Origin: Nitrospirota bacterium
GTDB taxonomy: Bacteria; Nitrospirota; UBA9217
NCBI GenBank assembly: GCA_035623825.1
Contig: DASPSR010000061.1
Coordinates: forward strand, 8,953 to 72,952
Reading direction: 5' to 3'
Length of the DNA stretch: 64,000 bases
This document shows, in pieces, positions 1 to 64,000 of this stretch. Each line of letters begins with the position of its first letter. Position 1 is the first letter of the stretch. The notes under the pieces were generated by a model. That model was given only the letters and a program-made list of their open reading frames with translations. It was not told where the DNA came from and did not search any database. The position numbers and the translations under genes are program-made.

Positions 1-243
1 GGGATCGATATCGGAGATCTCGATGTGCTGTCCGACATCATGCGGAATACAGGCCTTGATGCAGCGATGTTAAAGAATGCCATCAGTAGCAGTACCTATA
101 CATCTCGGCTGCTGCAAGCGCAGCAGGATGCATCTCAGGCCGGCATCACCGGAGTGCCTACCTTTGTAATAGCCGGCAAACGTACAATCGTCGGAGCCCA
201 ACCACTCGACGTTTTCCGGAAGGCTCTCGGAAAAAGTTCCTGA
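1..243 (+). CDS. DsbA/FrnE-family oxidoreductase, C-terminal part (5' truncated)
   Basis: Open frame from base 1 (GIDIGDLDVL...); C-terminal GITGVPTFVI...GAQP motif typical of the FrnE/DsbA thioredoxin fold. Confidence 0.75.
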   Translation, partial: GIDIGDLDVLSDIMRNTGLDAAMLKNAISSSTYTSRLLQAQQDASQAGITGVPTFVIAGKRTIVGAQPLDVFRKALGKSS

Positions 244-419
244 GATCATGAGCCGGATGATGATATTTGATGTTGGGCCTGATCGCAAGGAAGATGCCGG
301 CCTGTAAGTCCCGTTGCAGCGGGTTTTTTAAAGCTTGCGTATATTTACAATACATTAGTATTATATTTATAGGGTCACGATAAATGCATCTTTCATTATA
401 AATATCGCAATGTTTTGCC

Positions 420-448
420 TTGACGAATGGTATCTGCCGAGATAACAT
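420..448 (+). promoter_or_regulatory. Putative sigma70 promoter of aor
   Basis: TTGACG-17 bp-TAACAT in an AT-rich intergenic region 60 bp upstream of the start. Confidence 0.4.
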
Positions 449-509
449 TACAGCATATTGACTCATTCGTCATGTTGGAGAAACGCCTTGAAGAATGGGA
501 GGAGGCATT

Positions 510-2246
510 ATGGATAAGATTCTAAGAATCGATGTGGGAGCCGAAGGCGGCCCCAAGGTGACAGCGGTTCCGGTTGGCGATTATGCAGGATTGGGGGGCA
601 GGGCACTTACGTCAGCGATCGTCTCCAGGGAGGTTCCGCCGCTCTGTCATGCGTTGGGAGGCGAGAACAAGCTCGTCATCGCTCCCGGACTTCTGAGCGG
701 TTCGGCCGGCGCCATGTCTGGCCGGATTTCCGTCGGCTGTAAAAGCCCGCTCACCGGAGGCATCAAGGAGGCCAACTCCGGCGGACAGCCTTCCCAGGTT
801 CTGGCCAAGCTTGGCTACAATGCCATTGTGCTCGAAGGGAAGCCGACGAGCAACGACCTCTATAAGGTCTTCATCAACAAGGATGGGGTCAAGATCTCCA
901 AGGATAACAGCCTCAGGATGCTCACGAACTACGATCTCATTGACAAGATGAAAAAGGAATACGGCGACAAGATAGCGTGCATCTCGATCGGTCCTGCCGG
1001 CGAGATGAAGATGTGTGCCGCATCGATTGCTTTTACCGACATAGAGCTGCGGCCGACCCGCCATGCCGGCCGCGGCGGCGTGGGTGCGGTCATGGGCGCA
1101 AAGAACGTCAAGGTCATCGTCCTCGATTCTACCGGCATGCCGACGCGGGCCCCTAAGGACCAACAGAAGTTCCAGGATGCCAACAAGAGGTTCGTCGATG
1201 GCCTCAAGAAACACCCTGTCACCGGCCAAGGCCTCCCCGCCTACGGAACCAACGTGCTTACGAACATCCTGAACGAAGTGGGGGGCTATCCCACCTATAA
1301 CTTCAAGCAGGGCCGTTTCGACGGCGCAGCGAAGATCAGCGGCGAGACTCAGGCGGAAACCGAGACGAAGCGCGGCGGCCTCGCGACCCACGGATGTCAC
1401 CGCGGCTGCGTCATCCAGTGTTCCGGCGTGTTCAACGACAAGGACGGTCACTACCTTACGAAACAACCCGAGTACGAAACCGTCTGGGCCCACGGAGGCA
1501 ATTGCGGCATCAGCGACCTGGACAAAATCGCCATGATGGACTTTCTCGATGACAATTACGGTCTGGATACCATAGAAATGGGCGCGACGATCGCAGTGGC
1601 GATGGAAGCGGGCCTCGCCAAGTTCGGCGATGCCGACGCGGCCATCAATCTCATACACGAGGCCGGCAAGGGCACGCACCTCGGCAGGATCCTTGGCAGC
1701 GGGGCCGCCGTGACGGGCAAGGCCTTCGGTGTCGAGAGGGTCCCGGTGGTCAAGGGACAGGCAATGCCGGCATACGATCCGCGTGCGGTCCAGGGCATCG
1801 GTGTCACCTACGCTACGAGCCCCATGGGAGCGGACCACACCGCGGGATACGCGGTTGCCCAGAACGTCCTGAAGGTGGGCGGCGATGTGAACGCCCTCAA
1901 GCCAGAAGGACAGATAGAACTTTCGAGGAACCTCCAGATCGCCACCGCGGCAATAGACTCGACCGGCATGTGCCTCTTCATAGCCTTCGCGGTTCTCGAC
2001 CAGCCCGACACCTTCCAGGCTTTGCTCGACATGTTGAACGCTTTCTACGGGCTGAACCTGACGGGAGACGGCGTGACCGATCTGGGGAAGAAGGTCCTTA
2101 AGATGGAGCGGGACTTCAATGCCCGCGCCGGCTTCACTCCGCAGCATGACCGGTTGCCGAGCTACTTCAAGACAGAAAAATTCGCGCCGCACAACGTCAC
2201 CTTCGGCGTCAAGGACGAGGATCTTGACAAGGTCTTCAACTGGTAA
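510..2246 (+). CDS. aor: Tungsten-dependent aldehyde:ferredoxin oxidoreductase
   Basis: KSPLTGGIKEANSGG, GRGGVGAVMG, Fe-S motif CHRGCVIQC, EYET, GLDTIEMG, DSTGMC; GGAGG RBS before ATG 510. Confidence 0.92.
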   Translation: MDKILRIDVGAEGGPKVTAVPVGDYAGLGGRALTSAIVSREVPPLCHALGGENKLVIAPGLLSGSAGAMSGRISVGCKSPLTGGIKEANSGGQPSQVLAKLGYNAIVLEGKPTSNDLYKVFINKDGVKISKDNSLRMLTNYDLIDKMKKEYGDKIACISIGPAGEMKMCAASIAFTDIELRPTRHAGRGGVGAVMGAKNVKVIVLDSTGMPTRAPKDQQKFQDANKRFVDGLKKHPVTGQGLPAYGTNVLTNILNEVGGYPTYNFKQGRFDGAAKISGETQAETETKRGGLATHGCHRGCVIQCSGVFNDKDGHYLTKQPEYETVWAHGGNCGISDLDKIAMMDFLDDNYGLDTIEMGATIAVAMEAGLAKFGDADAAINLIHEAGKGTHLGRILGSGAAVTGKAFGVERVPVVKGQAMPAYDPRAVQGIGVTYATSPMGADHTAGYAVAQNVLKVGGDVNALKPEGQIELSRNLQIATAAIDSTGMCLFIAFAVLDQPDTFQALLDMLNAFYGLNLTGDGVTDLGKKVLKMERDFNARAGFTPQHDRLPSYFKTEKFAPHNVTFGVKDEDLDKVFNW

Positions 2247-2264
2247 CTGGAACCATACGGATCG

Positions 2265-2297
2265 AAAAAGGAGAGACGCCGGGTCTCTCCTTTTTTT
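2265..2297 (+). terminator. Rho-independent terminator after aor
   Basis: AAAAAGGAGAGAC-gccgg-GTCTCTCCTTTTT hairpin followed by a T run. Confidence 0.8.
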
Positions 2298-2377
2298 ATT
2301 TCTCCTTCAGGCACGCCGGATGCGTGTTGAGCTCGCCCTAACAACAATTCATACTTCGAATGGCGCAGTGAGGCGAT

Positions 2378-3016
2378 ATGAGCATAACCGTAAAGAATTC
2401 TGATGAGATCGAAGCTTATCCCCGTCTTGCATTCGTCGTGGCTGAGCCGCTGGTCTCGCGTTTTTTTCTGCTGCTTCAGCAGGGGGTAATGATCCGGGTT
2501 CGGACCGGCTGCAGCGTTGAAGCTTTCCTGCGGGAAGAGATCAAGGCCACCCCGGAAACCATCGAAAAGATTCAGTCGATAGTGCTTGACGGAAGGCCGG
2601 TCGATGACATCGGCTCAGCTGTGCTGCACGACGGCTCGACGCTGGCTCTCTCTGCCGCAATGCCCGGACTGGTAGGGGCCACTCTGAGGCGGGGAGGGAC
2701 TTATTCATCGTTTCGCGGCGCGATCACGTATCACGAATCAGGGCAGGCATGCACGCCGGGAGAGGGGTGGGTGAGTATAAAGCTCTTCAATCTTTTGATG
2801 GCAGAACTGGGAACTGGTCTATTGCAGAAAGGTGTTCTGCTCAGCTCTTCCGATTTTCTCGGCTTCCTAGCCGAGCGAGCGCATGAGTTCCGGCAGGGAT
2901 GCAGCGTCACCCTGAATGGCAGGTCAATCGATGTCGGGATGCTGGGGAGTGACGCAGGGTTGGGAAGGGAAGGCAAGGTCCTTCTTTCGGTATCTTCGGG
3001 GCCGGCGGAGGCATGA
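2378..3016 (+). CDS. Hypothetical protein with an internal MoaD/ubiquitin-like segment
   Basis: 212 aa, GAGG RBS; segment IVLDGRPVDD...VLHDGSTLALSAAMPG resembles the MoaD beta-grasp C-terminal half. Confidence 0.7.
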   Translation: MSITVKNSDEIEAYPRLAFVVAEPLVSRFFLLLQQGVMIRVRTGCSVEAFLREEIKATPETIEKIQSIVLDGRPVDDIGSAVLHDGSTLALSAAMPGLVGATLRRGGTYSSFRGAITYHESGQACTPGEGWVSIKLFNLLMAELGTGLLQKGVLLSSSDFLGFLAERAHEFRQGCSVTLNGRSIDVGMLGSDAGLGREGKVLLSVSSGPAEA

Positions 3017-3025
3017 CATCAGAAG

Positions 3026-3250
3026 TTATCCTCCGGCAATCGGGGGGAAGAGCGCGAGTTCATCTCCGTCCTTAAGGACATAATCTCCGGGACGATGCTC
3101 CCCGTTTACGATCCTGAGAAGCCTAATCGTCCCGGGGAGGCGCAGGGCACTTATGACGTCATCAACGGCCGTGCCTTCGGGGAATGCGGCCACCTGTTCA
3201 TCAGGGCCGAATTGTCGCAGCACCGCAAAAAGCCGGATCGTAATGTTCAT
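3026..3250 (-). CDS. moaD: MoaD/ThiS-family sulfur carrier protein
   Basis: 74 aa MNITIRLFAVLR...LKDGDELALFPPIAGG ending in diglycine; start reassigned to ATG 3250. Confidence 0.9.
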   Translation of the reverse strand: MNITIRLFAVLRQFGPDEQVAAFPEGTAVDDVISALRLPGTIRLLRIVNGEHRPGDYVLKDGDELALFPPIAGG

Positions 3251-3371
3251 AAGTAACAGTATACCAGACTTACCAAGGCTCCCGGATGCATACCGTGCGA
3301 ACTTGCTGAAAAAAGGTATGCATATGACCGGCATCATACCGGCTCCCGGCCAGGCCGGGTAGAATAGAAGC

Positions 3372-4661
3372 ATGGCGTCCAGAGAATATCCCTCCAAACT
3401 GTTTGTCGAAGTGACCACCCTGTGCAACCTCCAGTGCGGCATGTGCGTAAAGCAGAGCGGCATTGGCGGGATTCCCGAGGGCATGATGTCGCCGGAGACT
3501 TTCGAGCGATTGAGCCCCGTCTTTCCACATCTTGATTCTCTCGTGTTGAACGGCATCGGCGAGCCCCTGCTCCATCCGCACTTGGAAACGTTCATTGCAA
3601 GAGCGCGGTCCCTCCTTCAGGAGCAAGCCGTGGTCGGATTTCAGTCGAACGGCATGATGTTGAACGATCAACGGGCCGCGTCGCTTGTCGGCGCGGGGCT
3701 TGACCGCATCTGCCTCTCTCTCGACACAGTGTCCGATAACAGTTTCCGCTCCATCAGGACAGGCGGGGAAATGCAGGGTATCGTGGCAGCGTTCGCGAGT
3801 TTGAACAAAGCCAAGTCGCGGCGCGGGAGAAGCGACCTAAAGATCGGGATTGAATTCGTGCTGATGCGTGATAATCTCGCCGAGCTGCCCGAAGCAATCC
3901 GCTGGGCCGGCAGGGCAGGCGCAAGTTTCGCCATCGTTACCCAGCTGCTTCCTTACGACGGAGAACTGGTCGTGCAGACAGCCTATGACACCAATACAAC
4001 CGCCGCCATCGCCATCTATGAAAAGTGGAAGACAAAGGCTTCGAAGGAAGGCCTTGATATCCGCCGGTATCTCGAAGTTTTCATGAAGGTCGTCAAGACC
4101 GCGGAGGAAGAGCGGATCATCGGTTTTGTCGAGAAGATGAGGAATGACGCAGAGGCACAGGGCGTAACCCTCCATGTAGAACGGCTGCTAAAGCGAGACG
4201 AGGAATGGTTCGCTGACGCCGCCAGTGTTTTCGATGAGGCGCGCCGGGCCGCCCGGGAGGGAGGAGTCGAACTGACGCTGCCCGGCATGGCACCACGGAA
4301 TACGAGAAAATGCGAGTTCGTAGAGGGGAAAAGCGCGTTCGTTTCATGGGACGGCAATTTGCATCCCTGCTACTTCCTCTGGCACCGCTACTCCTGCTAT
4401 GTTGGAGGAATCGAAAAGCGTGTGAAACCGTGGGTCATCGGCAGCCTGCACGATCGAGACATTACTACCATCTGGAACGATGAGGGCTCCCGCTTGTTCA
4501 GGGAGCGCGTACTCGGATACCGGTTCCCGTTCTGTTTTGACTGCGGTTTCGCGCTTTGCGATTATGTCGGTGAAGCGGACTTTGAGCAGGATTGTTATAT
4601 CGAACAGGTCCCCTGTGGATCCTGTCTCTGGTGTACCGGCTTGTTTCACTGCCTCCAGTAA
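3372..4661 (+). CDS. Radical SAM/SPASM protein, putative metalloenzyme maturase
   Basis: CNLQCGMC (CxxxCxxC), GIGEPLLHP, and a Cys-rich SPASM C-terminus (CEF...HPC...CFDC...C...CGSCLWC). Confidence 0.85.
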   Translation: MASREYPSKLFVEVTTLCNLQCGMCVKQSGIGGIPEGMMSPETFERLSPVFPHLDSLVLNGIGEPLLHPHLETFIARARSLLQEQAVVGFQSNGMMLNDQRAASLVGAGLDRICLSLDTVSDNSFRSIRTGGEMQGIVAAFASLNKAKSRRGRSDLKIGIEFVLMRDNLAELPEAIRWAGRAGASFAIVTQLLPYDGELVVQTAYDTNTTAAIAIYEKWKTKASKEGLDIRRYLEVFMKVVKTAEEERIIGFVEKMRNDAEAQGVTLHVERLLKRDEEWFADAASVFDEARRAAREGGVELTLPGMAPRNTRKCEFVEGKSAFVSWDGNLHPCYFLWHRYSCYVGGIEKRVKPWVIGSLHDRDITTIWNDEGSRLFRERVLGYRFPFCFDCGFALCDYVGEADFEQDCYIEQVPCGSCLWCTGLFHCLQ

Positions 4662-4790
4662 TTGACTGGTAAAGACCGTTTTGTGCACCTCGGTCATCTT
4701 TTCGGCCAGTACATCTTCGGACCGCCGCCACAGAAGCTTAAGCCATCATCGCATATGATATAATGAGAAAAGTTCGGACAATGGCAGGAG

Positions 4791-5303
4791 ATGGGCGTCA
4801 TGCCGGAATCATCCAACGAAAGCAAGGCATCTGGCCGCAGGGATCCCGGCCTTGAGATTTCACTGGAATCCATAGCCTCGCAGATTCGGGCCACCGATGG
4901 GAAGGACATCCCGTTCAGAAGGGCGATTCTTACGGTAGGTAATCGCAGCGTGACGGATGTCGTCGACCTGACGATTCACGCCTCGCTCGGTCAGGAGGGC
5001 GGAACGATCCATGATGTGTCTCCTGTATTCGCAGGGGCCGCTTCGTCAGTTCCTCCCGGCGGTAGTATCCGATGGGATGTGTACGATCTTTTGATCCCGG
5101 CTCACCCCGGGACAGCCAGCAAGGTCCACATGTTCGGGTATCGGGCGGCACTGAACTGGAGATTCGACCTCGCCGTTTGGGCCGAATACCGCCTATCGGG
5201 ATCCATCAGCCGGGTGCAGCTTGCTGAAGCGCGATGGGCATTGCGATGGAGCGTTACAGATCCTTCTACCGGCGCAGTGGGGCTGACCATCGATGTGACG
5301 TAA
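4791..5303 (+). CDS. Hypothetical protein
   Basis: 170-aa ORF fitting between neighbours; no recognised motif. Confidence 0.5.
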   Translation: MGVMPESSNESKASGRRDPGLEISLESIASQIRATDGKDIPFRRAILTVGNRSVTDVVDLTIHASLGQEGGTIHDVSPVFAGAASSVPPGGSIRWDVYDLLIPAHPGTASKVHMFGYRAALNWRFDLAVWAEYRLSGSISRVQLAEARWALRWSVTDPSTGAVGLTIDVT

Positions 5304-5414
5304 AGGCCCGATGTTTCACCACCAACCAGATCTGGTCCCTCTTCGGCTCCTCTCTCAATCGAACCTGAAGTTTCGGTGCAATAGATGCTCAACACCGTTG
5401 ATATAGCTGAGAAC

Positions 5415-6704
5415 ATGACTAAAAACCGTAGACACCCCGCTGGATTGTATGTACTCTTTTTTACTGAAATGTGGGAGCGTTTCTCCTACTACGGAATGAG
5501 GTCTCTCCTGGTCTACTACATGATTAAACACCTGCAGTTCACGCAGGAACGGTCGTCCCAGATTTACGGGCTTTATACAGGGTTTGTCTACTTCACCCCC
5601 CTTTTTGGCGGCATGCTTGCGGACCGAGTCCTTGGACAAAGACGGACGGTCATATTGGGAGGGGTGCTCATGGCTATCGGACATTTTCTGATGGCCGTCG
5701 AAAGCTTGTTCTTTCCCGCGCTCATGTTCCTCATACTCGGAAATGGCGCATTCAAGCCGAATATCTCTACGCAGGTTGGAGCGTTGTACCCTCAAGGAGA
5801 CCATCGGCGCGACCGCGCGTTCAGCATTTTTTACATGGGAATAAATCTTGGCGCGTTCTTTTCGCCTCTCGTGTGCGGAACACTCGGGGAAAAGATCGCT
5901 TATCACTGGGGCTTTGGCGCTGCCGGCGTCGGCATGGTGACCGGACTCCTCATATACCTCTGGGGCCAGAAGCACCTTGCACCCGATCTCATCATGCAGC
6001 AAAAGGGACACAATGGACAGAAGTCTTCGGAACCGATGACGCACGGAGACTGGCTGAGGATCTGCGCAATCTTCGTTATGATGACCCTGAGCATCATTTT
6101 CTGGAGTGTTTACGAACAGCAGGGCAACACAATGGCCCTCTGGGCCGACGTAAACACGGACCGGTTGTTCTTCGGCTGGGAGATGCCGGCCTCGTGGTTT
6201 CAATCGTTCAACCCGCTCATGATCTTCATTTTAGTCCCGGCGCTGAACATGTTCTGGGGCTGGCAGGACCGCCTTGGAAAGGAACCTTCGAGCGTCGCCA
6301 AGATGGGGATTGGCTGCATCCTCCTTGCTGCGGCATTCTTGATCCTGATCCCGCCCGCCAGGGAACTGGCGATCACTCCCAAGGCAAGCATCTGGTGGTT
6401 GACGTCATGCGCATTCGTGCTCACAGTAGGCGAAATCTATCTTTCCCCGATAGGCCTGTCGCTTGTGACCAAAATCGCTCCCATCCGGATCGTCTCAATG
6501 ATGATGGGTGTCTGGTTTCTGTCGAGCTTTTTCGGCAACTACCTGTCGGGATATCTGGGAACGTTCTGGGAGAAAATGTCCAAAGCGAATTTCTTCCTGC
6601 TGATGTTCACCCTGTCATTCGCCACGGGCCTGGCGTTTTTTGCTCTCCTAAGGCCGCTAAAAAAAGCAATCGGATACGGCAAACAGAAATCCATGGAGGT
6701 GTGA
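5415..6704 (+). CDS. POT/PTR-family proton-dependent oligopeptide transporter (MFS)
   Basis: EMWERFSYYG (ExxERFxYY) and FSIFYMGINLGAF motifs; many hydrophobic helices. Confidence 0.93.
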   Translation: MTKNRRHPAGLYVLFFTEMWERFSYYGMRSLLVYYMIKHLQFTQERSSQIYGLYTGFVYFTPLFGGMLADRVLGQRRTVILGGVLMAIGHFLMAVESLFFPALMFLILGNGAFKPNISTQVGALYPQGDHRRDRAFSIFYMGINLGAFFSPLVCGTLGEKIAYHWGFGAAGVGMVTGLLIYLWGQKHLAPDLIMQQKGHNGQKSSEPMTHGDWLRICAIFVMMTLSIIFWSVYEQQGNTMALWADVNTDRLFFGWEMPASWFQSFNPLMIFILVPALNMFWGWQDRLGKEPSSVAKMGIGCILLAAAFLILIPPARELAITPKASIWWLTSCAFVLTVGEIYLSPIGLSLVTKIAPIRIVSMMMGVWFLSSFFGNYLSGYLGTFWEKMSKANFFLLMFTLSFATGLAFFALLRPLKKAIGYGKQKSMEV

Positions 6705-7084
6705 TGCCGAAGAGGGGAACAGATGGGCGGATCACATCGCCTTGCGCGACAAATTCTATTTAGAAACAACTATCAAAAATATAAAGTTTATCATTAATTA
6801 ATGCTATCTAATTACCTGAAATATAATAATATTAATATTCTTAATTATCCTGAAAATAGCCATAAATATTAGCAGAGTAAAAAATGTTTTATCAGTTATC
6901 GTGGAGTTACAATGTATTGTGGGTTGCAAACCGTATTTTTGTATTCTCTCCGGACTGCACAGGACATCGTGGAACTTGCGGTTCTGGACCTAGCATATTT
7001 CGCAGTACCCATGGGAGCGAATGATGGTCAGTATTCAGCTCAGCTGCTTGTGTCGTATGCAGATTGTCTATTTTGAGAGAAGCT

Positions 7085-7114
7085 TTGACATGCTTCTGCA
7101 AAGAGAGGTAAAAT
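7085..7114 (+). promoter_or_regulatory. Putative sigma70 promoter
   Basis: TTGACA-18 bp-TAAAAT upstream of ORF 7139. Confidence 0.45.
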
Positions 7115-7138
7115 ATAGTGTCTTAAGCAGGAGCGAGC

Positions 7139-7324
7139 ATGCATTATAAAAAAACCATTGATCAAAGCGGCTCTGGTAAAGAGTATAAGACGGCGGAAGG
7201 TCCCAAGAGGGCATCAAATGACGACGCCTGCAGGTGTCAAGAAGTTTCGGAAATGGGACCGAAGCAGCTTTTCAAGCTCATGATAAGTGACTTGACGTTT
7301 TGGAAAAAAAAGAAAAGCGGATGA
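7139..7324 (+). CDS. Small hypothetical protein
   Basis: 61 aa with AGGAG RBS and an upstream promoter. Confidence 0.5.
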   Translation: MHYKKTIDQSGSGKEYKTAEGPKRASNDDACRCQEVSEMGPKQLFKLMISDLTFWKKKKSG

Positions 7325-7389
7325 TGGGGATTGCGGTGTCTCTTTTAAAGCTTGACCTCGAAAACGACATTCTGAACGGAGGATGATGA

Positions 7390-7995
7390 ATGGGATATAA
7401 ACAGCAATTCCAGCCTCTTACAAGGGAAGATAGGATAACTGTTGTTCTATACCGCATGGGCATTTTTCTGTCCTCTATTATCATATCCGCAATGGCATAT
7501 CTTTTGACGACGGTAGCTTCAAATGCCAGCGCTGCCGCTATCGGCGCGTCAGGTGACATCCTTGCCTACGGGCTCTATGCATCCGTGGGCATGAGCGTGT
7601 TCTTCATTCATCTCTATGTAGTCAAGCTCAAAAAATACCTAAAGAACCTATATTACATCAGCCTAGGTTGTCTTGTCGCACTTCTTTTCATCGGCGGCGG
7701 GTTCCTGTCAGAAGCGATCGGGCGCGAACCGTATGGACCTCTTCTCCTACTGCCGATTTCCGGATGTCTGGGATTTGTGACAGCAAAGGAGGCTTTCTGC
7801 TTCCAGCTCTTCGAGGGCTATATCCTTGCCATGATCATGCCGCTCTACCTGCTGCTAATCTCGGGAAGAATCCTCCTTGGACGGGGTGCGGCCTACGGCC
7901 TGATCCTCATTGCAGTAATGCTTGTCATTTTCACGCTGCGAAAAGTGTTCATGCCACTCACCTATGATATTGGCGATAAATCCGCCTATCGCTAA
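7390..7995 (+). CDS. DUF2301-like integral membrane protein
   Basis: Several TM helices; AKEAFCF and C-terminal DIGDKS motifs. Confidence 0.7.
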   Translation: MGYKQQFQPLTREDRITVVLYRMGIFLSSIIISAMAYLLTTVASNASAAAIGASGDILAYGLYASVGMSVFFIHLYVVKLKKYLKNLYYISLGCLVALLFIGGGFLSEAIGREPYGPLLLLPISGCLGFVTAKEAFCFQLFEGYILAMIMPLYLLLISGRILLGRGAAYGLILIAVMLVIFTLRKVFMPLTYDIGDKSAYR

Positions 7996-8375
7996 AACTG
8001 ATTAATCTTCACAAGCTGATCCTGCGATTTGAAAATATTCATTCTGACCTGATTATATTCTGCTTAAGGATTATAAGCCAAAGTCTGCGGTAACTTTCGC
8101 CATCTAACCTTCGCAAGAAACTGTACGTCACATGGCATGATGCAGAAACACAGGAGACAGACTGAAATATTCAATGTGCTATGCAGTGACCGCGAAGAGA
8201 ATTTTGGGTGGTATCGGAAGGGGTATGCTGATCTTACTCATGAGGTTCTTCCATCGCTGGGTAGTAGTGTTTACCAGCAAAAATAACAGTTTTGGTGAAA
8301 TATCAGTTTATGGTCATCCGCAGACGAGACTGCCAGCTCGAAAATGACAATATATGATTTCACAAAAAGACGATA

Positions 8376-8840
8376 TTATTGTTTTGTATAAGTCAGCCTC
8401 AGGAAAGCTGCGCGGTCGCTGCAGGGGTCGTGGAAAAGATTAAACGTAAGTGCATTGCCGCTTATGGAGTACGTATAAGAACCGCTTGTGGTTTCCCCCG
8501 TGGTCCCGTTGATGCAGGAATCGAAATCGGTCATTAGTATCACGTTTCCGCTCATCGTAAAACTTCCCCGAACTGCCGGCATGCCAGGAAGATTTAAATC
8601 GCGCGAATAAGTGTTGTCTGCTTTAAATGTAAGGTTATATCCTCCGTTAACCCACGTGCCGGCAAGTGGATTCAGAGGAGCTGTTGTATATGTATTAGAC
8701 CTGCTTTCTTCACCGACGGGGTTCTGTGGAATCGTGTTCGAACCGGAGTTGCCGCTTCCGCCGCTTCCGCATGCAAGTAGGGAAGTCATAAAGAAAGAAC
8801 ATGATAGCAACGATAACACGCTTTTGATTCTCATTCTCAT
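8376..8840 (-). CDS. Putative lipoprotein with a beta-barrel (lipocalin-like) domain
   Basis: Lipobox LLAC followed by a Gly/Ser linker; LAGTW and beta-strand-rich C-terminus with two Cys. Confidence 0.6.
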   Translation of the reverse strand: MRMRIKSVLSLLSCSFFMTSLLACGSGGSGNSGSNTIPQNPVGEESRSNTYTTAPLNPLAGTWVNGGYNLTFKADNTYSRDLNLPGMPAVRGSFTMSGNVILMTDFDSCINGTTGETTSGSYTYSISGNALTFNLFHDPCSDRAAFLRLTYTKQ

Positions 8841-9014
8841 TGGATCCCCCTCTTATAAATCGGATATTCATCTTGCTGACGACGCTGCATAGGGGCTGTG
8901 AGAACATTATCCATGTGTCAAGAGCAATAATATCACCTATATATCCGTCCGGTTCCCACCAGAGTCCAGCCCTAGAAGTGAGACTGAGAAAGTAGAGACT
9001 GAGTTTGATGGTTA

Positions 9015-9069
9015 TATGTATCAGCCGTCTGTTACAAGTCGTTTAAAACAATGTTAAATTTTGATGAAA
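9015..9069 (-). promoter_or_regulatory. Pho-box-like direct-repeat array upstream of the lipoprotein gene
   Basis: Minus-strand heptamers TTTCATC, TTTAACA, TTTAAAC, TGTAACA at 11-bp period (plus-strand starts 9063, 9052, 9041, 9030); -10 weak (TACATA). Confidence 0.55.
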
Positions 9070-9256
9070 TTATTCAAGATATGAGTTTCTCTCTGGGGAG
9101 TTTAGCTTGGGTGATGAAAAGCGCTTCAACACACTTCAAGAACATCTGGGCTTTTGGACGGTCGTGTGGAATGAGGCTGTCACGATGTGAACAACAGACG
9201 CATCGAAGAGCGGAGCATACCCTGAAACAGCCACAGGACAGTATTTGTCCCTTTCA

Positions 9257-9706
9257 TTAATCCCGTCCCTGGTCGTTATCCTGAGGTTGTACCTGCGGTG
9301 GCTTCCCTTTTTTTCGTTGGTTCAGGTAGGCTGCAATCATAGGGAAATCAGCAGCAACCCAATCGAGTGACGGTAGCTCGATTGGCGACATCCAGAGATG
9401 TGCTTTGTGCTCGTGAAGCGAGATTTCCCCTGATACTATGGCGCAGATGAAGGGGTACAGAATCACGGAAAAATTAGGATAATCATGGCTTACGGTAGGC
9501 AATGGCCGGACGATTTCTATCTGCAGATTCAGTTCTTCAGCCACCTCACGGACAACGCAATGCTCAGGCCGTTCGCCCCGGTGGATCTTTCCGCCGGGAA
9601 ACTCCCATTTGAGAGGCAGATTCATGCGCTCGCTTCTCTGGACGGCGAGGATCTTTTCATTCTGCTCTATAATCGCGCAGGCAACCCGCATGGTTTTTCT
9701 AGACAT
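9257..9706 (-). CDS. mutT: MutT-like Nudix (deoxy)nucleoside triphosphate pyrophosphohydrolase
   Basis: KWEFPGGKI...E...CVVREVAEELN Nudix box. Confidence 0.85.
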   Translation of the reverse strand: MSRKTMRVACAIIEQNEKILAVQRSERMNLPLKWEFPGGKIHRGERPEHCVVREVAEELNLQIEIVRPLPTVSHDYPNFSVILYPFICAIVSGEISLHEHKAHLWMSPIELPSLDWVAADFPMIAAYLNQRKKGKPPQVQPQDNDQGRD

Positions 9707-9994
9707 GTTCTCTTATTCCATAATATCGAGCATGGATCTTTTTATGGCGCACGATTTCCTCGGTATTTATGTGATAACTTATCCATCTCAAGGCAACGAG
9801 ATTTGGCCAACCGGAATCGTTTCCAAGGTTCCACAAATTTTCGTGCAATAAGGAGACAGACGAGTTTCCGTTTTTTGAAAAAGTCTGATACATCACATCA
9901 ATCCTTGATCCGAGCCTAAAAGTATGCGACAGATGGTTTACATGACACGGTGATGTTTCCGGCCAATTGAGGCTAGCCCTCCTTCCATAAGATG

Positions 9995-10023
9995 TTGACA
10001 CCGCTTGGCCTACACGTTACAAT
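9995..10023 (+). promoter_or_regulatory. Near-consensus sigma70 promoter
   Basis: TTGACA-17 bp-TACAAT. Confidence 0.6.
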
Positions 10024-10072
10024 AAAGACATGGTTGAGTAAAAATCCTGGGTCGAGAGGTGGATGCGCGGGT

Positions 10073-10342
10073 ATGTGGAAAACCATCGGCGGCTTCGTGG
10101 TGAGCAATTTTGCAGAAGTTTTTGTAAAGGAGCTGGTAAAAGAGGTCACGAAAGCCAATAAGCCGGCACCGCAGCAGCAACGCAACACCGCTTCCGTTTC
10201 GAAGCCAACGAAAAACGATCCTCAGCAGCCCATAGCTTTTGCAAAGGGACAGGTCATGGTGCTCGAATGGGTGCCTACCTCGAAACAGGAGACTAACGAC
10301 CAGGACACCGAACAGGAGACAGGCCCTTCTGCTGGTGGTTAA
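10073..10342 (+). CDS. Small hypothetical protein
   Basis: ATG 10073 downstream of a strong promoter; amphipathic N-terminal helix, polar remainder. Confidence 0.5.
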   Translation: MWKTIGGFVVSNFAEVFVKELVKEVTKANKPAPQQQRNTASVSKPTKNDPQQPIAFAKGQVMVLEWVPTSKQETNDQDTEQETGPSAGG

Positions 10343-10355
10343 TAGTAACGAACAA

Positions 10356-10733
10356 TTATTTGACCGCGGCCCTCATAAAATCCATCAACGCTACAACCCC
10401 GACAATCGCGGTTCCATCTGTTACGAATACCCTCGCAATATTGTAGTTTTGCATCATGTTCATGAGTTGAGCAACATCCATATCTGTTTTCACGCAAATC
10501 ACCGGTTTGGTGGCAATATCGGCGACGCTGATGTTCATCGGGTCGATGTCCTTCGCAAGGACCTTATTGAATATATCGCGCACGGCCACGATCCCGAAAC
10601 TGTCCGAGTCGTTCCTAGGCTTGATCAGTACCGATCTGATCATTTTCTTCGTCATCAGCTTCATGACTTCGTTGACGCTTGTCTCTGCCGGTACGGACTC
10701 GATGGTTTTGTTCATCATTTCTCCAACCTTCAT
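10356..10733 (-). CDS. CBS-pair domain protein
   Basis: MKVGEMM...GIVAVRDI...VADIATKP...VGVVALMD; AGGAG RBS. Confidence 0.85.
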   Translation of the reverse strand: MKVGEMMNKTIESVPAETSVNEVMKLMTKKMIRSVLIKPRNDSDSFGIVAVRDIFNKVLAKDIDPMNISVADIATKPVICVKTDMDVAQLMNMMQNYNIARVFVTDGTAIVGVVALMDFMRAAVK

Positions 10734-11034
10734 GTGTATATCTCCTTGGGCCGGGGCGCAGGTGATGGACTATGAGAACCGGTAGAACGGCTTCGCGTGA
10801 TGTGCTGAGGTAACGGCCCAAACCGCAGCCCGCTGATCTATAGGTCATACACGCATTGAGGTAATCTTAACATAGGCATGAGTCTTCTGCAACAGGTTCT
10901 TCAGCGGACTTCCGAAGGATTGTTGTGAAGATAGAATATTGAACTATCCTCAGTGCATTCCGAATGTATGAGAGTGATGCTATAATCAGGCAGGTCTGCT
11001 CTGCAGAAATCAGCTGCCTGGACCGAGAGTAACT

Positions 11035-11733
11035 ATGGACTTCGCTTTTCCATTCAGTCTTGCCATAGCAAAGATACTGGCCTCAAACTTTGTCTCCAGA
11101 CGCATGAAGATCACGGCTGAATATGAGTCTGTGAGACGCATTCTCTCAATGTTCACTGCGCAGATCGTTAAAAGCGTTGTGAACGCTATACTCTTGCTGG
11201 TTGCCGTCTATGGCGCAGGTTTGATCTTCAATCGCAGAACAAGTGTTCTCGTAATTTGCTCAGTGTACATGGCATCGGTTATCGAGAGCCTGGTGCGGCT
11301 ATTTCGAGGACTACCCGACCTGTTTGCAATCGTCTTTATTCATCGATGCAGTCCACGCTCATTTATCAGAGCGAGAGTGCAGCGGGAGGTGTTCCAGCGA
11401 CTCGGCGAGGTTGATGCCCGGAGCTCTGTATTCAAGCGGCTGTTCAAACAAATCATGCTTCGTTCGAATGTAGAGATTGCGAGGGAGGTCGCGCAAAAGG
11501 CCACACCTGTTATCTGGGGCCGGGTGGTTGGTCGGTTCACGGCAACAGCAACCGCCCTTGTCGCATACATCGTCGTCTTTCGATTCTTAGTTGCACCTTA
11601 TCTTATTGCCGGACATACGAAGCTCACGGTATGGCAGGCGCTGCTCTATCCGGTTGCTTATGCGTCCGACCACTTCTTTGGTACTTCATTAGTTAAACAC
11701 GTTCACTCTATACGGTTTCGATTGTTCGGTTGA
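11035..11733 (+). CDS. Hypothetical membrane protein
   Basis: 232 aa with about 3-4 hydrophobic segments. Confidence 0.55.
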   Translation: MDFAFPFSLAIAKILASNFVSRRMKITAEYESVRRILSMFTAQIVKSVVNAILLLVAVYGAGLIFNRRTSVLVICSVYMASVIESLVRLFRGLPDLFAIVFIHRCSPRSFIRARVQREVFQRLGEVDARSSVFKRLFKQIMLRSNVEIAREVAQKATPVIWGRVVGRFTATATALVAYIVVFRFLVAPYLIAGHTKLTVWQALLYPVAYASDHFFGTSLVKHVHSIRFRLFG

Positions 11734-11836
11734 AATGACCGAATCAGCATGGAGGGTTGAGATGAATGGAGCCGGGGTAAGCCCCCGTAAAACGGCAAAT
11801 ATCGTCGGCGTACGTATGGTTTTGGTGTTTCCAGCT

Positions 11837-12538
11837 CTAGTAATGATTTGCTGAGCCGGATCCGCTGCGATCAAATCTTCCGTATTTTAGAAAGTGCGCG
11901 ACTTGCCTTATAACCAGAGGGCTCCTCATGATGAACGTGTGGGTGCTGGGTACTATTATATAATCACTCATCTCGGAGAGCAGGGTGCTATTAACCGAAA
12001 CCATTCCATCATCGGCTCCTTCCAAGAAGGCTGAGAACAGAAGGTTTATGCTTCTGTTGCCTGCGATTACACCCACCTCGATCTCGACCGGTTTCAGGCG
12101 GCGGACTACGGATTCGGTTCCCCTTCCGATCTCTTGTCCCGCCGGGCCAGTGATCCATTTGTAGAGGGGAACACGCAGAAGCAGATCGACAAGCTCGCTC
12201 CCCTGGTTAGGCGGGGAGAGCATAACGAGCCTGCTGCCCAAGGGCACTGAGTGACGCTGGAGGTACTGACGGACGATGATACCACCTAGAGAGTGGCCGA
12301 CAAAATGAATTTTCTCCGCTCCGTCGGCTTCACAGCTCTGCACAGCTCGTGCGAGATACGATTCTGCAACCGTCTCGATCGATTTGGTTGTTGAAGGATA
12401 GGCGAGGTTAATGGTCGCATAGCCGAGGTCTTTCAGCTGCTGCTCGAGCATGCGCATGGACTGTCTGAAGCGGCCCAGACCATGCAGGAGGATAACGCAC
12501 TCACTTGTGTTACCCACCGTTCGATTCTCCGAGTCCAC
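11837..12538 (-). CDS. Alpha/beta-hydrolase (lipase/esterase-like)
   Basis: LLHGLGR oxyanion motif, GHSLGG nucleophile elbow, DDGMV, late His (THTF). Confidence 0.85.
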   Translation of the reverse strand: MDSENRTVGNTSECVILLHGLGRFRQSMRMLEQQLKDLGYATINLAYPSTTKSIETVAESYLARAVQSCEADGAEKIHFVGHSLGGIIVRQYLQRHSVPLGSRLVMLSPPNQGSELVDLLLRVPLYKWITGPAGQEIGRGTESVVRRLKPVEIEVGVIAGNRSINLLFSAFLEGADDGMVSVNSTLLSEMSDYIIVPSTHTFIMRSPLVIRQVAHFLKYGRFDRSGSGSANHY

Positions 12539-12726
12539 GATATAAGACGCCCATACGTTAAGCCTCCCGCTCCATTATTATACATTGTTTTGTAATCTGG
12601 AGCTTCTCCAAAATTCTTGCAATTCATCCGCACTTAATGTACATTCAAAAGAGAGGGGACAACACCTTAAAGCCACTCAAGTCAACTCAAGGAAACCTTA
12701 CCATTACAAAAATAAGGAGGAGACCT

Positions 12727-13098
12727 ATGGGATATCTGGAAAGCATTAACTTGGACAAGATCAAGAAAGACCTGCAGGAAGGGCTGGAAAAGGGAATGGC
12801 GGCAATGAAGAAAGGCGTCATCGTCGCCCAGAAGAAGGCAGAGGAACTCACCGAAGAAGGAAAGCGGCAGTATAAAATATTAACACTCAAGACCAGGATT
12901 CATGAGGCGGTCAGCGATCTCGGCGCCAAGGCCTATGTCCTCATGAGCGGAACGAGGGCTAAAAACCCCGCCCTCGATGCTGGGGTGAAGGAAATCATGG
13001 CAAAGATCAAAGACCTCGAGCAACAGATGGCGGTACTCGAAGGTAAGGACATAACGGCGCAACCCAAAGCACGACCTAGGACCCGTAAAAAGAAATGA
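12727..13098 (+). CDS. Hypothetical alpha-helical/coiled-coil protein
   Basis: AAGGAGG RBS before ATG 12727; helical with a basic tail. Confidence 0.65.
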   Translation: MGYLESINLDKIKKDLQEGLEKGMAAMKKGVIVAQKKAEELTEEGKRQYKILTLKTRIHEAVSDLGAKAYVLMSGTRAKNPALDAGVKEIMAKIKDLEQQMAVLEGKDITAQPKARPRTRKKK

Positions 13099-13131
13099 AC
13101 CGCTTACTGCATCAATCATAATGCTATTAGC

Positions 13132-13177
13132 AAAGGGTGCTGCGTAGAATTCTTATTTCGCTGCACCCTTTTATTTT
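13132..13177. terminator. Putative bidirectional terminator between convergent genes
   Basis: AAAGGGTGC...GCACCCTTT inverted repeat with a T-rich 3' side. Confidence 0.55.
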
Positions 13178-13275
13178 CCTGGCGTGTCATATTCTAAATG
13201 GTATTAAATATGGAGATTTCTCATTGGGTCAGGCAACGGTGTGTGATACGAAGTGTATGTCATCCGCCCTGTCAT

Positions 13276-13551
13276 TTACGATTTAGAAATTTTCTTGTAG
13301 GTCTTGCAGCGGGGATATTGCGAGCACCTGAAGCGTGTAATTGATTGCTCATTTCTATATAGGTACATGGGGCTTCCGCATGTACTGCATAGCGGTCTAT
13401 CTTTAACTCTTGTGCGATTAGAATCTGTAAATTGCGTCCTGCAAACTAAACAGAGATAACGCTGTTTTCCGGTTCGTATTTTTCCATCACGGTTAACTGC
13501 CCCTGACCCACATTTTGGGCAGTTTATTTTATAGATAGTGTCCTTTGACAT
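13276..13551 (-). CDS. Double zinc-ribbon protein, copy 1 (InsA-like ribbon plus topoisomerase-C4-like ribbon)
   Basis: CPKC...GKQRYLCLVC then CSTC...FRCSQYPRC. Confidence 0.75.
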   Translation of the reverse strand: MSKDTIYKINCPKCGSGAVNRDGKIRTGKQRYLCLVCRTQFTDSNRTRVKDRPLCSTCGSPMYLYRNEQSITRFRCSQYPRCKTYKKISKS

Positions 13552-13681
13552 GACAGTATCATCAAACTATCTTATCACGGTATCGTGTCTGACAGGATGT
13601 TCCGGTGAAAGACTTTACACTTATTGTTTCATTGTGTGGCTTTGAATTAAAATCTTAAAAATTCCCTTATGAGTCTCGAAC

Positions 13682-13909
13682 TCAGCTGTGCTGTAGCCGC
13701 TCTTTAACGATCCTGCTGACGATGATTGGCAAGAAGATCCTGATTTTTGCGTCTTTTTTCAATACTTCCAGGATATCCCGGTATAACCCGCTTACTTCTT
13801 CAACAGAGATCCCTAGCTCCTGCGCGAGTTTCTGGATAGCACGTGCATGCTGACCATGATCCTTTTCATCTCCAATCGGACCAGCGTTCTTCACACTTTG
13901 TTCAGGCAT
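13682..13909 (-). CDS. DUF3562-like three-helix-bundle protein, copy 1
   Basis: HARAIQKLAQEL...LY...AKIRIFLPIIVSRIVKERL; GGAGG RBS. Confidence 0.65.
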   Translation of the reverse strand: MPEQSVKNAGPIGDEKDHGQHARAIQKLAQELGISVEEVSGLYRDILEVLKKDAKIRIFLPIIVSRIVKERLQHS

Positions 13910-14027
13910 TCATTCCTCCTGGCTCCCGTTGACAGGTCACTGCTGGGCACCTAGACTGCATTGGCAGTTTGTCTCTTGCGATTACTCAGCGGAAAATATA
14001 TACAACCCTTCAAGGGCATATATTTAC

Positions 14028-14060
14028 AGTATATCCGCGGAATGTTACAGTAATATTACA
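14028..14060 (-). promoter_or_regulatory. Pho-box-like promoter for the DUF3562/zinc-ribbon pair
   Basis: Minus strand TGTAATA-N4-TGTAACA-N9-TATACT. Confidence 0.6.
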
Positions 14061-14728
14061 TGATGCAAAAATATCCAAAAGGGCTATATTTAAGTATGTT
14101 GGATATTTGGGGCGGTGTTCAAGAAGATTCAACAAAAAAGGGGTTAATGCAGACAGTGTGCATTGCTTTAAGATATCACTGGGAAAAATTCGTCCTTTGA
14201 ACATACGACAGGAGAATCTATATGTAATGTGGAAATGGATACGTATTCTGTTTGAAGTTTGGATTTTTGTCAAAAAAGACAACAACATAGGCATGAGTTG
14301 CTGCAAATAATCCCTTTTTAACTGTCTCTCCTGTAAACTATGCACAACGAAAGTGACACAATCGGCAAATGAAGCTTTTTAGCTTTCTAAATTTATTTAA
14401 GAACTACAACATTGAAGAAATATATGTTTTTACTACCGTAGTTGATCATTGTCGATGGGATATCAATCCATTTTAATACCGCCCGCTTAAAACAGCAGTC
14501 AATTGAAGTTTATGTACCGCCAAGACCCCTTTGAAAATGCCAAAATATCCCAAAAAGGTTGGCTATATGACAAACTCATGGTATACTGATAAATTAGAAA
14601 CGCTAGCATAGCCCAGTCAAAACGAATGTGTTCCTGAAAGGTTGACGCTGTAGGTAAGTAATGAAAGATGCGGTAGACACTGATATTGTATGAAGATAAT
14701 ATAATTGAATTAGAAAGGAGATCATTGT

Positions 14729-15019
14729 ATGGCGCTCATCGAAGATGGTTTGAAAGGCAACCTCGCTACTGGACTGGCTATCGGTATTGGCGCAGCTATA
14801 TTGGCGCCGGTGGTAATTCCTCTGTTTTCCAATATCTCTAAACCATTGGCAAAAGCCGCAATAAAAGGAGGCATCCAGCTCTACGAACGCGGCAAGGAAG
14901 TCTTGGCTGAGGTCGTTGAAATTACTGAGGATATTGTCGCTGAAGCAAAGGCCGAACTGGCTGAGTCAACCGCTGCAGAAGCATCGGTGGCAGCCGAGGC
15001 AGCACTTCCGAAGAGTTAG
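14729..15019 (+). CDS. DUF5132-like small membrane protein (GxxxG, FezA-like architecture)
   Basis: TGLAIGIGAAILAP hydrophobic segment, KPLAKAAIKGG, EDIVAEAKAE; AAGGAG RBS. Confidence 0.8.
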   Translation: MALIEDGLKGNLATGLAIGIGAAILAPVVIPLFSNISKPLAKAAIKGGIQLYERGKEVLAEVVEITEDIVAEAKAELAESTAAEASVAAEAALPKS

Positions 15020-15537
15020 TGAGACATGTTATGATTCCTGATGCCGTCATTGCCCATGCATCAAGAGGGAGATTGCGCATCAAAATACCCTCTCAAAGGG
15101 GTAAACTGGTTGCGCTTAAGTCTTATGGTGACCAGTTTGCCTCATGTCCAGGTGTTCTCTCTATTGAGGTGAATCCGGCAACGGGCAGTATGCTCTTGAT
15201 ACACCAAACAACCTTGGCTGAAATTGCGGAATACGCACGGTCCAAGAACCTTTTTATCTTGAAAGAGCAGAAGAGTCCAAAAGAACCATCAGCAGGTCTT
15301 CGTGGCGATATTGGAAAGACGTTCAAGAGCCTTGATCGACAGATTCAGAGCCTTACGGATGGCGATCTGGACTTGAGCGGATTTACGTTTGCAGCATTAA
15401 TTGTAGCGGGCACAGCGCAAATTCTTTCAGGGAACGCAGGACCTATACCGTGGTTTGCCGCATACTGGTATGCGTTCCACCTTTACTCGAGGACACAAGA
15501 GGGGGAAAAGAAGCAGGGTCAACAGGACCGGGAGTAA
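15019..15537 (+). CDS. HMA2-domain membrane protein (FezC-like architecture)
   Basis: HASRGRLRIKI and VNPATGSMLL motifs; C-terminal hydrophobic segment with a PW motif. Start may be ATG 15031. Confidence 0.75.
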   Translation: MRHVMIPDAVIAHASRGRLRIKIPSQRGKLVALKSYGDQFASCPGVLSIEVNPATGSMLLIHQTTLAEIAEYARSKNLFILKEQKSPKEPSAGLRGDIGKTFKSLDRQIQSLTDGDLDLSGFTFAALIVAGTAQILSGNAGPIPWFAAYWYAFHLYSRTQEGEKKQGQQDRE

Positions 15538-15698
15538 CAGTAACGGGAGTCTTTCAGGTATATCCGCTTGCCAGTTAGCAAAGTAGTGAGCACCATACAA
15601 TTCTTTCCTTACTGAAAATCCGATCCCAATGGAATCAGAATTACCATAAAGCATAAGGGAGCATGTTATGTTTAGTGCACCTTAACAGGAGAAACGCC

Positions 15699-16421
15699 AT
15701 GAGTGACAGAAAAAAGAAAACTCCGATGATTCAGACCGAGAAGCAAAGTCCACGCAGCAGAGCGACAGAAGAGGCTCAGGCTGTCACTGCGAAAATGAAA
15801 GGAGAAACAGATATGGCCAGCGCAGAGACCACAGGCAGTAGAGTGTCCGCAGAAGAGATCGGCAAAGCAGGAACTACAGTGAAAGAGGGTGTCGTCAGTA
15901 GTCTCAAGGGGATAAACGAGATAGAGGCGGAGATCGTCAGCCTAGTCAGAAATACCGTATCCAATACCCTCCGAGCAACGGGCTCGGTCGCCGGCGAGGC
16001 TGTCGGCGTCACGAAGGACGTGATAAAGGGCGCCATTCAGGCCACGGAAGAGGTCGGCACAGGGCTCATCTTGAGCACCAAGAGCGTTGCAAAAGGGGTA
16101 GTGATGGGCGTGAGCGACGTGGGCGGCGATGTTATTTCCGTTGCGGGGTCTACCGTGAAGGGTGCCGTAAAGGGTGCGGCAGAGATCGGCGCGGATGTTG
16201 CCATGGTTGCGCGACGGGCAGTCGACGGTGTGATCGAGGCCACCAAGGAAGTGGGGGGGAACGCTGAAGAGGTTGCGAAAGTCGCCGTGAACGGCGCTAT
16301 TGATGCAGCATCTTCGATCGGCAATACGGCGGTCAAGGCGGTCAAGGACATGCTCGTAGGCGTTGTTGAAGGAGTGAAGGAAGTCGCCAGCACCGCATTA
16401 CCGAAGGCCAAGCAGGCCTGA
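15699..16421 (+). CDS. Ala/Gly/Val-rich amphipathic 22-mer repeat protein
   Basis: AGGAG RBS; the C-terminal 176 aa are eight 22-residue repeats. Confidence 0.8.
   Translation: MSDRKKKTPMIQTEKQSPRSRATEEAQAVTAKMKGETDMASAETTGSRVSAEEIGKAGTTVKEGVVSSLKGINEIEAEIVSLVRNTVSNTLRATGSVAGEAVGVTKDVIKGAIQATEEVGTGLILSTKSVAKGVVMGVSDVGGDVISVAGSTVKGAVKGAAEIGADVAMVARRAVDGVIEATKEVGGNAEEVAKVAVNGAIDAASSIGNTAVKAVKDMLVGVVEGVKEVASTALPKAKQA
15891..16418 (+). repeat. Eight degenerate tandem 66-bp (22-aa) coding repeats
   Basis: VVSSLKGINEIEAEIVSLVRNT / VSNTLRATGSVAGEAVGVTKDV / IKGAIQATEEVGTGLILSTKSV / AKGVVMGVSDVGGDVISVAGST / VKGAVKGAAEIGADVAMVARRA / VDGVIEATKEVGGNAEEVAKVA / VNGAIDAASSIGNTAVKAVKDM / LVGVVEGVKEVASTALPKAKQA. 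Confidence 0.8.
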
Positions 16422-16468
16422 CCACAACTCGTCTGTCGAACGATTTTCCTCAATTTCTAGATGGGGGG

Positions 16469-19400
16469 GTGCCTGTGGTCCAGGCCGTTCATACCTCTGT
16501 AAAAGGACGGGCCCGTTATAAGGTGGAGGGTCTGTATCGCTCGGAATCCCTGAAGCAGCAGATCGAGCAACATCTTGCGCAGCACAAATGGATCCTGAGC
16601 GTATCAGTCAATACACTGACGGGTACCGTCTTGGTGCTTTTCGATTCGCAGAACGGCAATCGTGCGTCATCGATAGCTTCTCTCCTTGAAACCCTAATCG
16701 AACGAAGCAACAGCAGCCTGCTTCCAGGGAAGGAAAGCCAGGCAACTGTTTCCCAGCATAGTGAAAGAAAGAATGCCGTTCGCTCAGAAGCCACTGCGGT
16801 CCCCCCCCGAACTCCCGCCGGCAAAGAAGTGCTAAGCCTGCATACCGTTCGTAAGCAAGTCTCCCATGCCGAGGAGCAAAAGGACGAAGCTTGGCATTGC
16901 ATGTCAAAGGGAGAGGTGCTTCAGAGATGGGGTACCTCAGCGTCAACAGGCCTATCCGAGGAATCAGTCCGTCTTCTATTCAACCAGTACGGTCCAAACC
17001 TTCTCCCAGAATCCGTTCCCCGCTCGGGATGGAGCATCTTTTTCGATCAGTTCAAGTCCCTGCCAGTGGCCATGCTCAGCGTATCCGCTGGCATTTCTGT
17101 TGCCACGGGCGGATTTGCCGATGCCGTGGTAATCATGGCTGTGGTCGTCATTAACGCATCGATAGGGTATGTCACCGAGAGCCAGACGGAGAGGACCATT
17201 CAAGGGCTGAAGAACCTCGTGCAGCCTTCCGCTATTGTGGTTCGCAGCGGGGTCATGTCGACCATCGATGCAAAGGATGTCGTGCCCGGCGACCTGCTTG
17301 TGTTAAGACCGGGAAGCTATGTCTCGGCGGACGCCCGTCTCATTGAGGCGAAATATCTGAGCATTGATGAGTCTGCGCTTACGGGCGAAAGCATGCCCGT
17401 CATAAAAATCACTGACAAACTGGAATTGGCGGACATGCCCCTTGCCGATCGGACGAATATGGTATATATGGGCACCCTGGTCACCGGAGGACAGGGTCTT
17501 GCCATCGTGGTGGCAACGGGGAAGTTCACCGAGGTCGGAAAGATCCAGACCCTGGTCGGAGAGGCGCGGCCGCCCGATACGCCCCTAGAACGGCAAATGG
17601 ACAGATTGGGAGTCCAGCTAGTCTATGTCACGTTGGGCGTATGCGGAATTGTTTTCATTGTCGGGATCCTAAGGGGTTACGGTTTTCTTCAGATGCTCAA
17701 GTCCTCCATCGCTCTTGCCGTGGCCGCCGTCCCGGAAGGACTGCCTACCGTTACAACGACGACCCTTGCGCTCGGCATCAGGCGCATGCGTGACCTTAAG
17801 GTGCTCATCCGTCACCTAGACGCCGTTGAAACACTTGGCTCGGTCGAGACCATCTGTCTCGATAAAACCGGCACCATCACCATGAACAGGATGTCGGTGG
17901 TCCAGGTCCATGCCGGCTCTCGCCGCTTTGATGTCGTTGACAGCAGGATCAGGTCGGATGGTAAGACGGTCAATCCCTATACGAATGAGGATATCCTCCG
18001 TCTGATTCACCTGTCCGTTCTCTGCAACGAATCGATGGTATCAGGCTGTGAAGGCGAGTATGTCGTTGAAGGTTCATCAACGGAGAACGCGCTCGTTCAT
18101 TTAGCGCTCGGTGCCGGAGTGGATGTCAATTCGTTGCGGGCTCAGCATCCCTTGATTAAGATGACCCATAGGTCGGAGGACCGGCATTACATGAGCACAC
18201 GTCACGGGTCGAATGACGGCGGCCAACTCCTGGCCCTCAAGGGAAGCCCCTCGGACGTGCTCTCGCTGAGCAAATGGTACATGAAGGATGGAAAGCAACT
18301 GGAGCTGGACGACACCGCCCGTGCTGTCTTCGAGGCCGAAAATGAGCGTATGGCCGCCGAGGCGCTGCGGGTGCTCGCCGTTGCGTTTGCAGTCAACGAT
18401 GGCGCCACGTTACGCACTGATGAGATTATCCAGCAAGGACTGATCCTGGTCGGGCTCATCGGGATGGCGGACGTGGTCAGGAGCGGCGTCAAGGATCTCA
18501 TCGATATGTTCCACCGAGCTGGGATCGATACGGTCATGATCACCGGGGACCAGAGCCCCACGGCATATGCAATCGGCAAGGAACTCAATTTGAGCAATGG
18601 GAAAGAACTCGAGATCCTGGACTCAAGCAATCTTGCCCGTATCGAACCCGATGTCATGAAGGCGCTTGCCGGACGTGTCCATGTTTTCGCTCGCGTCAGC
18701 CCAGCCAACAAGCTCCAGATCGTCCAGGCCCTCCAGTCGGCGGGTAAGGTCATAGGCATGACCGGCGACGGCATCAATGACGGACCGGCTCTGAAGGCGG
18801 CCGATATAGGTATCGCAATGGGACACACGGGCACTGATGTCGCGCGTGAGGTTGCTGATGTGGTCCTGGAAGATGACAATTTAGAGACCATGGTCGTGGC
18901 CATAAGCCAAGGGCGGACGTTCTACAATAATCTGAGAAAATCGGTCCGGTACATGATTTCCAAGAACACGGGCGAGATAATGATCATGTTCACGGCACTG
19001 GTGGCCGGTTTGGGACAGCCGTTCAACGTCATGCAACTGCTCTGGATTAACATGATATCGGACATCTTCCCCGGCCTCGCTCTTGCTCAGGAGCCGCCTG
19101 AGCCGGATGTTCTCCTGCGGCCCCCTCGCGATCCCGACGAACCGCTCATCAAGACCAGCGACTTCAAGAGACTGCTCTTTGAAGCGTCTACCATCTCGGC
19201 GGGGACCCTTGCTGCTTATGGCTACGGGGTTCTCCGCTACGGCCAGGGCCCCCAGGCAAGCACGATGGCCTTTACGAACTTTGTCACGGCAGGCCTCCTG
19301 CACGCGATCAGCAACCGCTCCGAGACCCACAGCATCTTTGACGCTGAACAGCTTGCACCGAACAAGTACCTCAATATTGCCCTGACGGGCTCACTGGGGC

Positions 19401-19618
19401 TGCAGGCCATGACCTTGATCATTCCGGGCCTCAGGAACTTCCTGGGGATGGGTGTGCTGGGACCCTTGGATCTGGTGGTGACCATGGGAACAGCCGTCGC
19501 GCCCCTGCTTATCAACGAAGCGACCAAAAAGGCTGCCGCTCCTCTGCCGTTGCTAAATGGCAGTGCGGCGGTCCCGGTTACCGCTCTGAATAACAGTCAA
19601 ATTGTCGCAGCTCTTTGA
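16469..19618 (+). CDS. P2A-type (Ca2+-ATPase-like) P-type ATPase with an N-terminal HMA2-like domain
   Basis: TGES, AVPEGLP, DKTGT, TGD, GDGINDGPALK, SKNTGE, QLLWINMISD; N-terminal HTSVKGRARYKV...VNTLTGTVLV. Confidence 0.92.
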   Translation: MPVVQAVHTSVKGRARYKVEGLYRSESLKQQIEQHLAQHKWILSVSVNTLTGTVLVLFDSQNGNRASSIASLLETLIERSNSSLLPGKESQATVSQHSERKNAVRSEATAVPPRTPAGKEVLSLHTVRKQVSHAEEQKDEAWHCMSKGEVLQRWGTSASTGLSEESVRLLFNQYGPNLLPESVPRSGWSIFFDQFKSLPVAMLSVSAGISVATGGFADAVVIMAVVVINASIGYVTESQTERTIQGLKNLVQPSAIVVRSGVMSTIDAKDVVPGDLLVLRPGSYVSADARLIEAKYLSIDESALTGESMPVIKITDKLELADMPLADRTNMVYMGTLVTGGQGLAIVVATGKFTEVGKIQTLVGEARPPDTPLERQMDRLGVQLVYVTLGVCGIVFIVGILRGYGFLQMLKSSIALAVAAVPEGLPTVTTTTLALGIRRMRDLKVLIRHLDAVETLGSVETICLDKTGTITMNRMSVVQVHAGSRRFDVVDSRIRSDGKTVNPYTNEDILRLIHLSVLCNESMVSGCEGEYVVEGSSTENALVHLALGAGVDVNSLRAQHPLIKMTHRSEDRHYMSTRHGSNDGGQLLALKGSPSDVLSLSKWYMKDGKQLELDDTARAVFEAENERMAAEALRVLAVAFAVNDGATLRTDEIIQQGLILVGLIGMADVVRSGVKDLIDMFHRAGIDTVMITGDQSPTAYAIGKELNLSNGKELEILDSSNLARIEPDVMKALAGRVHVFARVSPANKLQIVQALQSAGKVIGMTGDGINDGPALKAADIGIAMGHTGTDVAREVADVVLEDDNLETMVVAISQGRTFYNNLRKSVRYMISKNTGEIMIMFTALVAGLGQPFNVMQLLWINMISDIFPGLALAQEPPEPDVLLRPPRDPDEPLIKTSDFKRLLFEASTISAGTLAAYGYGVLRYGQGPQASTMAFTNFVTAGLLHAISNRSETHSIFDAEQLAPNKYLNIALTGSLGLQAMTLIIPGLRNFLGMGVLGPLDLVVTMGTAVAPLLINEATKKAAAPLPLLNGSAAVPVTALNNSQIVAAL

Positions 19619-19645
19619 GCGCGCGCAGCTCGCGGAGAGGTCCAC

Positions 19646-20845
19646 ATGAAAAAAGACTTTATGTTCACCTCGGAATCGGTCACAGAAGGCCATCCAGACA
19701 AGCTCTGCGACGTCATCAGTGACGCCATTGTTGATCATGTGCTCCAGAAGGATCCCTACGCCAATATCATCGCCGAATGCGCCGTTTCCACGGCTATCGT
19801 TTTTATCGCTGCCAGATTCGCAACCGTTGCCAACGTGGATTATGCCAATGTGGCCAGGCAGGTAATCAGCCAGGTTGACTACGACCAGGCGGCCTTCAAT
19901 GCGAAGACCTGCAGCGTGATCACGAGTCTCAAAGAGGTTCCGAAGGAGAGGCGGCTCCCAGCCGATGAGCGCAGCATGACTGATGAAGAGATCGAGCGTG
20001 TCACCGCCAAAAATCAGGTTACCGTGTTCGGATTCGCCTGTAATCAAACGGCGGCCTTCATGCCGCTTCCGGTCTGGCTGGCCCACCGTCTCGCCCGGAA
20101 GCTCACAGCCGTGCGACTGCAGAAGACGCTCACTTACCTTGCCCCCGATGGTAAAACCCAGGTGGGGATTGAATATCGGGCCGGCAGGCCGTATCGCGTG
20201 CACAGCGTCACCATCATTGCGAGCCAGAAACAGTCTGCTGACAGAGGCGGACCTGATCTCGAAAGGCTTTCAGAGGATATCAGGGAATCAGTTTTGCAGC
20301 CAGTATTCCAGGACGAGGAGATTAAGCCGGATGGAGCGACGCGGATATTCATCAATCCCGATGGTGCCTTCATAGGTGGTGGTCCCGCGGTACACTCGGG
20401 ACTGACGGGAAGAAAGAATGCAATCGACACGTATGGTGAATATTCCCGCCACAGCGGTGCAGCGCTGAGCGGAAAAGACCCCTCCCGGATCGACCGGATC
20501 GGCGCGTACGCTGCCCGCTACGCAGCCAAGAATGTGGTTGCCGCCGGGATTGCCAAAGCCTGTGAAATCCAGCTCAGTTATTCCATAGGCCTCGCACGGC
20601 CGGTGAGCATCCAGGTGGAAACCTTCGGGACCGGCGAAATGCCTGATGAAAAAATAGCCGACATTGTGGAAAAAAATTTCGATTTCCGGCCAGAGGGGAT
20701 CGTCCGTCAGTTCAACCTGCGACAACTCCCCTCTGCAGTGAAAGGCGGATTCTATCGGAAGCTCGCGGCATACGGTCAGATGGGAAGGATGGATATCGGT
20801 TTGCCGTGGGAGTTGACTGACAGGGCGCCCCGCTTGAAAGGGTAA
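19646..20845 (+). CDS. metK: Methionine adenosyltransferase-family protein (divergent MetK paralogue)
   Basis: FTSESVTEGHPDK, PDGKTQV, GLTGRK, DTYG and SGKD retained; GAGDQG signature and the Met ligands are altered. Confidence 0.85.
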   Translation: MKKDFMFTSESVTEGHPDKLCDVISDAIVDHVLQKDPYANIIAECAVSTAIVFIAARFATVANVDYANVARQVISQVDYDQAAFNAKTCSVITSLKEVPKERRLPADERSMTDEEIERVTAKNQVTVFGFACNQTAAFMPLPVWLAHRLARKLTAVRLQKTLTYLAPDGKTQVGIEYRAGRPYRVHSVTIIASQKQSADRGGPDLERLSEDIRESVLQPVFQDEEIKPDGATRIFINPDGAFIGGGPAVHSGLTGRKNAIDTYGEYSRHSGAALSGKDPSRIDRIGAYAARYAAKNVVAAGIAKACEIQLSYSIGLARPVSIQVETFGTGEMPDEKIADIVEKNFDFRPEGIVRQFNLRQLPSAVKGGFYRKLAAYGQMGRMDIGLPWELTDRAPRLKG

Positions 20846-20977
20846 GGGGGGCATCATGTCTGACAATATGGCGAGTGATGCGTTCAGGGCGCGAACTAAG
20901 CGAACGGAGGTTGGCGCAGCGTGATGGTTTGCATCATGTGACCATACTGTCAGTCTGGCGCGAGGGGGGATTACAAC

Positions 20978-21238
20978 GTGAACGGACAGACCTTAGATGA
21001 TAATGAGAAACAGAAGCGTAATCACCGACTTGCTATCGAGAACGTGGCGCAGGACCTTCAGTGCTCCAAAGAGAGTGTAATGACATTGTACGAGATCGTG
21101 TTGACGCGTTATATGCGAAAAGCCAGGATCAAGGATTTTGTTACGCCGCTGGTCATCAAACGCGTCAAAGAACTGCTTAAAGATGATACACCCCCATCTA
21201 CCCTGGAAGGCAGGAGAAATCGTAACTCAGAATTTTGA
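20978..21238 (+). CDS. DUF3562-like three-helix-bundle protein, copy 2
   Basis: HRLAIENVAQDL...LY...ARIKDFVTPLVIKRVKELL; aligns with 13682-13909. Confidence 0.65.
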   Translation: MNGQTLDDNEKQKRNHRLAIENVAQDLQCSKESVMTLYEIVLTRYMRKARIKDFVTPLVIKRVKELLKDDTPPSTLEGRRNRNSEF

Positions 21239-21430
21239 TCATGACCGGAATGTTTCGTGAAAGCTGTCTTGACCGGGGTCTGAAACAGGTTGCGTTCTTG
21301 ACATCATAAGGTTCGGAATCACTGCCAGTGGATGAAATAACGAAATAAAGGGAAGGGAATAATGAACCGTAGCTCCTGGAGAATCGTCGAAACAGGAGGG
21401 CAAGTGTAGATCATCTATCTGTCTGTTAGA

Positions 21431-21802
21431 TTAGAGCAATATAGCCAAGAATGACAATCCGGTTCCTTCGAGAGCGCTTCCAATAAACGCTCCAGTGACG
21501 GCTCTGGTCATCGCGTTATATGCCTTAGTTGTTGCTTGATGGATCACCTGATCATTGGTGATCGTTTTGTCGGGATGGTAGAAACCTACCCTCTCTAGAG
21601 CGCTCAGGATGTCCTGATGATTGATCTCCTTGGGATTGTAGTTGATCAAGAGACTGCCGGTAGTCGTATTGAAATCAGCTGTTCCGATACCATGTCCCAT
21701 GTTCACGAGAGCCTTTTGTACATCATAATGAACCGCGCTGTTCTTGAATAACGGATTTTTGATACGTAATCTGCCCGGAACGTTATGCACGTAATGGTTC
21801 AC
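21431..21802 (-). CDS. HMA2-domain protein with a C-terminal hydrophobic tail
   Basis: YVHNVPGRLRIK, FNTTTGSLLINY; AGGAGG RBS. Confidence 0.8.
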   Translation of the reverse strand: MNHYVHNVPGRLRIKNPLFKNSAVHYDVQKALVNMGHGIGTADFNTTTGSLLINYNPKEINHQDILSALERVGFYHPDKTITNDQVIHQATTKAYNAMTRAVTGAFIGSALEGTGLSFLAILL

Positions 21803-22085
21803 CAGGTAAGCCCTCCTTAAAAGAGATTTTAGTATATCCCTTGCAATTGGGGTAATCTGAGCACCTGAAGCGCATCACATGCGTTTCCCGCCTGTACACA
21901 TGCATCGAGAGACCGCATGAGGGACACGTCGGTCGAGTTTTCGGTTCAAGGCGTTTAGAGCCGAGAAGAAACTGTCTGCCGCACATTATGCATTTGTAGC
22001 GTTGCCTCCCGTCATGCACATGACCATATCTATACAGCGCTTCTGAACTACAAGCCGGGCATCTGTACGCGATCGCCGTTGCCAT
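21783..22085 (-). CDS. Double zinc-ribbon protein, copy 2
   Basis: CPAC...GRQRYKCIMC then CPSC...FRCSDYPNC; start reassigned to ATG 22085 (GGAAGG RBS); overlaps the HMA2 gene start. Confidence 0.75.
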   Translation of the reverse strand: MATAIAYRCPACSSEALYRYGHVHDGRQRYKCIMCGRQFLLGSKRLEPKTRPTCPSCGLSMHVYRRETHVMRFRCSDYPNCKGYTKISFKEGLPGEPLRA

Positions 22086-22109
22086 AGTGTTTATCCTTCC
22101 CATGAAAAA

Positions 22110-22164
22110 ACAATACACTACATATGTTACAATTGTGTTACAACATAGTTAAATTTTTGTTACA
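22110..22164 (-). promoter_or_regulatory. Pho-box-like promoter with four repeats
   Basis: Minus strand TGTAACA-N4-TTTAACT-N4-TGTAACA-N4-TGTAACA-N9-TATTGT. Confidence 0.72.
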
Positions 22165-22500
22165 GACGATCATAGCCGCTAAGGCTGCGTAGTTGCAGTA
22201 AAAAGGCGCTCGTAAAATAATAATGTCAGCTCATGATTTATTTCTCGAATGGATGCTTGATCTGCTATAATTGTCGATACTGAAGCGGCAAACGAATTGC
22301 GCATATGAGAGGATTATGTCGGTGCCGTGAATTACCTTGTGATAGCCGGTGGTGATCCGTAGCAGACATGAGAGATCGGCACACTTTGTGTGATAATCGA
22401 ATACGATCATCAGGGGCTGTTGCGGATAATGCGGTTATCAACTCATCAGATGGGCAATCGACTACGCTGCTCTGAGAAATTTATTAACAGGCGGGACTGG

Positions 22501-22779
22501 ATGCAAAGACATCGTATACTCAGTTATGCGAATATAGATAAAGCCAAGATTGACGTGATGTTGAAAGAGTTGATCGCTCGTGGAGCCGCGGTTAGAGGGA
22601 AAAATCCATGGGACATCGACACGTATCATCACGGCGTAATATTAAGAGCCGAATGGAACGAGGCTGCTTCGACCTTGGCCGTATCCGTAACACACAATAA
22701 CTGGTACATCTCACGCGAGACGATATGTGACCAGATCGACTCACTGATGCATACTATCAAGGAGCCGGAAACGGTATGA
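22501..22779 (+). CDS. Hypothetical protein
   Basis: 92-aa ORF from ATG 22501 with globular composition; start uncertain. Confidence 0.5.
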   Translation: MQRHRILSYANIDKAKIDVMLKELIARGAAVRGKNPWDIDTYHHGVILRAEWNEAASTLAVSVTHNNWYISRETICDQIDSLMHTIKEPETV

Positions 22780-22991
22780 ACCGTTAAGGAAAGGTCACGA
22801 GAATGTGTTATAAAAGAGGGAGGAGCGAAATGACCGGTTAAAAGGGCAATATTAGCGGTCACGCAAAGATTCAAGCTCCGGGTTGATTGCGAAAGGGGTC
22901 TTTCTAATGGAGCCATCGTCTGAAGAAAAAGCAGTCTATCAAGAAAGAGTAAGAAGCAATATGCATGACGCGATAGCTCTCGATGGCGGAA

Positions 22992-24749
22992 TTAATTTAA
23001 ATAGATTTTTGCCTTCGTTCCTTTCCCATGCGTGCTTTCGATCTTAATATCCCAGCCGTGCGCTTTCACGAGGTGTTTCACGATCGCAAGGCCGAGGCCG
23101 GTTCCCCCCATGTTCCGCGAGCGGCCCGGATCGACCCGGTAGAAACGCTCGCCGAGCCTCGGCAGATGTTTTTGCGGGATCCCAATGCCGGTATCTACTA
23201 CGAATAAATAGATCCTTCCGTTTTCGTTTGCGTCTCCAAACGTTACACTGCCCGTTTCGGTGAACTTGATAGCATTGTCCACGAGGTTGGTTAGAATCTG
23301 GATGAGCCGGTCCCGATCGGCTTCAATGGTTCTGGGCTCAGGAAGGACCTGCGTTTTGATCGCAAGGTTCTTTGCCTTAGCCTTGTCCCCAAGCACAGTC
23401 AAGACGTGCTCCGTGACATCCTTTATATCGACGCTCGATTTTTGAACCTTGATGACGCCCAGTTCGAGTTTCGAAATAGTCATAAGATCATCCACAAGAC
23501 TGTTGATCCGCTCGCTGTTGGCCTTGATGGTCTGCAGAAATTTGACGGCATGATCGCGGTCATCGATAGCGCCTTCCAGCAGCGTATCGGCAAAACCTTG
23601 AATGGCGGTGATCGGGGTCTTTATCTCGTGGGAGATGTTGGCGACGAAATCCTTTCTGGTCTGTTCGAGCCTTTTCAGCTGTGTGATGTCATGGAATATG
23701 GCGACAAACCCTGAGAGTTCCCGTTCGGTATAAAAAAGAGGGGATACCTGGACGACGCAATGCTGCTCCAGGGGAGAATCGATCGTTATCTCGGCGCTGG
23801 CTGCCCTTTCTTCCTTCCGCACCGTTTCCATGAGCGACAGGAAATCGCTGCTCCTGACGACCTCGATGAAGGGTTTTCCCTGGAGAGCGATGTCGCCAAA
23901 CAGTTTTCTCGCCGCGACGCTGGACAGCATGATCATGCCCTTTGCATCGATGATGAACAGGGCATCGGGAATGTTCCTGAGTATCATGCTCAGGCGATGC
24001 TGTTCCTCCTCATGGCAGACTATGCTGTTTTTAAGTTCCTCGGACATTGCATTAAGGCTCTCGGCAATCTCGTCGAACTCTCCCGCACGGCTAAGAAACA
24101 GTTTTTTACCGACTTCGCCTCGGGAAAGTGATCTGGCAAAATCCCTAATCTGCCGCGTTAGCTTCCGGATATGTTCCATTTGCCAAAGCAAGAAGATGCC
24201 GGTAGCCAAAAGGACAGAAAAGACAATGGAAAGGATCTTGAACCTGAGGATGTTAATCGACGCATCGACGTCTTTGAGCGGAATGCTTAGGCGGATGAAT
24301 CCTTCAGGGCCTGCTCCTCTCTCGACTTTGATTGCGACATAGAGGAAGTTATATTTCATGGTGTCGCTGAACCGGATGGCATTGCCCGTACCGCTCAAGG
24401 ACGCCTGCTGGATCTCCTGCCGGTGCCCATGATTGTCCATAAGTGAAGAATCATTATCAGAGTCGCCGATGACCCTTCCGTTGAGTGCAATGAGCGTGAC
24501 CCGTGAGCCCGTCCTTGCCTTGAGCTTTCGGCAAAGGTCATCGAGGGGCGATGGCGCGTTCAAGGATATGGTGCTTGAGATGAGGTTCGCCTGAACAGCG
24601 AGGTTGTTTTGAAGACCCTCGACATATCTCTCCCGGACCGCGCTGGTGATGAACAGTTCGGTAATAAGCGCCGCAAGGATCATGATGATTGCATAGATGA
24701 TGAAGATCCGCCGAAAGATACTCGGCTTATGAATGTGGTTATTCGACAT
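22992..24749 (-). CDS. phoR: PhoR-like sensor histidine kinase (TM-HAMP-PAS-HisKA-HATPase)
   Basis: DFVANISHEIKTP, NLVDNAIKF, DTGIGI, ERFYRVD...GGTGLGL; start overlaps the phoB stop. Confidence 0.85.
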   Translation of the reverse strand: MSNNHIHKPSIFRRIFIIYAIIMILAALITELFITSAVRERYVEGLQNNLAVQANLISSTISLNAPSPLDDLCRKLKARTGSRVTLIALNGRVIGDSDNDSSLMDNHGHRQEIQQASLSGTGNAIRFSDTMKYNFLYVAIKVERGAGPEGFIRLSIPLKDVDASINILRFKILSIVFSVLLATGIFLLWQMEHIRKLTRQIRDFARSLSRGEVGKKLFLSRAGEFDEIAESLNAMSEELKNSIVCHEEEQHRLSMILRNIPDALFIIDAKGMIMLSSVAARKLFGDIALQGKPFIEVVRSSDFLSLMETVRKEERAASAEITIDSPLEQHCVVQVSPLFYTERELSGFVAIFHDITQLKRLEQTRKDFVANISHEIKTPITAIQGFADTLLEGAIDDRDHAVKFLQTIKANSERINSLVDDLMTISKLELGVIKVQKSSVDIKDVTEHVLTVLGDKAKAKNLAIKTQVLPEPRTIEADRDRLIQILTNLVDNAIKFTETGSVTFGDANENGRIYLFVVDTGIGIPQKHLPRLGERFYRVDPGRSRNMGGTGLGLAIVKHLVKAHGWDIKIESTHGKGTKAKIYLN

Positions 24750-25443
24750 AGTAGCCAACCCCCCTCCGGGTCCTGATATATACAGGATTAGAGGGGTCAT
24801 TTTCAATCTGGGTCCTCAGCCGTCGTATGTGCACATCAACGGTCCTCGGTTCAACGTAGGACTCGTCCTTCCAGACAGCGTCGAGCAGCTGTTCACGGCT
24901 GAAGACCCTGCCCTTTCTCTCGGCCAGAAACAGGAGTAATTTGAACTCTGTTGCGCTGAGGTGCAAGGGGGCATCAGCCTTGGTCACCTGATAGGTCTCT
25001 GCGTTGATACGCAGATCGCCGATGTTAATGACCTTGTCCTTCGTCACGCCTTCGCCGGTCCTTCGGAGGATGGCCTTCACTCGCGCAACGAGCTCCTTTG
25101 GACTGAAGGGTTTTGCCATATAGTCGTCGGCGCCGGTTTCGAGGCCGCGTACCCTGTCCGATACTTCACCCCTGGCGGTCAGCATGATGATGGGGATGGC
25201 TTCTGTTTTTGGATTGCTCCTGAGCATGCGGCAGAGCTCAACGCCCTGGATGCCCGGGAGCATGAGATCGAGGATGATTAGGTCAAATTGCCCCTTGCGG
25301 ACCTTTTCGAGAGCATCCTCGCCGTCAGGGGCAGTGAAAACTTTAAAACCCTCTTTTTTGAGATTATATGAGACTAGTTCTACGAGATCAGGTTCATCAT
25401 CCACTACCAATATCTTTCTTGCATTCATACTGAACGTCCTCAT
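24739..25443 (-). CDS. phoB: PhoB-like OmpR-family response regulator
   Basis: VVDDE, LDLMLP, GADDY.AKPFS, and recognition helix RTVDVHIRRLR characteristic of PhoB. Confidence 0.85.
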   Translation of the reverse strand: MRTFSMNARKILVVDDEPDLVELVSYNLKKEGFKVFTAPDGEDALEKVRKGQFDLIILDLMLPGIQGVELCRMLRSNPKTEAIPIIMLTARGEVSDRVRGLETGADDYMAKPFSPKELVARVKAILRRTGEGVTKDKVINIGDLRINAETYQVTKADAPLHLSATEFKLLLFLAERKGRVFSREQLLDAVWKDESYVEPRTVDVHIRRLRTQIENDPSNPVYIRTRRGVGYYVE

Positions 25444-25718
25444 CTGTTTTTTACGTCACTAATTTTGGAAAAGTGTCGCTCCAATTTTTGTAATTATTGC
25501 TCATTTCGCGGATTTTGTCAAAACCTCTTTTTGATGGGGGATGGAATCTATAAAACGATCATGACACACTTAGTATCATGATCGTCATTGCACGCTATCG
25601 AGGAATGCAAGTCACGCAGCACCGCACGGAGATCGGGCAACGCAAAGGAATCGGTCGTCCTGACTAACAGTTGATCAAGAAAGTGCTGGGTCCGCGCCTT
25701 CGACCTGGTTCTCGTCCC

Positions 25719-27812
25719 TCAATGCCCCAAGGTGTCGCCGGTGACCTCCCAGATCTGATAAATGGGGCTGTAAAGAACAAGGGGTTGAAAGTACTTCCTG
25801 TCCGGTTGGTGCCGTACAAAGAGCTTATGGAACACTGAGTTGGTGAGCTCCGGGAGCGTGAGCACTGCTAAACGGCCTGGGAAGAAGATGTCCAATTCAG
25901 ACCCCGACTCTCGGTACTTCTGAGTACCTTCATATATCATATTTCGGAAAAAGGCCTGGCTCAAGTTGACCTGACTCGAGCTGACCGTGGCAATCCCAAT
26001 TTGCAGGTCCGCCTCTAATCCGCCTCCGCTTATATTCTGATCCGTGCCATTCACCTCCTGAAAAACGAGGTAAGGTGCCACGTCGTTCCTCAGATGCCCA
26101 GGACGCCAAGTGCCCGGACGGTACCAGCCATCAAACGAACGCAACAGGCTGAATTCAAGAAAGAGAAAAATCCTTCGGTTAGATTGCGGAAAGAGGAATG
26201 ACTCCCAAGATCGGCTACCGGCCGGAGGCTCTTGCAATCCTGCGGTTGCAATGATTTGACCGGCTTTGGAAGGACCTGCAGCCAGGGCTTCTATTAATGT
26301 GTCAAACTTCTTGGCTGGTCCCCCCGATCGCGCCCAAAAATCTATCAGCCCCTGCTCTCCCCGGTTCGCGTAAAATTGGATCCAATTCGCAGCCAGTCGA
26401 AAATCATCAGTGGCAAAAGGAATTGCATTGGCCACCACTGCCTGTCCGTTCCCGCCAATGCCTCCGTCCGCAACAGGTGTCCTTCCCGACTCATAGGCGA
26501 CGGGATAGCCCACGCTCCAACCGCACCAGATCAAAGAGCCCTCGGGTGTGAGTTTTCCCACCTTCGCGATCCCCTCCATGATCTGCGGATCAACATAGGG
26601 CCAGATAACGCCGACGGGGATTTGATTGATTAAAACCAGACCGGTTATTACTCCGGCGGCGGCGGGATCGGCCCAACGCCAGGGGGAGGCAGCGAAGCGT
26701 TGCCATACCTCGGATACAAGGACTCCTGAGCCGAGTGCCAGGAGGGGAGACAAAAAAATTATAAATCGCTGCCCCGTAAAGAATATCAAAACCCCAATCG
26801 AGGCGAGGGGCAGCAGTACGATCGCGTCGCGCCACTTTTTTCGCAGAATAAGCACTACGCCAAGAACTCCAACCAGGAACCCGACAACGCTGCCGCTTGT
26901 CATGCGCGCAATGTAGGTGAAATCATGCTTCTCCAATTCCGACAGAAAAAGGGATGGGCTTGGAAACGGGCTTTTTTCGCGGACAAAGACAACATCAGAG
27001 AGAATTTTGATCTGCTGGAGCAAGCCTGATACTCCATAGATCGCGATCGCGGCAGCCAGAATGATCCCCGATGAAAAAAGCAGCCACAATTTCCTCCTGT
27101 TGAGTGATCCTTCAGAGGTTATTAGGGAGAGGACAATAGGTACGACTGAAAGGTACACGACCATAATAGCATTGGTATCCCAGGACCAATAAAGCAGACA
27201 GCCTAATCCAGCCAAAAAAGTCGAGAACAACAGCACTTTTGCCATATCGCGCTCACGAATACGTAATGATGCCCAGGCAATCCACAAGCTCAATGGGACT
27301 ATCAGACAGTCGGTATCATAAAACGCGAATCCTGACCGGTACACCCAGAGAGGGGCCATAGTTCCGATTAGGCCGGCGAAAGCGCCTGCAATCCAGCTAC
27401 CTCCAACATCCGCTGCAAGGAGATAGAGCGGGATTGCCGCCGATGTTCCGAGAACAACAGGTATCCAGGCGGCACACCATTCAAGGGACACCCCAGTCAC
27501 CCTTGACAACGTAGCAGCGAGTAACGAAAGGAGAGGCGACAAATACGGAAACGGTTCCGGATCGTTGGCGACGACATCAGATCGGCCGGCTTTTCTTTCG
27601 TTCATATCCCTCGCCAGGCCCAGATAGTGATAACCGTCGCATTCTCTTAAAACCGGCGACCCTTTGTAAAAAGCCTGTTCCGGGGCCTTCTCCCAGGCAT
27701 GCCAGACGGATGCTCGCTGTCCGGCTCCCGCAGCCAAAATTCCGATAAGACACAGAACAGGCAGCGCTCTCTGCAGGAGAAACGTTCCAGTGAGGTCACT
27801 TTTCTTTATCAT
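25719..27812 (-). CDS. STT3/PglB/AglB-family oligosaccharyltransferase-like protein
   Basis: ECDGYHY, YRSG..YDTD, SELE, GQRF, and GWSVGYPV...DGG at the WWDYG position; many TM helices plus a periplasmic domain. Confidence 0.8.
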   Translation of the reverse strand: MIKKSDLTGTFLLQRALPVLCLIGILAAGAGQRASVWHAWEKAPEQAFYKGSPVLRECDGYHYLGLARDMNERKAGRSDVVANDPEPFPYLSPLLSLLAATLSRVTGVSLEWCAAWIPVVLGTSAAIPLYLLAADVGGSWIAGAFAGLIGTMAPLWVYRSGFAFYDTDCLIVPLSLWIAWASLRIRERDMAKVLLFSTFLAGLGCLLYWSWDTNAIMVVYLSVVPIVLSLITSEGSLNRRKLWLLFSSGIILAAAIAIYGVSGLLQQIKILSDVVFVREKSPFPSPSLFLSELEKHDFTYIARMTSGSVVGFLVGVLGVVLILRKKWRDAIVLLPLASIGVLIFFTGQRFIIFLSPLLALGSGVLVSEVWQRFAASPWRWADPAAAGVITGLVLINQIPVGVIWPYVDPQIMEGIAKVGKLTPEGSLIWCGWSVGYPVAYESGRTPVADGGIGGNGQAVVANAIPFATDDFRLAANWIQFYANRGEQGLIDFWARSGGPAKKFDTLIEALAAGPSKAGQIIATAGLQEPPAGSRSWESFLFPQSNRRIFLFLEFSLLRSFDGWYRPGTWRPGHLRNDVAPYLVFQEVNGTDQNISGGGLEADLQIGIATVSSSQVNLSQAFFRNMIYEGTQKYRESGSELDIFFPGRLAVLTLPELTNSVFHKLFVRHQPDRKYFQPLVLYSPIYQIWEVTGDTLGH

Positions 27813-27842
27813 GTGTGTCCTTTCTTTTTCTCCCTAATGCTC

Positions 27843-28897
27843 TTACATGGGAAAAGCAGGAACTCCTTGCTTTTGGAACCTGACCAGATAGAGCAAGATC
27901 AGCATTGGAACCAGATACTGTCCGATAACGACCAATGCGAGGTCAGTCTTCTGTAGCATTGTGAAATGAAACAAAGCCATAAGCGCATTGTCGATTCTAT
28001 GAAACAGATGGATCAGAAACAGGACGCCGATGCCGCTCCAAGGAGACGGATCCTTTGTCGCCAGGGTATCGAGGAGGCGGCAAGAACCAGAGAGACGGCG
28101 ATGACGATACTGAAGGTTTCATAGTACACCGCGGTTTCGTGCGCAAGCCCTGCAGGACGGCCGAACAGGGATAATCCGAAGACCATCAGCCGGTCAAGGA
28201 GCAGTATATATCCATGATTAAGCCTGAGCCAGACCAGGAATACGATTGACGAAATCAATCCAAAGCGGGTCAGCAAACCCGTCGTGTCCGGTGACGAGCC
28301 CTCCCTTGTTCCACACCTCTCGGCAGATCTCATCCAGAGGATGCAGCATGAGAGCACAAGAAGCAGGGTAAATACCTGACCAAGATATACGTGGGTCACA
28401 TCAAAGAGCCGGATGTCATATCGGCTTATGACGAACGTAGCCACCAGCCGGAACACGTTGCCTAGATACAATACGGGGATTCCCCAAGCCAGGGCCGTCC
28501 CCTTTTGCCGCCACGATGAAGGATGAAACGCCACAAAGCAAACGAAAAGGATTGACGCGAAAATGGGCGTGCACTCAGGAATGATCCGGACAGCCAGTCC
28601 ATTTTCTGAAACCACGTCGCCGGCAGTCGAAGCGGTAAAGCCCATGGCATTCAGTACCAGACCAAGCATGGAGGCGGTATGTTCGTTAAAGGGTCTTGTA
28701 AACGACGACGGCAGCGCGTGAATGAGCGCATAGAGGCCGATACAGGCAAGGGTGAAGGCCGCGATTGCACGCAAACGGCCATAACGTGCCGCCTCCAATA
28801 CGGTATTGTCCGGTGCATCCTCTCTGATGACGAGTGCCCTTTTTTTGTCGCGACGATGTCTTGATTTTCGCTTACCCATTATCGTCCTGGGGGTCAC
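27843..28897 (-). CDS. Exosortase (XrtH-like) with a frameshifted C-terminal membrane domain
   Basis: IIPECT (Cys), NVFRL (Arg), THVYLGQ (His). The ORF stops at 28013, but a hydrophobic continuation (IGVLFLIHLFHRIDNAL...GQYLVP...) runs in another frame to TAA 27843. Confidence 0.8.
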
Positions 28898-31346
28898 GTT
28901 TATTTCTCTGCCTGCTCCTGCCCATAATCGCTCCCAGCGCGGCGACAGCGATCAGCATTCCCCAAGTCCCGAGCGCTGGCACAGTATTTATGCTGAACGT
29001 AGCCACGATTGTATGATTTGCCGTAACATCCGTGATGGTATAAGTCCCCTTAATGACGCTCGCAGTCACGTCAACACCGTTGTCCGTTAACGAGGACAGA
29101 TGATACCCTGCGTTTGCGGTAATAGTCAAGAGCACACTACCCCCGCTCGCGACCGACGCCGTGGCGGGGGCGTCGGTCCCTCCACCGCCACCGGCGACCG
29201 ACGAGGTAATAGTGAATGTCTGGGGTATGGTAAGAGTTATCTGGGCTGTATGGGTAAAACTGCTGCCTGTGCCGGTGACGACCAAGGGAAACGTCCCTAG
29301 AGGTGCAGAAGCGCCAACCGTGAGGTTCAGCGTCGAGCTTCCTGACCCGGGCGAAGCGATCGGGTTCGGACTGAAAGCCGCTATCACACCGGCTGGGAGA
29401 CCTGAAATGGACAGGGATACGGCATTATTGAAGTTGCCGAGAACGGTCGTGGTGATCGTTGATGTTCCCGCTGCGCCTTGGGTAACGGAAAGTGTGGTGG
29501 CTGACGCGGTGACGGTGAAGTCCGGTGTCCAGTTCATAACGAGCGAGTCTGCATCCACTGAACCAAGTCCCGTTGCAAGATTATATCCTGCTGCGGCAGC
29601 GTATCCAGTAACGCCAGGCACCGTGTTGTTTCCTGATGTGATATCATGAAAGACCGGTACTCCGCCCGATGCATACTGGGCATTGCCCAGCTGGTACAGC
29701 CGGGTGTTCGCGTTGCCTTGGCGCTGGCCAGCCCTCTGCACGACAAGCGTCATGAGTCCGGCAAAGGCAGGAGCTGACGCCGAAGTCCCCCTGACGGCAT
29801 GGAGCGACCCCTGTGTTTCGACCAGATAGGCGTCATGGCCCGCCGCGTTAAGCGATACGTCAGGGACATTGCGACTGTTATTCGCGGGCACACCAGGCGC
29901 CACCTGCCACCCAGGCTGGACGTACAGCGAGGAAGCGCCTCCTCCGGTAGCCCACAACCCGGAACCGCCTGAAACACTGCCGCTCTCGTTCCAAGCGATC
30001 TCTGGTATATAGCTAAATGCGGACGAATATCCCGCACCGTTCGTTGTGCTCCAGTAACTGCCCCCCCCTTCATCGAACTGCGTGCCGCCGACGGCGACAT
30101 TATACGGCGTGGAAGCAAGCCCGTTCACGCCAAGGCCCGTTCCGCTTGATGCCGATGGTGGGTTGCACCCAGCTGCACCGGAATCGCCCGAGGAAACAAA
30201 TGCCGTGATGCCCTGGGCAGCGGCTTGCTGCCATAGATTATTGTAAAAAACGTTCTCCGCCGTTCCCAAAGCCGACTCGCACGAACCGAAGCTGATGCTC
30301 ATCACAGGGGCCAGGTTGTTATTTACGATATACTGGGCAGAAAGGTCCACACCATCGGTTGCCACAGTCGACTTCGATACAACGAATAGAATAGCGGCGT
30401 TCCTTGCCACGGCCCCGGACCATTCAACATCGAGGTCGGCTTCTGTATCCTCGTCTGCGCCCAGATCGCCGGGGTCAGGGCCGTTCACGATCACCTGGGG
30501 AGGATTGGAGGGCAGTCCCATCATGCTACGGAAGGTCGTCCAATTGGTGCTGGACGGGTGTGTGCGGCCCACGATGGCGACCTTCTCGCCGCTGCCGTCA
30601 ATTCCCGCGGCATAGAGCCCATTGACATCGTATACGGTGGCGAAGTCCGACGGGGATATATAGTGAGTTGAGCCAACCGTGTACTGAGGAGCTTTTCCGG
30701 GCAAAGCGGCGGGCATGACACCTCCGTTCATCGCTACGCGGGGAAAGTCGTGCAGGGTGACGATACCCGCCACCACATCCGACAGCCCCCTCGGGATACT
30801 CGGGTCCTGAGCGTTGGCATGATGCATCCGGCCGTTTACAAAATATGTATGTATCGAGGTGTGGAAGGCCCGGTTAACGTCCCCGGCGGTGCCGGAGAAG
30901 TTGATCCAGGAGCCGCTCCGTGCAACTTCGCTAACTTTAAATCCGTAGGATCTAAGCCAGCCTGTGATGGCATCGATATCGGCAGCTGCAACCCCGAAAC
31001 GCGTCCCGAACTCTTCCGGCGTCAGCCAATGATGGAAGTTGGATGATGCCGGGTCATACAGCCCGGCAAGGTACCGTTCGAGCTCAGCCTGTTTTCGGGG
31101 ATCCCGGCGCAATGCAAGGATCATCAGCTCCATGGGCAAGGACGACGGCGCCGCTCCCCTGTCGAATTCGGCCCGTGCGTAGGGGTGCACGTTCCCGTGC
31201 AAGGTCACCCTGTCATTGTCGTCGATGATGCGGGCTGGGCGCGCAAGGGCCGGTGAAACTGCAAGAAGAATAAAAGCCAAGGTGAATATCACGAAGAAAC
31301 TGATTCCCCTCGGCTTCTGTGTAAAGCGCTTTTCCGGTTTAGTCAT
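28872..31346 (-). CDS. S53 (sedolisin/kumamolisin) protease with prodomain and IPTL-CTERM-like sorting signal
   Basis: Signal peptide, prodomain (WLTPEEFG), EADLD, SGDSG, GTSASAP, Ig-like tail, C-terminal TVPALGTWGMLIAVAALG...RSRQR. Confidence 0.9.
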   Translation of the reverse strand: MTKPEKRFTQKPRGISFFVIFTLAFILLAVSPALARPARIIDDNDRVTLHGNVHPYARAEFDRGAAPSSLPMELMILALRRDPRKQAELERYLAGLYDPASSNFHHWLTPEEFGTRFGVAAADIDAITGWLRSYGFKVSEVARSGSWINFSGTAGDVNRAFHTSIHTYFVNGRMHHANAQDPSIPRGLSDVVAGIVTLHDFPRVAMNGGVMPAALPGKAPQYTVGSTHYISPSDFATVYDVNGLYAAGIDGSGEKVAIVGRTHPSSTNWTTFRSMMGLPSNPPQVIVNGPDPGDLGADEDTEADLDVEWSGAVARNAAILFVVSKSTVATDGVDLSAQYIVNNNLAPVMSISFGSCESALGTAENVFYNNLWQQAAAQGITAFVSSGDSGAAGCNPPSASSGTGLGVNGLASTPYNVAVGGTQFDEGGGSYWSTTNGAGYSSAFSYIPEIAWNESGSVSGGSGLWATGGGASSLYVQPGWQVAPGVPANNSRNVPDVSLNAAGHDAYLVETQGSLHAVRGTSASAPAFAGLMTLVVQRAGQRQGNANTRLYQLGNAQYASGGVPVFHDITSGNNTVPGVTGYAAAAGYNLATGLGSVDADSLVMNWTPDFTVTASATTLSVTQGAAGTSTITTTVLGNFNNAVSLSISGLPAGVIAAFSPNPIASPGSGSSTLNLTVGASAPLGTFPLVVTGTGSSFTHTAQITLTIPQTFTITSSVAGGGGGTDAPATASVASGGSVLLTITANAGYHLSSLTDNGVDVTASVIKGTYTITDVTANHTIVATFSINTVPALGTWGMLIAVAALGAIMGRSRQRNKRDPQDDNG

Positions 31347-31697
31347 GACTCAGAGCTAAAAAAAGAATTTAAAAACGAACCTTCGGAAAAGAAGAACTCT
31401 AGTCGATTTGTTTCCCTTTCCCGTTTTTAGACCAAAAAAGACAGTCATGTCATCTTCGTGACGGTCACGTTCGATCTATCAGAAAGCTTAAATAACAAAA
31501 TGATGCTGCTTCAGCGTCAAGCTTATAAGCTCCCTGATATATATGACTTTAAAAAACGGCCTAGAAGTGTGTCCTCACTAGGGACTTGAATCAATAAAGT
31601 TTCGAAACCGTGAAGGGCTGTCAAATGCCTGATTCCTCGCTGCGCTCAGAATGGCAGCATGGGAAAAAAGGGTCTCACGGCACGCTGCAGCAGCTTT

Positions 31698-31763
31698 ATT
31701 AGACAAGATATACGTTACAGAACAGTGAAGGTTGCATTACAGTTCTGTTAATTTTTGTATGAA
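31698..31763 (-). promoter_or_regulatory. Pho-box-like array upstream of the protease operon
   Basis: Minus-strand heptamers TTCATAC, ATTAACA, TGTAATG, CTTCACT, TGTAACG at 11-bp period, then N9-TCTAAT. Confidence 0.55.
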
Positions 31764-32178
31764 GACCGCGTACACGGGGAAGAAGAAAAATGGCTGCATA
31801 CGATGTAAATCGTTCAAGAAACGTGAACATTTCAGTGTTCGGCGGCTTTGGCGATCCCCGATTGATGATCCGCGAAAGAATTGGATCAAGTTAAGCAAAA
31901 GAGCGAAGATCGACAGAATCAGATGTCCCGGAATGAATCACTTGATAAAATCTCCGGTAACAACCCATGAGTGAAGATAGTGATTGCTTATTTCAATTGT
32001 GTATATCGACGGCTTAACAACGTAAAGTCGAATGACAACATCAGGCATTTCAATTTATAGGCGATATATTGAAAGCATCCATTTCCTGCCGGAGATAGAT
32101 GGTGTTGATATTCATTCGCACTTGCAGTTCGAGAAAATTGAGAACACTATGTGCAAAGGGCATAAAAATTCATAATAA

Positions 32179-32222
32179 TGTAAATCCTTTTTAACAAAAA
32201 TGTAACAAAAGACCCCTATAAT
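32179..32222 (+). promoter_or_regulatory. Pho-box-like promoter
   Basis: TGTAAAT-N4-TTTAACA-N4-TGTAACA-N9-TATAAT. Confidence 0.72.
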
Positions 32223-32334
32223 TGTGCTGGCAAAATGTAGTGATTAGCCTTGATGATTCTGCTTTACTCAGCCACTTTATCAAGGACATCCATACACAGT
32301 AGCCTCGTTCATAGCGGCTACGATAGAATGGAAA

Positions 32335-33372
32335 ATGAACAAAACACCGTATATCATTTGTTTGATACTAACCCTCATCTGGCCTGCGCTTTCCTTTGCC
32401 GATCCCGTTCCCGTGGATATGGATATAGAGGCGAACGGGAAGGGGAGTTTCTTGCTGACGGGAGGAAGTGTCGCAGGCGTTCATGACATTGATATCGAGA
32501 TAGGTTATGATCCCAACTTGCTGGAGAATCCCCACGTGCAGATAGTTCATGGAGGAGATCTTATACGGGCAAATGGCGCCTCACCGGGAAATCTGCTCAT
32601 AAATATTGGCAGGCCATCTGCAGATCCTTTACTCCAGGTCATTATTAACTTCGATGCAAAGACGGATCAGGAGGGCGGCGTCTATTACATGTCCGCGACT
32701 TCCAGACCCAAGACTGAGAGCAAGGCTGAGGAGCCATCTGGGCACGATAGAAACACGGGAACGGTCGGGATTTCTGTACTGAAAGGAGCAGCTTCATCGT
32801 CGGGCGCCGATAATAACGTTCTGATGGAAGAGATGGCGGCCCTTACGCATGATGAAAAGAACGTATTGCAGCGATTCAAGCAATTCAAGGGGAAGAAGGG
32901 CCTCAGGTCTTTTACCGCTCTGTTCGGCAGGGGTGCCGGCGACAGGTTTGTGCAAGAGCCGGCAATTGCGATCTCTGATGGGAAGACGCCGGTTACGGTC
33001 AAGATGCAAGTGCCGCCGGAAGGATCCCGGACTGCAGGGATCGCTCTGGCCGATGCGTCACTCATATCGAAAGAAGAGAACGGAAAAGGCGTAGTCATCA
33101 CTGTGCTGCCGAGCGAAGGGACATGGAACGCGAGGCTGGTCATGGTGTCAGGCCAGGACGTACTGGGCTGTCCGCTTGTCGTTGCCCCGCCAGTGAACAT
33201 AACAAACGGTATCGATGAAAATAATTTTCTTGATGCGCTGCAGGCATACATTAGCAGTCAATCACCGGCATTTCAGCAGGCTGACAAAATTTACATCTCA
33301 GAGTATATATTCACCGCCAATTACCTTGCCGAGATGCAGAAGAAGGCTCGATTGGCTGTCTCGCAGCACTGA
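32335..33372 (+). CDS. Exported protein with a cohesin-like N-terminal domain
   Basis: Signal peptide (..ALSFA); VAGVHDIDIEIGYDPNLL resembles a cohesin beta-sandwich; C-terminal YIFTANYL. Confidence 0.6.
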   Translation: MNKTPYIICLILTLIWPALSFADPVPVDMDIEANGKGSFLLTGGSVAGVHDIDIEIGYDPNLLENPHVQIVHGGDLIRANGASPGNLLINIGRPSADPLLQVIINFDAKTDQEGGVYYMSATSRPKTESKAEEPSGHDRNTGTVGISVLKGAASSSGADNNVLMEEMAALTHDEKNVLQRFKQFKGKKGLRSFTALFGRGAGDRFVQEPAIAISDGKTPVTVKMQVPPEGSRTAGIALADASLISKEENGKGVVITVLPSEGTWNARLVMVSGQDVLGCPLVVAPPVNITNGIDENNFLDALQAYISSQSPAFQQADKIYISEYIFTANYLAEMQKKARLAVSQH

Positions 33373-33558
33373 TCAAAAAAGGCGAGGTGATCGAGCCGTC
33401 TTCAAGAAATTGGTTCCGGAGGAACTTGGAGGAAGAAGGCGCCTGTTCATATGATTGGGGAATCGCGCACTGGACTGAAACGTAAGAAAAATAGCAAAGG
33501 CTTGACCAAAGGGTTTAGAAAAATAAGTTTCCAAGATTTCATTTAATCTTCTTTGAAC

Positions 33559-33591
33559 TGTAATTAAAATGTAACATTCATTGTGTATAGT
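33559..33591 (+). promoter_or_regulatory. Pho-box-like promoter of the VPLPA-CTERM leader
   Basis: TGTAATT-N4-TGTAACA-N9-TATAGT. Confidence 0.65.
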
Positions 33592-33728
33592 CGGTGCAGT
33601 GATGAAGTATAGAAGTTTGAACGGGACGTTACCCCGTTTCCTCTGATATTCAATTAAACATACATAACTGAATAACAAACGACTGTCAGGGTCCTTTGCT
33701 GACCGATAGAATTCTTATCGCGCACCAG

Positions 33729-33780
33729 AAAGCCCGAACCGATGATGATGCTTCCATATCCCGGTTCGGGCTTTTTTTTT
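33729..33780 (+). terminator. Intrinsic terminator inside the 5' leader (attenuator candidate)
   Basis: AAAGCCCGAACCG...CGGTTCGGGCTTT 13-bp stem ending in a T9 run. Confidence 0.75.
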
Positions 33781-33974
33781 CGGTTCAGGGTACTTGGCTG
33801 GCCTGTAAAGGGAACAGAAAGCCCGGATCACTGGCCAGTCGCACAACAGTGAAGTTTTCCGGGACGAAGCGGCTGGTCAAATAATCCAAATAAGGAAAGG
33901 AGGGCAAAAAAACAGAAGGGATTCACTGCATCGATAAAAAAAGAGCGGATGCCGGCCCGAGGCCGCATCCAGCC

Positions 33975-34070
33975 TTCGGTACAAAGCCAAAATCCGGGTA
34001 ACCGGATGACGGAAAGCCATGCGGGTCCACAAGAAAAGGTGGATGGCCGGGTTGCCTGAGGGGAAGTACC
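33975..34070 (+). ncRNA. Cyclic dinucleotide riboswitch, c-di-GMP-I (GEMM-I) class
   Basis: ACAAAG-CC-AAA-ATCCGG-GTAA-CCGGAT-GAC-GG-AAA-GCC...GGGTCCAC...GTGGATGGCCGGGTTGCC with a GNRA loop; flanking GGTAC/GTACC can pair. Confidence 0.8.
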
Positions 34071-34215
34071 TGCCCGGCGATTTAAACAAAAGCCTGTGGG
34101 GCGCCAGTTCGCGCAGCGAATCGGGCGATAAAAACCATAGAATGTGGAAAAAACGGAAAGGCCGTTGGGCAGCGAGAATCAAGTTACCCAAAATCACTAC
34201 TCAGGAGGAGAGAAA

Positions 34216-34998
34216 ATGAAGAAGATCATGATGCTTCTAGTGGTCGCCGTTCTCATGCTCGGCGTGAGCGGACAGGCCATGGCGTATTTCACTGATGGCG
34301 ACTTGATCCGTGTCGTGTATTCCACTCGAAACGGCACGGGCTATGAGTATGCCACAGACCTGGGCTCACTTTCTGCCTTGGGGTTATCGAGTACTGGAGG
34401 AGCATATACCGGCGGCCCCCAGACTATAAGCACCAGCAATTTCGGCATATTGCCGGGTCAGACTACCTTCAGCAATATGTATGTTACATACTTTATTGCA
34501 GACGCTGCCCTGAACAGCGGCAACGGTGCAGCTTGGACAAGCGGCCATATGACAAATAGCGGTTATTTCCTTCCGAATGGGGCAGCCAGTTTCTTTACTG
34601 CCACGGAGGTTCCCATGGCACTTTGGAACAGCGTGGGTACTATAAGCACTCAGAACGCTCAGATCGAGTCTACAGGGTCATCCTTCTGGGTCAATGCCGA
34701 ATCAAGTGGGGCAACCCTCGCTACTTATCTGGGTTTCCTTGATAACACGAAGCAGCTCAGCGAGGAAAACCTGACGCCACTCAATACGACCGGCGGGACT
34801 GTGGATCAGCTCCTGTATTACTACGGCTCCAACCTAAATGCCGGAGGTCGGGGCACGGCTGTCGCTGAGATCGTAACCAATGCCAACGGATCCACGACCA
34901 TCGAGGGAGTTGCCGCGACACCGATTCCGGCTGCGGTATATCTCTTCGGCTCCGGTCTGCTCGGCATGTTCGGCCTGCGCAGGAAAATGGCTGCCTAA
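34216..34998 (+). CDS. VPLPA-CTERM (PEP-CTERM-like) surface protein
   Basis: AGGAGG RBS, signal peptide (..QAMA), Ser/Thr/Gly/Asn-rich body, C-terminal TPIPAAVYLFGSGLLGMFGLRRK. Confidence 0.88.
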   Translation: MKKIMMLLVVAVLMLGVSGQAMAYFTDGDLIRVVYSTRNGTGYEYATDLGSLSALGLSSTGGAYTGGPQTISTSNFGILPGQTTFSNMYVTYFIADAALNSGNGAAWTSGHMTNSGYFLPNGAASFFTATEVPMALWNSVGTISTQNAQIESTGSSFWVNAESSGATLATYLGFLDNTKQLSEENLTPLNTTGGTVDQLLYYYGSNLNAGGRGTAVAEIVTNANGSTTIEGVAATPIPAAVYLFGSGLLGMFGLRRKMAA

Positions 34999-35183
34999 GC
35001 GGTTGCTTACAACTTAAACATCGAGGAATGAAGCCGTCTTTGATTGCGATTTTTGAGGCCGTCATTTCCGGCTTGAACAGATGCGACAGGTGTTACCATT
35101 GAAGCGCTCGGCAATGACGAAATGCACTTGAAAAACAAATAAAGAAGTAAATCTTGAAGCGTGTAAATAAGGAGAATAACGAC

Positions 35184-36473
35184 ATGAAGATCAAAATAAT
35201 TGCATTGCTTATTGCTGTCGTCAGCCTCTTCCCGTTCGTGGGAACGGCTTCGGCAGCCTCCTGCTTTTCTACCGGCGTCTCCGGAGCTCCGGCTGTTCCC
35301 CAGGGAGATCTGAATATTTACGGAGCATCCGCCCAGTTTACATTCTGGAAGAACGAGTTCGTGAATTACCTGACAGCTGCAGGCTGCACGTGGGCAAACG
35401 GCACCAGCTGGGCCCAGTCGCAGGCGACGGACAGTGCTACCAATCCGTCTCACTATGTTATACAGGCGAATTGCTCTGCTGTCGGCGGCCCCGCGGTTGT
35501 AAATTTCCGGGTTTCTTCCAAGGCTTCCTATGATGGCCCGGCTGCGGTCGACGCCCAAGTTACGCCTTACTCGGTTAACAACTGCGGAGTAGGAGCAAAT
35601 GCAAATCAGAGGGAATTGCTCCACGGCGGTACGGTAGCCTGCCCCTGGGGATCCACAAGCTGTCCGGCTCCGGCTGCCGCTAACGGGGACTGTGAGGTCG
35701 TTACCTGGGGCTCCGCTGATGTCGCGGTGGGAGACTTTCAGCAAATTACAACCGGTGCGTCCGGACGCAACTTTAAACTTAATCCCTTGGTTATGTCTGC
35801 TAATACGGTTGATTTCTGCCACCCGAATGCAATTGGCTTTGGTTTTTGGGTGAACAATAGTGTTACGACGACGGCCGGACCAATTATCAGCAACATCCAA
35901 GCGCTGGAAGCAAGGATGATCTATTCGGGTAAACTGACCAACTGGAGTCAGCTTGCCTCCACTTCCATGAACGCTGCGCCCATCGTAGTATGTTCAAGAA
36001 CGGCTGGTTCTGGAACGGCCGCATCATTGGACTTTCAGATTGTGAGGCCATCCTCAATCATCACGACTCCGCTTGGAAACGATAAATTTAACGACTCTAC
36101 CGGTAACGAGGTCACTTGCGTGAGCTCAAACGCCGGCGCTATCGGTGTTTTTGACGCGGACCGGAGTGTCGCGGGACTCAATATAAGCGGGCCGCTCTCA
36201 GTCAATGGTATTGCGCCAAGTACGGCGGCTCTTGAAGGCGCAACCTATCTTTACACTGACGGTGCTCAGCATGCATATGTGTCGCTGGCTAATTCGGCAG
36301 TGCCCTGGATCAATGATGTATGCCTTTGGGCTGGATGGCCAGCAAGGCTCCCCAGTGCTACCTGGGCCTCCACGTGCAATATGAATTACTTGCCAGGGGG
36401 TAATGGCGCTGGCAGTCTCGCCGCATGGGCGCCTTCTACCGTTAAGGGTACCCTTGGATGCACTTGCCCGTAG
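35184..36473 (+). CDS. Cys-rich PstS/DING-like phosphate-binding protein
   Basis: Signal peptide; DLNIYGASA, GSADV, IYSGKLTNW and RTAGSGT match PstS phosphate-binding loops; 14 Cys. Confidence 0.7.
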   Translation: MKIKIIALLIAVVSLFPFVGTASAASCFSTGVSGAPAVPQGDLNIYGASAQFTFWKNEFVNYLTAAGCTWANGTSWAQSQATDSATNPSHYVIQANCSAVGGPAVVNFRVSSKASYDGPAAVDAQVTPYSVNNCGVGANANQRELLHGGTVACPWGSTSCPAPAAANGDCEVVTWGSADVAVGDFQQITTGASGRNFKLNPLVMSANTVDFCHPNAIGFGFWVNNSVTTTAGPIISNIQALEARMIYSGKLTNWSQLASTSMNAAPIVVCSRTAGSGTAASLDFQIVRPSSIITTPLGNDKFNDSTGNEVTCVSSNAGAIGVFDADRSVAGLNISGPLSVNGIAPSTAALEGATYLYTDGAQHAYVSLANSAVPWINDVCLWAGWPARLPSATWASTCNMNYLPGGNGAGSLAAWAPSTVKGTLGCTCP

Positions 36474-36577
36474 CAGTAGCAGATTGTTCTTCCCCTCGCC
36501 TGTGCCATCCTTTGGAAGGCTGGGTGAGGGGGCCACTTGCCTCGCAGGAAAAGGCATCATGAATGAGAGTGGTCTTC

Positions 36578-36606
36578 GCGGGGTCCCTTGTTGGGGCCCC
36601 GCTTTT
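36578..36606 (+). terminator. Rho-independent terminator
   Basis: GCGGGGTCCC-ttgtt-GGGGCCCCGC-TTTT. Confidence 0.65.
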
Positions 36607-36800
36607 AATTTTTTGGAGTGCGATCGTCAAACAGCGATCGCGGAGCCCTTAAAATTGAAAAGGTAATATTTATTGTCGAGTTTTGCCGAGCTGGATTCTT
36701 GATCGCAAAATTATAAATAACAATTTGTTAAACCGTCAATATGAAAGTGGCGCTTAAGAATATTCTTTACAACCAAGAGATGAAAGAAGTCTTTTAAAAT

Positions 36801-36866
36801 CTTCATGGAATCTTAATAGGTTTGTAACCAAACTAAAATGATTCTGTAACAAAAATCATGTAAGCT
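36801..36866 (+). promoter_or_regulatory. Pho-box-like promoter of the TPS operon
   Basis: CTTCATG, CTTAATA, TGTAACC, TAAAATG, TGTAACA at 11-bp period, then N9-TAAGCT. Confidence 0.62.
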
Positions 36867-37353
36867 CAGGCATACAAAATACAAGGGTACTTCGCTGAAT
36901 TGATGTTCTTTCGATGCATCAATTACCGGGAAGCCCATGACGAGTCCACAAAACCCGTTCGGCTTCCTAAAAAAATATTACGAACGGGGCATATGACTTC
37001 CCCCCTGTTTTAATAATACCCTTGTTTATTTTTCCAATGAGTGCCTGACATAGCCGGTAATTATTGAGTGGACAGAGAGAGCAATTATAGAAATCAACTG
37101 GCATGCACTCAACGTAAAGTCACGGGATGAATTACGCAGTCCGAAGATAGCGAATGTGTATCGACACTTTTATTCCGTCCGTGGGCAAAATTGTACATGT
37201 GGCGAGACAGAATAAAAGGTGAAGTTTCCTCTTTCTTTCCGGCTATTTGGTTTTTTTAATGTCGCCGGAGCCCAAAAAAAATTTTAAGCGTCATTCACAA
37301 ACAGCATTATCTTGCTGTTTACGATTCTAAATGCAAGTCGCGAGGTGCCGGTC

Positions 37354-38415
37354 ATGGAAAGGATAACAAAACTCAGCGATGCAATCAGGAAGCTCATGGA
37401 AGTGGAATTCAGCGGCTACATAAAGATCAATTTCAGCCAGGGAAGTATTGGGCGGGTCGAAAAGTCCGAGGAGTTTGAGGACACGGCAATCCTGATTACG
37501 GGAAGGGACAACGGGAAAAAGAGCGGTCTGGGAGGGCAGGTCAATCATGAAACCCTCAAGGCCGTACCCATTATGCTGTTGCTGTCCATTGCCCTTGCTG
37601 GCTGCGCCGCTTCAGCAAAAGTCAGGCCGCCTCAGCCCGCAGGGGAGTCCGGGAACGTCAGGGTTGTCCGGTCCGGAGATGTTGCGGACATCCGCTACCT
37701 TTGCCGTCTCAAATCAGGAGAGGTCGCGGCTGCAACGGACCCGGTTGCGGAAAGCCAGCCCAAGTCGAATATTTATGAGAAACGGGAGGAGACCGGCCCC
37801 CTGTCAGTTCAGGCAATCGGCGCCGATGAGGCAGATCTGACGGCAGGATCTCCCTTCACTCAACCTTCCTTCGAAGAGGAAATCCAGTATTACCTTGGTC
37901 GGACGATCATTGGCATGAAGCAAGGTGATAAGCTCACGGCAGAGCTCAAGGCTAAGGACTCGCAGTCAAGGGTACACGAGGAATATATCTTGCGCCTCAA
38001 CCGTGTCCGCACACATCCCAAATTGATGGTAATGCAGAAACACACCTACGAGTACGCGACAAAACAATCTCCTGAGATCGGACAGGCATATACCTACGAC
38101 CCCGATTTTCCCGGCAAGGTGGAGTCGATTTCGGACGAGGGTGTAACGATCAGGATCATGGTGACGCCGGGAGCCGTTAAAGAAACGCCCTTCGGTTCTG
38201 GACGATACAGCGAGGATGGCGACAACTACAAAATGGAGATAGATGCGCGTAAAGGAGCGCTCATCCGCATGGCTGGCCTGGTCGGACGGATCGTTTACGT
38301 TGATGACAAGGCATTTCACATAGATTTCGGCAACCCCTTCGGCGGCGAAACGCTGATCTGCGATGTGACGGTGGAAAAAATCGCGGAGGAGAAAACAGCG
38401 AAGAGCGGAAAGTAG
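37354..38415 (+). CDS. SlyD/FKBP-type PPIase-like lipoprotein, apparently fused to a small upstream ORF
   Basis: Internal lipobox LAGC; GDVADIRY, IGMKQGD, IDFGNPFGGETLICDV (SlyD-like). The first ~65 aa look like a separate small protein. Confidence 0.65.
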   Translation: MERITKLSDAIRKLMEVEFSGYIKINFSQGSIGRVEKSEEFEDTAILITGRDNGKKSGLGGQVNHETLKAVPIMLLLSIALAGCAASAKVRPPQPAGESGNVRVVRSGDVADIRYLCRLKSGEVAAATDPVAESQPKSNIYEKREETGPLSVQAIGADEADLTAGSPFTQPSFEEEIQYYLGRTIIGMKQGDKLTAELKAKDSQSRVHEEYILRLNRVRTHPKLMVMQKHTYEYATKQSPEIGQAYTYDPDFPGKVESISDEGVTIRIMVTPGAVKETPFGSGRYSEDGDNYKMEIDARKGALIRMAGLVGRIVYVDDKAFHIDFGNPFGGETLICDVTVEKIAEEKTAKSGK

Positions 38416-38421
38416 CGGCAT

Positions 38422-40005
38422 GTGAAAATAACGGATCTGCGACTCCTCCACGCGATAGTGATGATCATTGCATATGCGGCTCTCCTGTCCCGCCCGTGTT
38501 GTGCGGGGGAAGCCGGCAACACGGGATTCGAGATCAAAGCATTCGAGGTCACCAGTAACACCCTGATTCCCGATGATAAACTGCGCAGCGCGGTTGCCTC
38601 TTTTACCGGGGTAGGAAAAACAGCGACTGACGTGGAGAACGCGCGGGACGTCCTGGAGAAACTGTATCACGATGCCGGCTATCCCACAGTGATAGTGAAC
38701 ATTCCGGAACAGACCCTGCAGGACGGAATCGTCAAACTGCAGGTCATCGAAAGCAGGGTAGGCAGGATCAGGGTTACGGGCAACCGGTATTTCACCATAG
38801 AGAAGCTGTTGAAGGACTTGCCTTCCCTTGCTCCGGGCACGATAATTTATCTGCCGGATGTTCAGAAGGAGATTGGACGTCTGAATGCAAGCCAGGACAT
38901 CAAGGTCGATCCCATCATGTCACCGGGCAAGGAAGTCGGGACCATCGACGTGGAGCTCAGGGTAGAGGATCATCTCCCGCTGCACGGTTATCTGGAACTG
39001 AACAACCGGGCGAGCCCGAATACATCGCCGCTGCGGCTGAATGCGCTCGTCCACTACGACAATCTCTGGCAGCAGGAGCATTCTCTCTCCCTCCAGTGCC
39101 AGGTAGCGCCCGTGAACCCGAAAGACGCAAAAGCGCTTGCCGTTTCTTACGCTATTCCGGCGCCATGGCAGAAGGAAGACCAGGTAGCCCTTTACGGGGT
39201 ATGGTCGGACAGTAATACGGCATTCGGCGAGGGATTCAGGGTTATTGGAAAGGGACAGATATACGGCATACGCGGAGTCACCACCCTGCCACCGTACAAA
39301 CTCTATGCCCATGCCGTGACCTTGGGTGTCGATTACAAACATTTCGATCAGGGCGGTTTCACAGGGGCAAGTGGCCCGATTTCGTATCTGCCTTTTATGG
39401 TTTCGTATAGCTCCTCGCTTCCCGATACTTGGGGAGGGATGACCCAGTTCGGTGTGGGATTGAACTTTTCACTGCGTGGAGTAGTCTCGAATGAGAGTGA
39501 ATTCGAGAACAATAGGTACCAGGCAATGGCGAACTATGTTTACGTCGTCGCGAGCATTACGCGTACCCAGAAGCTGCCATGGGGAATGGGTCTCCTCGTG
39601 AAGGTGGACGGACAATCCGCCAACCAGCCGCTCATCGTCAACGAACAGTATCTCGCCGGCGGCATGGAAAGCGTCCGCGGTTACAAGGAAAACGAGCAGG
39701 CTGGTGACAACGGCATGCACGGGATGATCGAGCTTTCCTTCCCGGACCCTTTCGAGAAATCCTCTGCGGCGAAGTTGATCCATATGAGTCCCTTTCTCTT
39801 CTATGATTTTGCCGCTTTGACCATTATCGACCCGCTTCCCACCCAGGCTGAAAAAATCAGGCTTGCGGGCACCGGCGCGGGAGTGCGCGGCCAAGTCTGG
39901 AAGCATCTCGAATATGAAGTAGACTGGTCTTTGGCCCTGAAAGACACGGACATAACGAAGAGAGATGACGAACGAGTGTATTTTATAGTGAAAGCGGAGT
40001 TCTGA
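38422..40005 (+). CDS. TpsB (ShlB/FhaC/HecB) two-partner secretion transporter
   Basis: POTRA motifs (LYHDAGY..V.VNIPEQ), GGMESVRGY, C-terminal Phe. Confidence 0.92.
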   Translation: MKITDLRLLHAIVMIIAYAALLSRPCCAGEAGNTGFEIKAFEVTSNTLIPDDKLRSAVASFTGVGKTATDVENARDVLEKLYHDAGYPTVIVNIPEQTLQDGIVKLQVIESRVGRIRVTGNRYFTIEKLLKDLPSLAPGTIIYLPDVQKEIGRLNASQDIKVDPIMSPGKEVGTIDVELRVEDHLPLHGYLELNNRASPNTSPLRLNALVHYDNLWQQEHSLSLQCQVAPVNPKDAKALAVSYAIPAPWQKEDQVALYGVWSDSNTAFGEGFRVIGKGQIYGIRGVTTLPPYKLYAHAVTLGVDYKHFDQGGFTGASGPISYLPFMVSYSSSLPDTWGGMTQFGVGLNFSLRGVVSNESEFENNRYQAMANYVYVVASITRTQKLPWGMGLLVKVDGQSANQPLIVNEQYLAGGMESVRGYKENEQAGDNGMHGMIELSFPDPFEKSSAAKLIHMSPFLFYDFAALTIIDPLPTQAEKIRLAGTGAGVRGQVWKHLEYEVDWSLALKDTDITKRDDERVYFIVKAEF

Positions 40006-40240
40006 TGTCGCTGAAAATATTCGGCTTAGGATCAGCGATTGCAATCCTCGATTATATACAGGACTTATGCGTCCTGTATTAAAGGTATCAAGAAAAATGG
40101 TTTATCCGATAAGCAGTTTTCCGGTCCGGTCTGTCGCCGGACTGGGATGATATCGTTTGTACTCCAGGAGTGATCGGTTCCAGGCCGCGACTGCGGATTC
40201 GACTGACGTCATCCGCGATGGAATCCTTGGAGGGGAAAAT

Positions 40241-43200
40241 ATGAAGACCGGTGTTTTTCATAAAATGCTCGGGCTGCTCTGCTGCGCGTCGCTCCTCTTT
40301 CCCCAATACGCCCTGGCAGGCGGCGTTAACATACCCGGTTTTACGGGCGTGGTTACGCCCCGCTCAACTGTGGCCGCACCGGCCCCTGCGCCCGCTCCCG
40401 TCACGGTCAATATACCCGGCTTTTACGGACCTGCTGTTACGCCTCCACTGCCAGCCCAGTTACCGATTTTAAAAAATGTCGTCCAGGGGGCAACGGTTGA
40501 GTCCCCTTTGAATAACCAGCTTACGATTGATCAGACTCAGCAGCAGGCCATCATCAACTGGGCATCCTTCAATATCGGTGCTGCTGCCTCCGTCACATTT
40601 AACCAACAGCATCAATCGGGCTGGGTCGCCGTGAACAGGATTTGGGACGCAAATCCCACGCTCATCTTCGGGAAGCTCTCGGCGGACGGAAAGATCTATC
40701 TGATAAATCAGAACGGCATCCTCTTCGGCCCAGGCTCGAAGGTGAATGTCAACGGCCTTGTGGCATCGGCACTCAATATCAAGGACAATGATTTTCTCAA
40801 CAACGTACTGAACTTCACGGCTATGGATTATCAAGGGTCAATCCTTAATCCTGTTCAGAATAATCCGAATTACCTTGCGGCTGTCTCAAACCTCGGGGAG
40901 ATAGACACCGCGGACGGAGGATACGTCTTTCTCATTGCTCCCCGCGTGGACAACTACGGCACGATCAATGCGCCAGCTGGCCAGCTTGGCCTCATCGCAG
41001 GAACGGACGTAAATTTACATGCCTCGCAAGGTACCAACCCCGCACAAACCTATGTTGTCATAATCAATGATTCCTTCCTCACGTCGCCAAAGAGCACTGA
41101 TGCCAACTTCGGCCGCGCGGTGAACGGGGACACGGGCAAGCTGAACGCAGACGGCGGTGTTGCCGGCATGTACGGTAACAACGTCGATCAGTGGGGTGTC
41201 ATCCGCTCCGTAACGGCTTTCAAGAACAATAAGGGCTACGTGGAGCTGATGGCAGCGAACAAGATCACGACAGGCGCTGACAGCAGCATCATGCTTCCGG
41301 TCGATAATGAAGTGGACCCGACGACCGGCTTGCCACCAACAATCAGCGAAACATTCGACATCCAGCCAACTGTGTTCATAGGAGGTTTAAACGGGACTAA
41401 CGCCGCTGCAACGCAGATCGATCTTGGGGGGAAAATCGTTGCCCCCGCAGGACAAGTTACACTGAGAGCCGCCAATCAAGTAGCCATGGAATCGGGCAGC
41501 GGCATTGACGTAAGCGGGGTCGTGGCAGACCTTTCTGTAGCCGTCATCACTGCAAAGCTGAACAGCATAGAGCTTCGGGACGATGACACCCAGAAGGGCG
41601 GGGTCCTGCAAGGGCAGAACATTACAACCCCTGTAACGGCGGGGTCCACAATAGGCAATCTCTCGCAGGACCTGCTGACGCAGGACAAGACGGCACAGGA
41701 ACGGCTCATCGGAGGCGATATAAGAAAGGTGGCAGTGCAAAACTCAAGTACTGGCCAAAGCAGCTGGTCATACAACTCCATAACAGGAAACATCAGTGTG
41801 AATGTGGCGAGCGGCGATATCATCGTCAAGCAAGGAGCCTCCCTCAATTTTGCCGGTGGGGAGATCAATTATGTTGGCGGCCTGGTGAATTCGACGAAAC
41901 TGCTTTCAGGCACGACCATTTACGACATAAGCAATGCCCCCGCCAATATCCAGTATGATCAGATCCTCGGAAATTATGTGAAGTCATACGCCCGGTTCGG
42001 TATGCAGCAGTCCTATACAGGCCTTTATTATGGCGGGGCATCTCCGGCTATGACGCACGAGACCGGCTACAGCGTAGGCGGCGATGCGGGCACGCTTTCG
42101 CTTTCAGCAACCACGATCGTCCTAAACGGTCAGATAAACGGCAGTGTGAATCGCGGCACGTATCAAAACGCCTGGACCACGTCAGCTTCGTATTCGTCTT
42201 CTGCCGATTATTATGAAGCGCTTATGCTTTCAAAGGCTGAGGGGCTCGAAACACCGCGAGCAGGAAATCTGACGATAAACGCATCGAATATCTCGGTTGT
42301 TTCCGAAACTGATACTCAAAACGATATAACGCCGGCGACCACTTCGCTGCTCTCGGCTAAGACCCTGAACAATGCAAACTTGGGCACACTCGGTCTCACC
42401 GCGGATCTGACCATTTCGACAGCTGCCGATGCCGCTCTTGCGCTTCAGCCGGGCGGGTCATTCACAGCGCAGGCAAGACTGATCAGTTACGAAGGACAGA
42501 TCACGGTCCCGGGAGGGAACATTAATTTGTACACCGTGCAGAATTCAACGAGCTATCGTGACACAAGTGGCAATCTCAACTCGAACTACGTAGCCCTCCC
42601 CAACGGCCTCACCGAGAGGATTGTTCTCGGGAGTAAAAGCGTTCTTGACGCATCCGGGCAACGGATCGATAACAGTCAGACCGGGACAGGAAATGCCGTT
42701 ACGACTCCCGGATTTACGAACGGAGGGAAAATATACATCGAGGATCAGACGGACCTGGGTGCCGGCGTCTTCTTGCAAAAGGGGGCCGTCGTGAACGTGA
42801 GCGGCGGCTATTCTATCGACCAGAAGGGCAAGGTCACAGGAGGAAGCGCAGGGGCCGTAATCATTCAGGGGGCGAACATCGAACTTGACGGATCTCTGCA
42901 GGGGTACGCATTGGCTGATCCGAAAGGAAAGCTCGCTGGAGGCGCCATAACTCTTACATCGCTCAATGCTTCAGTGGTCCCGGCTACATCGATTCCTCAG
43001 TGGTATGATTGGAGCACTTTCGATCCTTTGAGCAGCGATTCTTCTAGATCATCAATACCGGCTCAAATGAAAGGCATGTTCTACCTTGCTGATAACGAGT
43101 TCGGCGATACCGGCTTCACTCAGATCACGGTCAACAGCAAGAATGATGTCACTATAGGGAGCCCGGGGGGAGTAAATACGAATGTCGCTCCATCGTTGAT

Positions 43201-46200
43201 CAGATCGAAGAATCCGGTAGCGGCGCAAGCGGGGTTGAACGCAAAAACCGGGGAGCAGGAGGTCCCCGGAAATCCGAACCTCATCAGCCTCGACCCTTCC
43301 CTAGATTACATGGCCGGTCAATCGCAATTTACCGCCGCCGCAGGGGTCGCCTTTTCTTCTAGTTCAAGCGGAACAGGCTTTACAGGAATCTTAAGTCAGA
43401 ATTCCGCTCCCACAACGCTTTCGGTCTTAAACGGCACGATGATCCGGACAACGCCTGGCGGAAAAATAATCCTATCAAGCGGTGTGCCGGGAACGACAAC
43501 CGGCTCGGTCATGATGGACGGGAAGCTGGATTCTCGGGCCGGAACTATCAACGTAACGGCAACTGGCGGCAATCTTCTGATTGGCGAGAACGCTACGATC
43601 CTCGCGAAGGGGTTCAATACTCCTGATCCGTCATCAACCCCGAATGGCTTCAGCGTTAATCACCAGCCGATGAACGGCGGGAATGTTTCCCTGATTGCGA
43701 CAGCTAATGGGGACCAAGCAGGAACTGGAAACCTGACCATAGCTTCGGGGGCAACAATAGATGTGTCGGGATCGGACGCAGTCATGAATACGGTCCTGTC
43801 AGGAAGCAAGACGACCACCTATCAAACAGCGGGCAATCCCGGGAGCGTCTCCTTGAGCTACGGGGGCATCCCGGTATTGGAAGGTGCCGTAGTTGCCAAC
43901 AACGCGAATCTAAACGGCCTCGGAGGCATCGGCGGAGGCACACTGGCGATGACGTATACGTACCCGCTCAATTCTCCAGGAGCCAACAACATGTCCATCG
44001 GTAGCTATATTGGCTATTTTCTTAGGGGTGGCTTCGACGACCTGACATTCAAGAGCAATTATACTATTAGTTTCGACTCTGGCGACGTCAGCTATGTCAT
44101 CCCCCGGAAACTTACCCTGGACGCCCCGAATATCATCGGCACGGGAAACACGGTGACATTAAGCGCGGCCTGGATAGTGCTTAAAAACACTTCAACGGTT
44201 TCTCCGCAGCCCGCAAATTCAACGGTCCCAGCTGCCGGAAATTTAACGCTTTCCGGCGGATGGACCGATGCGTCAGGAATGCACAGCGGTTTTATCGATG
44301 TAATCGGAAGCATCCAGATCGACGGCTTTAAGGACGTAACGCTAAGGACCGACCAAGACATTACCCTGAGCCAGGCATTGTACAACGACAACTTCATAGC
44401 CGGGCAACATGGAAATCCGGGAACGGTCAATCCCGGAATGCTTGGGACAACTGGCGATCTCGTTCTTGATGCCGCCCGCATATATCCAGGCAATTACTAT
44501 GAATATGACAAGAACGGAAGCAAGATGTTCCCGTATATATACTCTGACTATACCGTGCAGGCCAATGGAAAGGTAACCCTGCAGCACACGTTCAGTAACA
44601 CAGACGCTGCTGCTGACCCGCCTATCTATTCAGCGGGTGGGAGCCTGACTATCATCAGCCGCGGTCTCAGCGGAAGCGGAGGTATCGACGTAGAACAAGG
44701 CGTGACTGTTGCAGCGCCCCTGGGGACCATCAATCTCAATGCACCGGGGAATCGAATCTATCTTGCGTCAGGCAGCACATTGACCATAGCCGCGAATGTG
44801 GCCAGTGTGCTCTATGGCGAGTTGGACCAGAACAACCTCTGGCTCGTTCCAGATAAGGCAAAGCCAGCCCCCGGCTCCGGCTCGGAATCATTTTTCACGC
44901 AAGACGCCCTTTCCAATAAAGGTATCAACCTTAATGCCGATGAAGTCATAACCCGGCAAGGTTCCAAGATCGACGTCTCCGGCGGCGGGTCAGTATTTGC
45001 ATACTCGTTCCAGCCGGGTGTGCAAGGCTCTGTTGATCCGCTCACCGAATCCGGACGCTACGTCGTGTTTAAAGCGGATACCGTTCCGATGCCGGGAACG
45101 GATGTATACCTTCAGGGTGAGGGAGGCCTGAGCGCGGGAATGTACACCCTGCTTCCCCTTGATTCTTCCCATCCGCAAAATGCCCGGTACGCATTCATGC
45201 CCGGGGCATATATTCTCGAGGTGCAGAAGGGCGCGTCCTTGCCGGCGCAGGGAGCGCTGTCACAAGACGGCTATCCCCTCGTTGTCGGATATTCCGCCAT
45301 TGCCGACACGTCGATAAAGAGCACGCAGCCTCAGGTTTACAGCGTACGTGCCGCATCCGAAGTCCTGACGACGGAGGGAAATTACGTGCAACCGGTCCCC
45401 TCTGTGTCCGGCAATGCCGGCAATATCAACATAACGGGCACTACGATGATCCTCGACGGACAGCTTAAAGCAGCGGCATTTGACGGGTATCAAGGCGGCA
45501 CGATCAGCCTGAAAGCTTCAAACATCACCGTTCAGTCGGAATCTGCATCGCCATTGGCGGGTATACTGTTTGATTTCAATACCCCGCTGTCTAAGGTCAA
45601 CAGCGGCCTCATGGGCAAATTGACCATTTCGTCTAACGGTATTACTGGCTTTCATGAAGTGGACCTCGGCGATGTGGATCAAACCGCGAAGGGTATAACA
45701 AACAGCATTACGGTAAAGGCGGGGGCGGAGCTCGATGCGGACATTATTTCCCTATCAGCGCGCGGGTCAGCGAGTTCCTCTATAACGCTTGAAGGCGGGT
45801 CCAAGCTTGTTGCAGCAACCGGAGACGGCGAGATCAATATCATTACGCCGGGTACTCTCGTTATCGGCGACAGCGGGTCCGCAGCAACCCTGCACGCCGC
45901 CCATGCGGTCAACATTACCGCGAACAATGTGACCGGGATGAACGGATCTTTCCAGTCAGAAGGAGGCGCTCTGACCTTAAACAGCAGCGCAATATTTTTC
46001 GATGACGGGACGCGCACCGACCCCGGCCTTCATTTGACACAGGCAATGTGGAACAATTTCACCGGATTTCAGGACTTCACATTGGTCAGCAACAGCGGCA
46101 GCAATGCAGGCATCCAGTTCCTGACAAGCGTCGATCTTACAGCAGTCAACAGCTTGACCCTAGACGCCAGCCGGATCGCCAATATGAGTCCGAATGCCAT

Positions 46201-49200
46201 TACCGTTAACCTGTCGGCGCCAACGATCAATTTCAAGAATTCGGGCACTTCTTCAACGTCACTGCCTGACGCCTCAATGGGCGCCGCTACCTTCACGGCA
46301 ACGGCCAAGCCTATAAACGCCGGAGGAGCCGGTACGATCAACTTCGGCGAAGGAGATATCCTGTTCGACAATTTCAAAATGATCGCTATCAACAGCCAGA
46401 ACGATTTGACGCTCCTGGGGAAGGGAAGCCTGAGCACAGGAAATGGAGATCTCGCTATCAGCGCGGCCCGAATGATCACCGCCAGCACGAGCAGGACAGT
46501 GACTGATACCGTGGATAACATACAAACGACAGCCATTACTGCTCCTGATTTCGTGATCTATACAGGCAGCAATTACAATAACGACATGCAGAGTACGCTC
46601 GGTCTCATCCCCGGCGGAGCGATCTCGATAAACGGCAATGGAAACTATAAACAGTCCCCTGCTCAGGGGGGAGGCATGCTGGAGATCTGGGGAACTTCGA
46701 TCAGGACTGACAATGGCGGCGTAATACAAGCCGACGGCGGAACGATCAAAATGGTTGCAACCGGGGGCGACATCGCCCTTAACAACACAAGCCAGATACT
46801 CGCAAAGGGAACAGTTGACGCGCCTGGTGGCCAGGTGTTCCTGCAGTCGACCAGCGGCGGCATCGTCATCGATAACACGTCCTCGATCGATGTCTCCGCA
46901 GGATCACAGGGTGACGCGGGGCTTATCAACATCAAGGCGCCGATAGGGGGCGTCACGATAAACGGCAATCTCGAAGGAAAGGCTCAGGGCGGAGCGGGAG
47001 GTTCCCTTGTTATCGATACTTATCAGTTTGATAATTCTGATACGACCAAGCCAAATACCGACATGGCGAATCTCCTGAACACTATTTCAGCTTCCAGCGG
47101 TGGTTTCACCGAAAGAATCGATCTGAGGGCGACCACAGGCGACATCGTTATCGGCTCCGACGTAAATGCGCACCACGTTAAACTGACCGCAGACGGAGCC
47201 ACCAGCGGCGGCAATATCGATGTAAACGGGAATATCATTGCCGATGCCGAGGGGACGGCAGGCGGAGGCATCGAGCTCTACGCCAAGAACAATCTTTCGA
47301 TCAACGGAGGTATTCGGGCTGTTTCCACGGTACCCGGCTCTCTCGATCCGAACGTGCTCCTGAGTTCAACTCAGGGGTCGGTCAGTATAAACGGGAAAAT
47401 AGATGTTTCCGACAGCAATGGGAATATGAACGGTATCGTCTATCTGCGGGCACTGCGTAACGCCAATAATAACGACATAAGCGCCTCCCTGGGTCCCCAA
47501 GGCTCTATCGTCGGCCAATCAACGGTTTACGCAGAAGCAGTCGATAAACCGGTCGATATATCTTCTTTGTCACCGTTGCAGACCCTGTCCCAGGAGATCA
47601 GCGCCACAACAGTCTTTTACAACAACTATGTGAATAATACTAGCAGTTTCGGATCTGGGATCAAGAACTTCCATCTCCTTCCGGGAATCGAGCTCTATAG
47701 TGCCGGGGATATTAACTGGAACACGGCACTGGATCTCACCGATTACCGCTTCGGGGGCGAACCGGGCGTCCTGACCATCCGTTCTGCAGGGAACCTCAAC
47801 ATTAATGCCAGCCTTGCTGACGCTCCTGCGTATGCGGCATCAGGTAATAATTTCATTACAGCAGCTCCTGCTGGGCGCAATTCCTGGGGATTTAATCTCG
47901 TCGCTGGAGCCGACCCTTCGAGCGCAGATTATATGGCTATAAACACGCTGGGCACGGGGAACCTCACCATAGCTGATAACGTTATCGTCTACACCGAGAG
48001 CGCGCCCATCCGTTTCGCCTCTGGTGGAGATACGGTTATCGGAACGGGACAGGCGATTTCTCACGCTAATTTCCCCAGTTACATGATTACTGACGGTATG
48101 TACTACAATCTGGCGTCATTCACCGGATCGATCCGAGGAAACATCGGCCGTGACCTCAATGTTTACGGCGCCATCCAGACAGCCACGGGTGACATCGACA
48201 TAAACGTTGGCCGCGATCTCAACCTCTTCGTCGGAAATGATTCGAGCTATGCCGGCGCCGGCGCTATCCGTACGACAGGGCAGCTTTCTGCTCAGGCGGC
48301 GAGCGATCCAATGGGGTCATATGCTCTGGACCCGAAACCTATAGATCCGGCAACTGGGCAGCCCTTTCAAACCATTATGCAACAAGATCCGGAAGGGACA
48401 TACTGGTGGAGGTATACAGGGGGCGGAAGCATCACGCTCGAGGTGGGCAGGCAAGTGGGTAAGCCGGTCAACGGAACGTGGGTTACCGCGGACGGAGCGG
48501 GCCAGCAGACAAGTGTTAGCTGGGACTATTATTCACAAATATACGTCACCATTAATAATTCTAGTTCGTATGCTTATTACGGGCTTTTTTCAGCCGACTA
48601 TATCTACGGCACAGCCGGCCTTGCCACGATGGGAGGAGGGAACCTGTCCGTCCGCACCGGCGGGGACTTCCTTGCGCAGGCTGGGACGTTCGGTTCGGGT
48701 AACCTTGCCATTTATTCCGGAGGGGATATCAGGGGCCGGTTTCTCAACGCGATGGGGCAGGGCGTTCAAGGACAAGAGAGCCAGGGGATAGGGGAGATCC
48801 ATGCCATGGGCAATGTCGGGGCGTCCGCATCACCGGTGCAGATCGAGCTTATTAACAGCAAGACGAATGTGACCGCCCAGGGAGAGATCCAGGTCGGCGC
48901 TGTGGTGAACCCCTCTCTGGCAAGCGATCAAATCGAGCAGTACCGGGCACAGGACTTCGTATATGACTCCTACACACCGGAGACGAGCATCAGTCTGAAA
49001 GCAGGAACTGATGTGACGCTTGCCGGAAGATCCCCCTATTATGAGAACCCGACCGCGGCCCAGACTTACGAGAGGGTCCTTCCCGCGCACGTGAGCGTTG
49101 TCGCCGGTGGCAATTTGTATATGCTGAACGACTTTACGCTCGCGTCAGCTTCCGATGGGAACCTCAGCCTTGATGTCAGGGGCGACGTGATAGGACAGGT

Positions 49201-50785
49201 TGTCAATGTTAATGGAGGATATCGCTCTGCGCAGATACTCGTATCGGACCTTTCGCCCGATAACTGGTACGGACTCTTCTATGTTAGCGGCAATAATGAC
49301 TCAGTCGCAGGAGATATCGGTTGGATTGCTAACCGTGACGAAAACAAACACGGCATTTACAATCCGATGGGCAAGGGTTCCGTGTCACTTCCCCCGGAGC
49401 CGCTGCATCTAGGTGACAGCCAACCTATAGTGATACAAGCGGGCGGAAACATCGAGAACCTGAATCTCCTGTTCCCCAAAAAGGCCGAGGTGATAGCTGG
49501 CCAGAACATCGAGAATATTACCTACGATGGGCAGAACATCGACCCCAAGGATGTGTCCATGATCCGGGCCGGAGGAGATATTTCAATGCAATACGTCAAG
49601 GCGTCCAGTACTTCGCTGCAAGGCGGTCTGATTGAAGGCGGCCCGGGGGTCTTCCTTGTCCAGGCTGGCGGCTCAATAAATCTGGGTTCACTATCAGGCG
49701 GGATTCAGGAGATCGGCAACGGCGATAATGCCGCTTTAGGGACAGGCAAGAGCAGCCTTGTTGTTATGGCTGGGTACTCGTTCGACATAGATTCATCCGA
49801 TATCAGCTCTGTCTTCAACACAGCGGCCGATGTTAGCAATTTCTTTTCCACGATCCAGAAGGCCGGGGATGACTACGCAAAGCTCCTGTCTGGCGGCAAA
49901 CTGACAGACGCCGCCACGCTTCTTCAGAACACGAGGAATGCGGACATCGCCCCCCTTGAGAAAACAGCGAGCGGCAGAGGGGACATCGACATGACCGCAT
50001 CGCAAATCCTGACATCGAACGCCGCATCCGACATTTTCGTCATCGCTAACGGAAACCTGAACCTGGGAACGACCGCGCTGCCGAGCGTTACTTTAGTGAA
50101 TACGACAACAGGAATAACAACGGCAAACGGCGGCACGATCAACATATTCGCGGTCAAGGACGTCGATGTTCAGGAATCGCGCGTAATGACCTTCTTTTCG
50201 CAGCAGGACGTGGTCGACCCATCGATCTCTTACGGCGACATTACGGTGTGGAGCGATGATGGAAACATCAATGCGGGCCGGGGGTCGAGAACCGCGGTGA
50301 ACGCTTCTGCGCCAAAAACAGTGTTTGATACCAGCACGCATGAGTACAAGACGGTGTTTACTCCACCTGCGGTCGGAAGCGGCATACGGGCCCTGACCTA
50401 CGGAGAAAACCCGCCCATGCCCGGTAATGTTCATCTCTTCGCTCCAACCGGCGTTATTGACGCGGGCGAAGCGGGGATCGCGGGAAGTACGGTCACCCTG
50501 GCCGCCCTCAAGGTCACGAACGTCACGAACATCACTTTCTCAGTGGGTTCCGTCGGCGTGCCGCAGCAATCGGTAGGAACGGCCAATATCGGGTCGTTGT
50601 CAGGCACCGGGAACATGACGCAAAACACTCAATTGGCAAACGATGTCTCCGGCCTCGCCATGGCACAGTCTCAGGCATCGCAGATGATCGAGGATATTGT
50701 CACGAAGTGGCTGGATGTAAAGGTCATTGACTTCGTTGAAGACGCGCACAATGACCAGAACGATGACGAAAGCAAGAAGAAATAG
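40241..50785 (+). CDS. TpsA filamentous haemagglutinin-like exoprotein with a DUF3739-like C-terminus (PdtA-like)
   Basis: Signal peptide from ATG 40241 (GGAGG RBS), TPS domain (INWASFNIG, NQNGILFG), beta-helix repeats, C-terminal GNINAGRG...GSGI...APTGVIDAGEAGI. Confidence 0.92.
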   Translation: MKTGVFHKMLGLLCCASLLFPQYALAGGVNIPGFTGVVTPRSTVAAPAPAPAPVTVNIPGFYGPAVTPPLPAQLPILKNVVQGATVESPLNNQLTIDQTQQQAIINWASFNIGAAASVTFNQQHQSGWVAVNRIWDANPTLIFGKLSADGKIYLINQNGILFGPGSKVNVNGLVASALNIKDNDFLNNVLNFTAMDYQGSILNPVQNNPNYLAAVSNLGEIDTADGGYVFLIAPRVDNYGTINAPAGQLGLIAGTDVNLHASQGTNPAQTYVVIINDSFLTSPKSTDANFGRAVNGDTGKLNADGGVAGMYGNNVDQWGVIRSVTAFKNNKGYVELMAANKITTGADSSIMLPVDNEVDPTTGLPPTISETFDIQPTVFIGGLNGTNAAATQIDLGGKIVAPAGQVTLRAANQVAMESGSGIDVSGVVADLSVAVITAKLNSIELRDDDTQKGGVLQGQNITTPVTAGSTIGNLSQDLLTQDKTAQERLIGGDIRKVAVQNSSTGQSSWSYNSITGNISVNVASGDIIVKQGASLNFAGGEINYVGGLVNSTKLLSGTTIYDISNAPANIQYDQILGNYVKSYARFGMQQSYTGLYYGGASPAMTHETGYSVGGDAGTLSLSATTIVLNGQINGSVNRGTYQNAWTTSASYSSSADYYEALMLSKAEGLETPRAGNLTINASNISVVSETDTQNDITPATTSLLSAKTLNNANLGTLGLTADLTISTAADAALALQPGGSFTAQARLISYEGQITVPGGNINLYTVQNSTSYRDTSGNLNSNYVALPNGLTERIVLGSKSVLDASGQRIDNSQTGTGNAVTTPGFTNGGKIYIEDQTDLGAGVFLQKGAVVNVSGGYSIDQKGKVTGGSAGAVIIQGANIELDGSLQGYALADPKGKLAGGAITLTSLNASVVPATSIPQWYDWSTFDPLSSDSSRSSIPAQMKGMFYLADNEFGDTGFTQITVNSKNDVTIGSPGGVNTNVAPSLIRSKNPVAAQAGLNAKTGEQEVPGNPNLISLDPSLDYMAGQSQFTAAAGVAFSSSSSGTGFTGILSQNSAPTTLSVLNGTMIRTTPGGKIILSSGVPGTTTGSVMMDGKLDSRAGTINVTATGGNLLIGENATILAKGFNTPDPSSTPNGFSVNHQPMNGGNVSLIATANGDQAGTGNLTIASGATIDVSGSDAVMNTVLSGSKTTTYQTAGNPGSVSLSYGGIPVLEGAVVANNANLNGLGGIGGGTLAMTYTYPLNSPGANNMSIGSYIGYFLRGGFDDLTFKSNYTISFDSGDVSYVIPRKLTLDAPNIIGTGNTVTLSAAWIVLKNTSTVSPQPANSTVPAAGNLTLSGGWTDASGMHSGFIDVIGSIQIDGFKDVTLRTDQDITLSQALYNDNFIAGQHGNPGTVNPGMLGTTGDLVLDAARIYPGNYYEYDKNGSKMFPYIYSDYTVQANGKVTLQHTFSNTDAAADPPIYSAGGSLTIISRGLSGSGGIDVEQGVTVAAPLGTINLNAPGNRIYLASGSTLTIAANVASVLYGELDQNNLWLVPDKAKPAPGSGSESFFTQDALSNKGINLNADEVITRQGSKIDVSGGGSVFAYSFQPGVQGSVDPLTESGRYVVFKADTVPMPGTDVYLQGEGGLSAGMYTLLPLDSSHPQNARYAFMPGAYILEVQKGASLPAQGALSQDGYPLVVGYSAIADTSIKSTQPQVYSVRAASEVLTTEGNYVQPVPSVSGNAGNINITGTTMILDGQLKAAAFDGYQGGTISLKASNITVQSESASPLAGILFDFNTPLSKVNSGLMGKLTISSNGITGFHEVDLGDVDQTAKGITNSITVKAGAELDADIISLSARGSASSSITLEGGSKLVAATGDGEINIITPGTLVIGDSGSAATLHAAHAVNITANNVTGMNGSFQSEGGALTLNSSAIFFDDGTRTDPGLHLTQAMWNNFTGFQDFTLVSNSGSNAGIQFLTSVDLTAVNSLTLDASRIANMSPNAITVNLSAPTINFKNSGTSSTSLPDASMGAATFTATAKPINAGGAGTINFGEGDILFDNFKMIAINSQNDLTLLGKGSLSTGNGDLAISAARMITASTSRTVTDTVDNIQTTAITAPDFVIYTGSNYNNDMQSTLGLIPGGAISINGNGNYKQSPAQGGGMLEIWGTSIRTDNGGVIQADGGTIKMVATGGDIALNNTSQILAKGTVDAPGGQVFLQSTSGGIVIDNTSSIDVSAGSQGDAGLINIKAPIGGVTINGNLEGKAQGGAGGSLVIDTYQFDNSDTTKPNTDMANLLNTISASSGGFTERIDLRATTGDIVIGSDVNAHHVKLTADGATSGGNIDVNGNIIADAEGTAGGGIELYAKNNLSINGGIRAVSTVPGSLDPNVLLSSTQGSVSINGKIDVSDSNGNMNGIVYLRALRNANNNDISASLGPQGSIVGQSTVYAEAVDKPVDISSLSPLQTLSQEISATTVFYNNYVNNTSSFGSGIKNFHLLPGIELYSAGDINWNTALDLTDYRFGGEPGVLTIRSAGNLNINASLADAPAYAASGNNFITAAPAGRNSWGFNLVAGADPSSADYMAINTLGTGNLTIADNVIVYTESAPIRFASGGDTVIGTGQAISHANFPSYMITDGMYYNLASFTGSIRGNIGRDLNVYGAIQTATGDIDINVGRDLNLFVGNDSSYAGAGAIRTTGQLSAQAASDPMGSYALDPKPIDPATGQPFQTIMQQDPEGTYWWRYTGGGSITLEVGRQVGKPVNGTWVTADGAGQQTSVSWDYYSQIYVTINNSSSYAYYGLFSADYIYGTAGLATMGGGNLSVRTGGDFLAQAGTFGSGNLAIYSGGDIRGRFLNAMGQGVQGQESQGIGEIHAMGNVGASASPVQIELINSKTNVTAQGEIQVGAVVNPSLASDQIEQYRAQDFVYDSYTPETSISLKAGTDVTLAGRSPYYENPTAAQTYERVLPAHVSVVAGGNLYMLNDFTLASASDGNLSLDVRGDVIGQVVNVNGGYRSAQILVSDLSPDNWYGLFYVSGNNDSVAGDIGWIANRDENKHGIYNPMGKGSVSLPPEPLHLGDSQPIVIQAGGNIENLNLLFPKKAEVIAGQNIENITYDGQNIDPKDVSMIRAGGDISMQYVKASSTSLQGGLIEGGPGVFLVQAGGSINLGSLSGGIQEIGNGDNAALGTGKSSLVVMAGYSFDIDSSDISSVFNTAADVSNFFSTIQKAGDDYAKLLSGGKLTDAATLLQNTRNADIAPLEKTASGRGDIDMTASQILTSNAASDIFVIANGNLNLGTTALPSVTLVNTTTGITTANGGTINIFAVKDVDVQESRVMTFFSQQDVVDPSISYGDITVWSDDGNINAGRGSRTAVNASAPKTVFDTSTHEYKTVFTPPAVGSGIRALTYGENPPMPGNVHLFAPTGVIDAGEAGIAGSTVTLAALKVTNVTNITFSVGSVGVPQQSVGTANIGSLSGTGNMTQNTQLANDVSGLAMAQSQASQMIEDIVTKWLDVKVIDFVEDAHNDQNDDESKKK

Positions 50786-50800
50786 AGGAAACCCGGGCAT

Positions 50801-52618
50801 ATGGACAGGAGATATTTTCTTACATCGATACATCTATTGACAAAAATATTCGTACTGGCCGGAGGCTTGGCGTTTTTCATTGGCGTTCTTGCTGTTCCGG
50901 ACGCGCATGCCTGGTGGGATGGCAAGTGGCAGCAGCGCAAGAAAATACAGTTCGATACCTCGGAGAAGGCCGCCGACATCAAGGAGAACCTGGTCGATGT
51001 TACCCTGCTTGTACGTCTTCATACGGGAAACTTCACTTTCTCCGGTGCAAAGGCAGATGGGTCTGACCTGCGGTTCGTGAGCAGCGACGACAAGACTCCT
51101 CTGAAGTTTCACATCGAAAAGTTCGATCCCTCGGAAGAGATGGCATTGATCTGGGTCAAGGTTCCCAGTGTATCCGCGAGCTCAGCCCAGAATTCGATCT
51201 GGATGTATTATGGCAATTCTTCCGCCCCGGACGGACAGGATAAGGGCGGCACCTTCGATATGAACTATGTGGCCGTCTATCACCTGGCGGAGAAGGACGG
51301 CAATCCGCGGGATGCGACCGCTTACGCCAACAATGTAGCAGGCTTTACCGGCAAGCTGGGGATCCCCTCAGTTCTAGGAAACGGCGCGCAGTTCGACGGA
51401 ACCACTGGCGGTCAGATGACAATTGCCAGATCACCATCGCTCACCTTCACCAAGGGCTTTACCTTTTCATCCTGGGTCCGTATGAACCAGCCCTCGGGCA
51501 GCTCACAGCTGTTTTCCTGGGATGACGGAATCCAGTCGATCGTGATCGGCATCGACAACGGGAATGCATACTGCAGTCTGGGGTACGGTAAAGGACCGGT
51601 GACCGAGACGCCGAAAACGGTTGCCTTGATTCCGAATCACTGGCAGCACCTCGCCGTCGTTGTGGACTCTGAAAAGCGGATCACAGTGTATCTGGATGGC
51701 AAGGAAGCTTCGGCAAGCGTTCTGAACAGGGCCATTCCAGCGCCATCTTCGGACATCATCCTCGGTGGAGCTGCAAAAGGGGGGAATGCGTTCATCGGTG
51801 ACCTCGATGAAGTGCAGTTGTCGAATAGCGTCAGGACTGCCGGCTGGATCAAGGCCGAGTTCCAGAGCCAGGGACCGGACGGAGTGCTGACGTCCTATCT
51901 AGAAGAAGAAACCGGAGGTGGCGGCGGCGAATCATTTACCATCCACATGATGAAAGTGATCATGAGAACCATCACCCTTGATGGATGGCTGATCATCGGG
52001 GTGCTGGTGATCATGGGTTTTGGCTCCCTATATATATTTCGGCAGAAGGTCGCGATGCTAAACCGCGCCAAAAAGGTCAATCAGACCTTTTCCCAGTCCT
52101 TCAGAGATCTGGATCATCCATTTTCCCTAATTGATAAAGAACAACACTTCCATGGATCGCCTATCTACCGAGTCTACCGGGCCGGGTGCGAGGAATTGAA
52201 GAGTTCTTCTGCCGGCAACAAGGCAAAACCCTTCGAATTAGGAAAGGGGCTGCCCGAGAAGGTCATGAACGGTTTCAAGGCTGCCGTCGAAATAGAGGCC
52301 ATGTATGAAAGTAGAAAACTGTCCGCGGGCATGGTCATTATGAACATGAGTGTCGCCGGCGGTCCCTTCTTGGGGCTGCTTGGCACGGTCTGGGGCGTCA
52401 TGAATACCTTTGCGGGACTTGCAGAGAGCGGTGAAGCTAACCTGGCCGCCATCGCGCCGGGCGTCGCCTCGGCCCTCTCCTGCACGCTGGCAGGGCTACT
52501 GGTCGCTATTCCTTCATTGTTCGCCAGTAGCTACGTCACGAGCCGCATCAAAGACATGAATGCCGATGTGAACGTCTTCATCGAAAGGTTCATTCTCATG
52601 CTGGAAGGGGAAAAATGA
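50801..52618 (+). CDS. exbB: DUF2341-LamG-ExbB (MotA/TolQ/ExbB) fusion protein
   Basis: WWDGKW, DGSDLRF, IWMYYGN (DUF2341); WQHLAV...GDLDEV (LamG); GPFLGLLGTVWG proton-channel helix. Confidence 0.88.
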   Translation: MDRRYFLTSIHLLTKIFVLAGGLAFFIGVLAVPDAHAWWDGKWQQRKKIQFDTSEKAADIKENLVDVTLLVRLHTGNFTFSGAKADGSDLRFVSSDDKTPLKFHIEKFDPSEEMALIWVKVPSVSASSAQNSIWMYYGNSSAPDGQDKGGTFDMNYVAVYHLAEKDGNPRDATAYANNVAGFTGKLGIPSVLGNGAQFDGTTGGQMTIARSPSLTFTKGFTFSSWVRMNQPSGSSQLFSWDDGIQSIVIGIDNGNAYCSLGYGKGPVTETPKTVALIPNHWQHLAVVVDSEKRITVYLDGKEASASVLNRAIPAPSSDIILGGAAKGGNAFIGDLDEVQLSNSVRTAGWIKAEFQSQGPDGVLTSYLEEETGGGGGESFTIHMMKVIMRTITLDGWLIIGVLVIMGFGSLYIFRQKVAMLNRAKKVNQTFSQSFRDLDHPFSLIDKEQHFHGSPIYRVYRAGCEELKSSSAGNKAKPFELGKGLPEKVMNGFKAAVEIEAMYESRKLSAGMVIMNMSVAGGPFLGLLGTVWGVMNTFAGLAESGEANLAAIAPGVASALSCTLAGLLVAIPSLFASSYVTSRIKDMNADVNVFIERFILMLEGEK

Positions 52619-52619
52619 G

Positions 52620-53036
52620 ATGCGCCGCGGGATAAACCCTTATGATGATCATGAAATTTACGACGAGATCAATGTGGTCCCCATGCTGGACCTGGCCTGG
52701 AACCTCCTTCTGGTGTTCATGATCGTCGTGACGGCGTCCGTACAGGGTATCAGCGTCGATCTTCCCAAAGCGAGTGCGGCTGCGGGAAAGGTCAAATCCA
52801 CGACGAGGGCGATCACCATCACCGCGGATGGGACCATCTATCTTGACAGTTTTCCCATGACTTTGGAAGAACTGGAGATCAGGCTCCGTCAGTATAAAGG
52901 CATGGACCCCAATTTCCCGGTGGTCATCCGGGGCGATAAGAAGATCTCCTATGAGAAAGTCATTGATGTGCTGGACCTTCTGCAGCGCTTGGAGATTACA
53001 CAGCTTGGCCTGGTGACTCAGAAGCTCGTGAAGTGA
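52620..53036 (+). CDS. exbD: ExbD/TolR biopolymer transport protein
   Basis: EINVVPMLDL with the conserved Asp; VVIRGDK. Confidence 0.9.
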   Translation: MRRGINPYDDHEIYDEINVVPMLDLAWNLLLVFMIVVTASVQGISVDLPKASAAAGKVKSTTRAITITADGTIYLDSFPMTLEELEIRLRQYKGMDPNFPVVIRGDKKISYEKVIDVLDLLQRLEITQLGLVTQKLVK

Positions 53037-53212
53037 GATCTGATACAGGATGCAAATTACAAATAAGTCACTGATTTCAACAGTAATTAAACACCATGAC
53101 TTTTGGGGTCATTCTTTTGAAATTTATCTAGGATTTGAGATTTACAGATTGTGTTTTCTGTTGCCGATCTTATTTTATCGGGAATATATAGTTTGTGATT
53201 TGAGCAAGACAG

Positions 53213-53914
53213 ATGCAGGAAAATCAAGAAAAACAGCCGATTTCCTGGCTCCTTATCGCTGTGTTCATCATTCTGGCGGGAGTGGGCGCCTATATCGTTA
53301 AAACGGTTCTCTCAGGGACGGAGCTGAAAAAGAAGGACACAACCACCACTGTCACCTTGCTAAAGCCGCCACCGCCGATGATCAAGGAAAAGCCTCCTGA
53401 ACCTGAGCCGATCAAGGAGATCCCGAAGAGGGAAGAGATCATCAATCAGGAAGTGAACAAGGAGCAGGGCCCCGAGAACGACATCAAGGACAGCACGCCT
53501 GCGGGGGACAACCTAGGCGTTGATGCCGAGGGTACAGCAGGCAGCGATAGCTTCGGCTTGGTCGGGAAAAAAGGGGGCAGAAGCCTCATTGCCGGAGGCG
53601 GACCGGGCATTGGAACGGGCTCTCTTCTGACAAAGTTCGCCGGCTATACCCAGATCGTGACGGTGGAACTCAGAAAAAAGGTCATGAAGCTCCTTGATGA
53701 AGAAGGCGGAATCCCCAAGGGCAAGTTTCAAGCCGTCGTCAGGGTGAGCATTGACACGAACGGCAAGGTTACTGACTACCGGATCATCGGTTCATCGGGA
53801 AACAACAAAATGGATGATGCGGTAAATCGGTCACTGCGCACATTCCGAATCAGTGAGCCACCACCGGATGGCATGCCGCGGACGATGGATATCAAGATCA
53901 TCTCTCAGGGCTGA
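53213..53914 (+). CDS. tonB: TonB-family energy transducer
   Basis: N-terminal TM anchor, Pro-rich linker, C-terminal SSGNNKMDDAV...PPP. Confidence 0.8.
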   Translation: MQENQEKQPISWLLIAVFIILAGVGAYIVKTVLSGTELKKKDTTTTVTLLKPPPPMIKEKPPEPEPIKEIPKREEIINQEVNKEQGPENDIKDSTPAGDNLGVDAEGTAGSDSFGLVGKKGGRSLIAGGGPGIGTGSLLTKFAGYTQIVTVELRKKVMKLLDEEGGIPKGKFQAVVRVSIDTNGKVTDYRIIGSSGNNKMDDAVNRSLRTFRISEPPPDGMPRTMDIKIISQG

Positions 53915-54055
53915 TGCAGCGGACAGGGAATCACAAAAACTTTCTTGGACGTGGATAAATCGGCTCAATGCGGATGATGAAAAAAGAAAACTAGCGACTG
54001 CTGCTTTTGTGATGAAGGCCTGAATACTATCACATGAAAGGAATCAGGAATATAT

Positions 54056-55708
54056 ATGAGAGAGATCAACCGGCTTCTGGCGTCTGCATCTCAGGAGTTG
54101 ATGGGGAAAAGTTTCACCGTCCGCATTGCGGTACTCCTGGTGCTTGTCACTATCGGCTGTGCGCATCCCAAGCCGACGACAATCACGCATGAGAGCACTC
54201 CGTCCCAGAGCGAGGCCGCCATGGCACCTCTGAAGTCACGCAAGGGGTCTGTCGATCAGACGAAGGGAACGGCCCCAGCTCAGGAGTCACATGCTGCTAC
54301 GGAGGCACATCAGCCCGAGGCAGCTGCCCCCGCGCTTGTTCAGTCCGTAACACCGAGCACGGAAGGGACAGGGACTGCATCCATTGAGAAATCACGGGCT
54401 GACCAGGAGGCGCATGAGAAGGAGTTGATCGAGCAGATCACCGCTCAAGTGACTGCGGATGTCAGCAAGAAGGTTGAGGAGCAAGTAAGAAGCGAGGTCA
54501 TGAATGAAATGTACCGGGAGATCTGGAAAGTCAACCAGGCAATGAAGGAGAAGGACGAGCGGCTCCGCTTCGGCGGCGACATCAGGCTGCGGTATGAGGC
54601 AGATTATTTTAATTCGAGCAACGCCATCCTGTTTCAGCCTTCCAATCCGTCTCAGCAAATGAATACGCAGAACAACACATCCCGCTTCAAGTACAGGGTC
54701 CGTTTTGGGGCAGAGGCAAAGGTGAATGATCAGGTGGAAGCGGTCGTTAGATTGTCCACAGGGACCACGACAAATCCCGTGACGGAAAACAACACCATGG
54801 GCACTTATATGAATAAGGGCAGTGTCGTGTTCGATCTTGCCTATATCAAGTGGCAGCCATGGAAGGCCCTTACCCTCTACGGCGGCCGCATGCCAAATCC
54901 GTTTCTGCATTCCGACCTGGTATGGGCCCCGGATCTGAACTTCGATGGGTTTGTCGCGAAAATGAAGAGCCCGGCTACGGAATCCTGGGCCCCCTTTTTG
55001 ACAGTCGGGGCATTTCCCCTGCAGCAATATGACTTTAGCGCGCACAACAAGTGGCTCCTGGGAGGGCAAACCGGCCTCGAACGCACGAATACGAAGGGCA
55101 TTTCCTCGAAGATCGGTGCAGCCTACTACGATTACAAAAACATAACAGGTGTGCCTAATAGTCCTGACTCCAACGCCAACAACTGGACGGCTCCCTTATT
55201 TCAACAAAAAGGCAACACTTTGTTCGATCTCGGTGGGTTAAACGCACCCATTTATGCCCTCGCTTCGGAGTTCGAGGAAGTGAACGTTACCGGTATCCTT
55301 GATATCGGCTTCTGGGATCCCGTCCATATCGTTTTCCTCGGCGATTATGTGTACAATGTCGGGTTTATCAGAAACGACGTCATAGAGCTGACGGGAAACC
55401 CGAACACGGTGAAGGACATACAAGGCGAGCAGTTTGGGATCACTGTGGGCTATCCGACCATCCGGGATAAAAAGCAGTGGAGCGTGTATTTCTCGTTTAA
55501 GCGCATCGGTGCCGACGCTATTGTCGATGCATTTACGGACCCTGATTTTCATCTTGGCGGGACGAATGCGAGGGGATGGATCGTGGGTGCCGACTTTGGT
55601 CTGGCCAAGAATTTCTGGCTCAGGACCCGGTGGCTGACAGCGGACCAGATCAGCGGCCCGCCACTGGCAATTGATGTTTTGCAAGTGGACTTCAATGCAC
55701 GATTCTAA
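54056..55708 (+). CDS. Putative outer-membrane porin with an N-terminal lipoprotein/coiled-coil extension
   Basis: TIGC lipobox, FGGDIRLRYE, TDPDFHLGGTN, C-terminal QVDFNARF. Confidence 0.82.
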   Translation: MREINRLLASASQELMGKSFTVRIAVLLVLVTIGCAHPKPTTITHESTPSQSEAAMAPLKSRKGSVDQTKGTAPAQESHAATEAHQPEAAAPALVQSVTPSTEGTGTASIEKSRADQEAHEKELIEQITAQVTADVSKKVEEQVRSEVMNEMYREIWKVNQAMKEKDERLRFGGDIRLRYEADYFNSSNAILFQPSNPSQQMNTQNNTSRFKYRVRFGAEAKVNDQVEAVVRLSTGTTTNPVTENNTMGTYMNKGSVVFDLAYIKWQPWKALTLYGGRMPNPFLHSDLVWAPDLNFDGFVAKMKSPATESWAPFLTVGAFPLQQYDFSAHNKWLLGGQTGLERTNTKGISSKIGAAYYDYKNITGVPNSPDSNANNWTAPLFQQKGNTLFDLGGLNAPIYALASEFEEVNVTGILDIGFWDPVHIVFLGDYVYNVGFIRNDVIELTGNPNTVKDIQGEQFGITVGYPTIRDKKQWSVYFSFKRIGADAIVDAFTDPDFHLGGTNARGWIVGADFGLAKNFWLRTRWLTADQISGPPLAIDVLQVDFNARF

Positions 55709-55768
55709 TGTTTACAGGGGTGCACTTATGCTCCGGGGGTCTGGATTCCCATTGGCGCTGGAGAAAAA

Positions 55769-56446
55769 ATGAAAATGCCGTTGATACAAAAGCTGATTCT
55801 TACCACGATCGCCTTGGCGGTCGGACTGCTCATTGGGCTGGGCTTCGGACAGATGCAGATAGGCAAGGAACAGAAGATCTGCCAGGAAAAGATGAGGGAG
55901 AAGGACAAAAAGATCGCATTTATGATGACTAAACTGAACGAAGAAAAAGCCCAGGCAGCGAGTACAACCAGTACGATCGAACAGAGATGCCGGGACGATG
56001 TGAACAAGCTGCAGGATGAACTGGTGACGGAGAAAAAGAAAACCGAAACTTACAGCGGCAGAGCAAGAACACTCAAAGAGCAAGTTCAAAAGTTGGACGA
56101 TAGGATAACTGCGGCCGATGAAGCGGCGGCCAAGACAAAACAGGAGCTCCAGGAAACGCTTCGGAGCAACAAGGAGCTGGGCGGTGAACTCAGAAAGGCA
56201 GCAGGAGAGGAGCAGGCCCTTCAATCTGAGATCAAAAAGATCGCCAGGGAGCTGGGCACCTGCTCCTCGGACAATGCCGAGCTTGTCCTAATCGCCAAAG
56301 AGCTCGTAAAGAAATACAAGGACAAGGGTTTTGGCTCGGTGCTCCTCGAAAAGGAACCACTGACACAGATACGTAAGGTGGAACTAGACAAGCTTACAAG
56401 CCAGTATCAGGAAGAGATCGATCAGAAGAAATTTACTGCGAAATAA
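55769..56446 (+). CDS. Membrane-anchored coiled-coil protein
   Basis: N-terminal TM helix, long heptad region, EPLTQI motif. Confidence 0.75.
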   Translation: MKMPLIQKLILTTIALAVGLLIGLGFGQMQIGKEQKICQEKMREKDKKIAFMMTKLNEEKAQAASTTSTIEQRCRDDVNKLQDELVTEKKKTETYSGRARTLKEQVQKLDDRITAADEAAAKTKQELQETLRSNKELGGELRKAAGEEQALQSEIKKIARELGTCSSDNAELVLIAKELVKKYKDKGFGSVLLEKEPLTQIRKVELDKLTSQYQEEIDQKKFTAK

Positions 56447-56460
56447 GGGGGTGTTTGAAC

Positions 56461-57474
56461 ATGACCAGGGTTTTCAGTCTTCAGGTAGCAGTGCTGTTTG
56501 CCGCATGCATCGCCATGACCTCGACCGCTTGGGGCGATATGAAGAAGGCAGAGCCGGCCGCTGATAGCGTTGCCCTCGTGAACGGCGTACCCATCGAACG
56601 GGGTGATTTCGATAAGGAAGTCTTCCTGGTCCAGAAGACCGTTCTAGGCGTTGGAAAACCGCTCTCCTGTAGCCAGGTAACCCAGATTCGGTCGGAAGTG
56701 CTGGAAAGCATGATACGGCGGGAGCTCCTTTATCAGGACAGCCGTAAAGCGGGGATCAAGCCTGATGAGACCGCTATCACCAAGGATATTTTTGCTATGA
56801 GGCAGCAGTTCCCGAGCGATGCTGAATATAAGAATGAGCTGGGTCGAAGAAACTTGACCGAGGAATCACTGCGCACGCAGCTGGAAAGGAACAGCGCCCT
56901 TCAGCAGTATGTTGACCGTAAATTCAGCGCGAAGGTCGTCGTGACCGATGATGAAACGGTCAACTATTACCAGAGCCACCTGGACCTCTTCAAACAGCCG
57001 CTGCAGGCGAGGGTCAGCCATATCCTGATTCAGGTCGATCCCAAATGGGATGATTCGCGAAAGCAGGAAGCGCGAAAAAAGGCCGATCAGATCGTGAGGA
57101 ACTTGAAGAAGGGCCAGGATTTCGCGGCCCTCGCGCGGGAACAATCCGACGGGCCGACCAGAACGAACGGCGGCGACCTTGGATATATCAGGAAGGGACA
57201 GCTCGATGCACAGCTCGAGAATGCCGTCTTTAAACTAAAAGCGGGGGAAACGAGCGATATCATAGAGACGAGCTACGGGTTTCACATTTTCAAGATTATC
57301 GACCGGAAACCGGAAACTGTTCTGGCCTATGATACCGTCAAAGAACAGATCCGTCAGCGTTTGGCCCAAGAAAAAGCGAGGCAGGATGCGGATGCGTACG
57401 CAAAGAGCCTGCGTGAGAAGGCATCGGTGGAGATATTTCCCAGTGAAGAGCTAAGTGCCGCCAGGAAACCCTGA
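56461..57474 (+). CDS. SurA/PpiC-type peptidyl-prolyl isomerase
   Basis: VALVNG, SHILI, FAALAREQS, GGDLG, YGFHI. Confidence 0.9.
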   Translation: MTRVFSLQVAVLFAACIAMTSTAWGDMKKAEPAADSVALVNGVPIERGDFDKEVFLVQKTVLGVGKPLSCSQVTQIRSEVLESMIRRELLYQDSRKAGIKPDETAITKDIFAMRQQFPSDAEYKNELGRRNLTEESLRTQLERNSALQQYVDRKFSAKVVVTDDETVNYYQSHLDLFKQPLQARVSHILIQVDPKWDDSRKQEARKKADQIVRNLKKGQDFAALAREQSDGPTRTNGGDLGYIRKGQLDAQLENAVFKLKAGETSDIIETSYGFHIFKIIDRKPETVLAYDTVKEQIRQRLAQEKARQDADAYAKSLREKASVEIFPSEELSAARKP

Positions 57475-57534
57475 CGTGACCGGAAGTGCGACGAAAGGCG
57501 AAGGGCACGGGGCTGATGCCGGGGGGTCTCTCAT

Positions 57535-58038
57535 ATGACACAGACCAATTGGTATGCATTATACGTGAAGTCTAGGCACGAATTCGTCGTTTCCGGCGAA
57601 CTCCAGCGGAAAGGGATAGAGACGTTTCTCCCTTCCGTGACGAGGCTGAAGCAATGGAACGACCGGAAAAAGCAGGTGGAGATGCCGCTCTTCCCCGGGT
57701 ATCTTTTTGTCTCCATTACGCCGGAACCCGGGGAATTCCAGAACGTGATAAAGACGCGTGGTGCTGTTATGCTCATTTCGCTTGCTCCTGGAAATCCTAC
57801 ACCAGTGGCGCATGAAGAAATAGACTCCATGAAGATACTTCTCGGAAGCGGGGAAAACATAGACATCTATCCCAACTTGCAGGAAGGGGCGCCGGTGCGG
57901 GTTACGAGAGGAGTCTTCCGGGGTGCACGGGGAATATTGAAGCAGAAGCACGGTCAGAATATATTCCTCGTGAGCATAGATTTGCTCGGAAGAAGCGTGG
58001 CTGTCAAGATTTATGCAGATGATGTAGAAGCTGCTTGA
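57535..58038 (+). CDS. NusG-paralogue transcription antiterminator (UpxY/LoaP/RfaH-like)
   Basis: WYALYVKSRHE, PLFPGYLFV, KOW motif VRVTRGVFRG. Confidence 0.88.
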   Translation: MTQTNWYALYVKSRHEFVVSGELQRKGIETFLPSVTRLKQWNDRKKQVEMPLFPGYLFVSITPEPGEFQNVIKTRGAVMLISLAPGNPTPVAHEEIDSMKILLGSGENIDIYPNLQEGAPVRVTRGVFRGARGILKQKHGQNIFLVSIDLLGRSVAVKIYADDVEAA

Positions 58039-58041
58039 ATT

Positions 58042-58085
58042 TGTCTTCAATAAGTCATCAAATTGTAACATAAAAGACGTATTTG
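58042..58085 (+). promoter_or_regulatory. Possible Pho-box-like site upstream of galE
   Basis: TGTCTTC-N4-AGTCATC-N4-TGTAACA, then N9-TATTTG (weak -10). Confidence 0.45.
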
Positions 58086-58264
58086 TATCAGGCACGCCCT
58101 ATCGCCTTCGCAGTCCGTTTTGAATCCATGTGACTGAGAAGGCGGAGCATTGCCAGAAGCTTCCCGGTTATCAGCCCCCTCGACGAAATATCGTTGGTCT
58201 CAACTACTTTAAATCGCACACTGCGGGAGAATTCAAATATGGATAAGATCTCAGGGAGAGCCAG

Positions 58265-59356
58265 ATGAAGATATTCATAACAGGAGGCGCGGGCTATATC
58301 GGCAGCCACGTGGTGAAGATTTTGGGAGCGCAAGGTCATGAACTGATTATTTTCGATAATCTGTCCACCGGTCATGACTGGGCCGTCCTACACGGTACGC
58401 TGATCAAAGGCGATCTTGGGGATACGTTGTCTCTTCAGAAGACCATGGAAGCAGCGAGGCCTGATGCCGTCATCCATTTTGCCGCATCCATTGAAGTCGA
58501 GGAGTCCGTCCGGAGGCCGCTGAAATACTATAGAAATAATGTCATTAATACTCAGAACCTGGTGGAGGCCATGCAGATTGCAGCCGTGGACAATCTGCTC
58601 TATTCCTCGAGTGCCGCTGTGTATGGGATCCCGGCCGATGTTCCTGTGGACGAGACCGCAGAACTTAAACCAATCAACCCGTACGGCTCGACCAAAGAGA
58701 TGTCGGAGCGGATCCTGCGGGACCTCGCCGCCTCCAGTGATTTTCGTTACATCGCTCTGCGCTATTTTAACGTCGCAGGAGCCGATACAGGAGGCCGCCT
58801 CGGACAGGCCTACGCGAAACCGACCCATCTGATCACCCGGGCCCTCAAATGCGCGAAGGGAGAAGCGGCCGGGCTTTCCATCTACGGCACCGATTATCCA
58901 ACACATGACGGGACCTGTATACGGGATTTCATTCATGTAGACGATATAGCCAGTGCCCATGTGCGGGCCCTCGAACATCTGTTGGAGATCCGGAGGTCCG
59001 ATGTCATGAACTGCGGGTATGGGAGAGGATTTTCAGTCAAGGAGGTCGTGTCGATGGTAAAAAAGGTCACCGGGGCCGATTTCCCGGTTGAGGAAGCTGG
59101 CCGGAGACCAGGCGACGCACCTGTACTTATAGCGGACAGCACGCGATTGAAAGAGCGAACCGGCTGGAAGCCACAGCATGATGATCTGGCATTTATCATA
59201 CGATCTGCATGGGAATGGGAACGTAACTTGCCCGTAACTAACGACGAGACCAAGGTAGAGGAAATTCCGCTTGCCTTGTTACCGGCGCGTAATCTGCTCA
59301 AATCGAGAATCAAAGCGACTCATCAATCAGGACCAGCAGATGCGCATGAATATTGA
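58265..59356 (+). CDS. galE: UDP-glucose 4-epimerase
   Basis: TGGAGYIGSH, HFAA, SSSAAVYG, YGSTK, LRYFN, GTCIRDFIHV. Confidence 0.93.
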   Translation: MKIFITGGAGYIGSHVVKILGAQGHELIIFDNLSTGHDWAVLHGTLIKGDLGDTLSLQKTMEAARPDAVIHFAASIEVEESVRRPLKYYRNNVINTQNLVEAMQIAAVDNLLYSSSAAVYGIPADVPVDETAELKPINPYGSTKEMSERILRDLAASSDFRYIALRYFNVAGADTGGRLGQAYAKPTHLITRALKCAKGEAAGLSIYGTDYPTHDGTCIRDFIHVDDIASAHVRALEHLLEIRRSDVMNCGYGRGFSVKEVVSMVKKVTGADFPVEEAGRRPGDAPVLIADSTRLKERTGWKPQHDDLAFIIRSAWEWERNLPVTNDETKVEEIPLALLPARNLLKSRIKATHQSGPADAHEY

Positions 59357-60042
59357 TAATCTCATTCCCCGCGCGTAATGCAACCAATCTCATTAAAGAT
59401 TATAAAATTCTCTGTTACGGTGAATGGCACATCTTGAAGAATCGAATTCTGACATTGATTCTATCCAGCGCTCTGCTCCTTCTTTTGTTTGCGGGGATTG
59501 CGCCCAGTTATCTTGCTTACGGTGATATGCCGCGCAAATCGGATGCAGTGGTGCTCTTCGTCGGCCCCGGCTTTGAGGCTCGCCAGGAGGAGGCGTGCAA
59601 CCTGATAAATGAATTGCGGCCGAAACTTCTCATTATTCCAGCATATAATGTGGCCATGCCCGTTGATGGCAAGAGGATTTCCAGGATCCGTCCTATAACT
59701 GACGCTGAATACAGAGCATTCAAGGCCAAGACAAAGAAAGATTTCAAACTGTGGTACGAAAATACCCATGTCGAGGTCATGGAAACAAAACGGCTGATGG
59801 ACGCTAACAACGTCCGATCGGCGATATTTGTAAGCTCGCCCTATCATATGAGAAGGATCAAGCTCATATCCGACAGTGTTTTTGAGCCAAAGCGCTATAC
59901 CGTTTTGTTTGTACCGTCGCGTAACGAGAAGGCCGCGCTGAGGCAATGGCCGACAAGCGTTAAGGAAGTATCCATGCAGTTGAGTGAATACGTAAAGATC
60001 GTCTGGTACGTCCTGTATCGGCCGTTCGCGGGAGTTACATGA
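59353..60042 (+). CDS. YdcF/DUF218 (ElyC/SanA-like) protein
   Basis: SDAVVLF, ENTHVE, VSSPYHMRR, EYVK; true start may be TTG 59434. Confidence 0.75.
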   Translation: MIISFPARNATNLIKDYKILCYGEWHILKNRILTLILSSALLLLLFAGIAPSYLAYGDMPRKSDAVVLFVGPGFEARQEEACNLINELRPKLLIIPAYNVAMPVDGKRISRIRPITDAEYRAFKAKTKKDFKLWYENTHVEVMETKRLMDANNVRSAIFVSSPYHMRRIKLISDSVFEPKRYTVLFVPSRNEKAALRQWPTSVKEVSMQLSEYVKIVWYVLYRPFAGVT

Positions 60043-61391
60043 AAGCCGTGGCGCGAAGGCTGCTCCCGGGCGCTGTTCTGCCGCTTGTGGATCGTATCGA
60101 GTCCTCCCCCATAGCTTCCCGACTGGTGCGCGGTACGTTCTGGAGCCTTGTCGGGACGGTGTTTGCTCGCGGTCTTTCTGTGCTGTCTTCCATTGTTGCA
60201 GCCCGACAGTTGGGAAAAGTGGGCTTTGGTGAATTTGGAATCATCCAGAGCACCATGCTGAGTCTGAGCGTGGTCATCTCGTACGGCCTGGGTACGACAG
60301 CCACCAAGTATATCGCCGAATTCCGTTTCAGCAACCCAGCACGGGCCGGCAGGATCATGGCCTTGTCAGGTATCGTCGCATGCGCAGCCGGGGCATCTCT
60401 GTCGGCGGGGCTGGCAATCATAGCTCCCTGGCTGGCTACACGGATTTTGGCAGCTCCCCAACTTGTGAAGTTGCTTCGGGTCGGCGCTTTGTTTCTCTTT
60501 TTGAGCACGCTGAACGGCGCCCAGATCGGCGCTCTGTCTGGTTTTGAGGCATTTCGGACCGTAGCCCGGGTCAACCTTATAACCGGCATCGCCACATTCG
60601 CCAGCATGGTAGGCGGAGTTTTTCTTGCTGGTTTGACCGGCATGGTCTGGGGGCTGGTGATAAGTGCCGGCTTCGGATGGTTGATGGGGCACTTAGCGGT
60701 GCGCGAGGAAGCATCGAAATGCGGTGTTACGCTCACTTTTCGCGGCATATTCGGTGAAATAGCGATATTACGGAACTTCAGTCTTCCCGCGATTCTGGCT
60801 AGCGCGCTCTACGGTCCGGTCGGCTGGGTCTGCAGTGCCATGCTGGTCAACGAACCGGATGGTTACGCCCAGATGGGAATCTTCAATGCTACCATCCAGT
60901 GGTTCGCTCTGGTCATGTTCATACCTGGTCTTTTGGGGCAGGTCGTTTTGCCGATGCTGTCGGAGTCTGTGGGGGCCGGCGACAATGCACGTTCACGCCG
61001 CATACTGCATTTGACAATGATGGTCAATGCCCTCGTCGTAGCACCCCTGGTGCTGCTTTTATCAGTGGCTAGTCCCTGGCTGATGTCACTTTACGGCGAC
61101 GGCTATGCCCATGCCTGGCCTGTTCTTGTTATATCCCTGGTAACCGCCGGACTATTGGCTGTCCAGAGTCCTGTCGGCCAGTCGCTCAATGCGGAGGGGA
61201 GGCTGTGGACGGCATATTTTATGAATCTTGGCTGGGCAGTTCTTTTTATTGGCACAAATATACTGCTGGTAAAACAGGGTGCTGGTGGTCTCGCCTCAGC
61301 CCGGATGGCCGCTTACCTGTTTCAGACCGTTGTCACGGCACTGCTGGTATTCAGGCCATACAAAAGAAAGCTCAATGCTGCCGGAATATGA
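60039..61391 (+). CDS. wzx: Wzx-type oligosaccharide flippase
   Basis: About 12 TM helices, ARQLG..GFGEF pattern, polysaccharide-cluster context. Confidence 0.82.
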   Translation: MKAVARRLLPGAVLPLVDRIESSPIASRLVRGTFWSLVGTVFARGLSVLSSIVAARQLGKVGFGEFGIIQSTMLSLSVVISYGLGTTATKYIAEFRFSNPARAGRIMALSGIVACAAGASLSAGLAIIAPWLATRILAAPQLVKLLRVGALFLFLSTLNGAQIGALSGFEAFRTVARVNLITGIATFASMVGGVFLAGLTGMVWGLVISAGFGWLMGHLAVREEASKCGVTLTFRGIFGEIAILRNFSLPAILASALYGPVGWVCSAMLVNEPDGYAQMGIFNATIQWFALVMFIPGLLGQVVLPMLSESVGAGDNARSRRILHLTMMVNALVVAPLVLLLSVASPWLMSLYGDGYAHAWPVLVISLVTAGLLAVQSPVGQSLNAEGRLWTAYFMNLGWAVLFIGTNILLVKQGAGGLASARMAAYLFQTVVTALLVFRPYKRKLNAAGI

Positions 61392-61462
61392 ATTTCGGAA
61401 GTGAGTTCGAATTTTGAGCGTTCAACCACGCAGCATGGCTTTAACGTCAAAGTAAAGTATGC

Positions 61463-62452
61463 GTGATGAATAAAGTGATAAAAAGACTGGATGATATTGA
61501 TAGAGGGAAAGGGCTTGCCATCTTTCTCGTTGTTACTGGACACATTGCAGCCGAAGGGATACCAGCCGGGGTAGTATGGTATCCCGCGCTGAGAAATCAT
61601 ATCTATAGCTTCCATATGTCATTTTTTATGTTTCTGAGCGGAGTCGTTTTCTTCCTGACCTGCCCGGATATATCTTCTGTGAGAGATTATATACGCTTCA
61701 TCAAAAAAAAATTCATCCGTCTAATGCCTCCGTTTTTCTTGTTCTCTCTGATCGTCGCATTAGGAAAGCTCCTTACTATGAATTTTGCCTATGTTGATAA
61801 TCCGCCGAAATCATATTATGAGATACTCAAAGTCTTTTACATTCCGACCGACAGCAGCGCTGCCTCATTCCTTTGGTATATTTACGCTCTTTTTCTGATA
61901 AATGCTTTAGTTCCACTCCTCATGGTCGCGACGGGTCGAAGACTTTGGATCATCTTCGTTGCGGCGTGCATCATGCATTTTGTGAGGGTACCCCATATTT
62001 TTGCGTTGCACGAAGTGTTTTATCATCTGATGTATTTTGTTCTGGGTGGACTAATAGTATCCTCGTGGACGCGATATACGGCTGCCATCGATAAGTATTG
62101 TTGGCTCTTGTTGAGTGTCTTTGCGCTCAGTCTTGCCGTGCTGCAACCTGTGAGAGATGCGACATGGCTGGGCTTACTCGCAATTCCCGCCCTTCATGCA
62201 CTGGTTAGGCTCCCGGTTTCGGCCTCATTCGGCATTCTGCAGACCTTGGGATTATATTCTTTCCCAATATACTTGATGAACACTATCAGTATGGGCGTAG
62301 TGAAGGCGTTTGTACTCAAATTGGCTCCATTGGAAAGTGACAACTTCACCTGGATTGCTGTCTTACTGTTGTTGGCGGGACTGATAATCCCGATATTCAT
62401 GAAAAGAGTGGTTTTTGCCCGCATGCCTGTAATGGATAAGATCACAACATGA
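61463..62452 (+). CDS. Acyltransferase-3 family (polysaccharide O-acyltransferase)
   Basis: IDRGKGLAIFLVVTGH, YSFHMSFFMFLSG, LWY, SFPIYL. Confidence 0.85.
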   Translation: MMNKVIKRLDDIDRGKGLAIFLVVTGHIAAEGIPAGVVWYPALRNHIYSFHMSFFMFLSGVVFFLTCPDISSVRDYIRFIKKKFIRLMPPFFLFSLIVALGKLLTMNFAYVDNPPKSYYEILKVFYIPTDSSAASFLWYIYALFLINALVPLLMVATGRRLWIIFVAACIMHFVRVPHIFALHEVFYHLMYFVLGGLIVSSWTRYTAAIDKYCWLLLSVFALSLAVLQPVRDATWLGLLAIPALHALVRLPVSASFGILQTLGLYSFPIYLMNTISMGVVKAFVLKLAPLESDNFTWIAVLLLLAGLIIPIFMKRVVFARMPVMDKITT

Positions 62453-62839
62453 AAGGATATTCTATAGATGAATGATAACAGCTTCAGACGCGGCTCAAGA
62501 TTTATTCGTCATTGCATCCGCCGATGCTCCCAGGCACATCGGCGAATCTCTGACCTAACTCACCGAAATCTGCAAAATCTTTGAAAATCGTGTTTCTTAT
62601 TGATGCATGAACTGCTACGGTCCTATCGGGAACATGAGCAACATCGGTTCGCATGTGAACATAAAAACGGCCACCACCGGGCAATTATCTAATTTGAAAA
62701 GATATCCTGATCTCTTGTCGACCGGATCGCAGGCCGCTTCCCAAATTTAAATGGCTAAGAGCAACGCAGTCCGAAATTTATACGCAGCAGAGCGACGGAA
62801 TTCCAAACATTCTCCAAAAGAAGTTAGGAGACTGAGAAA

Positions 62840-63646
62840 ATGACTAAGACAGCCGACGAATGTCTGACCGGCAACTACCTATATGGCGACGATTTTGGCG
62901 AACAAGACATCCTTAAATGGTTCAGGGACGAGGAAAATGCTTATTATCAGTTGACCGTAGATAGTCAGTCGAAGCATAGGTGCGAGTTTCATGCCCTTAA
63001 TTATCATTACGGGTATCGTTATTTGAAAAATATGCGATTCACGCATGTTTTGGGAGTTGGCTCTTCATTCGGTGACGAATTGATTCCAGTGTGCGGTCAG
63101 AGCGAGCACATAACCATTCTCGAGCCGGCCAATGGATTTTCCACGGGAGAAGTGAGCCATGTACCTGTGAAATATGTTAAGCCATTACCGTCTGGAGATC
63201 TTCCCTTCGAAGATTCGAAATTTGATTTGATAACCTGCTTCAGCGTTTTGCATCATATTTCGAACGTCAGCAAAGTTAGCGGCGAGTTCTTCCGCTGTTT
63301 AAAGCCCGGCGGCTACGCGTTGGTTCGCGAACCTGTCGTCTCAATGGGAGACTGGAGAGTGCCGAGGCATGGCTTAACAAGAAGGGAACGCGGAATTCCG
63401 CAAAGGATTTTGAGAGATATTTTCGTGGCCTCCGGTTTTCGCGTACTTAAAGAACGCAAGTGCTGCTTTTCGATCACTTCCCGTTTGCATCATTTCACTC
63501 GTGGCCCTGTTTACAACAACTCCGTTATAGTACGCCTTGATGAGTTGATGTGTGCCTTGCCGGTATGGAGAACCACTTATCACGCTCAACACTGGTATAA
63601 GAAATTGCAACCGACCGCGGCTTTTTTTGTATTACAAAAGGCATGA
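62840..63646 (+). CDS. Class I SAM-dependent methyltransferase
   Basis: VLGVGSSFG, LPFEDSKFDLI, VLHH, LKPGG. Confidence 0.85.
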   Translation: MTKTADECLTGNYLYGDDFGEQDILKWFRDEENAYYQLTVDSQSKHRCEFHALNYHYGYRYLKNMRFTHVLGVGSSFGDELIPVCGQSEHITILEPANGFSTGEVSHVPVKYVKPLPSGDLPFEDSKFDLITCFSVLHHISNVSKVSGEFFRCLKPGGYALVREPVVSMGDWRVPRHGLTRRERGIPQRILRDIFVASGFRVLKERKCCFSITSRLHHFTRGPVYNNSVIVRLDELMCALPVWRTTYHAQHWYKKLQPTAAFFVLQKA

Positions 63647-63926
63647 TAATCCACTTTGAGGAATTAATATGAATATTCATGTAGTTCACGAAATATTGTT
63701 CAGCGGGCGGGAAAATGAGGTTTTTCAAAAAAATGAATTCAAGAATCACCAGGCAGATTATGAAGGGTTGGCAATTGATTGAAGCAACAAACTATATCTC
63801 CGCTGTTCATTATTCGATGGAGTCGTCGTATTGCTTCCAGTAGAGCTGTACGGTGTCCGGCTCATATCTTCATTACGAATAGGATGGATGATAACTAATT
63901 GGCCGCAGAATTGAAACAAAGTTAAC

Positions 63927-64000
63927 ATGACCAAACAAAGAATAGTATTCGTTACAAGTTCCCTGGGAAAAGAAGGAATAAATTTCGAACACATTATGCG
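63927..64000 (+). CDS. Possible glycosyltransferase start (3' truncated)
   Basis: MTKQRIVFVTSSLG resembles a GT-B N-terminus; only 24 codons visible. Confidence 0.3.
   Translation, partial: MTKQRIVFVTSSLGKEGINFEHIM

Follow-up and report, generated by a model that had tools for sequence, protein, structure and literature searches.

A conserved gene cluster pairing a Ca2+-type ATPase with a divergent MetK-like enzyme, and its predicted link to phosphate status

The genes at positions 13276-22164 of the 64-kb window (the whole stretch of Nitrospirota DNA that was analysed) form a real unit that is conserved over many bacterial phyla. At its centre, a P2A-type ATPase with an N-terminal CoBaHMA domain is paired with an enzyme related to, but distinct from, canonical MetK. 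A search of the literature did not find a description of this cluster. The leading explanation, to which we give slightly less than an even chance, is that it constitutes a phosphate-regulon module that would use a specialised membrane to clear the cytoplasm of Ca2+ or of a comparable hard divalent cation. We lean towards an intracellular storage inclusion as the destination.

Organization of the locus

Both the gene content and the gene order are as claimed in the initial annotation. The genes on the forward strand begin with one coding for a DUF5132 protein (14729-15019; PF17195, 47.8 bits), whose G-rich N-terminal hydrophobic segment has its hydropathy peak at residues 16-32. Its stop codon is overlapped by the start of HMA2a (15019-15537; PF19991, 42 bits, model positions 10-150), which carries a CoBaHMA domain (Pfam HMA_2) and a C-terminal hydrophobic hairpin with hydrophobic windows starting at residues 117-122. 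These genes are followed by Rep (15663-16421), which matches no Pfam family and has a disordered N-terminus and about eight predicted 22-residue helical repeats, the P2A-type (Ca2+-type) P-type ATPase (16469-19618), the MetK-like enzyme (19646-20845; TIGR01034, 375.8 bits), and the small protein DUF3562b (20978-21238; PF12085, 39.4 bits). Three peat metatranscriptomes contain RNA contigs that cover 14740-19260; these span both the DUF5132/HMA2a and the Rep/ATPase junctions, and one contig covers 14740-15659.

Genes on the reverse strand flank this run on both sides. To the left are ZnR1 (13276-13551), a double zinc-ribbon protein that matches Pfam Zn_ribbon_InsA and the IS1/IS1595 zinc-binding domain (NCBIfam NF050000, 46.8 bits), and the small protein DUF3562a (13682-13909; PF12085, 33.2 bits). 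To the right is HMA2b (21431-21802; PF19991, 34.4 bits), composed of a CoBaHMA domain and a C-terminal hydrophobic tail, which overlaps a second double zinc-ribbon gene, ZnR2 (21783-22118; NF050000, 47.9 bits). The two zinc-ribbon proteins are paralogues with 44-48% identity, and ZnR1 is a candidate DNA-binding regulator. The real start of ZnR2 is probably a later ATG than the listed GTG, because Pho boxes abut the latter. The adjoining genes, also on the reverse strand, code for a PhoR-like protein (22992-24806; best match PnpS, 375 bits against a cut-off of 400) and a PhoB-like protein (24739-25443; TIGR02154, 287.7 bits against a cut-off of 296.2). Thus, the third CoBaHMA gene, the two zinc-ribbon genes and the neighboring phoBR-like pair are all present as first described.

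Conservation of gene order

A failure of the gene order to recur elsewhere had been named as evidence against a functional system, and the reverse was found. Among 48 Nitrospirota loci, the core order is found again in 45-47. The pump has its CoBaHMA N-terminus in all 48, the MetK-like gene is present in 47 and HMA2a in 46, and DUF5132 and Rep lie upstream on the same strand in 45 and 38, respectively. The flanking genes are more variable, with HMA2b in 41 loci, a ZnR gene in 34 and a DUF3562 gene in 26.

Outside the phylum, the pump gene is located directly upstream of the MetK-like gene in 48 of 48 loci, although only the last 100-130 residues are visible, at a contig end, for two of these pumps. 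The carriers belong to Thermodesulfobacteriota, Binatia, Acidobacteriota, Cyanobacteria, and Gamma- and Alphaproteobacteria; cultivable examples are Chlorogloeopsis fritschii PCC 6912 and Methylocystis sp. L43. In contrast, none of 32 canonical metK loci includes the pump. Five cyanobacterial genomes with the pump/MetK-like pair yielded no Rep.

The MetK-like enzyme

The description of this protein as a non-canonical MetK paralogue proved correct. The canonical MetK of the phylum scores about 600 bits with the TIGR01034 model, far above the 375.8 bits of the MetK-like enzyme, which has replaced pocket residues and belongs to a clade of its own. Residue positions are given here in E. coli numbering. 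Both enzymes have the same three-domain fold (TIGR01034; PDB 7r3b, 5h9u, 1fug) and share the invariant residues H14, D16, K17, E42, D163, K165, R244, K245, K265 and D271, and the MetK-like enzyme retains all residues of the triphosphate site. However, the methionine-pocket residues are changed in all 81 MetK-like sequences checked (47 in-phylum and 34 out-of-phylum), except that Q98 is still Q in two of them. Position E55 is occupied by R, M, H, Q or K, Q98 is replaced mostly by hydrophobic residues, and the GAGDQG motif of canonical MetK is lacking. Furthermore, all in-phylum (47 of 47) and all out-of-phylum (34 of 34) sequences have H for D238, L for F262 and R for K269. In the human enzyme, the residue corresponding to D238 is Asp258, which forms a hydrogen bond with SAM, and the D258G change results in MAT1A deficiency (PMC3793261). 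Judging from these residues, the enzyme would still bind ATP/triphosphate and, in place of methionine, would use a different acceptor; the basic character that the pocket residues have gained makes an anionic acceptor probable.

The pump

In bacteria, P2A pumps are generally regarded as exporting Ca2+ across the cell membrane, which counts against a storage function. In the protein encoded here, a CoBaHMA domain (PF19991, residues 6-64) precedes the domains E1-E2_ATPase, Cation_ATPase_N and Cation_ATPase_C. The assignment as a P2A (PEGL) rather than a P1B pump stands, given PEGLP in TM4, best matches to P2A pumps and Ca-type ligands. Among the NCBIfam models, it matches those of PMR1-type and SERCA-type Ca pumps best, in both cases below the equivalog cut-off (631 versus 798 bits and 537 versus 703 bits, respectively), and the best solved structures are those of human SPCA1 (1e-151) and Listeria LMCA1.

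Among 47 pumps there is no variation in the motifs DKTGT, TGES and TGDGIND, nor in the E of TM4, the N and E of TM5, or the N and D of TM6, and the S of TM6 is found in 45. The catalytic motifs are intact, and the oxygen-ligand site is SERCA-like. Compared with SPCA1 (8iww, 7yag), LMCA1 (6zhf) and SERCA1a (1su4 group), the pump shares the catalytic motifs and most Ca-site ligands (E-values 1e-151 to 1e-121), whereas it differs in its extra N-terminal CoBaHMA domain and in having Q or G at the position matching SERCA E908.

Rep and other CoBaHMA genes

Rep had been described as a protein of 22-residue amphipathic repeats. The period is clear, with autocorrelation z-scores of 10.5, 8.5 and 6.6 at lags 22, 44 and 66, respectively (200 shuffles), but the predicted structure is a compact alpha-solenoid and not a series of free helices of the amphipathic, lipid-binding kind. 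Its identity is 75-81% in most other families. Other CoBaHMA genes of this genome adjoin cax, a CDF gene and a YtaF/MntP-like gene, and the neighborhood of the last also has a Rep paralogue with a TAGGTAAGTAATGAAAG-type upstream element (contig C12, 2 mismatches). Anionic-lipid binding and a regulatory role have been proposed for CoBaHMA domains (Gaschignard 2024, as cited in bioRxiv 10.1101/2024.07.07.602159).

Promoters and the link to phosphate

Three Pho-box-like arrays are present in the window and none in 30 block shuffles. One is the pair TGTAATA-N4-TGTAACA (14043-14060, reverse strand), which faces DUF3562a/ZnR1 and is kept in loci L015-L017. Another, 5' of ZnR2-HMA2b (22125-22164, reverse strand), consists of four TGTAACA-type 7-mers in exact 11-bp phase. 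Arrays of this type lie 31-54 nt 5' of pstS in seven relatives and 5' of ZnR in ten further loci; overall, the Pho-box arrays of relatives precede pstS, ZnR or the first gene of the operon. Pho-box-like promoters on both flanking units, with TGTAACA-type repeats in 11-bp phase, are thus confirmed.

In this genome, the core operon itself lacks phased Pho boxes. A degenerate box previously proposed for it (TATGACA-N9-TATACT) does occur at 14566-14587 but is not conserved. A promoter scan of the whole region was at chance level, with 13 sites found and 9.6 expected. The sigma-70-like -35 (TAGACA) and -10 (TAATAT) hexamers at 14674-14702 (forward strand) are kept, with their spacing, in 16 of 16 family relatives. 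Just 5' of this promoter is an operator-like element, TAGGTAAGTAATGAAAG (14651-14667, forward strand), that is identical or nearly so in all 16 relatives amid otherwise unalignable DNA. Its 15-nt core occurs with at most 3 mismatches 5' of DUF5132 in 33 of 47 DUF5132 rows examined.

In the stretches fetched around the loci, pstS is present at 16 distinct loci in varied arrangements, phoU and an OlsB-like gene at 10 each, and PhoB relatives (at least 55% identity) at 8 of 48. Neither pstS nor phoU was found in the present assembly, which represents a genome that is 89.65% complete. The proposed connection to phosphate status is strongly supported by the Pho-box arrays and by phoBR or pstSCAB-phoU genes that adjoin the cluster in several arrangements.

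Comparison with described gene sets

The cluster had been called ferrosome-like. Ferrosome (fez) clusters are defined by the P1B-6 pump FezB and build a lipid-bounded metal store (bioRxiv 10.1101/2020.01.10.902569). The layout does resemble that described for fez, in which an ATPase whose N-terminal motif is basic and R-rich is combined with a FezC-like protein that has an HMA domain and membrane segments, and with a small, hydrophobic, G-rich membrane protein with GxxxG-type motifs (FezA-like). However, identity with fez is rejected because the pump is P2A rather than P1B-6. In addition, the context is one of phosphate genes, whereas fez descriptions place iron homeostasis genes nearby, and they state no counterpart for the MetK-like enzyme or Rep.

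The closest described gene set is the ccyA (calcyanin) neighborhood of Microcystis aeruginosa PCC 7806, whose genes are candidates for the formation of intracellular amorphous Ca-carbonate. There, ccyA is surrounded by, and co-expressed with, genes for DUF5132, CoBaHMA-membrane proteins and a Ca transporter (bioRxiv 10.1101/2024.07.07.602159). Shared features are DUF5132 proteins with an N-terminal membrane segment, CoBaHMA proteins that end in a helical hairpin, and a transporter for Ca2+, which in Microcystis is a cax exchanger rather than a P-type pump. MetK-like, Rep, zinc-ribbon and DUF3562 genes are not described there. The pump/MetK-like pair is present in two ccyA-carrying taxa, Chlorogloeopsis fritschii PCC 6912 and Ca. 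Methylumidiphilus. According to Mangin et al. (PMC11773610), iACC-forming magnetotactic Pseudomonadota have neither a P-type Ca pump nor ccyA, and therefore the cluster is not generally required for iACC.

Possible functions

A rather unlikely alternative to our favored reading is regulated Ca2+ efflux across the cytoplasmic membrane, with no compartment, under conditions in which phosphate starvation removes phosphate/polyphosphate buffering or alters membrane lipids. CoBaHMA would then be a lipid-sensing head with an autoinhibitory effect, and the role of the small proteins would be regulatory. This possibility agrees with the P2A-type pump and its intact Ca-type site, the Pho gene context, and the gene for an OlsB-like protein (phosphorus-free ornithine lipid) that follows directly on the MetK-like gene in 3 loci and lies close by in 10, as well as with the regulatory lipid binding proposed by Gaschignard (2024), as cited in bioRxiv 10.1101/2024.07.07.602159. 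However, it leaves unexplained at least five conserved accessory genes, a highly conserved alpha-solenoid protein, and a dedicated MetK-derived enzyme that accompanies the pump in every locus examined.

We consider it improbable that the cargo is something other than Ca2+, such as Mn2+, Mg2+, Sr2+ or an organic cation from the MetK-like enzyme, in which case the theme may be membrane/lipid remodelling under phosphate starvation. SPCA1, the closest solved relative of the pump, carries the annotation of a Ca pump alone, but it also transports Mn2+. The Q or G at the SERCA E908 position, a CDF gene 3' of the MetK-like gene in eight relatives, and an MgtA-type pump gene in that position in one genus likewise favor another cargo. 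In contrast, the other Ca-site ligands are kept (five in 47 of 47 pumps and the TM6 S in 45), and unbiased clustering of the neighborhoods of 95 loci revealed no recurrent gene that uses an adenosylated product.

Chance juxtaposition of an ordinary cation pump, a housekeeping metK and unrelated small genes might be suspected because the MetK-like gene is the sole TIGR01034 match in this assembly and clears the cut-off (375.8 versus 309.4 bits), but this explanation is refuted by gene order maintained across phyla, by a single clade of pump-linked MetK copies with 0 of 30 canonical sequences within it, by two metK matches in most cluster-bearing genomes, and by a genus relative whose canonical metK is missing here only through a contig break, since contig C42 starts about 500 bp past its expected site.

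Our preferred reading, storage rather than simple export, would have the cation enter an inclusion of the Ca-rich polyphosphate or amorphous carbonate type. Indirect support for a compartment comes from the resemblance to the ccyA neighborhood, from the presence of the cluster in ccyA-carrying taxa, and from the cax, CDF and YtaF/MntP-like neighbors of the other CoBaHMA genes. There is no obvious physiological need for a Ca store during phosphate starvation, which counts against it. The CoBaHMA domains of the pump and of the two small membrane-anchored proteins, together with DUF5132, would label the target membrane or give it its shape, perhaps through the anionic-lipid binding proposed in the literature, and the Rep alpha-solenoid would act as a scaffold. 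PhoB would directly switch on the flanking ZnR/CoBaHMA units, and the core operon, in this family, would be controlled via the separate conserved operator, perhaps read by a zinc-ribbon protein.

Gene content and conservation of the cluster

An ORF list and scans with Pfam and NCBIfam placed every gene named in the initial annotation where it had been reported, in a Nitrospirota genome that was put together from metagenomes of peat. The forward strand carries genes for a DUF5132 protein (14729-15019), a CoBaHMA (Pfam HMA_2) protein with a hydrophobic C-terminus, called HMA2a (15019-15537), a repeat protein without an assigned family, called Rep (15663-16421), a P-type ATPase of 1049 residues whose first 64 residues form a CoBaHMA domain (16469-19618), a MetK-family protein (19646-20845), and a DUF3562 protein (20978-21238). 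Two units on the opposite strand flank this core, one with the zinc-ribbon gene ZnR1 and DUF3562a (13276-13909) and the other with HMA2b and the zinc-ribbon gene ZnR2 (21431-22118). Genes resembling phoR and phoB (22992-25443) lie beyond ZnR2.

The DUF5132 protein has one G-rich hydrophobic segment at its N-terminus, and hydrophobic segments lie at the C-termini of HMA2a and HMA2b. The CoBaHMA domains (PF19991) score 39.6-42 bits, with HMA2b at 34.4, all above the cut-off of 30. The Pfam HMA_2 family is described as the 'CoBaHMA' domain in the calcyanin literature (bioRxiv 10.1101/2024.07.07.602159; PMC8890360), and its signature, as outlined in the latter text, is a conserved His ahead of strand 1 together with basic residues in strand 1 (PMC8890360). 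The corresponding pump residues H8, R14, and R16 are invariant among 24 pumps. A 129-residue ORF with no Pfam family (22390-22779, forward strand) is divergent to ZnR2 and is conserved in eight family relatives. An Rfam scan of 12500-23500, with E values up to 1, gave no match.

When the pump was used as a query against 401 genomes of the phylum, about 45 genomes among the matches listed, by our own count, had matches starting inside the CoBaHMA domain. The remaining matches listed begin near pump residue 130-140 with 36-40% identity, and are thus ordinary P2A pumps. We fetched 48 loci with CoBaHMA-fused pumps within the phylum. DUF5132 is upstream of the pump on the same strand in 45 of these, HMA2a is present in 46, and Rep in 38, while the MetK-like gene is located directly downstream of the pump in 47. 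Among the flanking genes, HMA2b is found in 41 of the 48 loci, and zinc-ribbon and DUF3562 genes occur in 34 and 26, respectively.

A second scan, in which an alignment of MetK-like proteins was searched against one genome per species, yielded 80 loci. The CoBaHMA pump is directly upstream in all 48 loci whose MetK is at least 48% identical to the query, including two where just the last 100-130 pump residues are visible at a contig end, and in 0 of the 32 loci with canonical MetK (44-49% identity). Three contigs are shared between the sets of fetched loci (L076 = L002, L080 = L035, and L082 = L020). Carriers include Thermodesulfobacteriota, Binatia, Acidobacteriota, seven cyanobacteria, Methylococcaceae, Chromatiaceae, Rhodoplanes, and Methylocystis, and some are cultivable, such as Chlorogloeopsis fritschii PCC 6912, Rivularia sp. 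UHCC 0363, and Methylocystis sp. L43. The gene order proposed from a single genome is therefore kept elsewhere, with the core intact in most of the 48 Nitrospirota loci and the pump and MetK-like pair extending to other phyla. In our literature search, which covered main texts, we found no description of the cluster or of the pump-linked MetK clade, and DUF5132 turned up in a single paper; the CoBaHMA paper by Gaschignard et al. may list the pump fusion.

The pump

The pump is a P2A ATPase and not a P1B ATPase, as the initial annotation had it. Its top NCBIfam model is the PMR1-type TIGR01522 at 631.3 bits, followed by the SERCA-type TIGR01116 at 536.9 bits, scores that are below the respective equivalog cut-offs of 798.3 and 703.4, whereas the heavy-metal P1B model TIGR01525 is far lower at 234 bits. 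Among solved structures, human SPCA1 and Listeria LMCA1 match best. In all 47 orthologues examined, the DKTGT, TGES, and TGDGIND motifs are invariant, as are the E of PEGLP in TM4, N and E in TM5, and N and D in TM6, and 45 of them also have the S in TM6. The TM8 position corresponding to SERCA E908 is Q in 33 orthologues and G in 14. As read from sequence, the cation site appears to be a Ca-type site of oxygen ligands, which does not tell Ca2+ from Mn2+ or Sr2+.

A prediction of a complex between two MetK-like chains and pump residues 1-135 scored 0.00, which gives no verdict. Among the genes near the pump in relatives, a CDF transporter gene directly follows the MetK-like gene in eight family relatives (L002, L004-L008, L011, and L013) and is absent from this place in the window and in L003. 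A second P-type ATPase is encoded downstream of the cluster in three fetched loci. A FezB-like identity for this protein was considered and rejected, as it is an MgtA-type Mg2+ pump (1122 bits) in L015, with similar ORFs of 879-905 residues in L016 and L017.

The MetK-like protein

The protein encoded next to the pump contains the three MAT domains PF00438, PF02772, and PF02773 and scores 375.8 bits against TIGR01034 (cut-off 309.4). Canonical MetK proteins of the phylum score about 600 bits with this model, versus about 375 for pump-linked copies, and most cluster-bearing genomes have two metK matches. The pump-linked copy is the sole metK match of the source assembly, and a search there for an archaeal-type MAT found none, which might suggest that this gene is the housekeeping enzyme. 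We reject this reading on the evidence from a genus relative, where a canonical metK is present in two frameshifted pieces. One contig of the source assembly (C42) begins about 500 bp past the position matching that gene, so an assembly gap accounts for the missing canonical copy.

Alignment to solved MetK chains was combined with column counts for 47 pump-linked and 20 canonical proteins, and for 34 and 10 more. Ten residues of the ATP/triphosphate and metal site (H14, D16, K17, E42, D163, K165, R244, K245, K265, and D271) are invariant in the first 47 and 20 proteins. The substrate pocket is altered in the pump-linked proteins. E55 is replaced in 81 of 81, mainly by R and less often by M, H, Q, or K, and Q98 is replaced in 79 of 81, mostly by hydrophobic residues, with Q kept in two. 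All 81 have lost the GAGDQG motif and carry the changes D238 to H, F262 to L, and K269 to R. In canonical MetK, the five single pocket positions are kept in 30 of 30 proteins, and GAGDQG is kept in the aligned solved chains. The account of the human enzyme in PMC3793261 states that Asp258, the counterpart of D238, lines the SAM pocket and hydrogen-bonds SAM, and that D258G is a disease mutation (PMC3793261). Because of these replacements at E55, Q98, GAGDQG, D238, and K269, we do not file the MetK-like protein as a SAM synthetase.

In a FastTree phylogeny, 44 pump-linked proteins form one clade that includes 0 of 30 canonical sequences, with a stem branch of 0.58 and a local support of 0.68. 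Phyla are intermixed inside this clade, a pattern consistent with the whole cluster having been transferred together. Thus, the separate clade, the replaced pocket residues, and the second, canonical copy in most cluster genomes agree with the original designation of a non-canonical MetK paralogue. From the pattern of kept and replaced residues, we infer that the enzyme would still handle ATP and triphosphate but would take an acceptor other than methionine, and this acceptor is probably anionic.

The repeat protein

Rep has a period of 22 residues (z = 10.5), which bears out the repeat length noticed at the outset, and its composition is rich in V, A, and G. An AlphaFold2 model built from a 22-row alignment has a disordered stretch over the first 65 residues followed by stacked helices that are mostly 17-21 residues long. 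The mean pLDDT is 70, reaching 86-91 over residues 140-230. The best PDB matches to the model are designed proteins built of helical repeats (E = 0.005, TM about 0.5), and the fold search against the PDB gave no natural fold at E ≤ 0.001. A protein-atlas search returned unnamed clusters only, the nearest named family being DUF6781 at 0.75, which is below the usable score.

No other protein of the cluster is conserved as strongly as Rep. The identity of Rep is 75-81% in most other families, where that of the pump is 55-63%; it is 63-73% in a few families and 49% in the most distant locus. When 1.84 billion representatives were searched with a Rep profile, 767 clusters matched at E ≤ 0.001, and the protein as a single query had no match in five cyanobacterial genomes. 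A Cation_ATPase_N domain follows the Rep part in one of ten long family members scanned. In this member, the 450-residue representative P0121, the Rep part spans residues 7-202 and is followed by Cation_ATPase_N at 352-419, and the protein may be either a fusion of Rep to the pump or the product of a gene call that reads through.

Pho boxes and phosphate genes

The flanking units had been proposed to carry Pho boxes, and both do. Four TGTAACA-type 7-mers in exact 11-bp phase precede ZnR2-HMA2b (22125-22164), and a strong Pho-box pair precedes DUF3562a-ZnR1 (14043-14060). The 64-kb window contains three arrays in total, and 30 block shuffles gave 0. The third (32179-32207, forward strand) precedes an ORF of 345 residues (32335-33372) that belongs to no Pfam family. 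Farther downstream of this array is an ORF for a PBP_like_2, or phosphate-binding-like, protein (35154-36473).

The same scan was run over 95 related loci, 93 of them distinct. Arrays are located 31-54 nt ahead of pstS in seven distinct loci and 223 nt ahead in an eighth. They also occur ahead of a zinc-ribbon gene in ten related loci, ahead of the operon's first small CoBaHMA gene in three (L040, L042, and L045), and 63 nt ahead of Rep in one (L025). This placement before both pstS and cluster genes indicates that the repeats are the local Pho box and that parts of the cluster lie behind them.

Unbiased clustering of neighbouring ORFs on both sides and strands, with NCBIfam checks, identified pstSCAB, phoU, phoBR, CDF, and an OlsB-like acyltransferase gene as recurrent neighbours. 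A pstS gene (402 bits versus a cut-off of 339) is near the cluster in 16 distinct loci, pstC/pstA in 18 loci (17 distinct), and phoU in ten. The OlsB-like gene is also near the cluster in ten loci and directly follows the MetK-like gene in three of them. By our own arithmetic, the chance that the one pst operon of a genome of about 3 Mb lies within a given 20-kb stretch is below 1%, a figure that does not amount to a test, as the relatives are not independent. Together, the arrays and the pst, phoU, and phoBR neighbours uphold the suggested link to phosphate status. A tblastn search for pstS and phoU in the source assembly, which is 89.65% complete, did not find them.

Other genes were observed nearby in the window. 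A row adjoining phoB on the reverse strand (25719-31346) encodes an STT3-like oligosaccharyltransferase, an exosortase of the EpsH family, and a protein with a pro-kumamolisin domain. A gene for an ShlB/FhaC-type transporter with POTRA_2 and ShlB domains (38422-40005) is followed by a 3542-residue ORF (40157-50785), and these look like a two-partner secretion pair.

The core promoter and its transcription

Upstream of DUF5132, the only stretch conserved in all 16 family relatives is the element TAGGTAAGTAATGAAAG with a -35/-10 pair at 17-nt spacing (14651-14702). The degenerate box initially assigned to the core promoter, TATGACA-N9-TATACT (14566-14587), is indeed present but is not conserved in relatives. 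A 15-nt core of TAGGTAAGTAATGAAAG occurs with at most three mismatches upstream of DUF5132 in 33 of 47 DUF5132 rows, and in other families it again lies some 60-70 nt ahead of the start. The element is missing in seven loci (L039-L042 and L044-L046) whose fetched stretches have no zinc-ribbon gene, and three of these loci (L040, L042, and L045) carry Pho boxes directly. The core operon of the source genome has the TAGGTAAGTAATGAAAG element in place of Pho boxes. A two-step relay might operate, in which PhoB would turn on the zinc-ribbon genes and a zinc-ribbon product would read the TAGGTAAGTAATGAAAG element of the core operon.

Contig C12 has another copy of TAGGTAAGTAATGAAAG, with two mismatches, ahead of a Rep paralogue and near a YtaF/MntP-like gene and a CoBaHMA gene. 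Copies with two to three mismatches on contigs C11 and C53 are not followed by related genes and were attributed to chance, as about 0.5 copies are expected at two or fewer mismatches by our own arithmetic. A generic scan for promoters and terminators was at chance level (13 versus 9.6 expected and 12 versus 9.3 expected).

Contigs from three peat metatranscriptomes cover 14740-19260 with 100% identity, which indicates presence only; DNA carry-over is possible. These contigs bridge the DUF5132/HMA2a and Rep/ATPase junctions. They do not cover 13334-14669 or the region from the MetK-like gene onward, although contigs of this kind cannot show absence.

Comparison with known systems

The resemblance of the cluster to ferrosome (fez) loci is one of layout alone, namely the G-rich hydrophobic N-terminus of DUF5132 and the CoBaHMA domain with a hydrophobic C-terminus in HMA2a, as judged from the fez description in bioRxiv 10.1101/2020.01.10.902569. 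The defining fez pump, FezB, is of the P1B-6 type, whereas the pump of this cluster is P2A, and on this ground the locus is not a ferrosome cluster. The context also differs, with fez genes belonging to iron homeostasis and this cluster residing among phosphate genes. Among the neighbour families listed, the 22 with the widest distribution, there is no Feo, Fur, or DtxR family.

Of the gene sets described so far, that around the calcyanin gene, ccyA, in Microcystis comes closest. The account in bioRxiv 10.1101/2024.07.07.602159 places ccyA amid a pair each of DUF5132 and CoBaHMA genes and a gene for the Ca2+/H+ exchanger cax, and reports several of these genes to be co-expressed with ccyA. Similarly, other CoBaHMA genes of the source genome adjoin a cax equivalog, a CDF gene, and a YtaF/MntP-like gene. 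A circumstantial link is that two ccyA-bearing taxa, C. fritschii PCC 6912 and Ca. Methylumidiphilus, have the pump and MetK-like pair. Inspection of five Na_Ca_ex loci in the C. fritschii genome revealed no GlyZip-like ORF beside them. Mangin et al. report no P-type Ca pump in magnetotactic Pseudomonadota that form intracellular amorphous Ca-carbonate (iACC) (PMC11773610).

Several of these additional genes were located on other contigs of the source assembly. Contig C12 (L050:3962-5844) carries a CoBaHMA gene, the YtaF/MntP-like gene, and the Rep paralogue (78% identity), and C2 (L052:5605-8383) carries a CDF gene, a CoBaHMA ORF with an in-frame TAG, and a Na/H exchanger gene. On C39 (L053:7272-9818), a gene whose product of 338 residues bears a CoBaHMA domain at its C-terminus is divergent to the cax equivalog. 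A second Rep paralogue on C16 (L051:6847-8505) adjoins a gene for a VKOR-glutaredoxin membrane protein.

Interpretation and significance

The cluster is real and widely conserved. A Ca-type pump and a rewired MetK form its centre, and its genomic surroundings are those of a phosphate regulon. Our preferred, unproven reading is that it serves an intracellular Ca store. A more specific proposal, which we consider rather unlikely, is a Ca organelle of the acidocalcisome or iACC type that is induced by phosphate starvation in many phyla. CoBaHMA and DUF5132 proteins with an alpha-solenoid coat would define its membrane, the P2A pump would load Ca2+, and the MetK-derived enzyme would make an adenosylated compound or release tri- or pyrophosphate for the mineral phase.

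The cluster bears on how bacteria store or dispose of Ca, and on which genes underlie intracellular Ca-carbonate or Ca-phosphate inclusions beyond the calcyanin-bearing cyanobacteria. It ties a Ca-type pump to CoBaHMA and DUF5132 proteins that were already suspected in iACC formation, and would place all of these under phosphate control. It also provides a defined and testable gene set in cultivable strains. Furthermore, an entire clade that carries the annotation 'S-adenosylmethionine synthase' almost certainly has another function, a point of importance for annotating genomes and for discovering enzymes.

Follow-up and report, generated by a model that had tools for sequence, protein, structure and literature searches.

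The window analysed here, a 64,000-nucleotide stretch of DNA from a Nitrospirota bacterium, encodes a MetK-family paralogue of 399 aa (19646..20845, plus strand) in which the triphosphate and metal ligands are kept and the methionine pocket is rebuilt. From sequence comparison and genomic setting, we propose that this paralogue is not an S-adenosylmethionine (SAM) synthetase but a dedicated cytoplasmic partner of the P2-type pump encoded upstream, handling ATP or triphosphate, a reading to which we assign a probability of roughly 0.55. On this view the protein has the methionine adenosyltransferase (MAT) fold but has been neofunctionalised and makes no SAM. Its retained site would bind ATP, inorganic triphosphate or polyphosphate, and of MetK chemistry it would most likely have kept the tripolyphosphatase half-reaction and not alkyl transfer. 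It would act on or with the cytoplasmic headpiece of the pump, in the setting of a module, made up of DUF5132 and CoBaHMA membrane proteins, that may handle a divalent cation. Since the methionine residues are lost and the branch sits directly behind one pump, the paralogue probably does a different, pump-related job.

The gene has an ATG start and a stop codon within 19646-20845, carries its own ribosome-binding site (GGAGAGG) and starts 27 nt past the stop codon of the pump gene. Alignment with the real E. coli K-12 metK product (L022:1207-2361; mature numbering is used throughout) revealed R/V/H/R/R/N in place of the methionine ligands E55, Q98, D238, K269, I102 and D118, that is, E55R (in AARFA), Q98V (KEVPKER), D238H (GPAVHSG), K269R (DPSRID), I102R and D118N, the last at a position that we take to be part of the methionine site. 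Together with G117K and G120V, D118N converts the GAGDQG motif to TAKNQV; further changes are S99P, G253E and, in the glycine-rich loop, G258S, G260A and F262L, which turn HGGGAFSGKD into HSGAALSGKD. The triphosphate, Mg2+ and K+ ligands and the catalytic acid (H14, D16, K17, E42, R244, K245, K265 and D271) are all retained, as are the adenosine contacts D163, K165 and F230. The original prediction had named the four methionine-ligand replacements, the change of GAGDQG to TAKNQV and ten retained ATP, triphosphate and metal residues, and each of these positions was recovered in the alignment with the real E. coli protein. The E. coli variants D118N and D238N were reportedly found by Taylor and Markham in 1999 to lose about 1000-fold in kcat of SAM synthesis while keeping most of their tripolyphosphatase activity. 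Passages of two papers on E. coli MAT bear out the assignment of the four replaced residues to L-Met binding: the amino group of methionine is held by D238 and E55*, its carboxylate by Q98* and K269*, and its side chain is touched by I102* (PMC3853416), and Q98, D238 and E55 are given as methionine ligands (PMC1282579).

The substitutions R55, N118, V120, H238, R269, E253, S258 and L262 are common to all seven paralogues of related genomes, and E55, Q98, D118, D238 and K269 are kept in all ten canonical MetKs of these relatives. GAGDQG and GGGAFSGKD are likewise conserved in E. coli MetK and the ten canonical relatives, the latter motif reading SGAALSGKD in the window's paralogue. The pocket is turned basic by R55, K/R117, H238 and R269. 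The protein as a whole is near neutral (charge +2, pI 8.15), so the charge argument for its pairing with the basic CoBaHMA domains fails, and this electrostatic fit was dropped.

All three MAT Pfam domains (PF00438, PF02772 and PF02773) match the paralogue, and its AlphaFold model (pLDDT 88.9, pTM 0.89) superimposes on solved MATs with TM scores of 0.85-0.90 (query-normalised) and an rmsd of 1.4-3.4 Å. Canonical E. coli MetK (PDB 1FUG/1RG9/1P7L) has the same three-domain fold at about 41% identity and shares with the paralogue the triphosphate, Mg2+ and K+ ligands and, in the window's copy, the adenosine contacts too, whereas all of its methionine ligands are replaced and both conserved motifs altered in the paralogue. 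Moreover, canonical MetK is encoded by a housekeeping gene, while the paralogue is an extra copy whose gene always follows that of one pump family directly. Model confidence is lowest in the glycine-rich loop, residues 251-280 (pLDDT 52-65); together with the loop substitutions and G253E, this low confidence suggests that the triphosphate site may behave unlike that of MetK.

Against TIGR01034 the paralogue scores 375.8 bits, above the cut-off of 309.4 and about 225 bits under the canonical MetKs of its relatives (about 582-610 bits). Every source name shown for the paralogues is SAM synthetase or MAT, and the expectation that automated pipelines would label the gene metK proved correct. The clade is thus filed as metK, the TIGR01034 cut-off lets it through, and pathway reconstructions that count its members as SAM synthesis would be wrong. 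The equivalog score and the intact ATP-side residues of the window's copy would also fit a true SAM synthetase, in which case it would be a specialised isozyme that is expressed together with the pump and might be the sole one of its genus; we consider this explanation highly improbable, given that all methionine ligands are replaced. In its favour, this assembly (89.65% complete) and two of the three other genomes of the genus, G002 (99% complete) and G003, yielded no canonical metK, and an archaeal-type MAT, tried as the missing housekeeping enzyme, was rejected because the search of this assembly returned no PF01941 match. Canonical metK does, however, occur alongside the paralogue in 10 of the 13 paralogue-bearing genomes checked; G001, G004, G014, G017 and G034 carry both, and canonical MetK (464-602 bits) was present in all five further paralogue-bearing genomes, including the complete genome of Chlorogloeopsis fritschii PCC 6912. 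In addition, the first bases of contig C42 in this assembly fall within a gene whose G001 counterpart directly follows canonical metK, and the same gene is cut at residue 98 in G003 and was not found in G002. Because C42 begins within this gene, the canonical metK of the present assembly presumably lies in a contig gap. Wherever the assemblies permit the check that the original prediction had proposed, a separate canonical metK is present; its absence from this assembly, as from G002 and G003, is attributed to assembly gaps.

The paralogues form one clade (25 of the 126 sequences of the tree, support 1.0) on the longest internal branch (0.41 versus a median of 0.075), and six paralogue pairs with dS of 0.23-0.39 gave dN/dS ratios of 0.057-0.130, indicative of purifying selection. 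Because the clade is monophyletic and under purifying selection, the pocket changes are not decay, and the pattern, shared by all seven related paralogues, is neither a matter of chance nor peculiar to this copy. An R/hydrophobic/H/R pocket thus defines a monophyletic clade tied to the ATPase, which is what the original prediction had proposed to look for by alignment and phylogeny. At the level of sequence, the claim that the paralogue is not a SAM synthetase is well supported by the clade-defining pocket, purifying selection and the separate canonical metK copy; residual or altered SAM synthesis is nevertheless possible. An invariant Cys at E. coli position A19 was dropped as a clade marker, because Cys is also present in canonical MetKs picked by the search pattern.

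At least 85 clade members were found in Nitrospirota, Desulfobacterota, Cyanobacteria (such as Chlorogloeopsis fritschii PCC 6912), Gammaproteobacteria (Methylococcaceae are also represented in the clade), Alphaproteobacteria, Acidobacteriota and Binatia, and paralogue and pump are co-inherited gene-for-gene in at least seven phylum-level groups. The pump-linked MetK clade is a widespread, previously undescribed branch of the MAT family; our literature search found no bacterial pump-linked MetK paralogue, and a mention in Gaschignard et al. 2024 (Proteins, CoBaHMA) or in supplements is possible. Eukaryotic MATX is likewise, in passages of its description (PMC3923989), a divergent and patchily distributed paralogue inside the MAT family. 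According to its abstract, MATX and MAT for the most part exclude each other, so that MATX takes the place of MAT as the cell's enzyme, whereas the paralogue clade occurs side by side with canonical MetK and its methionine site is gone. The MAT family, bacterial and eukaryotic, is treated as one essential single-function enzyme whose members receive their names automatically, and the clade would add a second function to it.

Within the 85-member conservation set, which was defined by H238 and R269 so that these two sites are circular, R244, K245 and K265 are kept in all members, D16, E42 and D271 in 84, K17 in 81 and H14 in 80. By comparison, the adenosine contacts K165 and F230 are kept in 65 and 38 members and replaced in 20 and 47, respectively, and D118 is kept in 15, with N in 47 and other residues or gaps in 23. 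Motif changes are pervasive as well, G120 being V/A in 78 of 85, G258 being S in 74 and F262 being L in 84. This contrast, between triphosphate and metal residues that hardly vary and the frequently substituted adenosine contacts K165 and F230, favours a triphosphate-centred function over a new adenosyl acceptor.

The latter possibility, an adenosyltransferase in which ATP is cut at C5', triphosphate is released and a 5'-adenosylated product is made for the pump module, strikes us as unlikely. Its nucleophile, held in the basic pocket of R55, H238, R269 and K/R117, would be an anion, as the original prediction had suggested, such as a carboxylate, a thiolate or a phospho-compound. The pocket has switched from acidic to basic in a consistent way over the clade (R, H and K occupy position 55 in 69, 8 and 3 of the 85 members, and K and R occupy position 117 in 27 and 23), and the window's copy keeps D163, K165, F230 and H14, the catalytic acid of C5'-O5' cleavage in passages of PMC3853416, so that C5' alkyl transfer would be chemically possible in its subclade. 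The frequent loss of K165, F230 and D118 speaks against it, however, as the clade-wide function seems not to need adenosine chemistry. Likewise, D238, which in the same passages also holds the ribose hydroxyls in MetK, is His throughout the clade, and the conserved neighbourhood offers no candidate substrate pathway.

The proposed partner is a P2-type (Ca2+/Mn2+-pump-like) P-type ATPase of 1049 aa (16469..19618, plus strand; assigned by its Pfam domains), which begins with a CoBaHMA/HMA_2 domain (residues about 1-85) followed by a variable linker. For the linkage analysis, groups were defined by adjacency, that is, by a pump with this N-terminal domain at most 1500 bp upstream on the same strand, and 23 loci with too little upstream DNA were left out of the tally. 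H238 and R269 were present in 80 of the 80 MetK homologues with such a pump; where 1500 bp or more of upstream DNA held no pump, 56 of 57 loci carried D238/K269. The one exception, L132, is of the H/R type; its paralogue adjoins the relic of a P2-type ATPase, in which the N domain is missing entirely and G replaces the phosphorylated Asp, which suggests that the association of pump and paralogue persists where the pump cycle no longer works. The two genes are separated by 15-296 bp in 79 of 81 loci. Among 41 related genomes, exactly the 8 that hold the paralogue also hold an orthologue of the pump (63-100% identical and equipped with the N-terminal domain), and all other P2 pumps in the 41 genomes are at most 40% identical to the partner pump. 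Only three pump/MetK-like fusions were found, all singletons (P0286, P0287 and P0333) with truncated domain sets, and they were not counted as Rosetta-stone evidence; long open reading frames spanning both genes in L061 and L105 proved to be out-of-frame artefacts.

The pump scores 631 bits against TIGR01522, under the cut-off of 798, and its best solved relatives are SPCA1 and Listeria LMCA1. With SPCA1/PMR1 and LMCA1 (PDB 8IWW and 6ZHF) it shares DKTGT, PEGLP and the ion-site residues M5 N/E and M6 N/D, which are invariant in 64 of 64 pump family members, as well as the K of KGxP and the R of LRVL in the N domain. Unlike these pumps, it has an extra N-terminal CoBaHMA domain, in which H8, G13, R14 and R16 are invariant or nearly so among 52 pump N-termini, and always a MetK-like gene behind it. 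A further difference lies in the N domain, where SPCA1, LMCA1 and Na,K-ATPase carry a Phe in the alignments and all 64 members of the partner pump family have Arg; we take this Phe to be the adenine-stacking F487 of SERCA.

A complex prediction of the paralogue with three pump fragments gave a weak score of 0.40 (runs 0.39, 0.42 and 0.40), with at least 84% of contacts agreeing between runs and a partner pLDDT of at least 86, while the controls, one with the P/N fragment replaced, reached 0.00 as the best of 3. In the calibration, 58 of 80 solved complexes and 2 of 110 mismatched pairs attained the mark, passes at scores of 0.60 or below comprising only 7 of the 80 solved complexes plus both passing mismatches, and the present job differs from the calibration in having four chains and its own alignments. 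Gene order, co-occurrence and this one prediction weakly suggest that the paralogue may bind the pump physically. The strict gene-for-gene linkage, the weak prediction, the altered glycine-rich loop and the persistence of the L132 paralogue beside an ATPase relic would also accord with a non-catalytic pseudoenzyme, a subunit or sensor that binds nucleotide, polyphosphate or nothing and regulates or scaffolds the pump. We hold this to be more doubtful still than a new adenosyl acceptor, as catalytic and metal residues are conserved in 80-85 of 85 members, beyond the needs of a pure scaffold. A catalytic partner that handles ATP or triphosphate remains our preferred reading. To our knowledge, no P-type ATPase has been described with an obligate soluble enzyme-fold partner; the paralogue would be a pump partner of a new kind and could reveal a new coupling of nucleotide or polyphosphate chemistry to cation pumping.

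The surrounding module contains PF17195 (DUF5132) once and PF19991, which we infer to be CoBaHMA, three times, in two stand-alone proteins and at the pump N-terminus. The HMA-like domains of the locus have the conserved His and basic residues and lack CxxC. A comparable arrangement is the ccyA (calcyanin) neighbourhood of Microcystis aeruginosa PCC 7806, described in passages of bioRxiv 10.1101/2024.07.07.602159 and PMC8890360 as a candidate gene set for intracellular amorphous calcium carbonate, where DUF5132 and CoBaHMA-type domains (His and basic residues, no CxxC) also stand beside a Ca2+ transporter gene. There, according to the same passages, a Ca2+/H+ exchanger serves as transporter and calcyanin as marker, whereas the present locus has a P2-type ATPase with a fused CoBaHMA domain and a MetK-like protein. 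The passages searched on such systems, the Microcystis preprint excepted, make no mention of a MetK-like gene ('adenosylmethionine' occurs 0 times). The locus is a further, testable candidate among the DUF5132/CoBaHMA gene sets under discussion for the handling of calcium inside bacterial cells; its cultivable carriers include Chlorogloeopsis fritschii PCC 6912, Rivularia sp. UHCC 0363 and Methylocystis sp. L43.

A bolder picture, which we regard as a long shot, is a pump system in two halves, of a type undescribed for P-type ATPases, with the MetK-like protein as the half that handles nucleotide. The MAT-fold partner would split ATP at C5' or capture triphosphate or polyphosphate, and the triphosphate might then energise or gate the pump; alternatively, it might be passed on via the basic CoBaHMA domains and deposited together with the pumped Ca2+, where it would stabilise Ca-carbonate or Ca-phosphate inclusions inside the cell. 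Two observations can be placed beside this picture, namely the N-domain Arg of all 64 pump family members and the single partner ATPase without N domain and phospho-Asp.

Upstream of the pump on the plus strand, the operon encodes a 96-aa DUF5132 protein with an N-terminal hydrophobic segment (14729..15019; PF17195, 47.8 bits), whose gene is present in all seven close loci and many distant ones, and a stand-alone HMA_2 (CoBaHMA-like) protein of 172 aa with a C-terminal hydrophobic segment (15019..15537; PF19991, 42 bits). These are followed by a G/A/V-rich helical-repeat protein of uncertain start codon (15663..16421, plus strand), conserved from about residue 34, which has no Pfam or NCBIfam match, is 75-84% identical across the close loci and has a paralogue at G000:C12 5239-5844. 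Contigs assembled from RNA libraries of three metatranscriptome runs, each from a different study (X8, X9 and X11), match parts of 14740-19260 with 0-3 mismatches and span the DUF5132 gene to the pump; 19373-22300, including the MetK-like gene, is uncovered, which in contigs cannot show absence. Downstream of the paralogue lies the gene of an 86-aa DUF3562 protein (20978..21238, plus strand; PF12085, 39.4 bits), conserved in Nitrospirota loci and in a few others. Convergent with the operon, on the minus strand, are a second stand-alone HMA_2 (CoBaHMA-like) protein of 123 aa (21431..21802; PF19991, 34.4 bits), whose homologues lie close to the module in many loci from several phyla, and a 111-aa zinc-ribbon protein (21783..22118; Zn-ribbon Pfam matches) whose gene travels with it.

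Farther along the minus strand, the window encodes a PhoR/PnpS-like histidine kinase (22992-24806; NF046044, 375.4 bits, cut-off 400) and a PhoB-like response regulator (24739-25443; TIGR02154, 287.7 bits, cut-off 296.2). The two genes stand next to the locus in the three same-genus loci and not generally elsewhere, a conservation confined to the genus, and we list them as neighbours of the system. No pst genes scored above cut-off in the assembly (TIGR00975, no match; TIGR00972, best 198 bits against a cut-off of 343; TIGR02136, 45.5 bits), and the ten neighbouring open reading frames checked held no further phosphate genes. The original prediction's idea of an ATP/PPPi hydrolase that supplies phosphate drew no support from this gene content.

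About 60-80 nt ahead of the first gene of the operon stands a 17-nt motif, TAGGTAAGTAATGAAAG (14651..14667, plus strand), which is the only long conserved block in the upstream regions of seven related loci and is presumably regulatory. It lies just 5' of a -35/-10-like pair (TAGACA at 14674 and TAATAT ending at 14702), hexamers of this type being no more frequent than chance (6 found versus 5.2 expected). The motif has no clear 11-bp Pho-box periodicity, and a search for a leader RNA returned no Rfam match at E of 1 or below upstream of the operon or of the C12 locus. Three other copies of the motif with at most three mismatches, two of them with 2, occur in the 3.24-Mb assembly.

The ORF at 19646-20845 (+) encodes a MetK-like protein of 399 residues, which starts 27 nt past the upstream gene's stop codon and is preceded by its own ribosome-binding site (GGAGAGG). 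A Pfam profile search matched all three MAT domains to this paralogue, each nearly at full length, and its TIGR01034 score was above the cut-off (375.8 vs. 309.4 bits). Alignment to the retrieved E. coli K-12 MetK (L022:1207-2361; mature numbering) revealed the pocket changes E55R, Q98V, I102R, D238H, and K269R, the further changes S99P, G117K, D118N, and G120V, and four replacements in the glycine-rich-loop region (G253E, G258S, G260A, and F262L), with H14, D16, K17, E42, D163, K165, F230, R244, K245, K265, D266, and D271 unchanged. In two accounts of E. coli MAT (PMC3853416, PMC1282579), the amino group of methionine is bound by D238 and E55* and its carboxylate by Q98* and K269*, and I102* touches its side chain; the ribose hydroxyls are bound by D163 and D238, adenine stacks on F230, and H14 serves as acid catalyst. 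The alignment and these published roles thus bear out in every particular the original prediction, which had listed the pocket substitutions and the remaining residues and had named E55, Q98, D238, and K269 as ligands of L-methionine. An AlphaFold model of the paralogue (pLDDT 88.9, pTM 0.89) superposed on solved MATs with query-normalised TM scores of 0.85-0.90, its lowest-confidence stretch (residues 251-280) being the altered glycine-rich loop.

MetK-family matches in 41 related genomes fell into two score classes, canonical at about 582-610 bits versus low at 368-387 bits, the latter present in eight genomes: the window's own assembly (G000), three of the same genus (G001-G003), G004, G014, G017, and G034. 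R55, N118, V120, H238, R269, E253, S258, and L262 were common to all seven low-class proteins from the other genomes, and the alignment displayed the E. coli residues in all ten canonical MetKs of these relatives. A whole-library search returned 17,744 proteins at E ≤ 0.001, and among the best 150, which were examined, a wider and diverse set carried H238, L262, and R269. The 25 sequences with these three residues formed one clade, with a support of 1.0, in a tree of 126 full-length proteins, and its branch was the longest internal one (0.41 vs. a median of 0.075). The dN/dS ratios were 0.057-0.130 in six pairs with unsaturated dS (0.23-0.39) and 0.050-0.114 in more distant unsaturated pairs, seven pairs being saturated. 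Decay, which would have left the substitutions unique to this copy, did not emerge, given the residues shared by all seven relatives' paralogues and the low dN/dS. Judged by these sequence comparisons, the paralogue is a member of the clade and not a decaying copy. This MetK offshoot is widespread and mis-annotated, and apparently undescribed.

Directly upstream of the paralogue lies the gene of a P2-type ATPase (16469-19618; 1049 aa) with an N-terminal HMA_2 domain; among proteins of known structure, this ATPase is closest to SPCA1 and Listeria LMCA1. In two collection scans of 80 loci each, the loci were grouped by gene order and not by signature residues. H238 and R269 were found in all 80 loci with the pump at most 1500 bp upstream on the same strand (D238/K269 in none), so the proposed tie of the clade to this ATPase holds in every pump-adjacent locus. 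Among 57 loci with at least 1500 bp of upstream DNA and no pump, 56 carried D238/K269 and one (L132) carried H238 and R269; the 23 loci with too little upstream DNA divided into 20 and 3, respectively. In 79 of 81 loci, the paralogue starts 15-296 bp after the end of the pump match. Going by record titles, the carriers belong to groups that include Nitrospirota, Desulfobacterota (Syntrophobacteraceae, Desulfomonile, Syntrophus), Cyanobacteria (Chlorogloeopsis, Rivularia, Crocosphaera), Methylococcaceae, Chromatiaceae, Methylocystis, Rhodoplanes, Acidobacteriota, and Binatia. Orthologues of the pump (63-100% identity, N-terminal domain included) occurred in all eight paralogue-bearing genomes of the 41 relatives and in no other, and the remaining P2 pumps of these genomes were at most 40% identical, with matches starting near query residue 93-160. 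We estimate a probability of roughly 85% that the function of the paralogue is bound to the pump.

The sole exception to the pump-upstream rule, L132, has a MetK-like gene 66% identical to that of the window (L132:6995-8182), followed by a P2-type ATPase relative (L132:8524-10497; 657 aa) that is devoid of the whole N domain and carries G for the phosphorylated Asp (GKTG) and TPEH for TGDQ; DUF2656 and PAPS-reductase genes lie upstream. Within the pump family (64 members), the DKTGT, TGDQ, GDGxND, and PEGLP motifs and the M5/M6 ion-site residues were invariant. In 52 pump N-termini, H8, G13, R14, and R16 showed little or no variation. R568 of the N domain (18170-18172), at the position that we take to be the adenine-stacking F487 of SERCA, was Arg in 64 of 64 members and is Phe in SPCA1, LMCA1, and Na,K-ATPase. 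A nearby Lys position, presumably SERCA K492, was variable across the family.

A canonical metK elsewhere in the genome, which the original prediction had proposed to look for, was not found in the window's own assembly (89.65% complete), nor was an archaeal-type MAT; canonical metK was likewise not found in G002 or G003. In G001, it was found on a 393-kb contig in two overlapping pieces with one TGA, which could be a frameshift or sequencing error. Contig C42 of the window's assembly starts inside the gene directly downstream of the G001 canonical metK (residues 147/155-418, 95% identity), and in G003 this downstream gene is truncated at residue 98, whereas the G002 assembly yielded no match to it; the region maps to the C42 start in G000, C1:31340-32457 in G001, and C39:5699-6661 in G003. 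Because C42 begins inside this adjoining gene and the gene is cut in G003, we put the absence of canonical metK down to assembly; in this genus, the three short-read assemblies seem to be missing the metK region. The search succeeded in the other paralogue-bearing relatives, G004, G014, G017, and G034 (partial in G034), and in all five further genomes reached through the loci. These include the complete Chlorogloeopsis fritschii PCC 6912 chromosome (G041), where a canonical gene (541 bits) accompanies two paralogue copies (404 and 386 bits; C1:5915678-5916835 and C1:1588354-1589532). The paralogue is, very probably, not the SAM synthetase of the cell. Two genomes of genus g4 in the same family (G006 and G022; 95% and 86% complete) displayed no MetK-family match at all.

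Conservation was counted in 85 clade members defined by H238 and R269, which makes counts at those two sites circular. R244, K245, and K265 were kept in all 85, D16, E42, and D271 in 84, K17 in 81, and H14 in 80, whereas the adenosine side was less kept (K165 in 65, F230 in only 38, and D118 in 15, with N there in 47). The former methionine pocket was consistently basic or hydrophobic, with R (69 members) and H (8) at position 55, mostly L or M at position 98, and K or R in 50 at position 117. Since the triphosphate and metal residues are near-invariant and the adenosine-side residues often replaced, what the whole clade has in common is the triphosphate site rather than the alkyl-transfer apparatus. 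According to Taylor and Markham in 1999, the D118N and D238N variants of E. coli MetK reportedly lose about a thousand-fold in SAM synthesis and keep most of their tripolyphosphatase activity. Adenosyl transfer to a new acceptor would still be allowed by the window's own copy, but K165 and F230 are often replaced in the clade, and we therefore rank it below a role for ATP or triphosphate. From this residue pattern, we lean slightly toward a paralogue whose retained site acts on ATP or triphosphate.

A single complex prediction of the paralogue with the pump's CoBaHMA domain, P/N fragment, and A-domain fragment, each with an alignment, scored 0.40 (runs 0.39, 0.42, and 0.40; classed as 'weak support'), compared with 0.00 for the best of three controls, including one with the P/N fragment replaced. 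The runs shared at least 84% of contacts, with a partner pLDDT of at least 86. Of the 80 solved complexes in a calibration whose set-up differed from our four chains and custom alignments, 58 reached the mark, as did 2 of 110 mismatched pairs; at 0.60 or below, it was reached by only 7 of the 80 and by both passing mismatches. The predicted contact slightly increases the odds of physical binding, and docking of the paralogue on the pump headpiece may be entertained as a tentative idea.

In six of seven close loci, the genes ahead of the pump encode a DUF5132 protein, a stand-alone HMA_2 protein, and a repeat protein rich in G/A/V, the seventh locus (L021) being cut inside the pump gene; the same is often seen in more distant loci. 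Downstream, in convergent orientation, are genes for another HMA_2 protein and a zinc-ribbon protein. The Chlorogloeopsis locus (L032) contains two DUF5132 genes and one DUF5132-HMA_2 fusion. We infer that PF19991 corresponds to CoBaHMA, which is defined by a conserved His plus basic residues and the lack of a CxxC motif (PMC8890360). In Microcystis, DUF5132 and CoBaHMA proteins are described as adjoining ccyA and a Ca2+/H+ exchanger and as candidates in the formation of intracellular amorphous calcium carbonate (bioRxiv 10.1101/2024.07.07.602159). As to a MetK-like gene, 'adenosylmethionine' occurs 0 times in the literature passages searched for it, PMC8890360 included, and no description of the pump-linked MetK clade was found in the article texts that our literature search covered.

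A conserved 17-nt promoter-region motif (14651-14667) recurs twice outside the window's locus in this assembly, each time with 2 mismatches (C12 near 6103, -; C11 near 5699, +), with a chance expectation roughly estimated at far below one. Downstream of the C12 copy come a repeat-protein paralogue and then genes for an MntP-family putative Mn efflux protein, an Rce1-like protein, and a bactofilin, an arrangement that hints at a small divalent-cation regulon. Elsewhere in the window, an STT3/PglB-like oligosaccharyltransferase homologue (25719-27812, -; 697 aa) with weak scores (PF02516, 39.9 bits; NF050801, 69.6 bits vs. a cut-off of 1300) adjoins two-component genes. A 3542-aa ORF (40157-50785) directly follows a ShlB/FhaC-type POTRA transporter gene (38422-40005), and together they look like a two-partner secretion pair.
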